Shown here: positions 1 to 64,000 of the stretch, piece by piece
Position numbering within the stretch: the first letter of the stretch is position 1
Layout of the letters: each line of letters opens with the position of its first letter
Assembly (NCBI GenBank): GCA_049999805.1
Contig: JBNGIO010005225.1
Span: 1 to 64,000 of the forward strand
From: Folioceros fuciformis
Lineage: Eukaryota
Reading direction: 5' to 3'
DNA: 64,000 nt
Made by a program: the position numbers and the translations under genes
Notes under the pieces: generated by a model
Told to the model about the DNA's origin: nothing
The model's input: the letters and a program-made list of their open reading frames with translations, nothing else
Databases searched by the model: none

Positions 1-543
1 TGGAGGGCCCCATGCCGTTTGTTGGCAGGCAGGCCCACTCTGATGATTTTGAATTCTTCCGTTGTGGCGCCTTCCTTCATCCGAAAGGCAGGAGCCCCAC
101 TCCTGCGCGTTGGGCTTTTCCTTTCCTACACCCAGCTGAATCACCAGCCACCGGCAGAGCACGTGGTTGCATGGCTCGCTTGTGCTCTGCTATGTAGGTC
201 TTGGCCGTGCTGCCAAGCTCCTCTGAGTGCTCGCTCCGGCGGAGTCTTCGCGTCCTCGGTGCCGGGGATAGTGCGGCAGCGGGGGTACCGCATTTCGCGC
301 ATTCCACCGTTTCTGCCGCTGCTTTGAGATGTTCTTGTGTGGCTTGCAGGTTTCTTCTTTCAGATCTTGCTCCTCGGCGACATCCGATGAAGAGCAGTTC
401 CTAATGCTGGATTCTCCGCATTGTGCTCTGCGTGCTTTGCAGNNNNNNNNNNNNNNNNNNNNNNNNNNNNNNNNNNNNNNNNNNNNNNNNNNNNNNNNNN
501 NNNNNNNNNNNNNNNNNNNNNNNNNNNNNNNNNNNNNNNNNNA

Positions 544-3500
544 CTTTGGAGCCAGGTTGACAGCAGACTTGACTGCTGCGGCTCGGAATCGGCAAGCTTT
601 CGCGGCAGTGAACGCAGCCCGTGAGTCATGTCCGGTCGGGCAAGCTGCCCTGCCTCCCAGTGCTGGGGAGTGGGAGGGCATGTCAACCACCAGTGCGGAT
701 GTGCAAGCTCTGCTAGGGATGAAAATGAGTGGGAAAAACAAGTACGACTACAAGGTGCAGTCCTCAAAACTTCCACAGTGTTGTTACGGTTTCGTTGCAG
801 CGCCGGAGGATGCTGATCAGCGTCGCATTCGAATGACAGGGAAGAAGCGAGCAGATGATGGAATACATCAAGAAATTGAGGGCTTGCATTAGACATTTTC
901 AGGAGGTAGAAACTGGACATCTTCTGGAGAAGGATCAGCTCAAGCAGCAGCTTGACAATGACAAACACAACTATGATGAAATTGGTAGGGCCTCTTTTCG
1001 TCCTTTGAAAGGATAGGCTTATTCTCCGCATCTCGGCCGGATATTTGGGCTAATGTCCTGGTTTTTGTACGTTCAGTCAGTGCCTCCAGGAAAAGGCAAG
1101 CAGAACTTGAATCCAAGCTCGAGGAGTGTATTCAGAAATGTTCCGGATTAGCAGAATGTCTCGCTGAGACAGACGCCCAGAAAGAGGTGAGCGGGTCTTT
1201 TTTTGGCTCCGCTAGTGGAGCAGTTTTTGGCACCACTGTTTTGGCGTCACCCGCTGCTCCCTAATACTTCGTTTCACAGGCCCTCATGCGGGTGCGACAG
1301 AAGGATGCGGAGTCATTGCAGGCTGCAGTTAGGAAGCAATCTCATCTCACTGATGAATTGGACAAAGCACGAAAGGAACTGGCTACTGCAACCCAGCAAG
1401 TAATGCACGTCACATGTTTGCAGCTTGTCAAAGGCATCCACTCCACTGTTCTTTTCAGGTTTGGATTGTGATTTGAGTTTTGCACGCCTGTGCTGACTGC
1501 TTTCAATCCTTAAGGTGGGATCCCTACAAGACATCAACAAGAGGCTGCAGGAATACAACGCAAGTTTGCAGCAGTATAATTGCAAACTTCAAGCGGATGG
1601 TACTGTTGCAGCTGAGGCAATCGCAAGGATCCAAAAGGAAAAGGCTGTCATCATGGAAACCCTCAGTACACTCCGAGGACATTCTGCAGCGCTGCAGAGC
1701 CAACTTGACTCCACGAAGGTATGAATGTAACGAATGGTCGCACAACTTCTTGTAACAGATTCGCACAGCTATTCAACGTTTCTTAAGTGCCCTTTTTTAT
1801 GACAAATGTTCCTTTCCAGGCAACACTTCAAGAAGCACAACGGCAGAAGAAGATACTTATCGATGATGGCGACAGACTTCGTGCTGAAATACAGCGGTTA
1901 GTCGAAGAGCGAGACCAACAAATGAGTCAGAATCAAGTTTTAGCCTCAGAGAATGCGCTGTACAAGGAGTGCACCGGACGCACTGCTGCAGATTTGGATT
2001 TCATTCAGAACAAAGCGGCTGCCCTGGAGGTATCACACAACGGTCAAGTCTTTTAACTAGTTGCATCTGACGTCTACCGACATGTGTTTGTTTCTCTGTC
2101 GACGAAAACGCACCAATGTTTGAACCTTGGTTTCCAGGAAAGCTGTATGAGTCAGTCAGACCTCATCAACAACTTGAAACTGCAGCTTGATCTGGCAAAT
2201 CATCAGCTGGAGGTGCGTTTTGTTGGTTGCTGTGTCGTTGTAGTGGAATCCACGTCCCGAAGAGACTGTTCCTCACGTAGATCACTCTGCGTCACGACAG
2301 GAGTCGGAGACAAGACTGCAGACACTGAAATCAGAGACAACGCTTCAAAGGAAGAAAGCGGAAGACCTGCAGGCACGCCTTAGTGAAGCTGAGACTCGTG
2401 TCATTGAAGGAGAGCTTCTTCGGAAAAAGCTTCACAACACAATCCTTGTAATTTCTCTCAGCATGTGACCATATCTTGACACTCGCTCGTAACAAACGCC
2501 GTGATTCTCCCTTGTTCCCTCTGCATTTCAACGCCTGGCCTGTTTATTTTGTTGCAGGAACTGAAAGGCAATATAAGAGTATTCTGCAGAGTTCGGCCAC
2601 TTCTCCCAGAAGATGAAGAAACAGCAGAGGCTCCTGTTGTACAGTATCCGAATTCGGTTGACCTCCTTGGCCGTGGCATTGAGCTTCTGCAGCCGCAAGG
2701 TATGTCTTCTGCTGCCGCAATCTGGGCTAATATGTTGATTTTGATCTTTCGTGCCACGTCGTTTTGATAGCATGTTTGTGCAGGTTCAAAACATGTGTTC
2801 TCGTTCGACAAAGTGTTTGGTCCTGATGTTCAACAGCAGCACGTCTTCACTGAAATCTCTCAGCTTGTGCAAAGTGCTCTTGATGGATACAAGGTACAAC
2901 CTCTGTTTGCAGGCACATCCTTGATCGACGAACCCCTACTGGTCTCAGTAATGTTCTCAAAAGCTTCGCTCGTTTGCAGGTTTGCATTTTTGCATATGGA
3001 CAAACAGGATCTGGGAAAACACACACTATGATGGGAAGTCCCAACCATCCAGACGATAAGGGTGTGATACCCAGAGCTTTAGAGCAGGTGTTCCAGTCAA
3101 GTCAGACACTCGAGACTCGGGGGTGGAATTTCAAAATGCAGGTCAGCTTTCCCTCATGCTAGACAGCAAGATTTTGATCTAAAACGGTGGTCACACGTGA
3201 CTGTCTCCTGACTGTGATGTGAACGCCTACTATTTCGATAGGCCTCAATGTTGGAGATCTACAATGAAACAATTCGAGACCTCCTTGTGAGTCCACGGAA
3301 TGCTGAGACTCGAAGCGACAATGGATCTAAGCAGCAGTATATTGTGAAGCATGATCAAAACGGCAATACAATCGTATCTGACCTGACAGTGGTTGAGGTT
3401 GTTAGTTGGAGGGAAGTCTCGTCTTTGCTCAGTCGTGCCTCCCTAAGCAGGTCAGTGTCTGATACTCACCGAGGTGGTGAAACGTTCGCTACACACTGCT

Positions 3501-4261
3501 CACCTCAGGTCATCTTATCTGTGTGGTTTCTCTGAACCAGGACTGTTGGTAAGACCGCGATGAACGAGCAGTCCTCGCGAAGTCACTGTGTTTTCACCAT
3601 GAGGATATCAGGACACAACGAGGTGTGCTCTGCTTCCTTATTTCATTTCCTTACCGGTTGGATCGCCGTTACAAGTAGCAATTGCTGAAGATTCTCCCTC
3701 CGTATGCAGAGCACTGAGCAGCAAGTTCAAGGTGTTTTGAATATGATTGATCTAGCGGGTAGCGAGCGCCTTTCCAGGAGTGGGGCAATAGGCGATCGGC
3801 TGAAGGAAACACAGGTTTGTTCATTCCGTATTCAATCATGTGTGCGGCTTTTGCAGCATTGAGTCAGCAGTTTCGTGTATTAATAGTCTCTGGTTTTCAG
3901 GCAATAAATAAGAGCTTGTCCAGCCTAGGTGATGTGATCATGGCTATAGCCAACAAGGAACAGCATATTCCCTACCGCAATTCGAAGCTGACTTATCTCC
4001 TCCAGGTATGGCAGTTGCAGGCGTTCAGTCGCTTTTTGTCACTTACGGGTTGTCAGCAGCTCCTGCCTAACCCGTTGATGCTGACTGCAGCCTTGCCTTG
4101 GAGGGGACTCAAAGACGCTCATGTTTGTCAACATATCCCCTGACTCCAAGTCTCTGAATGAATCTCTGTGCTCGTTGCGCTTTGCTGCTAAGGTGAACAC
4201 CTGTGAAATAGGTGTCCCACGGCGGCAAACCCTCTCCCATACATTCACTTCTCCTGCTTGA
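544..4261 (+). CDS. Kinesin-14 (C-terminal motor, ATK1/ATK5/KIFC1-like), multi-exon; the start is probably in or upstream of the N gap at 443-542
   Basis: Spliced exons give a coiled-coil stalk followed by [43 protein letters not shown] (P-loop), [43 protein letters not shown] and [14 protein letters not shown]. Stop TGA at 4259-4261; GT-AG introns of about 80-110 nt. Confidence 0.95.
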
Positions 4262-4947
4262 GTGTCCCTGCTTGACGCTATGCTGTTTACTCTTAGCTGG
4301 CATGGTGTGTGAGATGGGTTTCCGATGTCTCCCCGCATATTCCGGTCTCCTTCCTCCTTGAGCTGCTATTTCACAAGTTTCTGCAGATTCAATAGCACGC
4401 CGTTTGCCTTTCTTGAAGGGTCGTCATCAACTCGTCAACAATGTGCCCTGCATTCAACGCTACTCGAGTTGCAATGGTACTGACTGTAGAATGGCATGGT
4501 ACATATTTATGTGTCGCAATTGAGAACCGTTCAATTGCCATCCGTCTGTACCGGCAATCTGGCTGTAAAACTAATTCTTCAGCGTCAGAGTAAGAGCACG
4601 CTAGCCAAGTTCAGGCCTCGCGGAGGAGCATCATCTTGATGAACTTGTGCTGATTCCTCTGTGTTAGCATTTCCCCACCCATGTATAGTAAAGATTTTTA
4701 CGATATATATCCAACAAAGGTCTCAACTCGAAGTGGTGAGGTGTAAAATCTGATGCACCGTCTCATTGATTCGTCACCATCTTTCAGCTGGGGGCCTGTC
4801 GACGCAAAGATGAAATAATTGACAAAAGAGTGTTATGGTCCTCAGCAATCCGAAGAGTACATATCCTCCCGAAGGAAGTATTTGAAAAAAGCTACTGCCT
4901 AACAATAAAATGAACTTCATCAAAGGGGTGAAGGGCACAGGCAGAGC

Positions 4948-5427
4948 CTAGTCTCCAGAGGTGACGAGCTGCAGGGAGAGTAGCTCGTCTTCTGGAATAG
5001 TGCGAATTGTGCAGTCAGAGCGGGGATAGGCAACACACATTAGTGTATACCCTTGATCAACGACGTCGTCGCTGAGCATCCCCTCCGACTGATCTACTTT
5101 TCCCTGCTCCAGTTTGGCGGGGCAGGTCATGCACACTCCTAGCCGACAATCATATGGCAAATCCAAACCCGCGTCCAACGCCTTGGACAAAATGCTCTCG
5201 TCCTCATCCACCTCCAACACATGCTTTTTGCCGCCATGTAGTACCTCCACGGTGTGCGCTCTGCATTGCAGTCGCCGCCTGCTTGGGCTGCTTCCTCCAC
5301 GCCACCCGCTCCGTGAGAGGATAACCCGACCTGTGCTTCCTACTCTGGAGGAGGTAACCTGAACGCACTCCCGCGCCAGACCACCGCTAGCGCAGGCACA
5401 GAGGGAGGACGAAAGCAAGGCCGCCAT
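4948..5427 (-). CDS. FdC1: Plastid ferredoxin C1 (2Fe-2S, C-terminally extended), single exon
   Basis: LPYDCRLGVCMTC...C cluster motif and C-terminus IPEDELLSLQL typical of FdC1; Ser/Arg-rich transit peptide; ATG at 5427. Confidence 0.9.
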   Translation of the reverse strand: MAALLSSSLCACASGGLARECVQVTSSRVGSTGRVILSRSGWRGGSSPSRRRLQCRAHTVEVLHGGKKHVLEVDEDESILSKALDAGLDLPYDCRLGVCMTCPAKLEQGKVDQSEGMLSDDVVDQGYTLMCVAYPRSDCTIRTIPEDELLSLQLVTSGD

Positions 5428-5776
5428 GCTCACTTTCTATCGGTGACCCCTCGTAGCTTCACATCACAGGGAAGCCGCTCGTCATGTTCCTACAATGGCG
5501 GCGAACACTACTGCGCCCGCGTCCTGGGCTTACTGGTCCGTGGATAATGTTAAAAGAATTTGCGGTCCTAAATGCATTTTTTGTCTTTACTCAGATAAAA
5601 GCATAAGACTGGAGTGAAGATCGCTGGCTGGTTGCTTGCGTAACCCAAAGTGGATATCCAGCCCACGCACGGACTCCGCCTACGGCTACGTCTACAAGAC
5701 AGAATTACAGTACAAGGTGCGTCTGACGTCCAACAAAGAGAGTGGACAGGCGAGGGGTTTCCAGGACCTGGCAACA

Positions 5777-8700
5777 TCACTTGTTCTTGTTCTGTGAGTA
5801 GGATAAGGGCCGCGGGCTTGGAGGCAGGTAATCGAAGTATTCAATAGGTGGAGCACCTCCTGTTCCCCATTTCAATCTGGAAGATGAGTTACAACACAGG
5901 AGAGGTTCATAGACAGACCCTGAATCATACGCTGACTCCTCATCAGCACATATTCTGGTCAGAGTAATCGTGTAATCCTTGTCCATCATTCTCCCAGCTG
6001 TCTGCACACCAGATGCTCCTGAGTGGAGTGGCCGTGACCGTTCCAGCTGCTGCAGTACGTTGATTGCACTAGGTCGATAGACAAAACGCCCATACTTGAG
6101 GGCAAGCACTGGTCCCATTCCTACCACTAGTATCAGCAGCAGAGACAACCAGTATGTGGGCTGCGCACATAACCGGAACATTATAGTGTACATCCCACCT
6201 TGCCTGAACATGCTGACCACAAAGTTGATGAAGTAAAATGCTGCAAGGTTGCCCCAAATTGCAACGTGCTGATAGATGGTGAAAGAGTTTGTTTCCAAAG
6301 TAACAAGAAACGTCTCCAACCAAATGCAACCAGAAAGCGCAACCATGGACAGCTCCTCTGTGTCACACTTGCTGTGCGCGTAGACATGGATAGTCACTAC
6401 AAAGACTACCCCTGCGTGGAAAACTGCTCGTGCGAACCACCCTGCGAACGTACTCGGATTCATCATCCTCCCTGCTTGACAGATAAACAGAATTTGTGGA
6501 TGCTGAAGAACAGTCTTCTCGCTTATGTCTTTATCCAAAGTTGCCATCATAACTGGTACGCTTGTGTATACCACGTTGTAGGCCATTAGACTAAAAGAAT
6601 TGAAAAGACTTGTTCCCGCTATTCCTGAGAGGAAAGAGAAATATATCTGGATGAAACAGATGAGCAAAGACTTATATATAGAATACTGCGCAAGAAATGA
6701 GGTCCGAATGTATGAGTATCGCCCATGCACCAATATGAGTCGCTTCAAAAATCTAAATTTCCCAATGCTGAAGTCTGCAGCCCTTGCTGCTTGCAGGCCT
6801 TCCTGTCCACTAATTCCCACTCCAACATGGGCCTCCTGTATCATTTTAACATCATTACCACCATCACCAATGGCCAGTGTTCGATAATCACAGCTCTTCA
6901 CCATTTCCACAAGCTGCGCCTTTTGAGAAGGGGTCACTCGACAGCATATGGCTGTCTTGGCAAGCATCGTTAACTCAACAAAAGAATCATAGCGGTGCTG
7001 CAGCGCCAGTTCAAGAGCCAAACCATCTATGACAAATGCTCCATCTTTGTGCTCAATTGAAGCAATGCGCAACGTGCGTAGCACCCTCTCCAGACTGACA
7101 GACACCTCATTCGGGGTCTTTCCTTCGATGTGCAAGACGTGACCATGTGGTTCAGGCAGCACCAAGTTGCAAGCCAACGCAATTTGAACTGCCGTACTAT
7201 GCTTATCCCCGGTCAACATCCAGAAGATAATCCCAGCCTTCCTCAGAGTCTCTATAGTCTCTGGGACACCTTCCTGCAGCTTATCCTCAATGCCTGTTAC
7301 ACCAAGGAGCTCCACATTTCTCTCTAACCGCTGGCAGATCTCAGCAACTTTCCAGTCCCTCTCTATCATAGAGCTGCTTGCTGCCCGAAAATCAGATGAC
7401 CATCCCTGATACTCCTCTTCGCTTAAGTCACGATACGCAAGGCACAGGGTTCTCAAACCCGTTCTTGCGTAATTTTCACAAGCCTCCGCTACCGGTCTGA
7501 CTAGCTGATCACTCCGAGCAAGAGGCAACACTGTCTCATCAGCACCTTTGGTTAACAACATCAGCTTCATTGTCACAGCATCACGGATTATCACGGACAT
7601 TCTTTTCCTGTCTGATGTAAACTCCAGAACATCCAGCAGCTCGTACTTCTGCACTGTTCCTAGGAAATTAACTTCAATAGTCGAACCAACTACGTACGTC
7701 AAAACCATGCCAAGCTGGTAAGCTGCATTAACTAAAGCTTCCTCATCCTGAGACTGGGCTTTGTAGGACACAATCCCCTCCACACTTTTGCTGGGGACCA
7801 CGGTGTTACACATAGTCATGACCATCAAGAACTTAACAACATCTGGATCCTTAAGCCCAACAGCTCTGGTCAGCGAGGAATCTGTAAGCGCATCACCAGA
7901 TAGACCACCGTAAGATGTGCCTTTGATGCAACAACTCTTGAACAGCATGATGTTTTCAGTCAGCGTGCCAGTCTTATCTGTAAGGATAAATTCCACTTGA
8001 CCTAGATCTTCACTGATACCAGTGTTGGCAACAGCCGCGGGTGTATCAGTCCTTTCGTCATACATGTGCAGGTCCCAGTCAATGAACTTGGCATACAAAC
8101 CTTTTGCTAAATCCAGAGAGACCTTGATAGAGATTGGGATCATAATGGAAGAAAGCAGCTCAAATCGGAGCGGAATCACCAGAAACTCAAACCACGGAGT
8201 ATGCTTCGGGTACCTGAGAAACCACATTTTCTTAGACTCCCAAGCCCTCCAGATGTTCCCAGCTACCCCGAGAATGAGCACAACTACCAGTTGAAAAGCA
8301 AAAATTGCGGCGGTAAGTTTGTCAATCATGCTGTCTACTGCAGTCAACTTTGGCTCTGGAAGGCCCTTACTCATACCAACTTTCGTCTCATTCCCTGTGT
8401 ACACGGCAACACCACAAGCCCATTCTGTATTCCGCAAGGTGCATGACTGCAACAAAATGTTATTTGCTGTAAGTGGACAAAAATCATTGTCCACGAATGG
8501 AGGAAATAGCCTCAAATTACCATCGAATCTTCTCAAATCTGCATCTGGGCCGGGACACTGTATCAAACCTTTCACTTTGTGCAAAAGGTCGCTGGTGAGA
8601 CCTGTGCAAGGGAGAGGCACAGACCTAGTTTTGAGATCGGCCTCTCCATCTATAGCAGCAGTTTCCACAAAACAGACACCATTAGGCTCCGATGTGCCCA

Positions 8701-9163
8701 AGAGCACCATATCACAGGGAACTTCGTCGTTTTGACAGATCCACACGAGATCCCCCACATGAATGTCCTGAGACCGAATCTGGGTTTTCAGACCATTTTG
8801 CACAACCCATATCCTCCTTTCATTCGCCACCTTGTCCTGCGTGTATCGATAGTAATCATCCCAAGCCTCCTTAAACGCAGAGACTGCGAAAATAATAATG
8901 AGCGGTCCCCATGTGCTCACCGGGCTCACTGGCGTGATGAGGGGCCATAGCTGCAAACAGGCAATGAGCAGGAAATACTGGTTCATAAACCGACTGAATT
9001 GCTCCCAGAGATTCTTGGGAATAAAATTCAACAAATTGTACTTGGTGTTGGAGATTTTATTGTCACTGTATACATCCACCGTGGGGCCACTGTCGTTCAC
9101 ATAGATGAGTCTATGAGAGGGCCCGAGGAAGCGCTCCATAGGTGGAATCCTCCGCTTGGCCAT
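5777..9163 (-). CDS. ALA2: P4-ATPase phospholipid flippase, ALA2-like, 1128 aa, CDS without introns
   Basis: DKTGTLT phosphorylation site, KYNLLNFIPKNLWEQFSRFMNQYF, PISI, QSQDEEAL, FTSDRKRMS, TGDK, AIGDGGNDV and C-terminal TM helices. Confidence 0.93.
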   Translation of the reverse strand: MAKRRIPPMERFLGPSHRLIYVNDSGPTVDVYSDNKISNTKYNLLNFIPKNLWEQFSRFMNQYFLLIACLQLWPLITPVSPVSTWGPLIIIFAVSAFKEAWDDYYRYTQDKVANERRIWVVQNGLKTQIRSQDIHVGDLVWICQNDEVPCDMVLLGTSEPNGVCFVETAAIDGEADLKTRSVPLPCTGLTSDLLHKVKGLIQCPGPDADLRRFDGNLRLFPPFVDNDFCPLTANNILLQSCTLRNTEWACGVAVYTGNETKVGMSKGLPEPKLTAVDSMIDKLTAAIFAFQLVVVLILGVAGNIWRAWESKKMWFLRYPKHTPWFEFLVIPLRFELLSSIMIPISIKVSLDLAKGLYAKFIDWDLHMYDERTDTPAAVANTGISEDLGQVEFILTDKTGTLTENIMLFKSCCIKGTSYGGLSGDALTDSSLTRAVGLKDPDVVKFLMVMTMCNTVVPSKSVEGIVSYKAQSQDEEALVNAAYQLGMVLTYVVGSTIEVNFLGTVQKYELLDVLEFTSDRKRMSVIIRDAVTMKLMLLTKGADETVLPLARSDQLVRPVAEACENYARTGLRTLCLAYRDLSEEEYQGWSSDFRAASSSMIERDWKVAEICQRLERNVELLGVTGIEDKLQEGVPETIETLRKAGIIFWMLTGDKHSTAVQIALACNLVLPEPHGHVLHIEGKTPNEVSVSLERVLRTLRIASIEHKDGAFVIDGLALELALQHRYDSFVELTMLAKTAICCRVTPSQKAQLVEMVKSCDYRTLAIGDGGNDVKMIQEAHVGVGISGQEGLQAARAADFSIGKFRFLKRLILVHGRYSYIRTSFLAQYSIYKSLLICFIQIYFSFLSGIAGTSLFNSFSLMAYNVVYTSVPVMMATLDKDISEKTVLQHPQILFICQAGRMMNPSTFAGWFARAVFHAGVVFVVTIHVYAHSKCDTEELSMVALSGCIWLETFLVTLETNSFTIYQHVAIWGNLAAFYFINFVVSMFRQGGMYTIMFRLCAQPTYWLSLLLILVVGMGPVLALKYGRFVYRPSAINVLQQLERSRPLHSGASGVQTAGRMMDKDYTITLTRICADEESAYDSGSVYEPLLCCNSSSRLKWGTGGAPPIEYFDYLPPSPRPLSYSQNKNK

Positions 9164-12100
9164 AGCGAGTCACAAACCTAATCTCCTGACCCCCATCAGT
9201 CAAGGCACTCCCATCTCGAAACGGCCGTGCTACACCCCGCCTGACAGCAATTCCCCCGGAAGATCAGCTCGGGACCGAGGCCTAAATTGCTCAAAGTAAC
9301 GATTACCCAACATCGAACAAACATTCCCAGGAATCCGTGCGCTCCCCGTTTCCGGCAGCTCCGAGTATCCCATGCTTCCCTCGCAGAAGCAAATATACAA
9401 CCTGCACAGCAAGTACACAAGACCGCTCCTCCGCCACCCAGGCCTCAGGCTTACCAATTCCTTGCTTTCAACCCCGAATGCATTCAGCGAGCACCTGGCC
9501 GTGCTTAGGACTCACGTCTCGGCAGAGAGAGCACCGACACAGCTCGCGATGAGCTTCCACGAGACCAATCCTCAACTTCTGCGGTGCAAAGGCCGAGACG
9601 GCACCAATGCAGCGTGCCAGAGGAAGGCGAAGCCTGACCATCACTCAACGCGAATTGACGAGTCAGGCAAAGCCAAGCAGCAGTCCAAGCAGCTGCGACG
9701 CCCAGCCGCAGGTCTATACAAGGCTGTCACCAGCAGAGGCGAGAAAGGCCACGATGGGGCAATTACAGGCCGGCCGCACCGCCCCAGCACCAATTTTCTA
9801 GGAGCACATTCGCAGCACATGCAAGATACTGAGGAGCTTCTTCACGTGTTCAAAACTCAACGCCTCGTCTGGTTGGACTAGTAACACTTAATATTTCCTT
9901 TTCCTGAGGTTACTAAGTCGAACGAGAATACACAATGTCTACAATCCACCCCGACTGTGTTATTCCCAACATTAGAGTGTGGATAAATATAGGAGTGTGG
10001 ATAACCATATAGCGCACTTATAAAATACAGATATGTCATGCTAGCTTTCACACAAAGTTTTGTGCGGCAATATATGGTCCAAAAGTTGGTCCAAACTTTT
10101 GGACGTAACACATCTACCCCCTTGTCGTAGGGTGCCATCTAGCTAAGAGTCTGTGTTCCTGGCCTACCCAAGAATTTCTCAGATTTGTGGACAATTGTTT
10201 CAGCTCCCTCCATGGTATCAGACTCCTTTGAACCATCCTCTTTGAAGTTTGAGGCCCCGCCCATAGCTTGGACAATGGTTGTCAAGGGTGACGAACCCAT
10301 TCCCACAGCTTCAGCAGTGCCAAGCTCTTCCCCAACTCCACTCTAGTTCGAGGCACCTTGGTTTTGAGCAATCACGGAGTCAGTCACCTCCCTTGATTCT
10401 TTTACGGAGATGTTAGGCGTAATAGGCTGCTATCATCACACTCTGCTCTTGGGAATCCGAGGCTGTCAAGGAATAATCCTGCTGCTCAAAAAGCATGTTG
10501 GCTCCTCATCACTTCCATCCGATGGCAAGCCCCATACAAAGACATGTGAAACCAGCAAGAAATCTACTTTTGGGAAAATGGTAGAGACTCACACCACTTC
10601 TTCATTACAGTGACACATGAGTCCTCAAAGTCAGCATGTAGGTTTTGCCAAGCCTTCACACAAGGAGTCTATGCTCCCTTCTAATCTAGCCTAGCCTAGC
10701 TACACTCTGAGACTTGAATGTAACTCTAGCACATGCTCGGAATGCAAATGGCAGAGCTTGAAGACGCACCCAGATTGCAGTTCCTAGTGTGACCAAATGT
10801 AGCGAGAGCAAAACCTTGCTTCTAAACTTCCAAATGCAATTAGTCCTTGAATACAACTCCAAATCAAACAAAAAATCAAGGCAAGCAGTTTAGTGTAACG
10901 CGGGTGCTATGACCCATAGAAGGTTGGTAGCCCTAAACAATTGTTAGGTCAACGTTGTTGTAGTTGCAACTCTTCTGCAGCTGGCAGGTCGGAGGTGATG
11001 TTGCCTTGATGTAGGTGTGTGGCCACCTCCTCCTCCTCCAAGCTCAGCCACACTCAAGTCCCACAAGGAGTAGTTGCTAGAAGTAAATGAGAACCAATAC
11101 AATGCCTTGTGATGAAACACCCTAGCGTTCTATCACGCACATCTATAAGTTCTAAATAAAGAAAGAGTCATAGTGAGACCGCAGTAGCGCCGTGCTGGGA
11201 GACTCGGCTTGTGAGCATCCATCCTCCAGATGCAAGGTTTACAGCAGACCTCAGCGTTCACCGTTCTATCTTCTATGCACACATCTCTCTCGCCTCCATG
11301 CACACCCCTAACTGGCCTCGATTTCAAGTCTGAGTTTTCGCCACTCCAATCCATAACCTGCTCAAGGGGACGTCCCTTCTTGCCTCCCTCGCCATGCAAT
11401 CACATAGATGTGAGGAGGAAAAGGGGGACAAACAAACAATAGTGGGGAATGAAATGCCTACCTTTATTTCATAGCCTATGAGGGCAAGGCAAAGCTACAT
11501 AGGGTCTCACCCCACAACACACACACCCCTAAGGTACTGGACAGATCCCCCCTTCCCCTCATTACTACAGAGAGCGAAGGAGGCAAATGCCTGTCCACGC
11601 CTACAAAGTGGCCTCCTCCTACATCCACGCATGTAGGTAGGCATCCGAGCGCTCCATTGTGATTTTGCACTCTCTGCACAATGTGGACAAGCCCAAGTGC
11701 AAGTAGTACATATAAGGCAGATAGTCCAGACCCTCCAGGCCTTTCACATAAGCGTTATCGCGGGCGACTTGCAATGCCTGCATAGAGCACAGAAGAGGCT
11801 GTGGGTTATAATTACCACCATCTGCAATGAGGACAACGCAAAATAAGCAACTATAATGTGGAGGGTTGGTTTGCTTGCAAGGTGCAACGCTAAAAGGAAA
11901 TTGCAGATAGCATGCTCAAACGCCACTGCAATATGCTGGTTGACTAGGGCCATCTGAAGCAACAACCTGCAACACACCTTGCATGTATGAACAACAACAA
12001 CAACTCTACCTACATGGTGCAGCCACAAAATGCATTGTATGTTTGCAGTTACAATCACTACACTTAAACTGCACCCACAATGCTGCACCATAAATTGCCA

Positions 12101-12489
12101 GTGCAACTCTGTTTACAAAGCATTCTCTCCAACTACTCTTTGCTTGGCCATGTCCACATGGAATGTGGAAGTGCAAGTTGCGTTTGCAAGAACCCCTTAC
12201 AATTATCAACATCCATCACGAAATGCAAGCTGCAACCACATTTCTCAGCCACATGTAACAGCTACAGGGTTTAGGTCTCCAATCTCTTGCCACTGTCATG
12301 AGAATTTCACTTATTCAACTGCACTGCATGCCCCAGGAAATGTACATTTGTCATCTCCTCCACCATTGCAGCTCAACTTCCAAGGACAATGTAGTAACAA
12401 GCATCCATTGCACAATCATGCACAAGTCAGTTACGGGTCAACATCAAAAGCTTGCAGCCACGCCTGCATAACTGCAAAAGCTCACCCCA

Positions 12490-13315
12490 TCCAGAAGCTC
12501 GATCCTCCTCAATGAGGGCATCTCTAGAGCCACATTCTTCGCGTATTGTGGGGCCCCGGCATCATACTCCTCTTCATCATCCTCCACTGCACCATACGGA
12601 GGTGGCTACGCCAACCCTTGCAGCTGCTCTTCATCTTGGAAAGCGATTGCAGGGACATGCCCTAGGATGTCTCGATCCGGGCCCCTCATACGCCATACTC
12701 GATGCCGATTCCACACTTGCCTCCATTGTTCTAGCGCACCCCTCATGGTGGGCATGAACGTCACATGCAAGGAACGAATGTGCCACGGATTTGTTATATC
12801 CAATTTGTTGCTCCTTACCAAGTCCACCGTGTACCCCTTGTACAGGAATGCCCATTTCTCCCCCAATGCTCACCAGAAGTGCTCAATCCGCTGTCATCAT
12901 GACTGCTTTAATGTTTTTCTCTTGCAGGAGGAGGGTAGACACCAATTTCACGACAGGGCTATGAAAACATGAAGTTACTATGCCGCAAACCAGCCCCGTT
13001 CTTCATTCCCACAACGCCATACACATGGAAAGGGTTGCGCTCACCTGATCGTGGACCGAAGGGCCCCGGAGGAAGTTGCTGCCTTGGGCCCTGAGTCGTG
13101 CACGGTTCATGTTAGCCTCTATGAGGTTGTGCTCTACTGCATAGTATGAGCGTAATCGCTGTGGGTGCCCAAATTTCCGCATTGCTTCCACATATGCATT
13201 GTAAATTGTGGAGCCTCTCTTGTTGTCCTCCAATACTAGCCAGGGAACGTAATGCGTGCTCCATCGATCGCTCCGTGCACGCAAAAGTAGAATTGGTACA
13301 ATTTGTCGTAAGCTG
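12490..13315 (-). pseudogene. DDE integrase/transposase pseudogene (IS3/IS481-like eukaryotic integrase-core family) with a GT-AG intron
   Basis: Reconstructed YDKLYQFYFCVHGAIDG/(frameshift)STHYVPWLVLEDNKRGSTIYNAYVEAMRKFGHPQRLRSY..E..RGPSVHDQ|intron 12891-13044|RIEHFW*..LHVTFMP..LEQWRQVWNRH. This matches the 'DKL..HG.IDG...G.P.R.RSD.G.EN...SVHNQRIERLW...WN.H' integrase consensus. Confidence 0.8.
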
Positions 13316-14117
13316 CAAGCAACCTTTCAAACCCTTCGGGTGGGCTGGAGGGAAGGAGGCGGAGGCTGGCAGACTTGTCACGCGTGCAAGGGTCCTCCTT
13401 CTCCTCCTTCCTAATGTCGTGATGTTAACTAATCGTCACGCATGCAATGGTCCTCCTTCTCCTTCTTCCTGATGTCATGATGTTAATTGATCACCCTTCG
13501 ATGTGATGTCCCACGACGAACCCTAAACCCTTGGCGATGCAACTACGGCGGTGGTTTTTTCTTGTGTGTAATGCGTACTTCAAAACATTTTGATGTCGTG
13601 CATGAACCGTAAAAAAACCTTTATTGTTCCCATCGGTCCACAACCTTGATGCAATGAGGAAAAAATAACATGGTATACCATTCTGAGGTGCGCCCCATGA
13701 CGTGGATATGTACAATATGGGCATTTATACTAGATTCTGAGGTATATTCGCATATGAAGTATGGATTTGGAAAAAAAAACAGGTGTGTCCAGCCACTATC
13801 CCTATTGATATTCCATAGCACTTGTGCGTCTACTATGGTGGATTGTAGACTTTCTAGCTCACATATACATGAGAGTCCAACAACATTGTGATACGAATTT
13901 ACAAAGTTGGTGTGCTTTGGAGTAGATTAGAGTCAAATAAGATTACTAAAGTCATTATTTTCTATTATTGAGAAAGAGATAAAAAGTCCCATCTACTTCA
14001 ACGATCAAGAGGAACAATTGAGCAAGGTGAAAAAATATTAGTTTTTCTAACATCATTCTCAAAAACTACCTACTACTTCTAAAATGTTATCATGTGGAAT
14101 AACTATCTTACACCTAT

Positions 14118-14237
14118 GCCGAAATATCATGATGTGGAATAACACCAGGCCTATCTTCCACCATGCCAAAGACGTCGCCGAAATATCATGATGTGGAATA
14201 ACACGAGGCCTATCTTCCACCATGCCAAAGACGTCGC
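14118..14237. repeat. Tandem duplication, 59-bp unit x2
   Basis: gccgaaatatcatgatgtggaataacac..ggcctatcttccaccatgccaaagacgtc at 14118 and 14177. Confidence 0.9.
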
Positions 14238-14339
14238 TTGACTTGCGCTGGCCAATGCACTTTACATAGCAATAGAGGATATGTTTTGTAGAGAGAAGGT
14301 CCCCATAGAGGAAAGAGAAGAACACCATTACTCTGATAA

Positions 14340-14750
14340 ACCTTGGTGCACTCCTTCATCAATAGCCCCATGAGTCTCAAGAGCAAGGATTGGTGCACTT
14401 CTTCATGAAGGGCCCCATGAGTCTCAAGAGCAAGGATTGGTGCACTTCTTGATGAAGGGCCCCATGAGTCTCAAGAGCAAGGAATGAAAACCTATGTGCA
14501 CTCCTTGATGAATGGTGCTATGAGTCTTAAGAGCCAAGAATGAAAAACCTTTATGCACTCCTTGATGAAAACCTATGTGCGCTCCTTGATGAATGGCGCT
14601 ACGAGGCTTAAGAGCCACGAATGAAAAACCTTTGTGCACTCCTTGATGAACGACTCCATGAGTCTCAAGAGCAAGGAATGAAGAGCCACGAATGAAAAAC
14701 CTTTGTGCACTCCTTGATGAACGACTCCATGAGTCTCAAGAGCAAAAAAT
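14340..14750. repeat. Compound minisatellite (47-bp units grading into units of about 71 bp)
   Basis: catgagtctcaagagcaagga at 14369, 14416 and 14463, plus variants with gtgcactccttgatgaa and aatgaaaaacc. Confidence 0.9.
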
Positions 14751-14829
14751 GAAAATATGCTTGGCTTGTCGCGAAGAATACTTATGGACTTTGGCACTTA
14801 CAAAATCCTCTACTGTCCCACTTACATGA

Positions 14830-15275
14830 CGGATGTGCTCCCAAATCAAATCCTTGCGCATGGTCCCACGAGCCTAGAGAACCGTCCCACTTAAATGACT
14901 AAAGTGCTCCCAAATCAATCTTTGTGCATGGTCCCATGAGTCTTAAGAGCCATCCCTCTTAGATGAATAATGTGCTCCCAAATCAATCTTTGTGCATGGT
15001 TCCATGAGTCTTAAGAGCCATCCCACTCAGAAGACTTACGTGTTCCCAAATCAAATCCTTGTGCATGGTCCCATAAAAACGAGGGATGAAAATATGCCCA
15101 GCTTGTAGGAAAGAATAAGTCTCAAAAGCCATCCCACTCATATGACTTATGCTCCCAAATCACTTATTTTCTTTTGAGATGAAAATATGCTGGCTTGTAG
15201 AGAAGAAAACTTATGGAGTTTACGTGCTTACACAGTCCTCCGCCATCCCACTTTGACGTGCTCCCAAATCAAATA
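14830..15275. repeat. Minisatellite, unit of about 68 bp
   Basis: gtgctcccaaatcaa..ttgtgcatggtcccatgagtcttaagagccatccc at about 14835, 14904, 14972 and 15040, with partial copies at about 15150 and 15258. Confidence 0.85.
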
Positions 15276-16485
15276 CATTAACCACATTACGAAATCGATA
15301 GGCAGTCTACGTTGAACGATGTCTCCTTAACTTAACCCAGAGATAGTAGTAGGCCCAGCCACGAAGCTTGCTCTAAGGGTGTGATGTTGTTTGAGAGGAC
15401 TTCCTAGCGCTACATAGTATATAACGACAAATGATGTGTGGAGCAGAGGGTGAAAGGACGAGAGTTGCCCTCCGGGAGGTGCATCCTCGGCTGCACTGCG
15501 CGGCGCCTTCCAGACAGGGCGTGGGAGGTGGGATTTTGGTAGTTGGAGACTGATTCCATGGTCGTGGGCTTGGTTGCCACCACCGCCCGGAGCGACTGAC
15601 GTCTGTCACCCATTGTACGCCATGCGGACCATAAACACGCGTCACCGGCCCAGCCAAACATTGTTTGCTATTTGACTCACGGTTCCTGCACCACCCTCGG
15701 TGCTGCCCTCCATACCGCCAGCTTTTGGCAATGCTGTAAGTTCTGGTGGATTGGCTTGAGTCTGAACTTCGAGGCACAGGTTTTTCATCTGCCTTGCCGG
15801 ATCCGAATCCAGCGTGGGCTGTTGAAGCCGATCCGTTAGTGATCTGGAGGTTGCTCAACCTGTGGATGATTAGGCGATTGATGATTGCACCCCAGTCGAT
15901 CTATTGTAGCGGTTTGTTGCTGTGGCAGCACGCATTGCAGCAGGTGACCAGTGTTGCATGAATTGCAGTTGAGGTGACTAGTGTTGGATGAATTGCAAGT
16001 GATTGGTCTTGATGTGTTTAGGCTTGGCATGGATCGTTGCGTTCCTCAAGCATCCCTCCAGGTGTGAGAATTTGGTGCGGCTGCGTTGGTCATTGCGTTG
16101 TACGAACCTGTGTACTCTGTGGATATGGGACGGATGCAATGTGCATTCGCTAAGATCTAAGAATGAGTATGTGGTGCCGCAGCAGAGGACGAAGGAAGGC
16201 TCTGGAGGGAGGATAGGGACAGGCTAACGCAGAGGACAAAGGGGGGCAACCGTTGCCCAGCAGATCTCGACTACCAGCGCCAGTGAATGACAAGTTTGGG
16301 GGCGGAATTCGATGTTCAACCATTCTCAAGACTCTCTGTGCACCCGACAGGATCCCTCGCCGTGGCAATTCATTGCCGTTGGGAAGATTGGATGCTCAGA
16401 GTGGGTCATGAGGAAGAGCGTCCCACATATAGCCTGACTGGTTAAGAGCCATCCTTCGACTTAGGGTTTCGGAGAAACGAGGACG

Positions 16486-18488
16486 ATGGAGTTCGTCACG
16501 CCGGAAGCTCTCAAGCAAATGCAAGAATGCGTTGACGCACGTGAGTCCGTTACCCGCTCTGCCTCGTCATTCCGGGGAGGTTGTTTCTCTTCTCCAATCT
16601 GTGTCAGCTTGATCGAGCAGAAATGATTCTAACTCGTGCGCACTTGGCTTCAGTTGATGGAGCCTTGCAGCGTTCCTTCGAGGTCAGCTCCCCTTGATCA
16701 TATTCTCAGAAGTATTTTGGGCCTGTTCTGTAATTGCTGTGACCTCTGTAAGTACTTTCGGGGTTTAACAATCTGTTCGGTGCAGAACATGCACCAAGGC
16801 AATCCGGAGCATGTTCTGGCAAGGTTTTTAAAAGCTCGCGAGGGAGTGGTCCCGAAAGCTTACAAGATGGTAAGCACATTGCTCAGTGGTGCTCTTTTGC
16901 GAAGCACTGCAAAACATACGAACCCTTGTGGTAACGGATGCCTCCCTCTGTCTGCCTGGCAGCTTCATGATTGCCTGACGTGGAGGGTGGCCAACGACAT
17001 TGACAACATTCTTTCTGTAAGCCTCAAGCTGGACGTTATAATCTGGACGCTCGGAGTTGGTGTTGATTTATTATTTGACTGCCTGTTGAACAGAGACCGA
17101 TAGAACCCAAAACTTTGAACGATGCAATTCGGGACTCACAACTTGTAGGCATGTCAGGCTTTTGTAAGCAGGTATCGTCAATCAGCCTGTGCTTCGTTAT
17201 GTAGACATATTGCACAAGCTCTGTACAAGCTTGATGGTCTTTTGCATGGTTCCACAGGGAAGGCCAGTGTTTTCTATTGGAGTTGGATTCAGTGGGTATG
17301 ACAAAGCCGCTGTAAGCTCACTTAATCCTGGCTTCAACTGCGTCATCCATGTTTCAGTTTGTTCTGCTGACAAGCTAAGTGTCTCCATGTTGTCTGCAGT
17401 TAGACAAGTACGTCCAATCGCATGTACAGCTCAATGAATATCGGGATCGTGTCCTACTGGTAGAGGCATCTTGTCCTGACCCCACTTCTGTTCCAAGGAT
17501 TTTTCATGAGCATTTGGTAGCTGGATTGTGGCCAGCAGGACTGTAAGTCAAAAATTCTGATATTGCTTGTCCAGCCGCAAGCTTCTCAACGGGCTGGTAG
17601 ATTTATTGGATCGTGCATCAAAATATTGGACATGACAGGCCTTAAGCTATCAGCCTGGAGCCGGGTGAAGGTACTACTCATCCCTTCAGCTAACTGGTCT
17701 TCTGTGATGTGTTGGATGAGTGCAAGTGTTGGGTGAGCTGATTGCAATTTCTTGTGGTTTATGCCGATGGCCCAGATTCTTACTGCGATATCTACTGTCG
17801 ATGATCTCAATTATCCAGAAAAGACTGACACGTACTACATAGTTAATGCACCCTACGTCTTCACTGCCTGCTGGAAGGTCAGGTCCCTGAAGTTTATGAA
17901 ATGGCCGTCTACCAAGAATCGTACTTCATGAAGATCATCGTGTGCACACGGATTATATGACGCTTGAACCTACCTTTTGCAGGCTGTCAAACCAATGTTG
18001 CATGAGAGAACAAAGAAGAAGGTACAGGTCTTGCAAGGGTGTGGCAAAGAAGAGCTTCTGGAGGTAGGAATCTGTGGTTGTAAAACGTTGTCTTAGTCGA
18101 TTCACGCGTATGCCGTAGTAAGCGCACTAAGCTAATTCTTGCCCAGGTGATGGACGAGGAAGTGCTTCCTGTCTTCTGTCGTTTTCCTCCAAAGAAGCTC
18201 TCTGGCTCCTCAAGAGACCTCAGCATGTTGTTGGATCTCTCCAAGGACTGTTTCTCTCCTTCGCATCCCTTTCACGTGGAGGTGTACGAGTATATGAGGA
18301 AGCAGGCTTCTTATGTCTCCCAGGTGCGGCCTGTCACTCAAGGCTCATTCCATGTGCATGTACCAGATCCAGATCCAGACTCCGGAGAACTGGTAAACTT
18401 TCTTGAAACTACTTTGGAGACCTTGAATGTCGTTGATAAAAATGGCAAAGAGAAGGTAAACGGTGTTATTAGTTTCAAGAGGATGTGA
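16486..18488 (+). CDS. SEC14/CRAL-TRIO phosphatidylinositol transfer family protein, multi-exon
   Basis: MEFVTPEALKQMQEC, NMHQGNPEHVLARFLKARE, GRPVFSIGVG, YVQSHVQLNEYRD, CIKILDMTGLKLS, DDLNYPEKTDTYYIVNAPYVFTACWK, HERTRRKVQVL and CFSPSHPFH; consistent GT-AG introns. Confidence 0.9.
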
Positions 18489-19429
18489 GTCTTCATGACG
18501 TCCACCTGAAGCACACAATCCAAGTAGGGTACAGCATCCTTTTCCACGTCAGCGGTAAGGCTGTGAATTGAGTCCTGATATTATCAAGGGGCAGGGTATG
18601 ATCAAGGGTCAATCCCGCCGATCTTGGTGGTGTCCCTCCAACCTGCATCCATGTGGTTGTAGTCAGGCTCCGCCGCTGAGGGAATATAGCGATAGGAGTT
18701 TTCTGAATGTCGAAGACTCCTCATCCTTCTCAGATGTTCTTTTACTGTTTGCATTTTTTCTAAGGCTTTGGGGAACCTCCCTCCCAAGTCTCCGTTTTGA
18801 CCAAATCACTGTGGAAGGGCATTCACAGTGTGTGTATTCAACTCCATTGTTGTATCTAGTGTTGAAGTCCAGGGTTGTTTCGAGCGGCCGAGAAGGTTGT
18901 CTCCTAACGCTGCATGATTGGCATTGTACAACCGCTCCTGTGAAGAACTGGGGAAATGTAAGCTTGATTTATCCAATGGCGGCTGTCCAAGTATTTTGGA
19001 TAATCCTCCTGGAGGTATTGAGACTTGTGGCAAGAAACGTTGGAAGACTTGGCTTGCTCATTTTCTGTTCCGCTTTTGGCTTAGCTCTCTGGCAGAGGCA
19101 AGAAGACGTATATTAGAGACGCTTGACAATGGGAGTGACCGATGTTGTTGGTTCTTTGTATCTAGGTAGACTTTGGTGGTAGTAAATTCGATGCTCCCAC
19201 ACAGTTGCTTTTATGAGCATCATGAGGCACAGACTTTGTGCAAAACGAGGTTTGGTATGCTCATTTGCACAAGCTGGTGAAGAAGTTGACTATATGCTTC
19301 GTATGTGCTAACTGCAAACCACAGCTGTTTTGCCTGCGAGTCATGGCATTGCTGCCTGGATTGTTCCTATTAAGTTTGTTGCTGGCACAGTTTTTATACT
19401 CAGCAACGTAATGGTTTCCAAGTGAAAAA

Positions 19430-20650
19430 GTGCAAATGGGTGGTACACCGGGACCTTCCAGGCGGATCGCTTTCCCCGTATACCGCCTCCTGGATTCAAC
19501 ACGCCCGTACTGGAGGAGACCGCAAGCGAATTATGTCGGCATCGACAGTTCAGTGAGGCGTTGAAGCTCCAGGAATTCAGCTGGGTGTGTCAGATCGTGT
19601 GGACTTCAAATCTCTCTTTCAAATGACCCTCAAAGAACGTGTAGCTAGCGAGGATCTTCCTCTTGGGGTGGCGCCTGGTGCATGCCCTTCGTTTCAAAGG
19701 AGGGCATGAGTTGGACACGTTCCTGTACAACAAGGTTCTGCGAATGCACGCTTCCCATGCTAAACTGAAAGAATCCATGGATGTGTTCGACATGGTCGCT
19801 GCACGGGATGCTGTCACTTTGTCTGGCGTGATCCCTGTGCATGTTAAATATGTACAACGTACGCAGTCCGTCCAGCTGTACCATCCGATGGGAAGGTCAG
19901 GTCTGAAGCCCGATGGCCATGTGCTTCTAGCAGCGTTGCAGGCTTGTGCTCGGGAAGGAGGCTTGAGAGCTGGGGAGGAGGTGCGTGCTGACCCTGAAGG
20001 CCAGGGGTGTTGAGCCCAATTGGTAAGTTTGTGCACGTGGTTACTTGGTGGACATGTATGCAAAGTGCGGCAGGTTGGAAGCCCGGAGAGTTTTTGTCGA
20101 GCTTCCTGACAAGAATTTGATTGCTTGGAGTACCGCTCTCACAAGGGGACGTGGCAGAAGGCCATAGATTTGTGGAGGTGTGTGCACCAGGAAGGCATCG
20201 TTGCCGTTGACACTGTGACATTTGTGTCCCTCCTGCAGGCATGCTCAAAACTTGGCACATTGGCTTTGGAGAATGGGAGAGGCAACTGCATGCCCAAATT
20301 ACAGAATAAGGACTTCAAGCTGAGGTGGTTATGGCCAGTAGCCTGGTCAACATGTTTTCCAGGTGTGGCAACTCTTGGAGTGTTTTGACACATTCGACAC
20401 TGTGACATTTGTTTGCCTCCTGCACGCGTGTGCAAGTGTTTGTGGGTGTCTTTGGCTGTTGGAGAAGGGAGGCTGTTCCATGCACGAATAACAGAACAGG
20501 GAATTTGGGCCCACTTATTTATAACCGACAGTTTTGTTAAGATCGATCCAAAGTGTGGCAGTCGACACGATGCTAGGTGCGTGCTTGACGGACTTCTTTC
20601 TTAAGAAGGACGGTGACATGGGGACGCCACGATATCGGGGAATCTTCATC
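19430..20650 (+). pseudogene. Degenerate PLS-class PPR, 5' partial paralog of the adjacent gene
   Basis: RLVHALRFKGGHELDTFLYNKVLRMHASHAKLKESMDVF..KPDGHVLLAALQACA, LVDMYAKCG and VTFVSLLQACSKLGTLALENG are colinear with 21126-22300 but carry stops and frameshifts. Confidence 0.88.
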
Positions 20651-21125
20651 GGGGAGTAGGACATGAAGCACGTTGATCGCCATAAATGCATACTTCAGAA
20701 CATCCTTTGTTTTGGATATTTGGCTGGGACATGTCCTACTATGTATGTACATATATATGTAGATAGGTCAAAGAATTGAGAGTGTGCCCATATTACGGTG
20801 CCGATTAGAATGCGTGGGAAATGGATCCGTTGAGGAATTGAAGCTCGCTCCTACAGCATGCTCTGATCAAAGTGATGGCATCCGCAAACCGCCTGGCATA
20901 CGTTGCCTTTCCATGTTGGTGTCCTTGAGGCACCTCTGCCTCTGGCCCAACCTCCTGTGCGCTGTAGAAATGCATTCAGGGTAGATTTAGCGTGTGATCC
21001 TGCTAGGCCATGGCTGCCCGTGACGTGAGCAGGTATCATGGCAATACCTTCCAGGAGCGAAGTACTGACAGACAACGAAGTGGCATGGTGCAAAACATAG
21101 CAAGAAAATCAGCTGGTCCAAGACG

Positions 21126-24100
21126 ATGGTGGGCTGGAGACGAGTCTTCCAGCTACGAGGATCTCGTGTGGCAAAAACTGTTTCAGGATCAACATTGCAG
21201 CAAAAGAAGAATTCGTGGTGGCACAGGGATTTCCAAGAGGTGCGGTGGCTGGACAATTCCGATAGGCCAGCTCCTGTGTACGAGGCCCAGGTACGTGCTC
21301 CGGATCTGCACCTGGGTGGAGCAGATAGTGACTTTTGTTGGCCTGCAGGATGGGAGGGTGGGGTAATGGCCGAGATCACGGCAAGGTTATGTCAGCAGGG
21401 GCAGGTGACTGAGGCCGTGGAGGCGCTGGGAGTTTTGGTGTACATGGACTGCTATGTTTCAATCTCTCTGTTTTACGCAGTCCTGAAGGAGTGTGAGGCT
21501 AAGAAGGATTTGGCTCTGGGCCGTCTAGTTCATGCTCTGACTGTGAAGAAGGGGTATGAGTCGGACACTTTTCTGTGCAATCACATCCTGCGAATGTATG
21601 CTTCTCACGCCAAGTTGCAGGAGGCTCTGGATGTGTTCCTCATGGTTGCCACACCAGATGCCTTCACGTGGTCTGCCATAATTTCTGCGCATGTCAAACA
21701 TGGACAGGATAAGGAGGCAGTACAACTGTATTATCGGATGCGCAGGTCAAGTACGAAGCCAGACGGCCATGTGTTTGTAGCAGCACTTCAGGCTTGTGCA
21801 AAGGGAGCAGACTTAAAATCTGGGCAGCAAGTGCATGCTGATCTATTGGCTAGTGGCGTGGAGCGTAATCTGTTTGTTTCTACTTGTTTGGTGGACATGT
21901 ATGCGAAGTGTGGCAGCTTGGAGGAGTCTCGAAGAGTTTTTGACGGCCTTGACAGGAAGAATGTGGTGACTTGGAATGCTATGATAGCAGGGTATTCCCA
22001 GCAAGGCATGGGGCAGGAAGCTCTTCGTCTTTACCGTGCTATGCAAGGAGAAGGGTTGGCTGTATTCGATTCTGTTACATTTGTCTCTCTCCTGCAGGCA
22101 TGTGCAAGCGTGGGTATCCCGGCTTTGGAAATGGGAAAGGAGCTGCATGCCCAAATCGGAGAACAAGGGCTTGAGCTTGATGTGTTTGTTGCCAGCAGTT
22201 TGGTAAACATGTATGCAAAGTGTGGCAGACTGGAGGATGCCCGGACTGTGTTTGACAGAGTTGCTAATAAGCATGTAGAGACTTGGAATGCTATGATAAC
22301 AGGATATTCCAAGGAAGGCGAGGTAGAGAGCGCCCTCCATCTTTACAGAGCAATGCGTGAAGAAGGCATGGTTACACCCAGCTCTGTGACATTTGTGTGC
22401 CTGTTGCAGGCTTGTGCGAATGTGGGTGCCCGAGCATTGGAGAACGGTAAGCAGCTCCATGCAGAACTTAAAGGATACGGGCTTCACTTGGATGTTCTTG
22501 TAGCCAACAGTCTTGTAAACATGTATGCTAAGTGCGGTAGCCTGGAGGATGCGTATGGCGTGTTTCATGGACTCACTCAAAAAGACGTGGTGACCTGGAA
22601 CGCCATGATAGCAGGTTATGCACAACATGAAATGGGGCAGCAAGCCCTCTGTGTTTACGATGCTATGCAAGAAGAAGCCATCGTTGCACCGGATGCTGTG
22701 ACGTTTGTGTGTCTCCTTCAGGCATGTGCTTGTTTGGGCCCCTCGGCGTTGGACAAGGGAAAGCAGATTCACACACGAATTAACGAACAAGGACTTGAAG
22801 CAGATATCTTTGTCGGCAGCAGCTTGGTAGGCATGTACGCAAAGTGTGAAAGCCTACAGGACGCCAGGACTATCTTCGATGGACTCCGCAGGAAAGATGC
22901 AGTGACATGGAGTGCCATGATAGCAGGATACTCCCAGCAGAACATGGGGCAGGAGGCCCTCCGTCTCTACTGTGCCATGCAAGAAGAGGGCATTGCTGCA
23001 CCCGATTCTGTGATGTTTGTCTCGCTCTTGCAGGCATGTGCAAGTGTAGGCACCCTGGCTCTGGAGAAGGGAAAGCAGATTCATGCACAAACTAGAGAAC
23101 AAGGGCTCGAGGCTGATGTCTTTGTTGCCAACAGCTTGGTAAGCATGTATTCGAAGTGTGGCAGCGTAGAGGATGCTCGGGGTGTGTTTGAGGGCGTTCT
23201 TCAGAAAGATCTGGTGACTTGGAATGCTATGATTGCAGGATATTCTCAGCAGGCCATGGGGCAGGAAGCGCTTTGTCTTTACCGGGCCATGCAAGAGAGA
23301 GGCTTAGTGGTATCCGATTCTTTGACATTGGTGTTTCTTCTGCAGGCATGTGCAAGTTTGGGTACCTTGGGTTTGGACAGAGGGGAACAGCTTCATGCAC
23401 AAATCAGAGAACTAGGGTTTGAATCTGATGTGTTTGTTGCCAGTAGTGTGATAAACATGTATGTCAAGTGCGGCAGCCTAAAGAACGCCCGCATCGTGTT
23501 TGATGAACTTCATGATAAAAATGTTGTGACGTGGAGTGCCATGATAGCTGGATATTCTCAGCAGGGTATGGGGCCGGAAGCCCTCAGCCTGTACAAGGCT
23601 ATGCAAGAAGAGGGTCTTGTTGCACCCAATTCTGTGACCTTTGTGAGCCTCCTTCAGGCATGTGCTGGTATGGCTGCTTTGCAAGTGGGAAGGCAGCTTC
23701 ACGCACAGATTAAAGAAAAAGAGCTTGAAGGGGATATGCTTGTAGCTGGCGGTTTGATAAATATGTACGGGAAGTGTGGTAGTATGCTTGATGCACAGCT
23801 GGTGTTTGAGGCGTTGCCCGAAAGAGATGCTGTTATCTGGAATGCGCTGATCGCAGGATACACTCGTCAAGGAGACAGTGAAGACGTCTTTCACCTTGTC
23901 CTGAAAATGAGACAGGATGGCATACAGCCAGACGATGTCACATTCCTCAGTGTGCTAACAGTATGCAGTCATACTGGTCTAGTGAACAAGGGACGGGAGT
24001 ATTTTGAGGCTATGCCCGCACACCATGGCATCACCCCCAGGACAGATCACTACGCATGTATGGTGGATCTTCTGGGTCGTGCAGGACACCTGGACGAGGC

Positions 24101-24452
24101 ATTTTCTTTAGTTAGGACAATGCCTGTACTGCGTGGTGCTTCAGTTTGGCACTCTCTCTTGAGTGCTTGCAGCAAGTGGAGCAATGTGGAGATGGGACGC
24201 CATGCTTTCGATGAAGCGGTGGCGCTAGACAAGAAGGATGCAGCAGCATATGCCATGATGTCAAATATATACAGAGGTGCCAAGATGTGGGAGCAAGCCC
24301 AGGAAATGCAGGCGAGGAGAATACAAATGAGGGCATGGAAGCAGCCTGGCCAGAGCTGGTGGACAGACATAGGAGGAGTAGTGCATTGTTTTTTTGTTGG
24401 AGACAAATTTGCATCCTACCAGTTAAGCAATTCTGAATCAAAGCTTCTGTAA
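21126..24452 (+). CDS. PLS-class PPR protein (organellar RNA editing factor type) ending P2-L2-S2-E1-E2 plus PG box; DYW domain truncated; single exon
   Basis: Repeated P-L-S triplets with a 312-bp period (VTWNAMIAGY / VTFVSLLQAC / SSLVNMYAKCG), then HYACMVDLLGRAG, WHSLLSAC and WKQPGQSWWTDIGGVVHCFFVGD, then a stop. No HxE/CxxC deaminase motifs. Confidence 0.95.
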   Translation: MVGWRRVFQLRGSRVAKTVSGSTLQQKKNSWWHRDFQEVRWLDNSDRPAPVYEAQVRAPDLHLGGADSDFCWPAGWEGGVMAEITARLCQQGQVTEAVEALGVLVYMDCYVSISLFYAVLKECEAKKDLALGRLVHALTVKKGYESDTFLCNHILRMYASHAKLQEALDVFLMVATPDAFTWSAIISAHVKHGQDKEAVQLYYRMRRSSTKPDGHVFVAALQACAKGADLKSGQQVHADLLASGVERNLFVSTCLVDMYAKCGSLEESRRVFDGLDRKNVVTWNAMIAGYSQQGMGQEALRLYRAMQGEGLAVFDSVTFVSLLQACASVGIPALEMGKELHAQIGEQGLELDVFVASSLVNMYAKCGRLEDARTVFDRVANKHVETWNAMITGYSKEGEVESALHLYRAMREEGMVTPSSVTFVCLLQACANVGARALENGKQLHAELKGYGLHLDVLVANSLVNMYAKCGSLEDAYGVFHGLTQKDVVTWNAMIAGYAQHEMGQQALCVYDAMQEEAIVAPDAVTFVCLLQACACLGPSALDKGKQIHTRINEQGLEADIFVGSSLVGMYAKCESLQDARTIFDGLRRKDAVTWSAMIAGYSQQNMGQEALRLYCAMQEEGIAAPDSVMFVSLLQACASVGTLALEKGKQIHAQTREQGLEADVFVANSLVSMYSKCGSVEDARGVFEGVLQKDLVTWNAMIAGYSQQAMGQEALCLYRAMQERGLVVSDSLTLVFLLQACASLGTLGLDRGEQLHAQIRELGFESDVFVASSVINMYVKCGSLKNARIVFDELHDKNVVTWSAMIAGYSQQGMGPEALSLYKAMQEEGLVAPNSVTFVSLLQACAGMAALQVGRQLHAQIKEKELEGDMLVAGGLINMYGKCGSMLDAQLVFEALPERDAVIWNALIAGYTRQGDSEDVFHLVLKMRQDGIQPDDVTFLSVLTVCSHTGLVNKGREYFEAMPAHHGITPRTDHYACMVDLLGRAGHLDEAFSLVRTMPVLRGASVWHSLLSACSKWSNVEMGRHAFDEAVALDKKDAAAYAMMSNIYRGAKMWEQAQEMQARRIQMRAWKQPGQSWWTDIGGVVHCFFVGDKFASYQLSNSESKLL

Positions 24453-24835
24453 CGACCCACAGCGCTCACGCGTGATTTGGCTGCTCTGGGATACGCGTAG
24501 GTCATGGTGACCCTACATTTCCCTCAAGGCCATTTAGGCCCGTGTGTGCTGGTTGCTGCACACAACCTCCAATTCTTCTGATCGTCTTAGCAGTCTGAAA
24601 CAGGATGACTCACTTAGGTCAAAAAATATGTACCATATACATACACCTAATATTATGAAATATTTGTATGCTCGATCACAAAACAGTATCTAATAGGAAG
24701 AAACGAAAGAGGAAGATCCGGTGAATCCCATAGCTGTATACAGTATATATGCAGACTATCCGGAGTCCGCGTTTTCATAGAAGCTGCCGCTTTCCGTTCT
24801 ACCTCTGCCCTTCCGGAGGTTGAGAGCGGAACGCC

Positions 24836-25273
24836 ATGCCGAAGGTTCGAACGAGTCGCACGCGGTATCCAGAGGGATGGGAGCTGATCGAGCCGACGCT
24901 GAGGGATCTGGAAGGGAAGATGCGGGAAGCTGAGAATGATTCGCATGATGGGAAGCGGAGGTGCGAGGCGCTGTGGCCAATTTTTAAGATCGCACACCAG
25001 AAGAGCAGATACATCTTCGACTTGTATTACAGGCGATCGGCCATTTCACAGGAGCTGTTCGAGTTTTGTGTGGAGCAAGGCTATGCAGACAAGGGCCTCA
25101 TTGCAAAGTGGAAGAAACCAGGCTACGAGCGCCTTTGCTGTCTGCGCTGCATCCAGCCACGAGACACCAACTTCGGGACGACCTGCGTGTGTCGGGTTCC
25201 CAAGCATTTGAGAGAGGAGAAGGTGATAGAGTGTGTTCACTGCGGGTGTAAAGGATGTGCTAGTGGGGACTGA
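24836..25273 (+). CDS. BUD31: BUD31/G10 spliceosomal protein, single exon
   Basis: [70 protein letters not shown]. Confidence 0.97.
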
Positions 25274-25815
25274 CTCGTTCAGCATAGGGCGTAGAACTCT
25301 CCTGGCCAAGGGCCGCATGGCACAGGCACGAGGTTTTGTCGTCTTGACCAGGTGCCGTTGACAGGCGGCTTCATGCGCACGTCGGGCAAGGTCAGAAACA
25401 ACGGGACTTAGATTGTAAAAATTCTTCCTCACTTTTGCTAGGTTTGACATCTCAGATGCCTGTATACTAGATGAGCTGAGTGTAGGTTTGGTGAATTCTT
25501 TCCGTGGAAGAGGTGCTGGACACGATGATTTAACTGATTCCAGTCTGCGGTAGATATCGCAGATTCTACCAGTCTCAACACTGTTGAGGTGAGAATGAAG
25601 TATTGCAGATTGATACTCCTTGTGCATGGCAGAAGTGCTGCGTCGTATCCCAGTCTCCCACCTGGATCATTATGTATTGGAAGTCTGGTACGCGATGCCA
25701 CAAACTTGAGCCTGAGGAAGGCTAAACGTTATTGGCTAACCAAGATTTCTGATGGGTGTCAGAACTTCTGTCTCTGCATTGAAGTAGTTTCACGAGATTC
25801 AGTCACACCACTAGG

Positions 25816-28800
25816 TCACGCTAGGGCCTCTGCCATCATATTGAAGTAAGATTGCTGTTGCTCATAGAGGGACAGAAAGATCGCATATTTCGCATCGTGA
25901 TACTTCTTCACTCGTTCATCACGATCAGGCTCCACGATCTAATACACGCAAAGTCCCCCGTCAGTACTGCACCCTTGGCAGAATAGTTCACACGTGGTCC
26001 TGCAAATCTAACTGCACAGAGTAAGGTTCCATACCATGCCGGGGGCATTCATCGCTCGCATTGCCTCATGAACGCTCACATATCGCTTCGCCGCAACAGC
26101 TCCTAGGATGGCAGAACCTAGTAGAACAGACTCGTTTTCCCTTGGCAAGACTACTGGACAACCTGGAAAAACAGGAGGGCAGTACAATTCAGAATCTACG
26201 TTGTACTCCACAAAGAGCAATTGACCTATACAGAAGGAGACAACGCTGTGAGCAACCGTGTAACAGTAGAACTTCTTGGTAGGCATATGATACGGCGTCT
26301 CACCAATTATGTCAGCATGCGACTGCAGAAACAGTTTGTTCTTGGAAAGCCCCCCACAAGCCAGCAGAGTGTTGATCTACAAAGTGCACCATGAACAACA
26401 GATTACTTTGTGCCAGCTTTTCGACCAAGATCAAACCCTTACAGATAAACTGAAGTAAACCTAATAGCACGTCCAAAGGCAATGAGATTACCTGCAATCC
26501 ATGGGAATTACAGTGTTCAACGATTTGACGAGTTCCATATGCGATGCTCTGCACAGCGGCAAGGTAGAGAATTGCAAGATTTGCTTCACTGCCGTCAAGG
26601 TTCAGCCCTGTAATCACGCCCTTAGCTCTTGGATCCGCCTTAGGAGACCTAACATGAGCAGGAGGAACATTATCTCTGGACAGGAAACCAACATATCTGT
26701 AAAGATGGTGATAGCTTGTTGGCCAAAGATCACCTGTTGCCATGAAAATCTGGAAGTACATGCAGATCTCTTGTCAAAGCTGCTAGGAAGGGCACCTCGG
26801 GATTGGAAGCGAGTTTCTCCAGGAGATTGTTGAGCAGCTCAAATATGGATATTTCTGTCATCAACAAGTGCGCATCAGCAGCAAACCCTTACACATCACG
26901 TGAAAGGCATCAACCGACGCACTTCACCCACTTTGCGAAGCTGCACGGTTTGCAAGAGTTGGGGCAGCAACGTGATTATCCACTAGGTAATCTAGAAGAG
27001 CACCCGTTGCACTTTGACCTCCTTCGGTCAACCAAAACTCTGGAACCATTGCTGGAACAAGCCCCAGTGCAGTGGGTTAGATGAGCTACAGTAACACAGT
27101 CTCCAATTCCAAGGGAGGGCAAACGTTCGCTTACCTGACCAATATGGTCCCCACACACCAGGAATGAAGATTTTTTTTTGAGACAGTGCCATATGGCAAG
27201 TGGATGTTCCACACACTAATACCATTCTGTGGCACAGTGCCTCGTTTGGGTCCAGCGCCTCATATTCTGAGATATCTTCCACTGAAGGAGTCTCCACCTC
27301 ATCAGCGAAGCGGACACGCATCTTTCTAGGTTCACTTGGGGCCTTTACCTCATCAGTAGTTTCAGATGTGACATTGGAGTCCTCAGAAGCACTGTCCGCT
27401 GGTTTTGATTCCTGTGGCAGTTCCGCCACTTGAACACGCTGCAAAGGCAGAACTGATCTTTGCAACTGCTGAGCTACTCCAGGAGAGATGCTTTCCATCA
27501 CTCCGACTCCGCCAGCATGGGCATCAATAAGCGCAGTTGCAACAGGGGTCCCTTCGCGTAGACCAAGCTCCTGCACACCCAATGGTGTATGTCAGCACCG
27601 AGGGAATTCTCACAACCTGCCAATGCAGGATGAGACCGATATTCTATGTTCAAGTGGCAACTGAGTAGTTGTTACAGAACAACACCACATGTCATGGTGA
27701 AGTCCAGAACATGTCATCTTGGGTTATCCAATGGTGAAAGTGTTAACCATGAAGTTATCTGCAAGAGAAAGACAACCCGGATGTCACTGGTTACCTGTGA
27801 AGCTAAACGAGTGAGACCAAGACCCAATGGATGACCTGGAAAGGCTAAGTTTCTTCCTGACACACAGAGGAGACAGATTGACACGGTTATAATCTTCCTG
27901 TTTCCATAAATTCAACAAGAAAGAGCTGTTATGCATCCATCATCTGCAGAAAGCTACCTATTTTTGTGTAACGACCATCAACAAGTTCACCAAGTCCTAC
28001 TTCTTGCCAGAAAACGTCATCCCAACCACACGCTTGCATAGCTGCAGAGTCTTCACTATCCATCTGCTCTAAGTGTGCATGCCCCATGTAGGTCCACTTG
28101 CAAACAGCTGTGCACAAGCTCCGAGTGTCATCCCCTGTGGCCCTGAAGAGTGCAAGAATTAGTGACTCCCAAACTTTCGCCAAACGCAATGGCTGCAGGT
28201 GAAGTGCAATGGGAACGGAGACACATTGAAAGAGGAACCTGTAAGTCAGCCAATCGCTCAGATCCATCCACCGAAAAGCGACAGCCCAGCTCTGTGGCAG
28301 GTTCTCTTTCACCCACAGTAGCTACATGAGCGATGATGGCGGATCAAACCCAAAGCCATGGATACAACAGTGCGGACTTGAAGCAGGAATCCACTCTGAA
28401 GAACAGTTAGAGTTCCCCATCACTGGCCTACCTTTGGCGGCTGCATCTCAGGCGACAAGGCCCCGCCCACAAATTGCAAGACAGGTGAGCGGGTAGCATT
28501 AATGCGCTCCGTCTGCTCTACAGCCCGGTGGTCCATCCAAACAATCACGTTCCGCCTTGCATCTCCACTCCAAGACACGGTGACAGGGGAATCGTCTGCT
28601 CCCAACGCAACTGCAAAAAAGCAGCAGAGCGCACATTCCCAACTGTGGACGCAAAGAGAGCCATAATCAAAGGTAGGTACACTCATCCACAACAACGAGA
28701 CTACGCACCCAGGGAGCAGGTAGCAGCAAAGCCTATGCCTTTGATATCTGCTGCACCCACAGCTGCCTTGCCACACACTCCTCTCACAGCAGCACATATT

Positions 28801-29246
28801 GCATGCCATATGTCCGTGGAGGATTGCTGCACCCAACACCAGTCAGTCAGGCACCCATCACCCTCACACGCCGACAGCCTCAAATCTGCCTGCGTGAGCT
28901 CAGCAGCAACACACCTCAACGCAGTCGCCTTCTTTCCAGATTTGGATAGGACTGCTGGACGTCCCCAGCAGCCTCCCTTCCGCATCAAATACCCCTGCGT
29001 TCACCACACTCTCAGCTCCTTCAACGCATGCTCGTCTTCCGCGCTCTCATAGCCAAAATTGCATCGCAGGCAGGTGTGGAGGCGGAATTGAGAGTGCAAG
29101 CCCGAGCGCGAACCTGCACGCGCGCTGCCAGTACCCACGTCAACGCCCAGGTAGAGCGATCGCAAGACAGCGGGAGCCTGCGCCACAGGGTCTGCAAGAG
29201 AAGAGGATCTGGCGAAGGAGGTAGATCGGGATCTGGAGAGGTCCAT
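25816..29246 (-). CDS. FGGY-family carbohydrate kinase (D-ribulokinase-like), multi-exon
   Basis: [99 protein letters not shown] and [12 protein letters not shown]. Stop TGA at 25816-25818. Confidence 0.92.
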
Positions 29247-29502
29247 GACGCTGGTGCGGAGTCGCTACAGGCCAGGCTCACGCAACCATTTGCTCAACAT
29301 CCGAGCCGAGCCTGCTGCTCCCACGGATCCCCTCCCGTCCCACAGTAAAACGTCTCCTCCAACTTCAGAAAGCTTCCGCTGCCCGCAACTCTAGACCCGA
29401 CTAATCAGCAGCAGCAGGAGTGCGGCGTGGCGCGTGGCGTGGCTGCACTTAGGACGGCGCGTTTCGAAGATACGGGGATGGTGGTCTGAGAGAGACGATG
29501 CC

Positions 29503-31416
29503 ATGGCCGTCTGCGGCCATGCTGCCACTGTTGCCGCCTTGGGCCATCGCAGCTGGGTCGATCCTCGTCGCGGAGGAGCGCTAGAGCTGCGGCTCGTATC
29601 CCAGGTCTGGGGATCCTGTGTGGGTGTTGCAGCAGGGCGGTACCATCCCCTCCTCGCTCCCTCCTGCCGATGGGTCGTCCGCGCCGCCAGGCAGAAGCTA
29701 TGGAAGAACCGGCAGCCGGAAGTGCCGCAGGTAGCGGTGAAGAAGGTTCTGGACGCCGTGCAAAAGGAGGGCGCCAATGTCCAGGAGGTGCTCATGCGCA
29801 AGGGCGCCTTCATCAAGCCGAAGGATTGGTTCTTGGTGCTGGACGCCGTCGGGGAGCAGCGGCGATGGCTTCTGGCTCTCGAGGTGTGTTGGCACGTCAG
29901 GGTGGTGTGTCATGTTGTATGCTTGCTTCCTTCCTGTTTGATATGTCGGGTGATTTTTGTCTCAGTCCTGTTTGCTTGCTTCCATGCTTGACTTGTTGGG
30001 TGATTGTGTTGTTTGTGTGGCACAGATTTTCAGATGGATGCAGCTGCAAAAGTGGTACAAGCCTGATAATGCCTACTACTCAAAGATGATTTCCATCATG
30101 GGCAAGGAGAAGCAGCTGAGGTTGGCAACGTGGCTCTTCGCCGAGATGAAGCGCAAGGGGCTCCGTCCCAGCACGTCTATGTACAACGCCCTCATCGCTG
30201 CACAGGTGAGCGCTCCTTTTCAATTCCAATTCCAGTTGTCGGAATGAGGAGAAGGCGAGTAAAGGGAAAGTTGAATGGTCCTGAGGGTGCAAGGAGTGCG
30301 TGTGTGTGCATGCAGGTGGCCATGACGGACATCCCCGGCAGCCTGGACAAGGCAATGAGTATGTTGCAGACTATGAAGGAGAGGAAGCAGTCGCAGCCAA
30401 GCATCGTGACATACAACACCCTCACCAAGGCCTTCGCTCAGGTGGGAGACGTGGAGCGGGTGAATTCCCTGCTGGCCGAGGCCGAGGCGATGCAGTTGAC
30501 TCCCAACATGTACACATACAACGGGATTATCTCAGCATACGGGAAGCTGGGGCATCTGGAGAGGATGGAGCAGACCTACGAGCTGATGAGGGCCCGGAAG
30601 CTGAAACCGGACAAGGTGACCCTCAACTGCCTCATCCACGCCTACGGCAAGGCCGGGCACTTCGACACAGCGGAGAAGCTGCTGCGGCGGATGATGCAGT
30701 CCAAGCAGGCCCCGGCGGACGTGAAGACATTCAACTCCCTCATCCATGCTTACGGGCAGGCAGGAAAGCTGGAGGAGATGGAGGTGGTGGCGGAGAAGCT
30801 CATCGACACGGGATTGGCCCCGACCTCCTCCACCTTTGAGTGCATGCTGGCGGCCTACTCCAAGGCGGGCGCCTTCCAGAGCGTGCAAGGATGTCTGGAC
30901 GCCATGCGTGCCGCCGACTTGAGGCCGTCCTACTCCGCCTGCCGGTTGGTGCTGGAGGCCATGTGCGAGCGCGGCGAGGCGGACTCGGCCGAAAAGCTTC
31001 TGCGGGATCCGTTGCTGGCTCCGTGGCTGGCGGAGGAGACGCTCTACAACGGCGTCCTCAAGTCCTATGCCGTGGCCGGTCGTAGCGCGGACATCGACCG
31101 CCTGCTGACGAAGATGGAGAAGAGCGGCGTCCGGGTGGAGAGGCCGGTGCTGCTGGACCTGCTGCAGACGTACGCCAAGGAGAGGAATTCCTCTCCGTCC
31201 GCTGGATGCGCAGAAGAGAAACAGCTGGAGGGGGACAGCTCTAAGGCTGGCAGCATGCTCGAGCAGGCTGCCTTAGAGGATTCCTGGTTTTGCGGTGATG
31301 ATAAACCGGAACCAGATCCGGGTGAGATCCCGGGCTTGTCAGGACTCGGATCCGCACCCTCTTCGCATGGCTTGGTAGCAGATGAACCAGATTTGGTTCA
31401 CCATGCTGCATGCTAG
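29503..31416 (+). CDS. PPR5: P-class PPR protein, PPR5/EMB2453-like, 3 exons
   Basis: WLLALE|IFRWMQLQKWYKPDNAYYSKMISIMGKEKQLRLATWLFAEMK..MYNALI is characteristic of plastid PPR5. Further P motifs (IVTYNTL, MYTYNGII, KVTLNCLI, VKTFNSLI). Introns at about 29884-30025 and 30206-30316. Confidence 0.8.
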
Positions 31417-34072
31417 CCGATCTTGCACGAAGTGCAGAGTCCAAGATTCAACGTGTTTACTTCCGGTGCGGATGTCGGTTCCGAGGAAGTTCGCCAGGGC
31501 TCTGAGACTGCGGCGTTACGGAATGTCAGACCCGGCTCCGTGTGACCCGGTAAGCTTGCAAGCACGCATCACACATGTTCCTCTGCGCATTCCCCTGACA
31601 GTAGCCTTTGTCAGATGTATGTTTTCCCGTTCCTCATCTTGCAGTGTTTTACTTGACTCTTACCACGCAGAACCCGCGACTTGTGGCAGGGGAACGCAAA
31701 CTGGAGAGGAGAAGAGATACCATGTGGACGAGCGGTGGAAGGCGACAGACAAGGCGAATGGCAGCCAGGGTGTGCCGTGGTGCGACCAGGGAGCGAGACA
31801 GGCTAGCACACCGAACCATCGACGTCGGTGCGGCTCGGCGTTAGCCGTTCGCGTACACTTTGTCAGACGTGTAGATCCATGTTTCCCAGATATAACTGAT
31901 GAAGCTTGTGCACACACACGCAGTGGCCTGTCGGCGGTGCGTCTCGAGTGAGGCGTGTCCCGTCGCAACAGGATACACTCTTCTCCATCAACCACTGGGC
32001 GTGTCCTGTGTCGTGGCGTGTGCCAGCTATGCCCTAAATTCGGCACAGGGTCACCGATTCCCTGATCGATTCGCCGCTCAATGACCCTGTCCAGTATGCA
32101 CGGAACCGATGAAGAGTCCGGCAGATTCTGATGACTCTTGACCGTCCGGTCTCCTGTGCCTCCTGTGTCCGGCGGGGCCATGTTATTTCCTTCTGCAATC
32201 GGGATGCGAAACAAGACCAAAGTCGAAGCCGCTTGGGAGACCGTGGCCCGCTACCAGCGGTCGCGGCCTCCCAGATGTGCTTAGCCTTGGATCATCGTCG
32301 AATCTCACCGGCGAATAGAATGGCCTGGCCCAACTGCTGGCCTCTCTGTCCCTTTACACTCAATCATCACACCGCTCCACAGCAACGCCGAAACTCACTC
32401 CCAGTCTTTGCTTCCAGCATGGGCAGCGACCGCTCTTGCTCCTGCTACCGCTCTTTCCTCTAAGCGTTCCGTGTATCTCAAACATCGACTCACCCACTCC
32501 ATCGCTCTATACAATACATAGCACTGAATCTGGTCAATCAATCAATGATCAATCAATCACACCACGAAATATGTCCTGTTCTAAGACTTTCCGAGGTGCA
32601 TGTAAGTGTCTAGGTGCACGCAACTGTCCAAAACATTTCATATATTTGTTGAGCACCTCTTTTTGTTGGGCACCTCCATATACAAGGTGCCCACTAAAGC
32701 GATAGGTGAGAAATATTAGTCGTAGTAGGACATGGTCCGTTTTCTTCATGTGGTGGAGTGTTTGAGTCGAATTGAAATCTATAAAACAGATGGTAGGGTC
32801 GATGGTAGGTAAAGGCGTATCAACATGAGTTTTAAGACTACAAGCTTACTTGGTAGGCAAGAGTTCAGCCTCACATACACAGCTCCAAGTGGGTCCATGT
32901 GGGCTGGTAGATTACAAATTTTCGAGCCCATGTTAACGTACCAATGTCTGTGTGGGAAAGCTCTTTGCGTAGGTTGCTAGCTCTTGTGGAGGAGTAGTAC
33001 ACAAGTGCAACAACGTGCTATGTCTTTTGTACCATTGTCTACTTTTTGAGAGGACCCACTCCAACGACTGCTCTGAGGATGTAGAGTCTCTTTCTTGAAC
33101 CGCAACTGCACCCGTCTCTTAATGCCGCCTACTCCTCTCTCAGATCGCGGCCCACTCCGTGTGGCTCCCACATGTGTCGAACCTTTAATGGCAGCCCACT
33201 CCGGAAGGAGCACCACCGTCCCATGGCGGCCGAGTCCCACTCCATAAGTAGGACCGTCCTACTCCATATGTGGTAAACATCAGCTGTATCAACCAAGTCA
33301 TTCCAGTTATAGTAGACTGGAATGATAATATAATGTTAGCTTTACTCTTCATATGTATGAAGTTAAGCTTGCATAATGCCTGTGTACATGAATGAAGAGA
33401 CGGCAACCTGCATACATGACGCGTAATAGACGGCCCGGGTTCACGACGAATGCAAACTCTCCGTCTACTGCGACGGCCGATGACTAGAAATACGTTCTTC
33501 AAGAATACAAAAGCTTCGCTTGTTGAGATGAGACTAAGGGAGAGGAGAGGTGGACGAGGACAACGTAGCGTAGCGTAGTGTAGCTATCTACATTTCTGTT
33601 TGGAACAGGGCGGGCTGGCGGCGATCCTCTCTCGGTGTAGTAGAACCCTCGGGAAAAAGAAGCAGAGCGAGTCCGCTGGAAGCAGGCTGGGGTTCGCGCC
33701 TTACTTACCTCACAATGCCGATTGCAGCGTGGCGCCACTTGTAGATATGTATGTGCAGACTCCGCCTGCTTCGATGGAGCGCGCGCGTACGTACTGCCAG
33801 ATCTGATCAGGCCAAGTCTGATCAGGTCAAGCAAGAGAGTTTAAGGCGGACAGTTAATTCAACAACAGGCAGCGTCTTCTTGAAAATGTAATGTGTCGTA
33901 GGCGCTCCTTCTCCTAGATGTGTCTGCCATTGCAACCAACTTCTTGCCAAGAACTCAGGAGCCAGGTTGCGCAAATGTCCAATCCCCTAGGTTACGATTG
34001 CAGGTGCCAGCGAGTGTTCCTCCACCTGCGATGCACACATGCACTTGCGGTCGAGGATGTTCGCGCTGGTGA

Positions 34073-34127
34073 CGGACATCGCTGTAGAGCACAGCCAAGA
34101 GGACATCGCTGTAGAGCACAGCCAAGA
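34073..34127. repeat. 27-bp direct tandem duplication
   Basis: ggacatcgctgtagagcacagccaaga x2. Confidence 0.85.
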
Positions 34128-34352
34128 GTCTTAAGAGCGTGTAGCATTAGCTGGCTGGCCCTGTGCCAGTGCGGAACAGGCCTGCCACCAGCCTGCATTC
34201 TGCAGACGTTTGCAAGTTCCAAGTACGAGCGCCGAAGCAGGAGTTCATGAGTGCGCCAGTGGCCCTTTCCTAATCAGCTGAGATTGCACGCCATGTGATA
34301 CCGCAATTGTTGTCTGACGCGAGGACACGGGGGGATAACTATGTAGCTGCAA

Positions 34353-34372
34353 TGTGTGTGTGTGTGTGTGTG
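34353..34372. repeat. (TG)n microsatellite
   Basis: About 10 TG units. Confidence 0.9.
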
Positions 34373-36217
34373 CATGCATCTGCACGCATATTCGGAATCG
34401 GAATGGATCGTTCAAGGCAAGAAGCACTTCAATCTTGGAGCAACGCTCAGGGAGATCAAGGCAATGGCAGAAGGTTGCTTAGCCTCCCGCCCCTCCCTAT
34501 ACACCAGATACCGAGACGTATGCTTCTTCTTCCGCCATCGCCTTCGAGCATTAGTCTACAAGTACGAACATAACCGCTGCTAAGCCCGTCCATAGAATGT
34601 GCCCCAGCGCGGACTCACGTTAGCCGCGTCTACGATGTACTCAATCACTCCTGCGTGTATCGCAGCTACCCAACACATCCTCCAATGGCCGCTACTTTCT
34701 CCATTTTCTCGCTCGCTCTGTTCCACCTCCGCGTCTCCTCTCCTCTCCTCTCCTCGCTTTCCTTTCCTGCACTTGCGTTGCGACCTCCGACTCCTCCACT
34801 CCCTGGATCCGTGGATTCCTCCCATCGGCTGGCCGTCTTTGTGAGGGGATCCAAAACCTAGGCCATGTATCCAGTCCCAGCCGCTCACCGGCCCCACTGC
34901 CTCACGCTTTCCTTACGATGTAGCTTAAAGTAAGGCACTCCATCCATCCCTTTCGCTATTGAAGGCCGTACCATCTTGCAGCGAGCTTACGAGGTGAGTG
35001 CAGGGCGCCAAAATTTCTCCTCTCCCTTGCAGTGTACGTTGCTAGCGTTCCTGAAGCTCGTGCACAGTCTTTGCAACTCCGCTGCATGGCTCGGTGCTAA
35101 CGCTCTGATCTACTTCCCTCTTGTGCAGTGTTCTAGAGTTCTAGACGGATGTGCATCCGTCAAGCCGTTCTTTGTGCACGCTTCACAGTCCTCGGTTCAC
35201 GATTTGTGCAGGCAGCTGGTTGAGCGATTGGTGAGGGCTGGCAATGGCAAGGCTGACGACCGGGTTACTGGCCTGGTTGTGGAATACAAGAAGCCTGTCT
35301 TCCCTCTCTCATAATCTCACAGCACAAGCACAAGGTGACAGGCAGACGTAGCGCAGGCCAGCTACCCACCAAAGCTTTCCCTCCTCTTTTCTCTCTCCCC
35401 TCCACTCTACACCACTCCACTGCACTCCACTCCGCTGCTCTCCTCCCTTGGCCTGCAGCGGCCTCTCCTCTCCTCCCCTCCCATCCTCTTGCACTCCTGC
35501 ATCTCTCTGCTCTCCTGCCGCCTCGCCTCTTTTCTTTCTTCCCTGGGACCACGCGCTGTCGGCGCTCGGACCAGGCACTCCGTCTTGATCTCCGAGCGCT
35601 GCCCCTTCCGCTTCCCCGGCCCTTCGCCGCGCGCTCTGCGCCGCCAATTGCTTCTGCCGCCGCCGCCGCTTCCCACATCTCTTCCTTGTCTCTTGGCCTT
35701 CCCTGCGCCTCTCTTGGTCCTCTGCAAGCTCTCTCTCACAGCTGCAGCGCCCGGGGCCCGCGATTTCCTGCGGATCTGTTAGGGCGGGCTGTGAGGAGCC
35801 GGAGCCGGGTGCAGCTTCGCCCGCCCAGCACCGACCTGCGGGATGCCCCGTCTTTGATGCTGCACGGCCATGTCTTGCCTTCGGCCCGCCGGGAAGCTGC
35901 AATTTCGGGCTCGGATGTCCGCTGGGAGATTCGGGGAATTGCCAGGACGGTGGCCTTCCCGAAGTGGCATATATGTCGTTCTGGGAATGCTTAGCGTAGC
36001 AGAAGGGGTGTGACGGACATGCCATGATCCAGGGCGTGGGGTGCGGTTGTGGCTGCGGACTATGGCTCGCGGAGCTGGTGGCGGGAGTTTCATGAGGACG
36101 GAGCATCGGGGCCGTGCATGGTGTGTGTTGCCGGGCACGTGAGTGTCAGTCGTGCGGAACCAATCGTGCAGTGCAGGAAGGCTGAGAGCAGGGTTATCTG
36201 AGATAGATTCTGGCAGG

Positions 36218-39200
36218 ATGCCTCCCAAGCCAATGGCTACGCGCGGCGGGGGAAAAGGTAAACAAGAAGGCTTGGACAGCGACCCTGCCCATCAGCAACC
36301 AGGCTCTCTTATGCACTCCCTCTATGTCGTGTTCGCCGAATCTGGAAAGACTCCCCTGTCCGGGAGGGAGGCTCTCTCACGAATTTTCGAGAAGCGGTTG
36401 ATGCTGCCGTCCAACGGGGGAAAGATGCAGGAGAGGGCCAGGAAGGCTCACAGGAATCTGGAATTGGAGAATGAGGCTATCAAGCGTCTGAGGAAGAGTT
36501 CTTACTTCTTTGAACTCACCCGGGGGACCTTCATGCTATGTAGTGCGCTAGAGGATGCTCCAGATGATGGGGATAACAGGAAGAAGACCACTGTGCCTCA
36601 AGAAGTGATCGACGAACAGAAGTCCTCCTTCCCTTCCAGAGAAGCAGGTACGTGCTTCTCGTTGGAGATCGATACGCGTCTATCGTGGCGCATGTTTCTT
36701 GCACGGGGTGTACTTGCAGTGCAGGCAGGGCAAAGATTATCAGTCCGCTTTTTTGTGGCCATGTATCTAGAGGACGAATCCGTTGCCTGTGTGGTGTACG
36801 TACATGGGATTGGAATGCCTGATGTTGTTTCTGATGTAGCCCTAACAGCAGTGCAACTGTTGTTAAGAATGCCTTTTCCGGATACTGATTGCCTCCGTCC
36901 GATAGGTACATGTGTACCTGCTTTGCATTTCCGACTCGGATGTTGCTGATTAACGTTGTCGGGTGCTGCAGGGAGATCCCGCAAAAGGAAGTCAGATTCC
37001 TCCCCTGAGCTGGATGAATCAACTCGGACTGTGGAGGGGAGACGATCATCTTATGAACCGGAGAAGAGGCCACGACCCACGGTGGACGATGACAGTGACT
37101 GTGATTTCGAGACCATGGTGTTGAAACAGGTGCCCGAATATCTCCCGACTCCAGTCGCACTTGATCCAAGACTTCCGATTCCGAACGACAGCATTCAAGA
37201 AGAGTCCAGGAAGGCTGTCGCAGAGCCGCCCGCTACCCTTCCAGTTTCAACTGTACCTGATGGCATCCCGGAGACTTCAATGGCGGATGAACAACGTCGA
37301 TCGGGTGATGCTAAAGCTTCTGCGGACGTCCTAGGTGAGCTTTGTACTGTACCAGCTCTTTTGTAAAGATAGAACGAACCGCTTGAATGTTGTTCACTGG
37401 CCTTTGCGAATAGTGCTAATCTCAAAGCATACCCGATTCTGACCTCGTTCGATTATTGGGAGTGTTCGATGCCTGGCTATGGCTGGTTTGAAGTGTGCGA
37501 TGACATTTATCTCCCCATTTCGCAATGTATGAGTAGTGTCACCTAGGCATGGAGGGTTTATGCCTAGAGAGTAGTCCCTACTAGGTATGGCCCCAGCAGC
37601 GTTGAGCTGAAGGAAGTTCGGGTTGAGGGCCCTGTATTGACACCTCACGTCCTCTGCCTGCAGCAGCTCAGGAGAAGCAGCTTACAAACCTGCCACTGTG
37701 CAACGTGGTCAAGCCATTTACAAACAGACGGAGGCCTGGTCATCCAAATTGGCAGGCTGCACTTTCAGTGCGACAGGCAGCCTTTACCAAACGTCATGCT
37801 GTCTACACTAACAGACATGCTGTAAGAGCAGCTGACAGGCAGAAGGAAGGTTCTCTGGATGCTCAGCAAGGTGCAGGCACTTCCTCTGAGGGTAGGAACA
37901 GCCATCGCCGTCTAGCTGCGAAGCTAGCGAGCCTTCGTCTTGCACAGAGTCTGAAGCCCAGTGAACTGGCCAGGATTGTACACCAGAGAGATGGTGAACT
38001 GCCTACCCGGGGTGCCAATCATAGTCTACTCCGACTGTGCACCTCGCGTGAAGGACAAACTGTGCAGCAGTGGACTCCGACAAGCACACCATGGAAAGAC
38101 CGGAGGTGCAGTCGCAAGGTTAAGGAATCATGGCAGTGTGACAGAGAGGCTGCTAAGGATCATAAGCTGTGTGAGCATCATTTATATGTTAATTATTATA
38201 GGAAGAAATTCGCCGGCTTCAAGCGAGGGAAGGCTGCTCGCAGTGAGGACAAGCTTGAGTGCAAACCCTTGGACGATGAAGTGTCGGGGAAGTGTGATTC
38301 TACAAACAAGGTCGATGGCTCTGCTAGTCCACAGAGAGTGCTTCCCTGTTTTGGTCAGCCGAAGTGGCCATCGGAACAACTTTCGGCATGCACCGGTAAG
38401 GAGACTGATAGGGGCCTGTCAGCTGGGAAGCAGATTCTTGTTTTGCCGGGAAGCAGCTTACCGAAGAACCTGTCGGATAGTAGCAGTGATGGGGAGAAGC
38501 TATCAGGGAAACACAGCGCAGCTTTGCAAAGGATCAGCATGGGCCTTAAACCTCCAAAAGATCCTTCAAGTAGGAAGCCTCGACCGTCCCCCTTTCAAAG
38601 AGGGAAACAGATCATGGTTCTAGCTGGAAGTGATGTTCAGAAGGATATCGAGAAGGAGCAAAGTACTCGTCAGGACTGTGGTAGGTTTCAGAGTGCCTTT
38701 GGTGGAATGCAGAACAAGGGCAAGTCTGTTCCGAGAATGGATATTCACAGAGTGATCAATGGCCTTGTTTCAACCCATGAGCCTATTCCTGGAAGTCTTA
38801 TCGAGAAGGTTTTGTTGCGGAAGCAGGCACAAATGCTGCCAAGCCATCTGAGCTCAGGAACGTCAGCCAGTCATCAGGGTAGCATAGCACATGGTGCAAG
38901 GGATGTGAAAGGATCTCCTTCGAGAACTCCGCAACAGCCGCATCAAGATACGACTACGAAATCCTTGTATTCTTTTCTGCTAAAGTACCGGTTGGTCAAG
39001 CAGCAAATGAAGAAGGCTAAGGCAAGTGGAGCAGATGTTTCAGAGAGTGACTTCACACGGAATTTGCCTACTAACTTTCAGATTGGCATGAGGAGTGAGA
39101 TATCAAAAGTCACTGGGCTGCTTGATTCTGGACATTCCAGAGGGGCTCCTGCCAAGCTGGTGCAGGGCGTTAAGGTTGTAGAGGCTGTAAAGTGCAGAGC

Positions 39201-42200
39201 TGTATTGGCTGTAAGTAATGAAGCACAGCACAGTGTGAGGACGCATGAATACGAGGGCGCAGGTGTGCAGCTTGTGGATAGTTCGGTGGATGAGAAGGGA
39301 CTGTCCAACAACAGCAAAGAGTTGCCCCTCACACCCGAAGAAGTTCGAAAGCAATCTGGCAGGAAGCGGTTACATAATGGATTGCATAAACTTCCAGGGT
39401 TTCAGGGTATGTCAAGAGTTTCTGCTTCCTCAGAAGGTAACTTTTCACCATCCTGTTGCCGTAAATTTCTCCTTCTTAAGGCGTCTTCAGATAAGCTGTG
39501 TTTGTTTATGTCCTACTCTAAGTCCTTCGTGTTACAGCCACACAGTAGGTTCTCCGTCACCTATCGAACAAAGAACATAATGACAATATGCCGTGCAAGT
39601 GGCATGAGTCTGTCCCTTGCTGATTGTGGGAAATAAGTAGATGTGAAAGTGAGCTTACGTTCTGCTATCTTGATCGTAGGTGTGGAATGAATGACCCCTA
39701 GGACAGTTACGTGCCTGCATGGTACCAACGCCCCAAAGGCTTCCAATTTGAACCTGCTGTTGTAGAGCTAGAACTCAAGGTATTGTCAGGGATGGATCAG
39801 AGAGAATCTTGGAATGCTTGCCAAGGCCCTTGATTTAATCCCTAGCTAACCTGAGGTAATTCTGGCAGCCAGATACCCTCCTGCTGCAGATCCCGCGGAT
39901 GAATACTGTATGTGGTCGAAGATATGCCAAGTCTGCTGATTTTGCTACTTACTATCTATGGCTGGCATTCTTTTGCAGAAATGCCAATGAGCAGTGATTC
40001 TGATGGCTCAGGCTTCCGAAATGTGAGAAAATCTAAGAATGCACGAAAGTCATTCATCCCAAGAAGTTTGGATGAGCAGGCCCTTAACAGAGAAGGGCGC
40101 AGCGCTGGAAATCAAAGTCTCCCTTTCCCTAAAGGGTTGATGGACTATTTAAAATTGAAGAAGGGGCATGGTGGCTCTCTAGCATGTGCTGTCCCGAAGT
40201 TCCCAGTTGATGGTGATAGGAAAGTGAAAACTCGGCTGAAGAATGCAGGGTTTGTGATTGCTCAGTGTTCAAAAGCATTTGATGCACAACGGGCCATTGG
40301 AGGAGGCTCAGGGCGAGCCCATCCTGTTGAAATCCCAAGAAGTTCGGAAGCAAAGTGTTTGCAGGATAATACACCTGCAATTAATGAGGTGTCAACCAAG
40401 CAGCGAAAGAAGACTTTGCAGATAACAAAGATGGTTGACAAGGAGCAGTTAGCGGTTGTTACTTCTGCGGCAGAACCTGAGCCTGTATCCGTGCTTGGTT
40501 TGAAATCAGACTTTGTGGATCTGAACAAGGTATCTGACATCGAGGTTGCAGCCATGAATGTGGAACGAGGAGGATCCCAGCCATCTTGCATCACGCCAGA
40601 TGAAACACGAGTATCTAACAAGGGTGTAAAAGAGGAGGCTTACCCTTCCAACCTTTTGAGTGATACTACTGAATTGATGGATTCAGTGGTTGGAGAGAAG
40701 CCTGCGACGGCTCAACTTGGGTCACTTCCTGCTCTAGAGTTTCAGCCAGCGGTACAATCAAAGTTGGATGATTTGAGTGTGAAGACGGCTGTGAATGATG
40801 CTCAGGGAGAAGAATTGGCATCAAGCAATGCATCAGCCGTCACAGAAGACAATGATTTGACACCAGAACCCAGTTGTGACAGACAGGAAGGAGCAGTTGT
40901 GGGCTCTCTCACTGCAGATGGAAGGCGTGGAGAAACGTTGCCCAACCTGAACGAGGATAAGCCAACCAGTGGACGAACACGAGACGTTTGGTTCTTTAGA
41001 GGCAAGCACCCTCGTGAAGTGGAGGAATTCTGTGCAAGAAATACAGTAAATGACAACCTTAAATCTCGTGAGAATGGGGCTGTAGTGGATGTCATGCAAG
41101 CACCAGTTGCGAGATGCTCTGAACATGGGCATGCACCTTCGCATACCTGTGAAAAATCACTTTGGGACTTGGGAGAGGAGTCCGGAAACGGTCAAGAACA
41201 GGTTAGCTCTTCTCCGGTGGGCTCTCCTTTGGCACGGGATGGATTTTCGCAAGGGAAACGCTTGACACCCGTAGATCTGCGACGTTCATGGTTTCCAGAG
41301 CGGCAGGAAGAGCTCAGTTTGTCTGGAGAGGCTCCAGGGCAGTATCCTATGAATGTGAGTAACATTCAAGCTGCTTTCAACAAGGGATTGCAGCCCCATC
41401 CACCGTCGGCAGTGATCGCGACAGCCCAGAAGTTGAATGGTCAAGGGGTGGAATCTGGTTGTCTTTTAAACAAGATGCTCCCCGGCAAGCATATGCTTCA
41501 CGCGCAAGCAACCAGTATTCAGGCAAACAGTTCTTTGCTGAGAGATTATGCACGAGCACAGGTGTTTTCTGACCTGCCATATAGCATAGAAGCAGGTTAT
41601 TTGAAAAGTGGGATAAACTTGTCGCCTCTGAAGTCCATAGCTGCGATTGATAGGCAGGGTACCGCTGCCAGCGCCTCACCGGGATTGGACATCGCCAGTC
41701 GTCTCCAGACTACGTGCAGAAGACCGGCGGAAAAAGATTTAACTTGCAGTTTGGTCTCTCCACCTGTCGTTGCGAATGGCCCCGGGGCATTCACCAGGGG
41801 CAGTGGGTCTCTTTCCCTCTCTGGGCACCCTGAACTTGATTCTCGTGGATTACCAAATATTCGAAGTTTAGCAGGCTATGCGTATGAAGGGGGTCTGTCC
41901 ATGAACGATCAGCGTTCCGTTGCCTGGAGAAATTCTGAAGAAGAAGCAGGGTGTTGTGGGAATCCGAACAGCCACGGCCTGGCAGTGAGTGTCGCAGGAT
42001 TTCCACAGGACGCTGGCCACAAGTTCTATGACTTCGGTCTAGGTAGAAAGGAGTCGGACAAGCACTCTGGACTGAAGGTGGGGATTTTGCAGGCGAAGGA
42101 AGTAGTTGTGCTAGACGACGATCCTCCGGATCTTAACCAATTGGCCCTGCAGCATAGTCAGCAGAATGGATGGCAGTGGCCCTATGCTTCTGTTTCATGG

Positions 42201-42524
42201 TCCGGCGAGACGAGCTCTCCCAATTCGAAGACCGCTGCTGCTGTGAAAGAAAGCTTGGCTCCTCCCATGCGCAAGGATGGGTCGTCTCTTCTGGCCAGAA
42301 TAAGCTTGCAAGCAATCAGCGATCCCACTGGTGGGCGAAAAATAAGTTTCGTGCCCAGTAGCCTGGCCTACAAGACTTCAAGACCGAGAGTAGATAGGAT
42401 CACTGTTGCGGAGGAGGGTGACGATGACGACGGGGAGGCAGATCTGGGCTTACGGCTTTCAGGTGGCTCATGTGCAGCTCGCCCAAAGACCACGCGTTGC
42501 TGCAATTCTGCTGCAGCAATATAG
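36218..42524 (+). CDS. Large (about 1700 aa) putative nuclear regulator: N-terminal HARE-HTH-like domain, WRC zinc finger, C-terminal EAR-like motif; 4 exons
   Basis: Exons 36218-36647, 36972-37334, 37664-39436 and 39979-42524 join through phase-1 GT-AG introns into 1704 codons. Contains C-x9-C-x10-C-x2-H (RCSRKVKESWQCDREAAKDHKLCEHH), an RKRK NLS-like motif and DLGLRL. Confidence 0.75.
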
Positions 42525-43110
42525 AGATCTAGGCACGGAAACTCTTGGAGGGCTGCTGCTACATAGAAGCGTTGAGCTCCATACTGCTGCCTTTCTCTCT
42601 TTTCATTCTTACATCGGTAGTTTGAATTCCATTGAACTGGTGGAGTCCACGGCGGCGGATCTGTTGCTGACGTGTACCTGATGAGTAGGGTTTAGGATTA
42701 TATGCGCGGTCTGAGGTTTGGCCATTTGGACCTATTTTTTGCATCAGGATCTGCGTAGTTAGCTGAACTCCTGATGCGCGTCGCAGCTTACCAGCGTGTA
42801 CAATATGTATAACTAAAGTTGCTGGCTGGGCTTTGTCGTTAGGGGAGATGAAAAGGCGAGGCTGGGCTGGGCTGGGCTGTGCTGAACGTGTGGTTCCTTT
42901 GATACGGCTGGGGGCCCCGCCATTCTGCCGTGGCCGATGTTGTTGTACGCCACAGCCTTTTTATCCCGACGTCCAAGCTCGAGCACGCGCTCCAACGCAA
43001 ACCTCACAATCTTGCTGCCTTTGGGGCTGCAACGATCGTTCCTGTGAATCCTTGGACCTTGAGGGTTGCTGGCTGCGCTGCCAGACTCAATCCGAAGAAA
43101 AGCAACAGCC

Positions 43111-43772
43111 ATGGCTGTAGCCACGGCCTCAAGGAGCCTCGTGCTGGCGAAGCTGGCTCCGCTCTCCTCCGACTCCGGAATGCCTGCACTGCACGCTGGC
43201 AGGATCAAGGTGGCGGATGCTGGCACGTCGTCATCGCAGAGGCAGCTGGTGGTGAGGTGCTCCAAGGCGGACGGCCCAGGCCTGCGCAGGCCTTCAGCTC
43301 CCTCCTTATCTCCGCCTCCGTCGCCGACGGCCCCTGTCCCGCCTTCCAGCTCTGCCGCCCCGGCACCTACCCCGGCCCCTGCGCCGACTCCTTCCGTCTC
43401 TGTTGCGCCGCCAACCCCGGCAGCCTCCACCTCCGGCGTCACCGTCGAGTTCCAGAGACAAAAGGCCAAGGAGTTACAAGAGTTCTTCTTGGACAGGAAA
43501 TATGAGCAGCAGGCGGAGCAGGGACGAATCTTCGGATGGACCAGAACTAATGAGATTAGGAATGGCAGGTAGGAGGAACGCAGCGGGCTGCATGTGATGT
43601 TACATGCCCCTTTCGTCTTAGCTTCCTGACTCACCCTCGGCGTTGTGGCCATTGCAGGTGGACAATGTTCGGGATTGCAGTCGGCCTTTTGACAGAATAT
43701 GCAACTGGAGCCAGCTTTGTCGACCAGCTTAAGATTATAGTCTCCAATTTGGGAATCTTAGATCTGGATTGA
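43111..43772 (+). CDS. OHP2: One-helix protein 2 (LHC-like family), 2 exons
   Basis: Transit peptide, Pro-rich linker, GVTVEFQRQKAKELQEFF..FGWTRTNEIRNGR|WTMFGIAVGLLTEYATG..DQLKIIVSNLGILDLD*; intron 43569-43658. Confidence 0.93.
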
Positions 43773-44092
43773 TGGACGACAGGATTGCCCTCGCATTTCC
43801 ATCTAGGGCGACGCTTCTTCAGCTCGCAACGACGGCTGCGTAAGCTACTTCCTCATGGGGTGGGAAGACAACCCTGCTCTGCTTGTTGCAGGTGACCTGG
43901 ATGTGTTGAAAACACTTTGATGCCCTGTTACGCACCTGGAAGCGGAGGCCAGCCCATTTCGCCAGAGTTACAGGGCTCTAGTGCTTGTTACGCCGGCACG
44001 CCAGAATGTTGCCCGTTGTGTATTCTTTCATTTTCTGTTTGAAAAACGCAATCAACGTATCCTTTCATGGATCTCTCTGGTTTCCTTTCCAA

Positions 44093-46834
44093 TTAATCGA
44101 TAAAATTTGACATATGGACAACTAGTGTTCGTAAGGACTCCGCAGATGCAACACCTAGAAACGTATGGTCGATTTCTTTGTCTTCGCATGACCTAGTCAT
44201 CAGCTCCCAGTTCACACAATGCTGACGATGGTCAAGCGTCGCCAGTATCGCAACATAACTGCTAAATTTCGGTACACAAAACCTGATCCCCAGATTATTC
44301 CTTTCCACGTCTAGCCCCATCCCGGATGCTTCTTCCTGAAGCCACTGCACAATCTGAGACGCAACCTGCAGGGGTATCCAGCTGACGATCATTGACCACA
44401 CATACGTTGGAAACGTTGACTCCAATTGCACAGGTAGAAAGTAACCACTGACCTGGAACAACAAAAACGACGGCAGCTCCATCACGCTGCAGCTGTGCTT
44501 GCTTGTTGATAAGCCTTCTCCAGACAACTCGTCAAATCCCTCGATTGTAAGGGCCTCGTCTCTCAGAACAACAGTACACTCGAATATGCTCCGTCCAGAC
44601 TCATCCAGTGCTTTATAAGAGGTTGAGGCGAAGGTGCATAAAGAAAGATCCCATGCAGACACTCTGGGATGCCATGTCGGATGGGTAAGCATCTGCATAT
44701 GAGGGACTCCGTGCACCTGCAGAGGAAGAAGAGTGTGAAACTTCAGACACTAAAAATGCAACACGAAACACTAGAATGCATGACTGAACTCTTCACACAC
44801 CTGCTTCTCCAGCAGTGACAACACCTGGAGGGCACACACCCTGTGGCGCATAGCAGCAGCCACTTTTCTCAACACATTTGGCTCGGGACCAGCGTCCTTT
44901 GCTGCAGTTGTTGAAATCTGCTCCCTAATCTTCCCACTAGCGTCATGAGTCCTGGTCCCCACTCCAGCAGGCGACGACTCGAGTCGTTTTCCCAAATAAT
45001 TTTCATGATATACCTGCTTCAGACAAATCTCAAACGCTGTCTCACTAACCCTATCACGATTATACGTTTCGACAGGGAGTTGTCGATCTGCATGAACTAT
45101 CCCCTTCCCAGAATCATGGTCAGCAGCTTCCTGTTCATTACTCCTTCCATGCTTTTCAGAAAGCTCAAGATCTAGAGTTGCGGCAAGCCCAAGGCGAAAC
45201 CGCCAGCTCGTATCACTCATGCCCACAATGTCAATGGTTGGCGATGCAGAGAGAGCTTCCCTGCCTACACAGTCAAAGACCTGCAAGTTTTCAACTTGCA
45301 AGTTAGTGCATGTATTTCTGTCTAATTTGGAACAAGTACTGACAAAGAATGTTTCGTACGCCTACACCTCGGCTTCTCAACGTCGTAACCGTTAGCATGC
45401 ACCAGCCAAGACAAGGGAAGGCAGTCAAGATGACGAGTCTCATTACTTGTTCATCAAAAACTGCTGCCTGAATGCGGCGGAGTACTGAATGTGCCCCCTT
45501 TGCCCCCATGTCCACACCTGCAACTACTCCTCTGTCACCTTCAAGTTCTACTTCAGGTGCCAAGTGGTCATCCTCAACCGTGTCATCCGAGCATCCGGTG
45601 ACTCTGAAGTTATCACTTTGCACATTTCCAATTGTGGCCTTTCGAAGGTGTAGAGAAAGTGAGTTGATTGGCTGTCCCGGTGGAGGTCGAGCCACCAGCA
45701 TGCCAGTTGAGTCTTGATCAAGTGGCCTTGTGTACAAAGCCAATGCCCTTTGAGGAATAACAGTGGAACCATCTAAGGCAGGAGGAAATGACAAGTCAAT
45801 CGAAAATCCTGCACTTCCACCTGGCCCAGCAGAGACACCGCGCTGCCTTTTCACTTTCCAATTACGCTGTAGTCTAGGCCGATACAGAAACCATGAAATC
45901 ATCAACGAGAAGCCCACCCTTAGACAAGTTGAGGAATACATCACAGACACTATAAAGAACAACGACAACTCAAGTTCATACCTCATTAAAGCACCATAGA
46001 AGACCGCTTCCCTCTCAACTTGAAGCTCCAATGATTTGGCAGCTTTCTTCAGAGTCTTGGCCGCTTCCTAAACCAAGGTATCATTTCAGATCAAGGTCAT
46101 TGGAGCTTGAAAGTCCCACCGAGATGAAGAAGCCAAGATGCGGGGAAGGCCACCCCAGCAGAGAGTGCTGCAGTCTCCTCACCCGGTGAGAACTGACGAC
46201 AAGACGCTATACATGAAAAAAGAAGAGCCATCCAAAATAGGTCACGAAACATACCTCAAAGTGCTTACACTTCGATGCCGTACGCAGGCCCACTTCCCCT
46301 GCCGCCTCCCTGGGCAGAAGCTTTGGCCGGACAGTGCTCGACACAGTAACAGCCTGATTCTCCTCCACCTGACCGTCCCGATACCCGCAGATCATCACGC
46401 GTCATTTCATTCTCCAAATTGCCCAGAACAAAAATCAAAGACTCTGTACACCCACATATTTGATGAAGTCCAGCGTCACAGACAACTCCCCATGCGACTC
46501 GTGAAGGCACTCAGCAATCTCTTGGAACGCCCAACCCGGCACAGTCTGCGCCCCCGCATCCTTCTTGTCGTCCCCCTCCGACACGAGCTCTCGGAAATCA
46601 ATCCGCCCAAGCTGTCGCAGCAGCGTGTCGCTCGGCGTAGTTTCCCTGAAAAGCCACGAGTTCAAAACATAAGCCAACTCCACCCTCCACTCCCCACAGC
46701 AGCTGCAGGTGGAGACCCCCAAAGGCGACTACTCCGGCCACGTACGGAGGAAGACGCTCGGTCCCGGAATCATCCAATTCCCCAATTCGCTTCAAGGGCA
46801 GACTGTCCAGCGAGACTGGGTTGCCGGACCCCAT
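44093..46834 (-). CDS. MED17: Mediator of RNA polymerase II subunit 17, multi-exon
   Basis: SLDSLPLKRI..GTERLP, RIDF, LHESHGELSV, VEREAVFYGALMR|LQRNWKVKRQR, AHSVLRRIQAAVFDEQV and HPTW match plant MED17. Confidence 0.88.
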
Positions 46835-47082
46835 TGCAGCTCCTCTCCCACGCTCATCAACCTGCGGTCACTTGCCCAACCACCCCCGGGTCGGATCGAG
46901 GGGATGCCATCAGAGAAGGCAACTGCGAAACAGAAAGACACAGAGACAGAACCGTACAACAGATATAAAGGTGTTGCTATTTGGGAATATAGGTCTGCTG
47001 AGTACCAAGACATGTATCGAGGGCTGATTATGGTCCCATTGCGGTAGGCCGGGCTGGTGGATCATTTGGGGGCCACACGGTG

Positions 47083-48762
47083 ATGGCAACGGTGCTCCAC
47101 CCTTCGCCATATCCTCCGCCTGCAGCTTCCCGCATTGCCTCGTGCTGGGGCCGTGCCATCCCGCTTCGAACAGCGGCAGTGCGCGGCGCAAGGACGAGAA
47201 TGCGGAAGCTGGCCGTCACGGGCGTGTTGAACCATGCGATCAAGGGTGCGGTGCAGGAGGTTATGGCCGTGCCGGGCCTGTATCAGCGGATCCGCGTCTT
47301 CCTTGCCATCGCTGTGATCTTCTACAAGGAGGCGTCGGGGCTTGTGTCGGCACTGCCCGTTTTATTGTACGCGCTGCAACTGCACAGATCGTTGCCCGTG
47401 TTGCGGTTCGGGAATGAGCTGCTCATCACCGGAGGGAAACGCGCCAAGAATGCCGCGGTCGTGGACCTTTCCCGACGAGCCCCGTGGCCCGAGTTGAAGC
47501 CATACAAGGCGTTTGTCATGCGGGATGTGCGCTTCGGAGCCGCGAAACGGAATCTGTGAGTGTGAGCATCAAACTGGCCTGTGTACCATTGGTTAGTGTT
47601 TCCTTCGCTCCATTTCCGCAGGGATCACTTGGCAATTCTGTCTCTTCGCGATTCGGCAGGTTGGAAGGTTGAAGTGGTTTGCTGCCCTGTCCTGTAGGCT
47701 GGATATCTATGTTCCTCACGCAAATTCCAGCACCCGCTCCGTCCCGGTGGTGCTGTTTGTGCACGGAGGCATATGGGCCATGGGAGACAAATGGCAGTTC
47801 TGTGCACTTGGAGCAAGTCTGGCGGACAATGGCATTGTTGCCGTCCTTGTCCAGTACACCTTGTTCCCTGATGTGAGGGCATGCGTTGGCTTTGGCTCAT
47901 GCTCGTGGTTATCCTAGGCTGTGTATTTAAAGTGCTTCTGTGTTCCTTCCAGGTGCTAGCAGCTGCGCAGGCCAAGGAAGTGTCGGTTGCTTTGTCCTGG
48001 ACGATGGACAATATCCAGGGATACGGTGGAGACCCGGAACGGGTGTTCCTCATGGGCCACTCGTCAGGTGTGTCTGTGTGAACTATCCATTTGCAAGCGC
48101 GCCTTGATTGCTCTGCAGGTTCACCTTGTGAACGCGTTGGATTGTCTTTTCATTCGGCAGGAGCGCATTTGTCATCCTTGGTGCTGTGGGAAAGAGCCAA
48201 TCTGCGCAACACGGCTAACGGAGGATCTCTGGCAGGCCAAGGAGACACGAGGCAGCCACACTGCTTCATCGGCCTTGCCGGAGTGTACGACATTGGAGAA
48301 CACTACAAGTACGAAGCGGGAAGGGGAGTGGCGTCGCTGTCTTGCATGACTCCAGCCATGGGAGGGCCGTTGTTTTTCGAGGCCATGTCTCCCACGCTTC
48401 TCTTCCGCTCTCTCCTCGGCCAAGATCATCGGCAGCGGCATACGCACAACCCTGACAAGCATCTGGTGCCGCCTTGCTTCCTCTACACCAGCCACTCCGA
48501 CATTGTTGTGCCTTCGGAGAGCAGCATCGCGTTCTGGGAAGTGCTGGTGGACGCCGGCTACGATGGGCGCCTGATCCTGCACAACAGACTGTGCCACGAT
48601 GATTTTGCCTTTTGGGACAAGGGCTGGCTCAAGGACACCCACTGTGCGCCGCTTGTGAAGGACCTGGTCACCCTCGTCCGTGGCCTTGACCTCCAGGGTG
48701 CTCTGCCCTTCGGCGGTGTCGATGGAGCGACGGAGCTGAAGCACCCTCGGTCTGAGAGTTAG
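47083..48762 (+). CDS. Isoprenylcysteine alpha-carbonyl methylesterase-like alpha/beta hydrolase (ICME-like), multi-exon
   Basis: RDVRFG..RN|LDIYVP..PVVLFVHGGIW, YGGDPERVFLMGHSSG|AHL, GLAGVYDI, SDIVVP and catalytic His in LCHDDF. Confidence 0.85.
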
Positions 48763-49188
48763 GACAGGCTACGCAGTGGATTACTAGTAGGTATCCTTAA
48801 AACTCTATTTATGTCTGTAGATATATCGGTAATGGCTGAAAGCCTGAAGGTGCTTCCGCCTCATTTCCCGCCATTTTCGTCCTGCTAGTAGGTGTTGGTG
48901 TTCTCCATCCCTTCTGCTCTGTGGTTCCCTGAGCGTCCAAGCTTCTCTACTTCCAGTCCTGGGGTCCTGGCGTACTGAGAAGGCCATGGGGGTTCTGCAT
49001 TCTTCTGTGCTGCGCGGTGGAGGGAAGTGGATTGCCGTGGGGTTTGTCCCTCTTGTGCCGGCCGGGTGTGTATGCGAGCCGCTGTGAAATCCTGGCTTTC
49101 CACGGCCATTTCCGCTTTGAACAACCGGAGCGTGGACGTATCTGCGCTCGGCAGATTCAGCTGCATATCCTCTTGTGTGGAAGCTGCG

Positions 49189-50695
49189 ATGGGGAAGAGA
49201 AAATCAGCTGAGGAGGATTTGGCAGCCGTGAATCAGAAGGCCGAGGTGGACCTTTACAAGGTATGCTTACATCGTGGAGCGTGGATTCTCCGTGTCATTT
49301 TTTTTTCGTTGGTGGATTTCGGCATTGTGAAGAATGGAAGTACTCAGATTTCGTCCTTGGAACGAATTTCAGGTTCTTGGCGTTGAGCGAACTGCTACTC
49401 AGCAGGAAGTAAGGAAAGCGTATCACAAATTGGCACTGCGGCTGCATCCTGATAAGAACCCCGGAGATGAGGTGAGTCTGTTCTCGTGTTAGCACCGGTG
49501 CTCAATGATGTCTTGCTCTTGATGATAGGCGAACAGCTTATGGCCGAAATCGTTTGCACGCTGTGTCTGCAGGACGCCAAAGAGAAATTCCAGTCATTGC
49601 AAGGGGTCATCGCCGTTCTCGGAGACCCGCAGAAGCGAGAGGTGTATGATAGGACCGGGTGCGTTGAGGATTTGGTACGTTTTCATTTCCTCCACTTCTT
49701 GGCTCTAGGTTTACAGTTCCTTCCCAGGTTTGGAGCTCCCTGAGCCTGATCATTTGCCATCTGATGTTGCAGGGCTTTCTGGGAAATAGCGCGGCAGATT
49801 GGGTGGACTTCTTCAGGAGCATACAGGTTTGAAATCTTGTTTCTTTCTCTTGTTGCCTCTAGTTGAGACTGCCCTTTCTGACCTCCAGCTGTTGTGTCTA
49901 ATACTGAAATGGCTGTCTGCAGATCACTGAGGAGAAGATCGAACAGTTTTATGCTGCGTACCACAACTCGTTGCTAAGATGTGTATAAGAGAAGAGACTG
50001 TACACTGAACACAAAGGGAATATGCACAGGTTGGTCGTCCATGTCCACTTCACCAGTTTCTCGGGATATCTTTGATGCACATTCCATGAACCTGTAGCAG
50101 GCACATGGGCTGTGGCATAACAGAGTCCGCGATATTGCAGAGTATTCCTCCATATGATCTGTTCTGAACCCGACCAGGATTCCCATCGCTTTATGAACAT
50201 AATTGACGAGGCAATCGCAAGAGGTTGGTTCAATCTCGGTTGAAGCCATTTCTGTGGGTCTGCACGTTCTTCCTCCGTTGTTTTCCTCAATATTTTGTTT
50301 TCCATGACAGACGAATTGAAAGAGTACAAGGCGTATACGAAGTGGGCCAAGGAAGTTTCCAAGCGACCAGCTCCACAGAAGAGGTATGACCTGCACACAA
50401 CAGCCATGCTTCTGTGGCATGCTTCCTCCACAATTTTTTGACGGGCACCTCACCGCCTGGTGGCAGGAAGAAGAAGGCTGCTCCAGGGGTTCCCTCAGAC
50501 TTGGTATCTCTTATTCAGAAGGGTTCGCAAAAAATGGATTCAATAGCTGCGTCGTTGGAAGCCAAATATGCTTCCGGAAGTAAGAAATACAAGGAGCCCA
50601 CAGAGGAAGAGTTTCAAGCCGCCGCAAGGCGAAGAGAGGGGAAGAACGAGAAGGGTAGCGGCTCTAAACCTAGGAAAGGGAAAGCCGTAGGATGA
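49189..50695 (+). CDS. DnaJ/J-domain protein, ATJ6/DNAJC9-like, multi-exon; the in-frame TAA at 49986 lies within probable adapter contamination
   Basis: [61 protein letters not shown] and [15 protein letters not shown]. Confidence 0.9.
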
Positions 50696-51109
50696 GCTAA
50701 GTAACTTTCTCAGGCTGGGGTGAAAGGCGGTTAGCCGGCTACTGTCCCTGCCTCCTCCATCAGACCTATGCAGATGTACGTGGATGCTACCAACCTTTTT
50801 TCTGTTGGACGAGCACCAAGAAAATTCCATTTTTGTTGTGTCCACCACTGGTGGCCCGAAATGTAGGTCCACGTACACAAACTTGCAACAAGTTGTGGAG
50901 GTGACAGAATCAAATCGCAAACCGATCCTACTGAGAGCAGATTAATTTTTCAGACATGTATAAGGATGTACATACATATGTACCTCCTCCTCGGCTGCAG
51001 TTGGTGCCCCTCGTTGATGTGTTCTCCCGTTTTTGAATCGCACGAGTTGGCAAACTCACGCGTTTCCTGTGCTGTAGATGCTGCCTTCCCAACGACCGTC
51101 AGTAAACTC

Positions 51110-51705
51110 AGTCCTTGAGCTTAACAGGTGCAGCTGCTGCGTTTGAATCCAAATATGGTTCCTGAAGTTAGTACTACAAGGAGTGAGAGTTTCAGGCCGC
51201 CGCAAGGCAAAGACAGGGATAGAATGAGTAAGGCAGCGGCTCTGAATGTTGGAAAGGGAAGGCCCCGAGCCCGAGATAACCCAACTCAATCTCTCATAAG
51301 CTAACGTGAAAGGCCGTGAGCCGAAATATTTGTGTTCTGGCGACTGCGCTTGCCTCCTCCGGTGGACATATGTTTAAGTATGTGGAAGCTGACAGCCTCG
51401 AGGGAGAGGGAGATGCATCCTTTTCTTTGGACGTGCACCAGACGGACGGGGCTAAGCACCGGTGGTACAGAGTGTAGCTGGAGCTACGTATGCAAGCGTG
51501 CTGCTGTGAAGTAAGTCACAGAATCATAGCAAATTAATTGCCACTTCCATGTAAGGGCTGTACCTGCTCCTGGGCTGCTCCTGGTACGTAACCTACTCTG
51601 TATGTGTTGATGGCGTTGCAGTGTTCTCCCGTTTTTGAAACGCACGAGTTAGCGAGATCACGCGTTTCCTGTGCAGTGCATGCTGCCTTCCCACCGACCG
51701 CCTGT
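51110..51705 (+). pseudogene. Degenerate tandem duplicate (period about 600 bp) of the DnaJ last exon plus 3' flank
   Basis: 51140-51260 aligns with 50555-50690 (ccaaatatg..tacaaggag..gagtttca.gccgccgcaaggc..gcggctct..ggaaagggaa). 51621-51700 aligns with 51019-51100. Confidence 0.8.
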
Positions 51706-52570
51706 AATTCCTGCCGCAGGAGCTGTTACGCTCAAGTACTTTGGGCGTAACAGCCTGCGGCAGACNNNNNNNNNNNNNNNNNNNNNNNNNNNNNNNNNNN
51801 NNNNNNNNNNNNNNNNNNNNNNNNNNNNNNNNNNNNNNNNNNNNNNNNNNNNNNNNNNNNNNNNNGCGCAGCGCAGTGCGGTGCGGTGCACAACAATCAA
51901 TTCAATCAAAGCATAACACAAGAATCGTGCATGCCCGGCGCGAGTGCGAGTCCAGGTTTTAATTTCCCGAATGCCTCCGTTGTAGATGTTCAGACTCGGT
52001 GGACAGGACCTGCGTTCTCGCTGCCTGGCCTGGACCGCCTGCCTTAGCGTCGCTTTGTTACAGTATGAATCGGAAAATCGTCGCAAGCCTCCCAGAGCAG
52101 TTCTGTTATCTGGAGAATCTGATATAGCCTTTACCACTTTTTGGTGTCTTCTCTGTCGCACGGGAGCCCTCAAATTCTCCTGACAGTTATTGAGGTTCTC
52201 TATGCCAGCTCATCTCATATCCTGACGTTCAGGCGCGACATTTGTTGCACAACTCCCCTGAAAAGCGGTGGACCGATTTCTCGGATACAGCGATGTGACT
52301 CCGTTCTCCAAGCGTTGCCGCCAATACCAAAAATGTTCTGGAGGGTCGCAATGCGCGAGGCCTAGGAGATGGGAAAGCTTCTGTACATGGGAAACAGACT
52401 TTGAGCTGGCTCTGTTTCGCAAAGTCTAGAGCGTTGCAACTCCTCAGAATCGCACTCGACGTGTCCAAGCTTTGTTCCAGACCGACCATGCTCGATCACT
52501 GGCTCTTGGTCTGTAGGTGGGCAGTCCAGCGACACTGCAGGTTCGTCTAGCTGATTTGCCTCGAGCATCC

Positions 52571-55500
52571 ATGGAGGAGACCTTCGTTCCATTGCAAGGT
52601 ATTCGAAACGATATTGCTGGACGTTATGCTTGCTACAAGCATGACTGGCTGGGTGGCCTCAACGCGGGCATCAGGTGGGTGATGTGAACTCTGCTGGGAT
52701 TTCTCATCTTATCGGCTCCTAAGTACTAACTCCAGCCTGGGATTGGAGTTTCCGTGTTGCTATTGCAGGATCTTTGCACCCACCACGTACATTTTCTTCG
52801 CTTCAGCTATCCCCGTCATCTCGTTTGGAGAGCAGCTCGATCGAGACACAAGTAATCTTTAGCAGGGATATTGGATTCGTCGTTTTTCATTATAAGCTCT
52901 AGATCTCATTCTGACTGCAGATGGTATGCTCTGTGCGTAGATGGGCAGCTGAGTGCAGTTCAGACTCTTGCATCTACTGCAGTCTGTGGTGTCATACACT
53001 CCATCCTGGGGGGACAACCCCTCCTTATCCTGGGAGTGGCTGAGCCTACTGTCATCATGTACACTTTCATGTACAACTTTGCCAAGGGCCAAACCAATCT
53101 GGGTCCACGCCTGTTTCTGGCGTGGGCAGCTTGGTACTCTCCATGTTCCTAAGCCCCGGCCCCAAACGTCTTCAATTATTAAGCATAACTGCAGCCGCTG
53201 AAGCTGCTCATTTTTCCTGTCATTGATCGTTACAGGGTGAGCGTATGGACCGCAGCCATGTTGTTTGTACTGGCAGTTCTTGGGGCATGCTCCATCATCC
53301 ATAGGTTCACCCGTCTTGCAGGGGAGCTCTTTGGCATGCTCATTTCGGTTCTCTTCATGCAGCAAGCTGTCAAAGTAAGAACGAAAAAGTCAACTTCTCT
53401 CTTCCTCGGTTCGCAGTTCGAGAGTTTCTCTCTAACAGAGTGCTACAACTTCGTGGCCTGTTCCTGCAGGGTGCCATTGAGGAGTTCCGTGTCCCAAAGC
53501 GAGAAGATCCGTCAGAAGATCAGTTTCAGCATCCCTGGCGGTTTGCCAATGGCCTCTTTGGGCTGCTACTGTCATTTGGCCTCCTGCTCACTGCACTCAA
53601 GAGCAGGAAGGCAAGATCATGGCGTTATGGATCAGGTGAGCCCAGCAGAATGAGGTACACGGCAGCCATGTTCCAGGAATATAGTGGCTGAGCAGAATGA
53701 GGAAAGTCACGTGATGAGCATGTCCCCTTGCAGGAGCCCTCCGCGGATTTGTTGCTGACTATGGAGTACCACTCATGGTCCTGATATGGACGGCAATATC
53801 TTATTCGCCGGGGAAATCCATTCCCTCAGGCATTCCAAGACGACTCTTCAGTCCTACTCCCTGGTCACCTGGAGCATCGAGCAATTGGACTGTACTCAGG
53901 GTGAGCATCAGACACGCTGCTCATGGTAAAACTCTGGTCCTGCTCCATACGCGACGCGGGTTAAAAATTGTGCGTTTCGATGGCAGGAAATGAAGGAGGT
54001 CCCTGCGGTGTACATTGTTATCGCCATAATCCCAGCAACAATGATTTCTGTTCTGTATTTTTTTGATCACAGCGTGGCATCTCAACTGGCACAGCAGAAA
54101 GAGTTCAACTTGCGAAAGCCACCGTCCTTCCATTGGGATCTACTGCTTCTTGGTTGGCTGGTATAGCCCTCGTCTAGTATCCACATCCAATCAGTGATCG
54201 TGAACTCTACGTCCTTTGCATAATGCCTTTTGATTTCTCCAGACAATCATGTGCGGGCTGTTGGGAATACCTCCCTCAAACGGAGTACTGCCACAGTCTC
54301 CCATGCACACCAAAAGCTTGGCCACTTTGAAGACTCAGGTGCCCCACGTGATCAATAACTTTTGGTGTTGCTCTGCTCTGCATCTTCCTGCTTTGGTCCT
54401 GAGTCCTCAAGGAGTGGTACTAATTTGCACCAATTCCGTTCGAGTGGTCAGCTTATTCGTGAAAAATTGGTGAAGACTGCGAAGATACAACTCCAGGAGA
54501 GGGCTACAGTTGCTGAAATGTGCACCAGCATGCAGCAAGCATTTAATCAGATGGAGAGCCCACTGGCGTTCCCCTCCACAAGGGTAAGCCGTAGGGTATT
54601 AACGCTGTTCATGACCGAACTACGCGTAAGGCATTTGTGATAGCTGTCTCTAAGGTGAATGGCGATAAACGCTGCAGGTCATGAAGGAGTTCAAGGGCAG
54701 CATAACCCAGCTAGCAGCAGAATCTGGAAAGGCTGACCTTATTGTGGACACAAGCATTTTCGATCCCGAGAAGGACATCGATGACCTCCTTCCGGTAGAA
54801 GTGAAGGAGCAGAGGCTGAGCAACTTGATGCAATCGATGATGGTGGCAGGATGCGTTGGAGCTATGCCCCTGATCAAGAGAATTCCCACATCCGTACTCT
54901 GGGGCTACTTTGCCTACATGGCTATCGAAAGTCTTCCAGGAAACCAGTTCTGGGAGAGGATTCTTCTCCTGTTCACGCCGTCAAACCGGCAGTTCAAGTT
55001 AGTGACCGAACTTTCCTGCGGAACCCAGCTGCATGCGACTAACAAATTTAGGCNNNNNNNNNNNNNNNNNNNNNNNNNNNNNNNNNNNNNNNNNNNNNNN
55101 NNNNNNNNNNNNNNNNNNNNNNNNNNNNNNNNNNNNNNNNNNNNNNNNNNNNNCGGCAGAGTGCTCGAAGAGGCGCATGCGTCTTTCGTGGAACGGGTGC
55201 CATTCAAAATCATCACGATCCTCACCATCTTCCAGTTGTGTTATCTTGTGGCCTGCTATGCCATTACCTGGATCCCGCTTGCAGGAGTCCTGTTCCCGGT
55301 TCTCATCATGATGCTAGTGCCTATCCGTCAGTTCATCCTACCCAGATTCTTCAAGGCACAGGATTTGGCTGAGCTAGACGCTGCTGACTACGAAGAGGCG
55401 CCTGCCATGCCTTACAGCAGCTCCGTGAAGGTTGGAACCACAGTAGAATCGCTATAATGCGTGGGGCCCGAATCTGTTCTCTCATACATCGTTTCTTTTC

Positions 55501-55654
55501 GGCAGGTTGCGGAAGTTGTAGGGCCCGAACAGCAGCTGGATACCGCGGAAGTGATGGACGCATGACTACCAGAAGTCGTGGTGAATCAAGCAGCCAAGCA
55601 ATTCATGCACAACTCAGTCTTCGTTGCGATTTGAAAAAACATTTTATTGCATGA
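52571..55654 (+). CDS. BOR: Borate exporter, BOR1 family (HCO3 cotransporter superfamily), multi-exon; last exon frameshifted or uncertain
   Basis: [20 protein letters not shown]..|[96 protein letters not shown] and [10 protein letters not shown]. Confidence 0.93.
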
Positions 55655-55658
55655 ATAA

Positions 55659-55739
55659 CGTGGTCGGCAGGATTCGAACCTGCGCGGGCGAACCCACATG
55701 ATTTCTAGTCATGCCCGATAACCACTCCGGCACGACCAC
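55659..55739 (-). tRNA. tRNA-Ser(AGA)
   Basis: Reverse complement GTGGTCGTGCCGGAGTGGTTATCGGGCATGACTAGAAATCATGTGGGTTCGCCCGCGCAGGTTCGAATCCTGCCGACCACG: acceptor stem, anticodon arm CATGA-CT-AGA-AA-TCATG, long variable arm, GTTCGAATC, and a T6 Pol III terminator at 55634-55639. Confidence 0.97.
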
Positions 55740-56711
55740 CTCTTCATATCAATGCAAACCCTTTACAGTATAAGTTTTTTGCTCAAGGCCAAAAGAGGAT
55801 GTTTGGAGGAGTACCTAAGTGGTCTCAATCTATGAATTTCATTTAGAGACCAGACATTTGAGATGCCTAAGGTTTTGTTTCATTCCTTCCAAAACTTCAA
55901 GCAGGACCTTGGTTCAAGTGACACATCACCTATCAATGACATAATTCTTTCTCCATGACATTGGTGACTACCCCTTTTGGCTTGCAGCCCTCTACACGTT
56001 TTTTTTTCCTCCTCATATATCAGTTAGATCAGGTTTTGATGAGATTCTCATTTCTTTATTCAGTAAAATATTTTGTTTTGCTATCTTGGACTAAAAATCA
56101 AGCTGCCCCTATGTTAGCATACTCTATATTAAGCTGCCAAATCTTACATTAAATGAGAATAATTTTGAATTTTCGAGAACTTTTAAACTTTCTAGATAGA
56201 TGGGCTAGCCATTAGTTTTGAATGATTTGAAAAATTAAACTGTTTCCTCATCCCATACCTTGCTTCTAGTATCCCACCTGCACCTCTGAAACCTTTCATG
56301 ACTGGATATTTAGACAAACTAAACTTCATTGTCCAACTAACTGGTGAGCTGAACCCGAACAGTAAAAATCGTATCAAATGCATTATCAAGACAGTCGCCC
56401 ATAGATGGAGCTGTGCATCAGGAAGACGAAATAACAACACGAGGTTAAAACAAGTGTCCATCACGAGGCGGAAAAGTAGGCAAGGCAAAAAAAATGTTTC
56501 CTAGTAGAAAGTTCCTGCAAAAATGTATGCAAAAGCTGAAGTCTTTACAATGGGCCCTTCGAATCGCGAGATCCGTCAAAAAGGGGTTCACAACACGTAA
56601 GGACCTGGTGTCAAGTGGAGAGCTCTCTTAGTGCGCCGGTTTTGGTGTCTTGTTATGCTGTAGGTGTCTACAGACGAGCGAGAAATGACACCCACTGACT
56701 ACTCAACTCAA

Positions 56712-58753
56712 CTAGGAGCCCCATACTCCCCGCGTAGCACCAGCCTTGACATTAGTCCGTGAGCACAGCTCCCAAAGAATACGTGCAAAGATATCTGACA
56801 TTCGGGCGTCTAGAAGAGCAATTTCAGCAAAGGTATTTTCAAACGCCAGCATCACTGTTCTGTTTTGGGGCTCCGACGCCAAGCTTTCCAGGGTGAGAGC
56901 GGCCTTGCGGACGACTTCCGTCAAAGGATGAGGTGCTTGCACGATCCTTAGGAGCCTCCCAATCGCCCTGCAAGAAATGTGAACATGGCCAACCTTCAGT
57001 GCTGCAATGAGTACAAAGCACCAAGCTAGGGTCTCAGCAGCAGCACCCTACCATCGCTCATTCGCAAGTCGAACACGACAGTCCATGTTTATTTCTGCGA
57101 AGTTGTACAGAGCCCCGACAGCTGCTGCCTGGCCATCTGCTCCTGGCAGGCCCAACAAGTCGACCAGCCGCCGGTACACCTGCAAAGCAAGCAGAGACGG
57201 ATGCATAAGGAGGTTGCTCCCCCTCAAAGGACCTTCCGAACCGGAGGCCGGTCTAAGTTTCCACATGTTTCACAAGCACTGAGTCAGCAGAAGGTGATAA
57301 ACTTCCAGTAGGGAATGAACCTGAGGGGCCACTGGTAGAAGGTAGGGTTCGTTATCAGGGTTAACCACCAGTCTTCCAAGAAGCTCCGCAGCCGAACAAT
57401 ACCATGCTCTTACAGGAGATTCCAACATGTCAATAAATGATTGTACAGCTTGCTTTTCTCTGATAAACAACAGCGTATGCACTTGTTAGGTCCCTTCAGA
57501 CGAAGAAACAAGAGTTGCTACACTGCAAGAAGGCAAACATTCAATAACCTAAAATAAATGAAGTCAGGCAAAACGGCAGTTGTCAAAAGATAGCTGGTGA
57601 AACCCACGAGATCTGTCCTCGGGTGCTATCCTCAAAAAGCTTGATACAGAGGAAAGGTGCCAAGTTCACAATAGTTTCGATGGAGTTCATCACTAGCTCT
57701 TCATCTTCTGCATATCATGCCAAAACCAAGTGAGTATGACGATCCTTGGATCTTCAGACACAACTGAGAGAACTGCCACCACTGACCAGTGAGATGATCT
57801 TGCATGCAGTGAATCAGGGTCTCCAGACAGTTCCGATGCTGGGCCATGAAACTTTCGTTCTCTGGCATGAACGAGAAATTACGTACAATGTTGGAGGCAG
57901 CGACTGCTGCTTGCTGTCTCTCCAATCGGCCCAGCTCGTCCAGATTGAAGACGCCCTCTTCATCCCACCACCACTCCGAGTTTTTGCTCTGCTTATCAGC
58001 ATCTCCGAAGATTTCATCTTTATGCAGCAAGGTGTCTGGCGCAGACCTGTACTAAGGACATGCCAGGTAAGTTGCTTGGCTGCATCTCAACAAGGCAGAG
58101 GAGCATGCATGCACGCCACATGAAGCGAGAGGCCAAACAAGGGAGGTTGCGGCCGCTGGAGATACTTCAGCTATTCTATTCCCAGGAAAAAGAACCGACA
58201 ACGACTTACCGGAGGCGCCAAATAGGATCCCCTGGACAGGTACTTTCGAACTCCATCCCCCATCCCGTGTAAGTATGGTTAGCCCCTAGGACACGTTGTC
58301 TGGCAAGCTTTGCAGAATCACGTGGATGTGCTATATCACGCCACTCCTGAATCTTAAATCCCACAAGACACAACACAAGTACAGTGAGAGCTGGAAGACC
58401 TAAACGTCACATGAAATCTCATGAGCGTGCTTGCTGCCGAAGACAACGACACTGCTGATGCAAACTATGGCATGACCTCGAGGAATTGCTGAGCTCACCA
58501 CAAAGAGAAGTGCATCAAGAAGCCCTGGAACCTTGGCAATAACTCCAAAATCTCTTCGCGGATCATCTTTTTCCTTGAAGGAGATGACAGTGAGGGCATT
58601 CAAGGCCCAGGACACTTCACTCTTTAAACCACTCTGCAGAGCCAGCACATATCTTTTGCTGCTCTTGTCTACCACAGATGCAGCGCCAGCGCCATCGGCG
58701 GAGTCCCCGGGTACCGCGTTCCTAGGCATTGCTTTCATTCGCCCAGAAGCCAT
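56712..58753 (-). CDS. LFR: LEAF AND FLOWER RELATED (ARM-repeat SWI/SNF subunit), multi-exon
   Basis: VLALQSGLKSEVSWALNAL..FKEKDD, EWWWDEEGVFNLDE, AASNIVRNFSFMPENE..AQHRNCLET, AAELLGRLVVNPDNEP, AVGALYNFAE and EPQNR. Confidence 0.92.
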
Positions 58754-59481
58754 GTCGTGAACCTTTAAACAGGCACTTGATAAATACACTTGGTCTGCTT
58801 AGGGATTGGACGTCATGCTCCACCTGCAACCCTTCCACCCCGAGACAACCGGACGCACATACTGTACGTAACAGCTTCTATGTAGAGCAGCCGGCTCAAC
58901 ACACATACCGTGTGACCTGCTGCAAACTTGCTGCTCAAGGAGGTTTTTGAGCCATCCCTGCTCCGCTGGACTGACAGATTGTCCTAGAACGGAATGGTGC
59001 AGAACCACCGTGCGCAAGGACTGCTTACGTTGGCGCGATGCCGAACCGAACATAGAAACATGACTGAAGCGTGGGGGGGGGGCAGTCGAACGGACACCAT
59101 GCTTAAACCAAAGAAAAATAACCTGGAATTACCAGCACCTAAAAATCGCAGTGAGAACTACATCTCCTCATTTGTGAGACTCCGTGTCAAAAGAAACTGT
59201 CTCACACCTCATAAAATCCGTCCAGAGTCTACCAGGAAGATCTCTAACATCTATAGTTGTCAATGATGCGATCTGACAACGTACAATCTCTCAGAGAGAG
59301 AAACTGTCCTACGTGTACTAAACTGTCCCGGAGAAGTTGCCGTGCGTCTTCCGGCCGTATCTCGACAACACTGTTCGACTCTCCAATTTAGAGACCCAAC
59401 ACATGATCTACAGCCAAAAAAACTAATTCCAAGAGCAAACGACAATGTTGGCCACTTGGACTCAAATGCCTGTCGGTCAGC

Positions 59482-60924
59482 TCATGAGGATGCAGGCAAA
59501 TCCTTCACAAAAGCATCAAGAGGCTTTCCGATGGAGAACACAATAAAGCCGATCTTTCTCAATGCCTCCACGTTGAGAAGGTTACGGCCATCAAAGATGA
59601 ATGCTGGCTTCTCCATGTTGTCGTATATTTTCTGATAGTCAAGGGTCTTGAACTCATCCCATTCGGTGATGATGCAAATGCCATGAGCTTTGTCGGCGGC
59701 GGCATAAGCATCCTTCTCGACCAGAACATGCTCCAAAGAAGCAGGGGTCTCGGGCTGCAGGTGCTGGGGATGATCCCAGTCAAACTTGCTCATGGTCAGA
59801 TCCTTCCTGATCTGTTCTTCAGTGACCTGGGGATCGTAGATGCTAAGTTTGGCCTTGTCTCCAATCAAACCCTGGCACACGTCAATGGCAGGTGTTTCTC
59901 GTGTATCACCAGTGTCTTTCTTGAAGGCAAAGCCGAAGATAGCCACCTTCTTGCCCGAGACAGTGTTGAACATGGATGAAACCACTCGCTTCACAAAGCG
60001 AGACTTCTGATAGTCGTTGATCTGCACCACCTGCTTCCAATAGTTAGCGACCTCTGTCAGCCCGTTGCATTCACAGATGTATACAAGGTTGAGGATGTCC
60101 TTCTGGAAGCAGGAGCCGCCAAACCCCACGCTGGAACTCAAGAAGCGTGATCCAATACGAGTATCCTTGCCGATGGCGTACGCCACTTCCGAAACATCAG
60201 CACCGGTAGCCTCGCAGAGGGCGGACATGGCATTGATGGAGGAGATCCTCTGCGCCAAGAACGCATTGGCCGCAAGCTTGGACAGTTCTGCAGACCACAG
60301 ATTTGTTGTGATGATGCGGTCTTCCGGCACCCAGTGAGCATAGACCGCCTTGAGAGCAGCAACAGCCTTCTGGCCCTCGGGAGTCGGTCGTCCACCAATC
60401 AACACACGGTCAGGGTTCTGCAAGTCCTCGATAGCAGTCCCTTCTGCCAGGAACTCAGGGTTGGACAAAATCTGGAAGTTGATGCCCTTGTTGCTGTGAG
60501 TCAAGATCTTCTCAATAGCCTCCGCCGTTTTCACCGGGACAGTGGACTTCTCCACGACAATCTTATCTGACTGGGAAACATCCGCGATCATGCGAGCAGC
60601 ACTCTCCCAGTACGTCAGATCTGCCGCCTTGCCAGCTCCCAGTCCTCTGGTCTTGGTCGGAGTGTTGACGGACACAAATATGATGTCGGCCTCGGCGACA
60701 TACTTCTCCACATCGCTGCTGAAGACGAGATTCTTTCCCCTGCAGGCCTTGACCACTTCATCAAGCCCCGGCTCGTAGATGGGAAGGTCATCGCTGTTCC
60801 AGGCAGCAATTCTCGGCTTGGAGATGTCGACAACGTTGACTTCAATGCCAGGGCACTTGAAAGCAATCATAGCCATCGTCGGGCCCCCGACGTATCCGGC
60901 ACCAATGCAGCATATCTTCACCAT
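59482..60924 (-). CDS. UGD: UDP-glucose 6-dehydrogenase, 480 aa, single coding exon (5'UTR intron at about 60958-61287)
   Basis: [62 protein letters not shown] and FDGRN. Confidence 0.97.
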
Positions 60925-61256
60925 TTTGCAGATCTGGCCTTGGCCTTGACTGCGATCTGCCACACAAGCAAAACAGACAGACGTTAGCGAAACAAAAAAA
61001 GAGAAAAGAAAAAAAAAATGGAATAGACGGCAGCAAGCATCTGGCAAAACAGATATGCCTCATCCAGAGAGCCAGATCCAGAAACAAGCATGTGACAGTG
61101 ACCTCAAAAAACCGACACCAGCACAGATCGGGAAGCCTTGCACAAGCAAAACCCGTACAAAAGCTGAGAACTGCCTGGATCCCTTCCGTGCCAGCCAGGC
61201 TCCGCACGGATAGAGGATGAAGAAAACAACAAAACATGACTACGGTAACCACGACA

Positions 61257-61282
61257 AGAAGAAGAAGAAGAAGAAGAAGAAG
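61257..61282. repeat. (AAG)n microsatellite at the start of the UGD 5'UTR intron
   Basis: About 8 aag units. Confidence 0.9.
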
Positions 61283-62249
61283 CTCACAGCAGCCGAGGTA
61301 GCAGGATCAGGCGACGCAATGCCGACGCAGGCAGGGGAGGAGAAACAGACCTGGAAGAGAAGAAGCGATCTGCCTCGTCGATCGGCGCAAGACGCGTCAG
61401 ACTGGAGCTGGAGGAGAGCCGAGCAAGCGAAGACGCAGCAGCCCCTTGCGAGCTATGAGAAGCGGAGGAGCGCGATGCGATGGAGCAAGAGCAGGCAGAC
61501 GGCACAGAAATAGAGCGCGCTGGAGAGAAGGCGGAGGCGGAACGTGAGATCGCGGGCCCGCGTACGCGTAAAGAAAGGGAGACCGGGGTGGCGAATTCGA
61601 TTGTCCAGGCCGTCGTGGGGTCACGCCAAGCCTGGCGTAACTGGCGAGCCGCACTGCGCGTGGAGCTGGCTAGGGGGCCTCGCCAGTTCATCATTTCGGA
61701 CAGGCGAGAACGCCTGGAAGCAACGTGACGGGCATGGGAGCAGCCCGAGCTCGAACCCACGTGGAGTCACCTCTGGGCGACGGGGGCCGTCGGATGGTCC
61801 AGCGGACGGCGGGGATAGGCCGGGGAGGCTAACCATGCCTGCGGTGCATACGTCGATACATACATGTCTTTTACGTTCTGTCAAATCGTAAATTAGCGTA
61901 TACGAATTATCCATGGAGGTTCATACAAGCTCTCTGTCACCCTCTCTCTCATATCAGACTCCTTGGTCGATGGAGATGCTACCTGTTTTCGTCTGGAGCG
62001 ATGTCTCCAAAGAAAATGATATTTGCGCAGATGTGCAGATCCAGGTTGGACAGGATGTTAGATGTGAAGAAGAGTGTCGTAATGTGCAATCCAAACTCCC
62101 AGAAGATCTGGCATCCTTGTCTGGCTCGGGCTGGGGACGATGAGGGCATGGCGTGCTTGTATTGGGGACTCGGAACACGGGGTATTCAGAATGCAATGCG
62201 GGTTTCAGCCGAGCGATTGGCTCCGGAGTCTGTGTGTCTGCCCATTCCA

Positions 62250-63900
62250 TGGCCTGGCCCCAGCTGCCGGGGCAGGAAAGGAAAGGATTACGGGATGTGG
62301 TGATGGACTGTATGCTACAATTGTGCCGCCTAAAAACACGCAAGGATCCATCCTTCTACGGTAGTTGATGGAGGAAAGTGTGGAAAGCATGCCTGTCCAG
62401 AAGTGGCAGATGTGTTTCTAAATCGGTACCAGGTGCGGGCGAGACTGCACGGAGGTCTGGTTGCGAGACACAGGCTGTCGCTGCAAACGGCGGTGTGTGC
62501 GCTGGTACCGTGCAATGGAATTGCCAAGGGGTTTAGGGATCGGGCTTCATCGCGTGGGGAGTGGATCTTCTGTGCCTGCCTGGAGCGCGGGGCTTCCTCC
62601 TTGCTTCCGGGGCGGCATGGGCTGGTACGGGGTCTGCGTTTGTGAGAATCCGAGCGGACATTGGCGGATGGTGATGGCCTTGGGGGTTTGCAGGGCATGC
62701 AATGAGCGGTACGGGAGCAACTGTTGAGCCTCTGGGAGGTGTGATGAGACATGGAATGTGGTGGTTTCCAACCTGGTCGTGCATCCGCCGTGAAGAGTGC
62801 TTGTACAAGGCAGAAATGTTCATGAAACCTGGTGATGGTGGCAGGTTGCGTAGCAAGGGCTTGGCGTGTGTGCACCGGCGTTGCGGAAGCAGAGGCCTTC
62901 TTGTGGTCTTCTTCTGGATCTTCGCTCATTCGTGGAGCGAGAGAAGGTTCAGGGTTGTTGAGCTAGTGATTCCATGCACACCACCACAACCGTCCGGTGA
63001 GCGAATTTGAGCGGGAGCATGCTGATGTGCTGATGTGCTGGCGGGCGAGGGCGGGCTTCATCCATTTTGCTTAATTGATGGACATTGCGTGTATGCAAAA
63101 ATGCGGCAGGCTGTGAAAGTAAGTCTTGGAAGAGTTCAGGTGGTTTGGTTCATTCGGGAGCAACACTCTTGAACAGGGGAGGAAAGGACGGATCTGAACT
63201 GACAGGATACTCCCAGCAGGGCATGGGTCAGCAAACAAGCTCTGCCTGCCGAGCGCCTCCGCTAGGAGAAGGCAGTTTCCTGTATCCGACGCTGTGCGAA
63301 GAGAGGCATGCGGTTACGTGTGTGCAGCTCTTTAAGGAGAAAGTAGCAACGCCAAGCCGTTGCCGCTAACCCTATTCCTTCATAAGGAGAGGGCAGTGTC
63401 CTGTACCCGACGCTGTGCAGAGAGAGAGAGAGCCATGTGGAAGTGTGTGTGCAACTTCTTCGTGAGAACGAGCAACTAGAAGCCGCTGCCAATCCGCTGA
63501 CCCGATTTCTTCTTATTTTTTTGCTTGTAGCTTGCAGTCAGGTGAGCGTGCATGCTGTGTGCGGTGGCAGGGAAGACTCCTGGCTGTAGAAAGACGCTGA
63601 GAAGGTCCTGATGCCCCCCAGCCAGGCAGGTGTTTGATCGATGTGTTACCTGGATCCTATAGACCCAAATTGCATTGCAGGAAAGGACACGACACTCCGC
63701 CTGAGAAACGTCGTCCCAAAGCCTGGAAGAACAAGACTCCGCTCTTCGCAGGTAGGGCTGGTCCCTCGGATCTGCACTGCACTGAATGAGCCCCGCACGA
63801 AAAGATAGCGCACAGGCAGTGATCTGAAGCAAGGACGCAGGCTCCACCACGCAAGAAGTATGTTGTGAAGATGGGGAAGGCAAGGCCTGGACCGGATCAG
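62250..63900 (+). pseudogene. Highly decayed PLS-class PPR remnant
   Basis: Scattered motif fragments in different frames: DVFLN (62410), tatgcaaaaatgcggcaggctg (YAK/CGRL, about 63092), GYSQQGMGQ (63205-63231), ARQVFDR..VTW (about 63621-63653) and DLKQGRRLH (63821-63847). Confidence 0.6.
63264..63495. repeat. Imperfect tandem duplication, about 120-bp unit x2
   Basis: aggaga.ggcagt.tcctgta.ccgacgctgtgc..gtgtgtgca.ct.tt..gagaa..agcaac..aagccg.tgcc at 63264 and 63385. Confidence 0.8.
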
Positions 63901-64000
63901 AGACATTATTCGTTACGGCGCGGGCGAGCTGAGGGAGGTAACGAGTTCAGGGTACGGGTGAACGCCGAGTGGATGCTCGATGCCCAGGGCACCCACGCTA

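Follow-up and report, generated by a model that had tools for sequence, protein, structure and literature searches.

A four-exon gene and its transcripts

Four exons on the forward strand of the window (the whole 64,000-nt stretch of DNA that was analysed), at 36218–36647, 36972–37334, 37664–39436 and 39979–42524, join into a single open reading frame (ORF) of 1703 amino acids. The joined coding sequence is 5112 nt long, 1703 codons and a stop, with no internal stops, and GT..AG borders are found at all three introns. The ORF starts with the ATG at 36218, with no other in-frame ATG between it and a stop at 36140–36142, and ends with the stop codon at 42522–42524. Rich in Ser, Ala, Gly and Pro, the protein is divided such that exon 1 encodes aa 1–143 plus one base, exon 2 a low-complexity acidic/basic stretch with RKRK and KRPR clusters, exon 3 aa 265–855, and exon 4 aa 856–1703. 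The neighbouring genes are consistent with a land plant; one of them encodes a PPR protein of the PLS type that has an E motif.

Transcript evidence comes from two runs, X1 and X2, which are taken as RNA runs solely on the basis of their intron-free contigs; runs X3 and X4 gave no contigs matching the window. A 4639-nt X1 contig with no differences from the window covers 35900–36643, 36968–37332 and 37662–39436, being colinear with exon 1 and splicing it to exons 2 and 3; its joints, shifted by +4 and +2, read GT..AG and fall at 36647/36972 and 37334/37664. A second X1 contig (6077 nt, depth 91.8) carries the joint 39436/39979, with an exon-3 side of 28 letters, below the bridging rule of 31 letters. 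Run X2 derives from a relative that is 90–95% alike and shows the joints of introns 1 and 3, including the 5' border of exon 2. Ten substitutions separate the window from X2 in 36218–36376 among the differences listed (40 of 107): nine fall at third codon positions and are synonymous, and the tenth replaces L by M.

An orthologue from another organism, P0005, is a protein of 1406 aa read off one 5108-nt contig, with the same order of modules. An 11,019-nt contig carries pieces of it, P0001–P0004, each in an ORF of its own, and P0005 is therefore read as the spliced form. The exon 3/4 junction falls within the uninterrupted P0005 ORF; exon 2, its basic clusters included, is without a counterpart in the orthologue transcript.

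Could exons 1–3 and exon 4 come from separate transcripts, or could the mRNA mostly retain intron 3 and end after exon 3? We regard such a gene-model artefact as very improbable. No single X1 contig covers the whole gene, the joint between exons 3 and 4 has its short 28-letter side, and there are also pieces of intron 3 and a second joint from the same donor, 39436/39680, at depths of 5.1–8.1; however, the joint 39436/39979 occurs at far greater depth in the 6077-nt contig and again in an X2 contig, the P0005 ORF passes through the same junction on one contig, and exon 4 contains conserved blocks that are in frame. The initial annotation had proposed four exons spliced into one ORF, and this model is borne out by the GT..AG-bordered ORF, by X1 contigs that lack all three introns, and by the single ORF of P0005, with the borders of introns 1–3 where they had been placed (for intron 3, by the joint with the 28-letter side). 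The four exons, in other words, make up a genuine plant gene that is expressed, and its product is a long, mostly unstructured protein of nuclear type.

Conserved islands, a WRC-type finger and an EAR-type motif

The window protein and P0005 are identical at 584 of 1332 positions (44%), and overall identity in exon 4 is approximately 30%. As judged from the alignment of these two sequences, conservation is concentrated in short islands, where "conserved" means between two species (n = 2 full sequences). Aligning P0005 in five rows with the translations of the individual exons scattered the fragments along the full length, and that alignment was left out as a profile. All islands lie on the forward strand. 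The first is the N-terminal domain (36281–36565, aa 22–116; 79 of 96 aligned columns identical to P0005), followed by a block beginning EGRNSHRRLAAKLASLRLAQSLK (37888–37980, aa 340–370; 28/31 identical) and by a zinc finger with a basic tail (38071–38229, aa 401–453; 43/53). A KQI[LM]VL.GS motif then occurs twice: the first copy, with a Ser/Asp-rich run behind it, spans 38428–38493 (aa 520–541; 17/22) and may be SUMO-interaction-like, and the second spans 38602–38637 (aa 578–589; 10/12). A longer block that starts with KSLYSFLLKYRLVKQQMKKAK and ends with ESDFTR (38899–39093, aa 677–741; 46/65) belongs to no Pfam family. Exon 4 holds FPKGLMDYLKLKK (40107–40184, aa 899–924; 16/26), YPMNVSNIQAAF (41322–41393, aa 1304–1327; 15/24), LNKMLPGKHMLHAQ (41451–41522, aa 1347–1370; 15/24) and a C-terminal block, SFVPSS...EEGD, with an acidic run and an EAR-type DLGLRL (42345–42470, aa 1645–1686; 32/43).

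The zinc finger is a divergent WRC-type CCCH finger. Its core, C-x7-WQC-x10-C-x2-H (that is, C-x9-C-x10-C-x2-H), occupies aa 413–437 (38107–38181) and corresponds to aa 317–341 of P0005. The WRC family, PF08879, is the only Pfam family matched in either orthologue, with E 6.6e-4 and 19.8 bits here and E 9.7e-4 and 19.2 bits in P0005, over profile positions 5–32 of 43; both scores lie below the Pfam gathering cut-off of 28.6 bits. When the protein was shuffled 20,000 times, the CCCH spacing appeared in two of the shuffled versions. The namesake Trp-Arg-Cys triad is replaced in both orthologues by W-Q-C, with Gln for Arg. A WRC finger with a W-x-C signature had been placed at 38101–38181 in the initial annotation; the core position, the Pfam match, weak as it is, and the shuffles uphold that assignment.

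How does this protein compare with known carriers of WRC fingers? The preprint bioRxiv 10.1101/2025.01.03.631214 gives C-x7-WRC-x10-C-x2-H as the conserved pattern, with one Zn per domain, describes the WRC domains so far studied, GRF and JMJ28 among them, as DNA-binding, and cites WRC-dependent chromatin targeting for JMJ28. The finger here resembles the GRF domain (PF08879) in its C-x7-W-x-C-x10-C-x2-H spacing and the basic stretch that follows, but differs in having W-Q-C for W-R-C, a Pfam score below the cut-off and no QLQ domain. Also in contrast to GRFs, in which a miR396 target site adjoins the WRC-coding region, the window has no site complementary to miR396 with three or fewer mismatches, in a scan that bulged sites would escape. 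Typical GRFs, moreover, are three to four times smaller. JMJ24 and JMJ28 of Arabidopsis (KDM3 group) offer a second comparison, being long, non-GRF, chromatin-related proteins with a WRC finger; unlike in them, Pfam finds neither JmjC nor RING domains here. In detail, the four exons (E ≤ 1) contained no match to QLQ, JmjC or RING, and P0005 (E ≤ 10) none to QLQ or JmjC, in agreement with the earlier statement that neither QLQ nor JmjC is visible.

At the other end of the protein, DLGLRL (aa 1677–1682, 42441–42458) is identical in P0005. It is followed by 21 residues here and by approximately 35 in P0005, and so is not at the extreme C-terminus. EAR motifs are defined in sequence as conserved LxLxL or DLNxxP, and DLGLRL is of the former type. 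LxLxL motifs bind TOPLESS, and the classic EAR context is an acidic run followed by D-L-x-L-x-L close to the C-terminus. An LxLxL anywhere in the protein is expected often by chance (12,281 of 20,000 shuffles), so that the motif by itself says little, and what counts is where it lies and that it is conserved in the one pair of orthologues compared. If DLxLxL is required to fall among the final 60 residues, only 40 of 20,000 shuffles contain it. With land-plant EAR repressors of the LxLxL class, which include AUX/IAA, SUPERMAN-type proteins and NINJA, the protein shares a D-L-x-L-x-L preceded by an acidic stretch close to the C-terminus, an arrangement kept in P0005; the remainder of the protein is unrelated to these families. 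The coordinates, the identity in P0005 and the 32/43 block all agree with the earlier report of DLGLRL behind an acidic run at this site.

The N-terminal domain and its possible likeness to HARE-HTH

The initial annotation had read the N-terminus, where SLMHSLY begins at 36305 (aa 30), as HARE-HTH-like. HARE-HTH is the winged helix of ASXL proteins and of bacterial RNA polymerase delta, a fold of three helices and a beta-hairpin. The likeness lies in the N-terminal position, the length, the helix/Pro-Leu/helix pattern and a terminal aromatic-rich, hairpin-like stretch; against it, there is no profile match, the hhalign result is non-significant, and low-confidence models show no winged helix. 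Pfam gave no match to HARE-HTH (PF05066) in the exons at E ≤ 1 or in P0005 at E ≤ 10; few matches whose E exceeds about 0.1 pass the filters of HMMER. Of the two domains for which a Pfam search had been proposed, WRC was thus recovered, weakly, and HARE-HTH was not. Nor did Pfam match an ASXL-type ASXH/DEUBAD domain or a C-terminal PHD finger in this protein or in P0005. A profile search of the PDB with the N-terminal alignment returned nothing relevant: its one match, to the tail of histone H2B (E 0.7), is taken as noise from a basic stretch.

AlphaFold models are available for exon 1 alone (mean pLDDT 48.7) and for aa 25–118 from two sequences (mean pLDDT 61.8). Both are all-helical with no hairpin, both contain a long helix at aa 67–93, and their pTM values are 0.25 and 0.28. 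Being low-confidence models built from one or two sequences, in a setting that favours helices, they are too uncertain to argue either way. The same uncertainty makes structural comparisons with the aa 25–118 model meaningless: Foldseek found no matches in the PDB, and VIA-align returned 4303 chains at Z ≥ 2, the top rows of which are all coiled coils or long helices with Z ≤ 5.0. With hhalign, the domain scored 13.5 (P 0.043) against 25 bacterial PF05066 domains above the Pfam cut-off, a shifted window scored 14.5, and the best of the other 35 sliding windows of the same protein, serving as decoys, also reached 14.5. In the local alignment, helices 1 and 2 and the conserved Pro all fall in the register expected of HARE-HTH, and with -mact 0 the YFFEL-TRG-TFML stretch aligns with the wing. 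In a language-model look-up in the ESM Atlas (7.7 million clusters), the top match of both orthologues is an ASXL1 HARE-HTH cluster, at 0.89 and 0.86; these matches share 158 and 154 features, and nine of ten same-family matches reach 170.

Together, Pfam, the PDB and hhalign give nothing significant for the earlier HARE-HTH claim, with which the ESM Atlas alone agrees; a HARE-HTH-like winged helix is best treated as a lead. An alternative, to which we assign chances just short of even, keeps the WRC and EAR modules as they are and takes the N-terminal domain to be neither a HARE-HTH nor any other winged helix, but a helical module peculiar to the lineage, which might serve in dimerisation or protein docking and whose likeness to HARE-HTH would be coincidental. 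The helical models with their long helix favour this alternative, although their low pTM, their one or two input sequences and the helix-favouring setting count against leaning on them. The blank for PF05066 at E ≤ 10, an hhalign score equalled by a decoy window, and ESM feature counts that fall short of the same-family level point the same way. Pulling in the other direction are the hhalign register, the alignment of the aromatic stretch with the wing, and the fact that the top ESM match of both orthologues is the very family that had been named earlier from the sequence pattern.

Distribution, proposed function and meaning

Relatives of the protein form one cluster only among 1.84 billion representatives, and the family has been seen in three organisms. 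The sole database relative of exon 3 is P0001 (50% identity, E 1.4e-105). Word-based searches found no relatives of the N-terminal exon, either among longer proteins or among those of near length (two-sequence profile), and no full-length relatives of P0005 between 773 and 2461 aa. Such searches see cluster representatives only, with P0005 and P0002 standing behind P0001, so that these blanks are weak evidence. Two pattern scans of metagenomes gave 590 and 488 matches, not one of which was confirmed. In the literature searched, no publication brings HARE-HTH together with WRC; the WRC domain is mentioned alongside the EAR motif or TOPLESS only in what appear to be general reviews and surveys, and alongside hornworts only in what appears to be a leaf-shape review. 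The combination of WRC, EAR and an unclassified N-terminal domain seems to be unreported in this literature, and the "Other" architectures of bioRxiv 10.1101/2025.01.03.631214 could include a similar one. The unfamiliar architecture and narrow distribution that had been suggested at the outset are consistent with the single cluster and the three blank word-based searches.

What might such a protein do? We propose, with about an even chance of being right, that it is a lineage-restricted corepressor adaptor tethered to DNA or chromatin; the chromatin-associated repressor role suggested earlier would be of this kind. The protein would act as a nuclear adaptor, anchored on DNA or chromatin through its WRC-like finger in the way known from the WRC domains of GRF and JMJ28, possibly with help from the N-terminal domain. 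A TOPLESS-type corepressor would be brought in by the C-terminal EAR motif of LxLxL type, and the long stretches of low conservation may be flexible linkers bearing further docking motifs.

A competing explanation, which we consider rather unlikely, is that the protein is not a transcriptional repressor at all: the CCCH finger would serve in RNA binding, nuclear import or structure, DLGLRL would be an export signal or degron-type motif, and the whole would be a scaffold with some other role. In favour of this explanation, RNA binding is common among CCCH fingers, LxLxL arises easily by chance, the Pfam results contain no repression-linked domain, and several further conserved motifs have no known meaning. 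Yet the finger fits the WRC spacing and WRC is its sole Pfam family, the WRC domains studied so far bind DNA, and an acidic run leading into D-L-x-L-x-L near the C-terminus is the EAR context.

The corepressor adaptor can be drawn more boldly, as a lineage-restricted plant protein in which an ASXL-type HARE-HTH that reads DNA or chromatin, a WRC finger and a TOPLESS-recruiting EAR motif are fused, and from which intron-3 retention would yield a form without the repression tail. This fuller version strikes us as distinctly unlikely. If it is true, the protein would combine a two-headed tether with a corepressor hook, for which there is no described counterpart, and HARE-HTH and WRC would be joined in one polypeptide for the first time. 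The reach of the finding is limited to three organisms, its function is predicted, and its most unusual element, HARE-HTH, is only a lead. Most known WRC fingers belong to GRF growth regulators or to a few JmjC demethylases, and a protein that joins a divergent WRC finger to a conserved EAR motif, with an N-terminal domain outside known classes, would widen the set of WRC architectures. It would also exemplify how a lineage can assemble a repressor anew out of short linear motifs and a finger that binds DNA.

A four-exon gene and its transcripts

Sequence reading combined with a stop-to-stop frame listing found four long plus-strand frames within 35800-43000: exon 1 (36218-36647), exon 2 (36972-37334), exon 3 (37664-39436) and exon 4 (39979-42524), all bordered by GT..AG. 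As the initial annotation had proposed, these splice into one reading frame (5112 nt, 1703 aa, zero internal stops), and the positions that it gave are correct: the N-terminal stretch starts at 36305, the CCCH core is aa 413-437 (38107-38181) and DLGLRL is aa 1677-1682 (42441-42458). The gene is confirmed, and no second copy was found within the window. A phmmer search with exon 3 against 1.84 billion representatives returned a single protein, P0001 (E 1.4e-105, 50% identity), whose cluster, from another organism, has members on two contigs: four ORFs of exon size on one of 11,019 nt, and P0005 on one of 5108 nt. Since P0005 strings these four pieces into one 1406-aa ORF, it is best read as an orthologue's spliced mRNA. 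The orthologue differs from the window gene in having no counterpart of exon 2 and one extra intron in the exon-4 region.

Are exons 1-4 carried on one transcript, or are exons 1-3 and exon 4 transcribed separately? Contigs of four sequencing runs, X1-X4, were placed against 35900-43000; X3 and X4 gave no contigs matching that interval. In X1, which is taken as RNA and contains 0.86 of the words sampled, a 4639-nt contig carries exons 1, 2 and 3 with zero differences from the window and with introns 1 and 2 excised precisely at the predicted borders. A 6077-nt contig carries exon 4 and its joint to exon 3, the exon-3 side being just 28 letters, below the 31-letter rule. The intron-1 and intron-3 joints also occur in X2, from a different organism that is 90-95% alike. 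Separate transcripts are unlikely because the P0005 ORF runs unbroken across the site matching the exon-3/exon-4 junction, and the X1 and X2 joints likewise argue for the single transcript.

Intron 3 (39437-39978) is retained in part of the X1 contigs (39409-39707, depth 8.1; 39678-39908, depth 6.5), and an alternative joint, 39436/39680, is also present (depth 5.1, 26-letter side). Retention brings an in-frame stop at 39634-39636, and the frame after acceptor 39680 stops after three codons; both products would end before exon 4 and the EAR motif, or the transcripts would be targets of decay. Judging from contig sizes, the X1 contig with exons 1-3 extends ~1755 nt past 35900 (to 34145) and the exon-4 contig ~3025 nt past 43000 (to 46025), which could represent a long 5' leader or fusion with neighbouring transcripts. 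CT-rich tracts lie at ~35340-35700.

A divergent WRC-type finger and an EAR-type motif near the C-terminus

At E <= 1, WRC (PF08879) is the sole Pfam family in the four exon translations. The match covers profile positions 5-32 of 43 at E 6.6e-4 and 19.8 bits against a 28.6-bit cut-off; P0005 gives the same match (E 9.7e-4). The spacing C-x7-W-x-C-x10-C-x2-H is exact in both proteins and arose in two of 20,000 shuffles of the window protein. According to a preprint, the conserved pattern is C-X7-WRC-X10-C-X2-H, each domain binds one Zn and folds Zn-dependently, and WRC domains also occur outside GRFs in several architectures, for example in JMJ24 and JMJ28 (bioRxiv 10.1101/2025.01.03.631214). 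In the window finger, the namesake Arg of the triad is replaced by Gln, and we therefore name it a divergent WRC-type finger: the proposed CCCH finger stands by its spacing and Pfam match, whereas the triad and the score fall short of a canonical WRC. The Pfam scan (E <= 1) found neither a QLQ nor a JmjC domain in the exon translations, in agreement with the earlier reading, and no miR396-like site was found in the window at up to three mismatches. GRF identity is rejected for want of QLQ and a miR396-like site, and KDM3-type identity for want of JmjC.

LxLxL-type motifs recruit TOPLESS-type corepressors. DLGLRL, the sole LxLxL of the window protein, follows an acidic run as previously described and is unchanged in P0005. 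An LxLxL anywhere is unremarkable alone (12,281 of 20,000 shuffles), and DLxLxL within the final 60 residues is rare (40 of 20,000). Its surrounding block is the best conserved of exon 4, which elsewhere is ~30% identical.

The alignment of P0005 with the window protein has 584 identities in 1332 positions, concentrated in islands: aa 22-116 at the N-terminus (79/96), 287-312 (17/26), 340-370 (28/31), the finger at 401-453 (43/53), 677-741 (46/65), 899-924 (16/26), 1304-1327 (15/24), 1347-1370 (15/24) and the DLGLRL block at 1645-1686 (32/43). The long, weakly conserved linkers carry many short motifs. One of these, KQI[LM]VL.GS, occurs twice and is conserved (aa 520-541, 38428-38493, 17/22; aa 578-589, 38602-38637, 10/12), with a Ser/Asp-rich run after the first copy that, together with the motif, may resemble a SUMO-interaction motif. 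Among the 40 of 107 X2 differences listed, nine of the 10 substitutions in 36218-36376 are synonymous third-position changes, the other being L47M, compared with at least 30 substitutions and five small deletions in the 274 nt immediately upstream.

The N-terminal domain

Is the N-terminal domain a HARE-HTH-like winged helix? We put the chances at about one half. The top ESM Atlas match is an ASXL1 HARE-HTH cluster, both for exon 1 (0.89, 158 shared features) and for P0005 aa 14-106 (0.86, 154), values at lead level and below the 170 features typical of same-family matches, from queries that are not independent because they are 82% identical. Pfam HARE-HTH has no match in the exon translations (E <= 1) or P0005 (E <= 10), and a two-sequence profile run against all PDB sequences found solely a histone H2B tail (E 0.7). 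Low-confidence AlphaFold models of exon 1 alone (mean pLDDT 48.7) and of aa 25-118 with a two-sequence alignment (pLDDT 61.8, pTM 0.28) contain helices only, the hairpin being absent; with the second of these uncertain models Foldseek gave zero matches and VIA-align generic long-helix matches alone (Z <= 5.0). For reference, 81 genomes from one bacterial phylum, reached via a 16S primer search, were scanned for PF05066; 26 had matches at E <= 0.001, 22 of them over cut-off, and 25 over-cut-off domains, all bacterial, were excised and aligned. Against these, hhalign scored the two-sequence alignment at 13.5 (P 0.043), with helix 1, Pro and helix 2 aligned as a HARE-HTH would predict; over 36 sliding 95-column windows, the N-terminal window scored 14.5, as did a far C-terminal decoy, so this comparison does not tell the two apart. 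The HARE-HTH assignment of the initial annotation is not confirmed.

Neighbourhood, distribution and proposed role

The neighbouring genes fit a land plant: a P4-type phospholipid-translocating ATPase (lipid flippase; 5777-9169, -, long single ORF, 1130 aa), a PPR protein of the PLS class that carries an E motif (E 3.6e-10; 21069-24452, +, 1127 aa) and a P-class PPR protein (30070-31416, +, 448 aa), both apparently intronless, and a UDP-glucose/GDP-mannose dehydrogenase (59482-61059, -, long single ORF, 525 aa). An ORF at 43063-43572 (+), Ala/Pro/Ser-rich at its start and without a Pfam match when taken singly, may be the first exon of a downstream gene; it ends in a ...FGWTRTNEIRNGR stretch that is reminiscent of a helix motif in light-harvesting-like proteins. 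Assembly gaps of exactly 100 N lie at 443-542, 51766-51865 and 55054-55153.

Word-based searches and metagenome scans found no relatives beyond the P0001 cluster, a blank weakened because the former see cluster representatives only and plant coverage had no positive control. No report joining HARE-HTH and WRC was found in the literature searched; the few papers that mention WRC domains alongside TOPLESS, hornworts or an EAR motif appear to be general reviews and surveys, the preprint's WRC-architecture tables lying outside the search. The HARE-HTH label and a repressor function are predictions. As read from its sequence, the predicted architecture adds a new variant to the WRC proteins, and the product is most likely a lineage-restricted nuclear adaptor, in which the divergent WRC finger would serve as the tether and the conserved EAR motif would recruit a corepressor.
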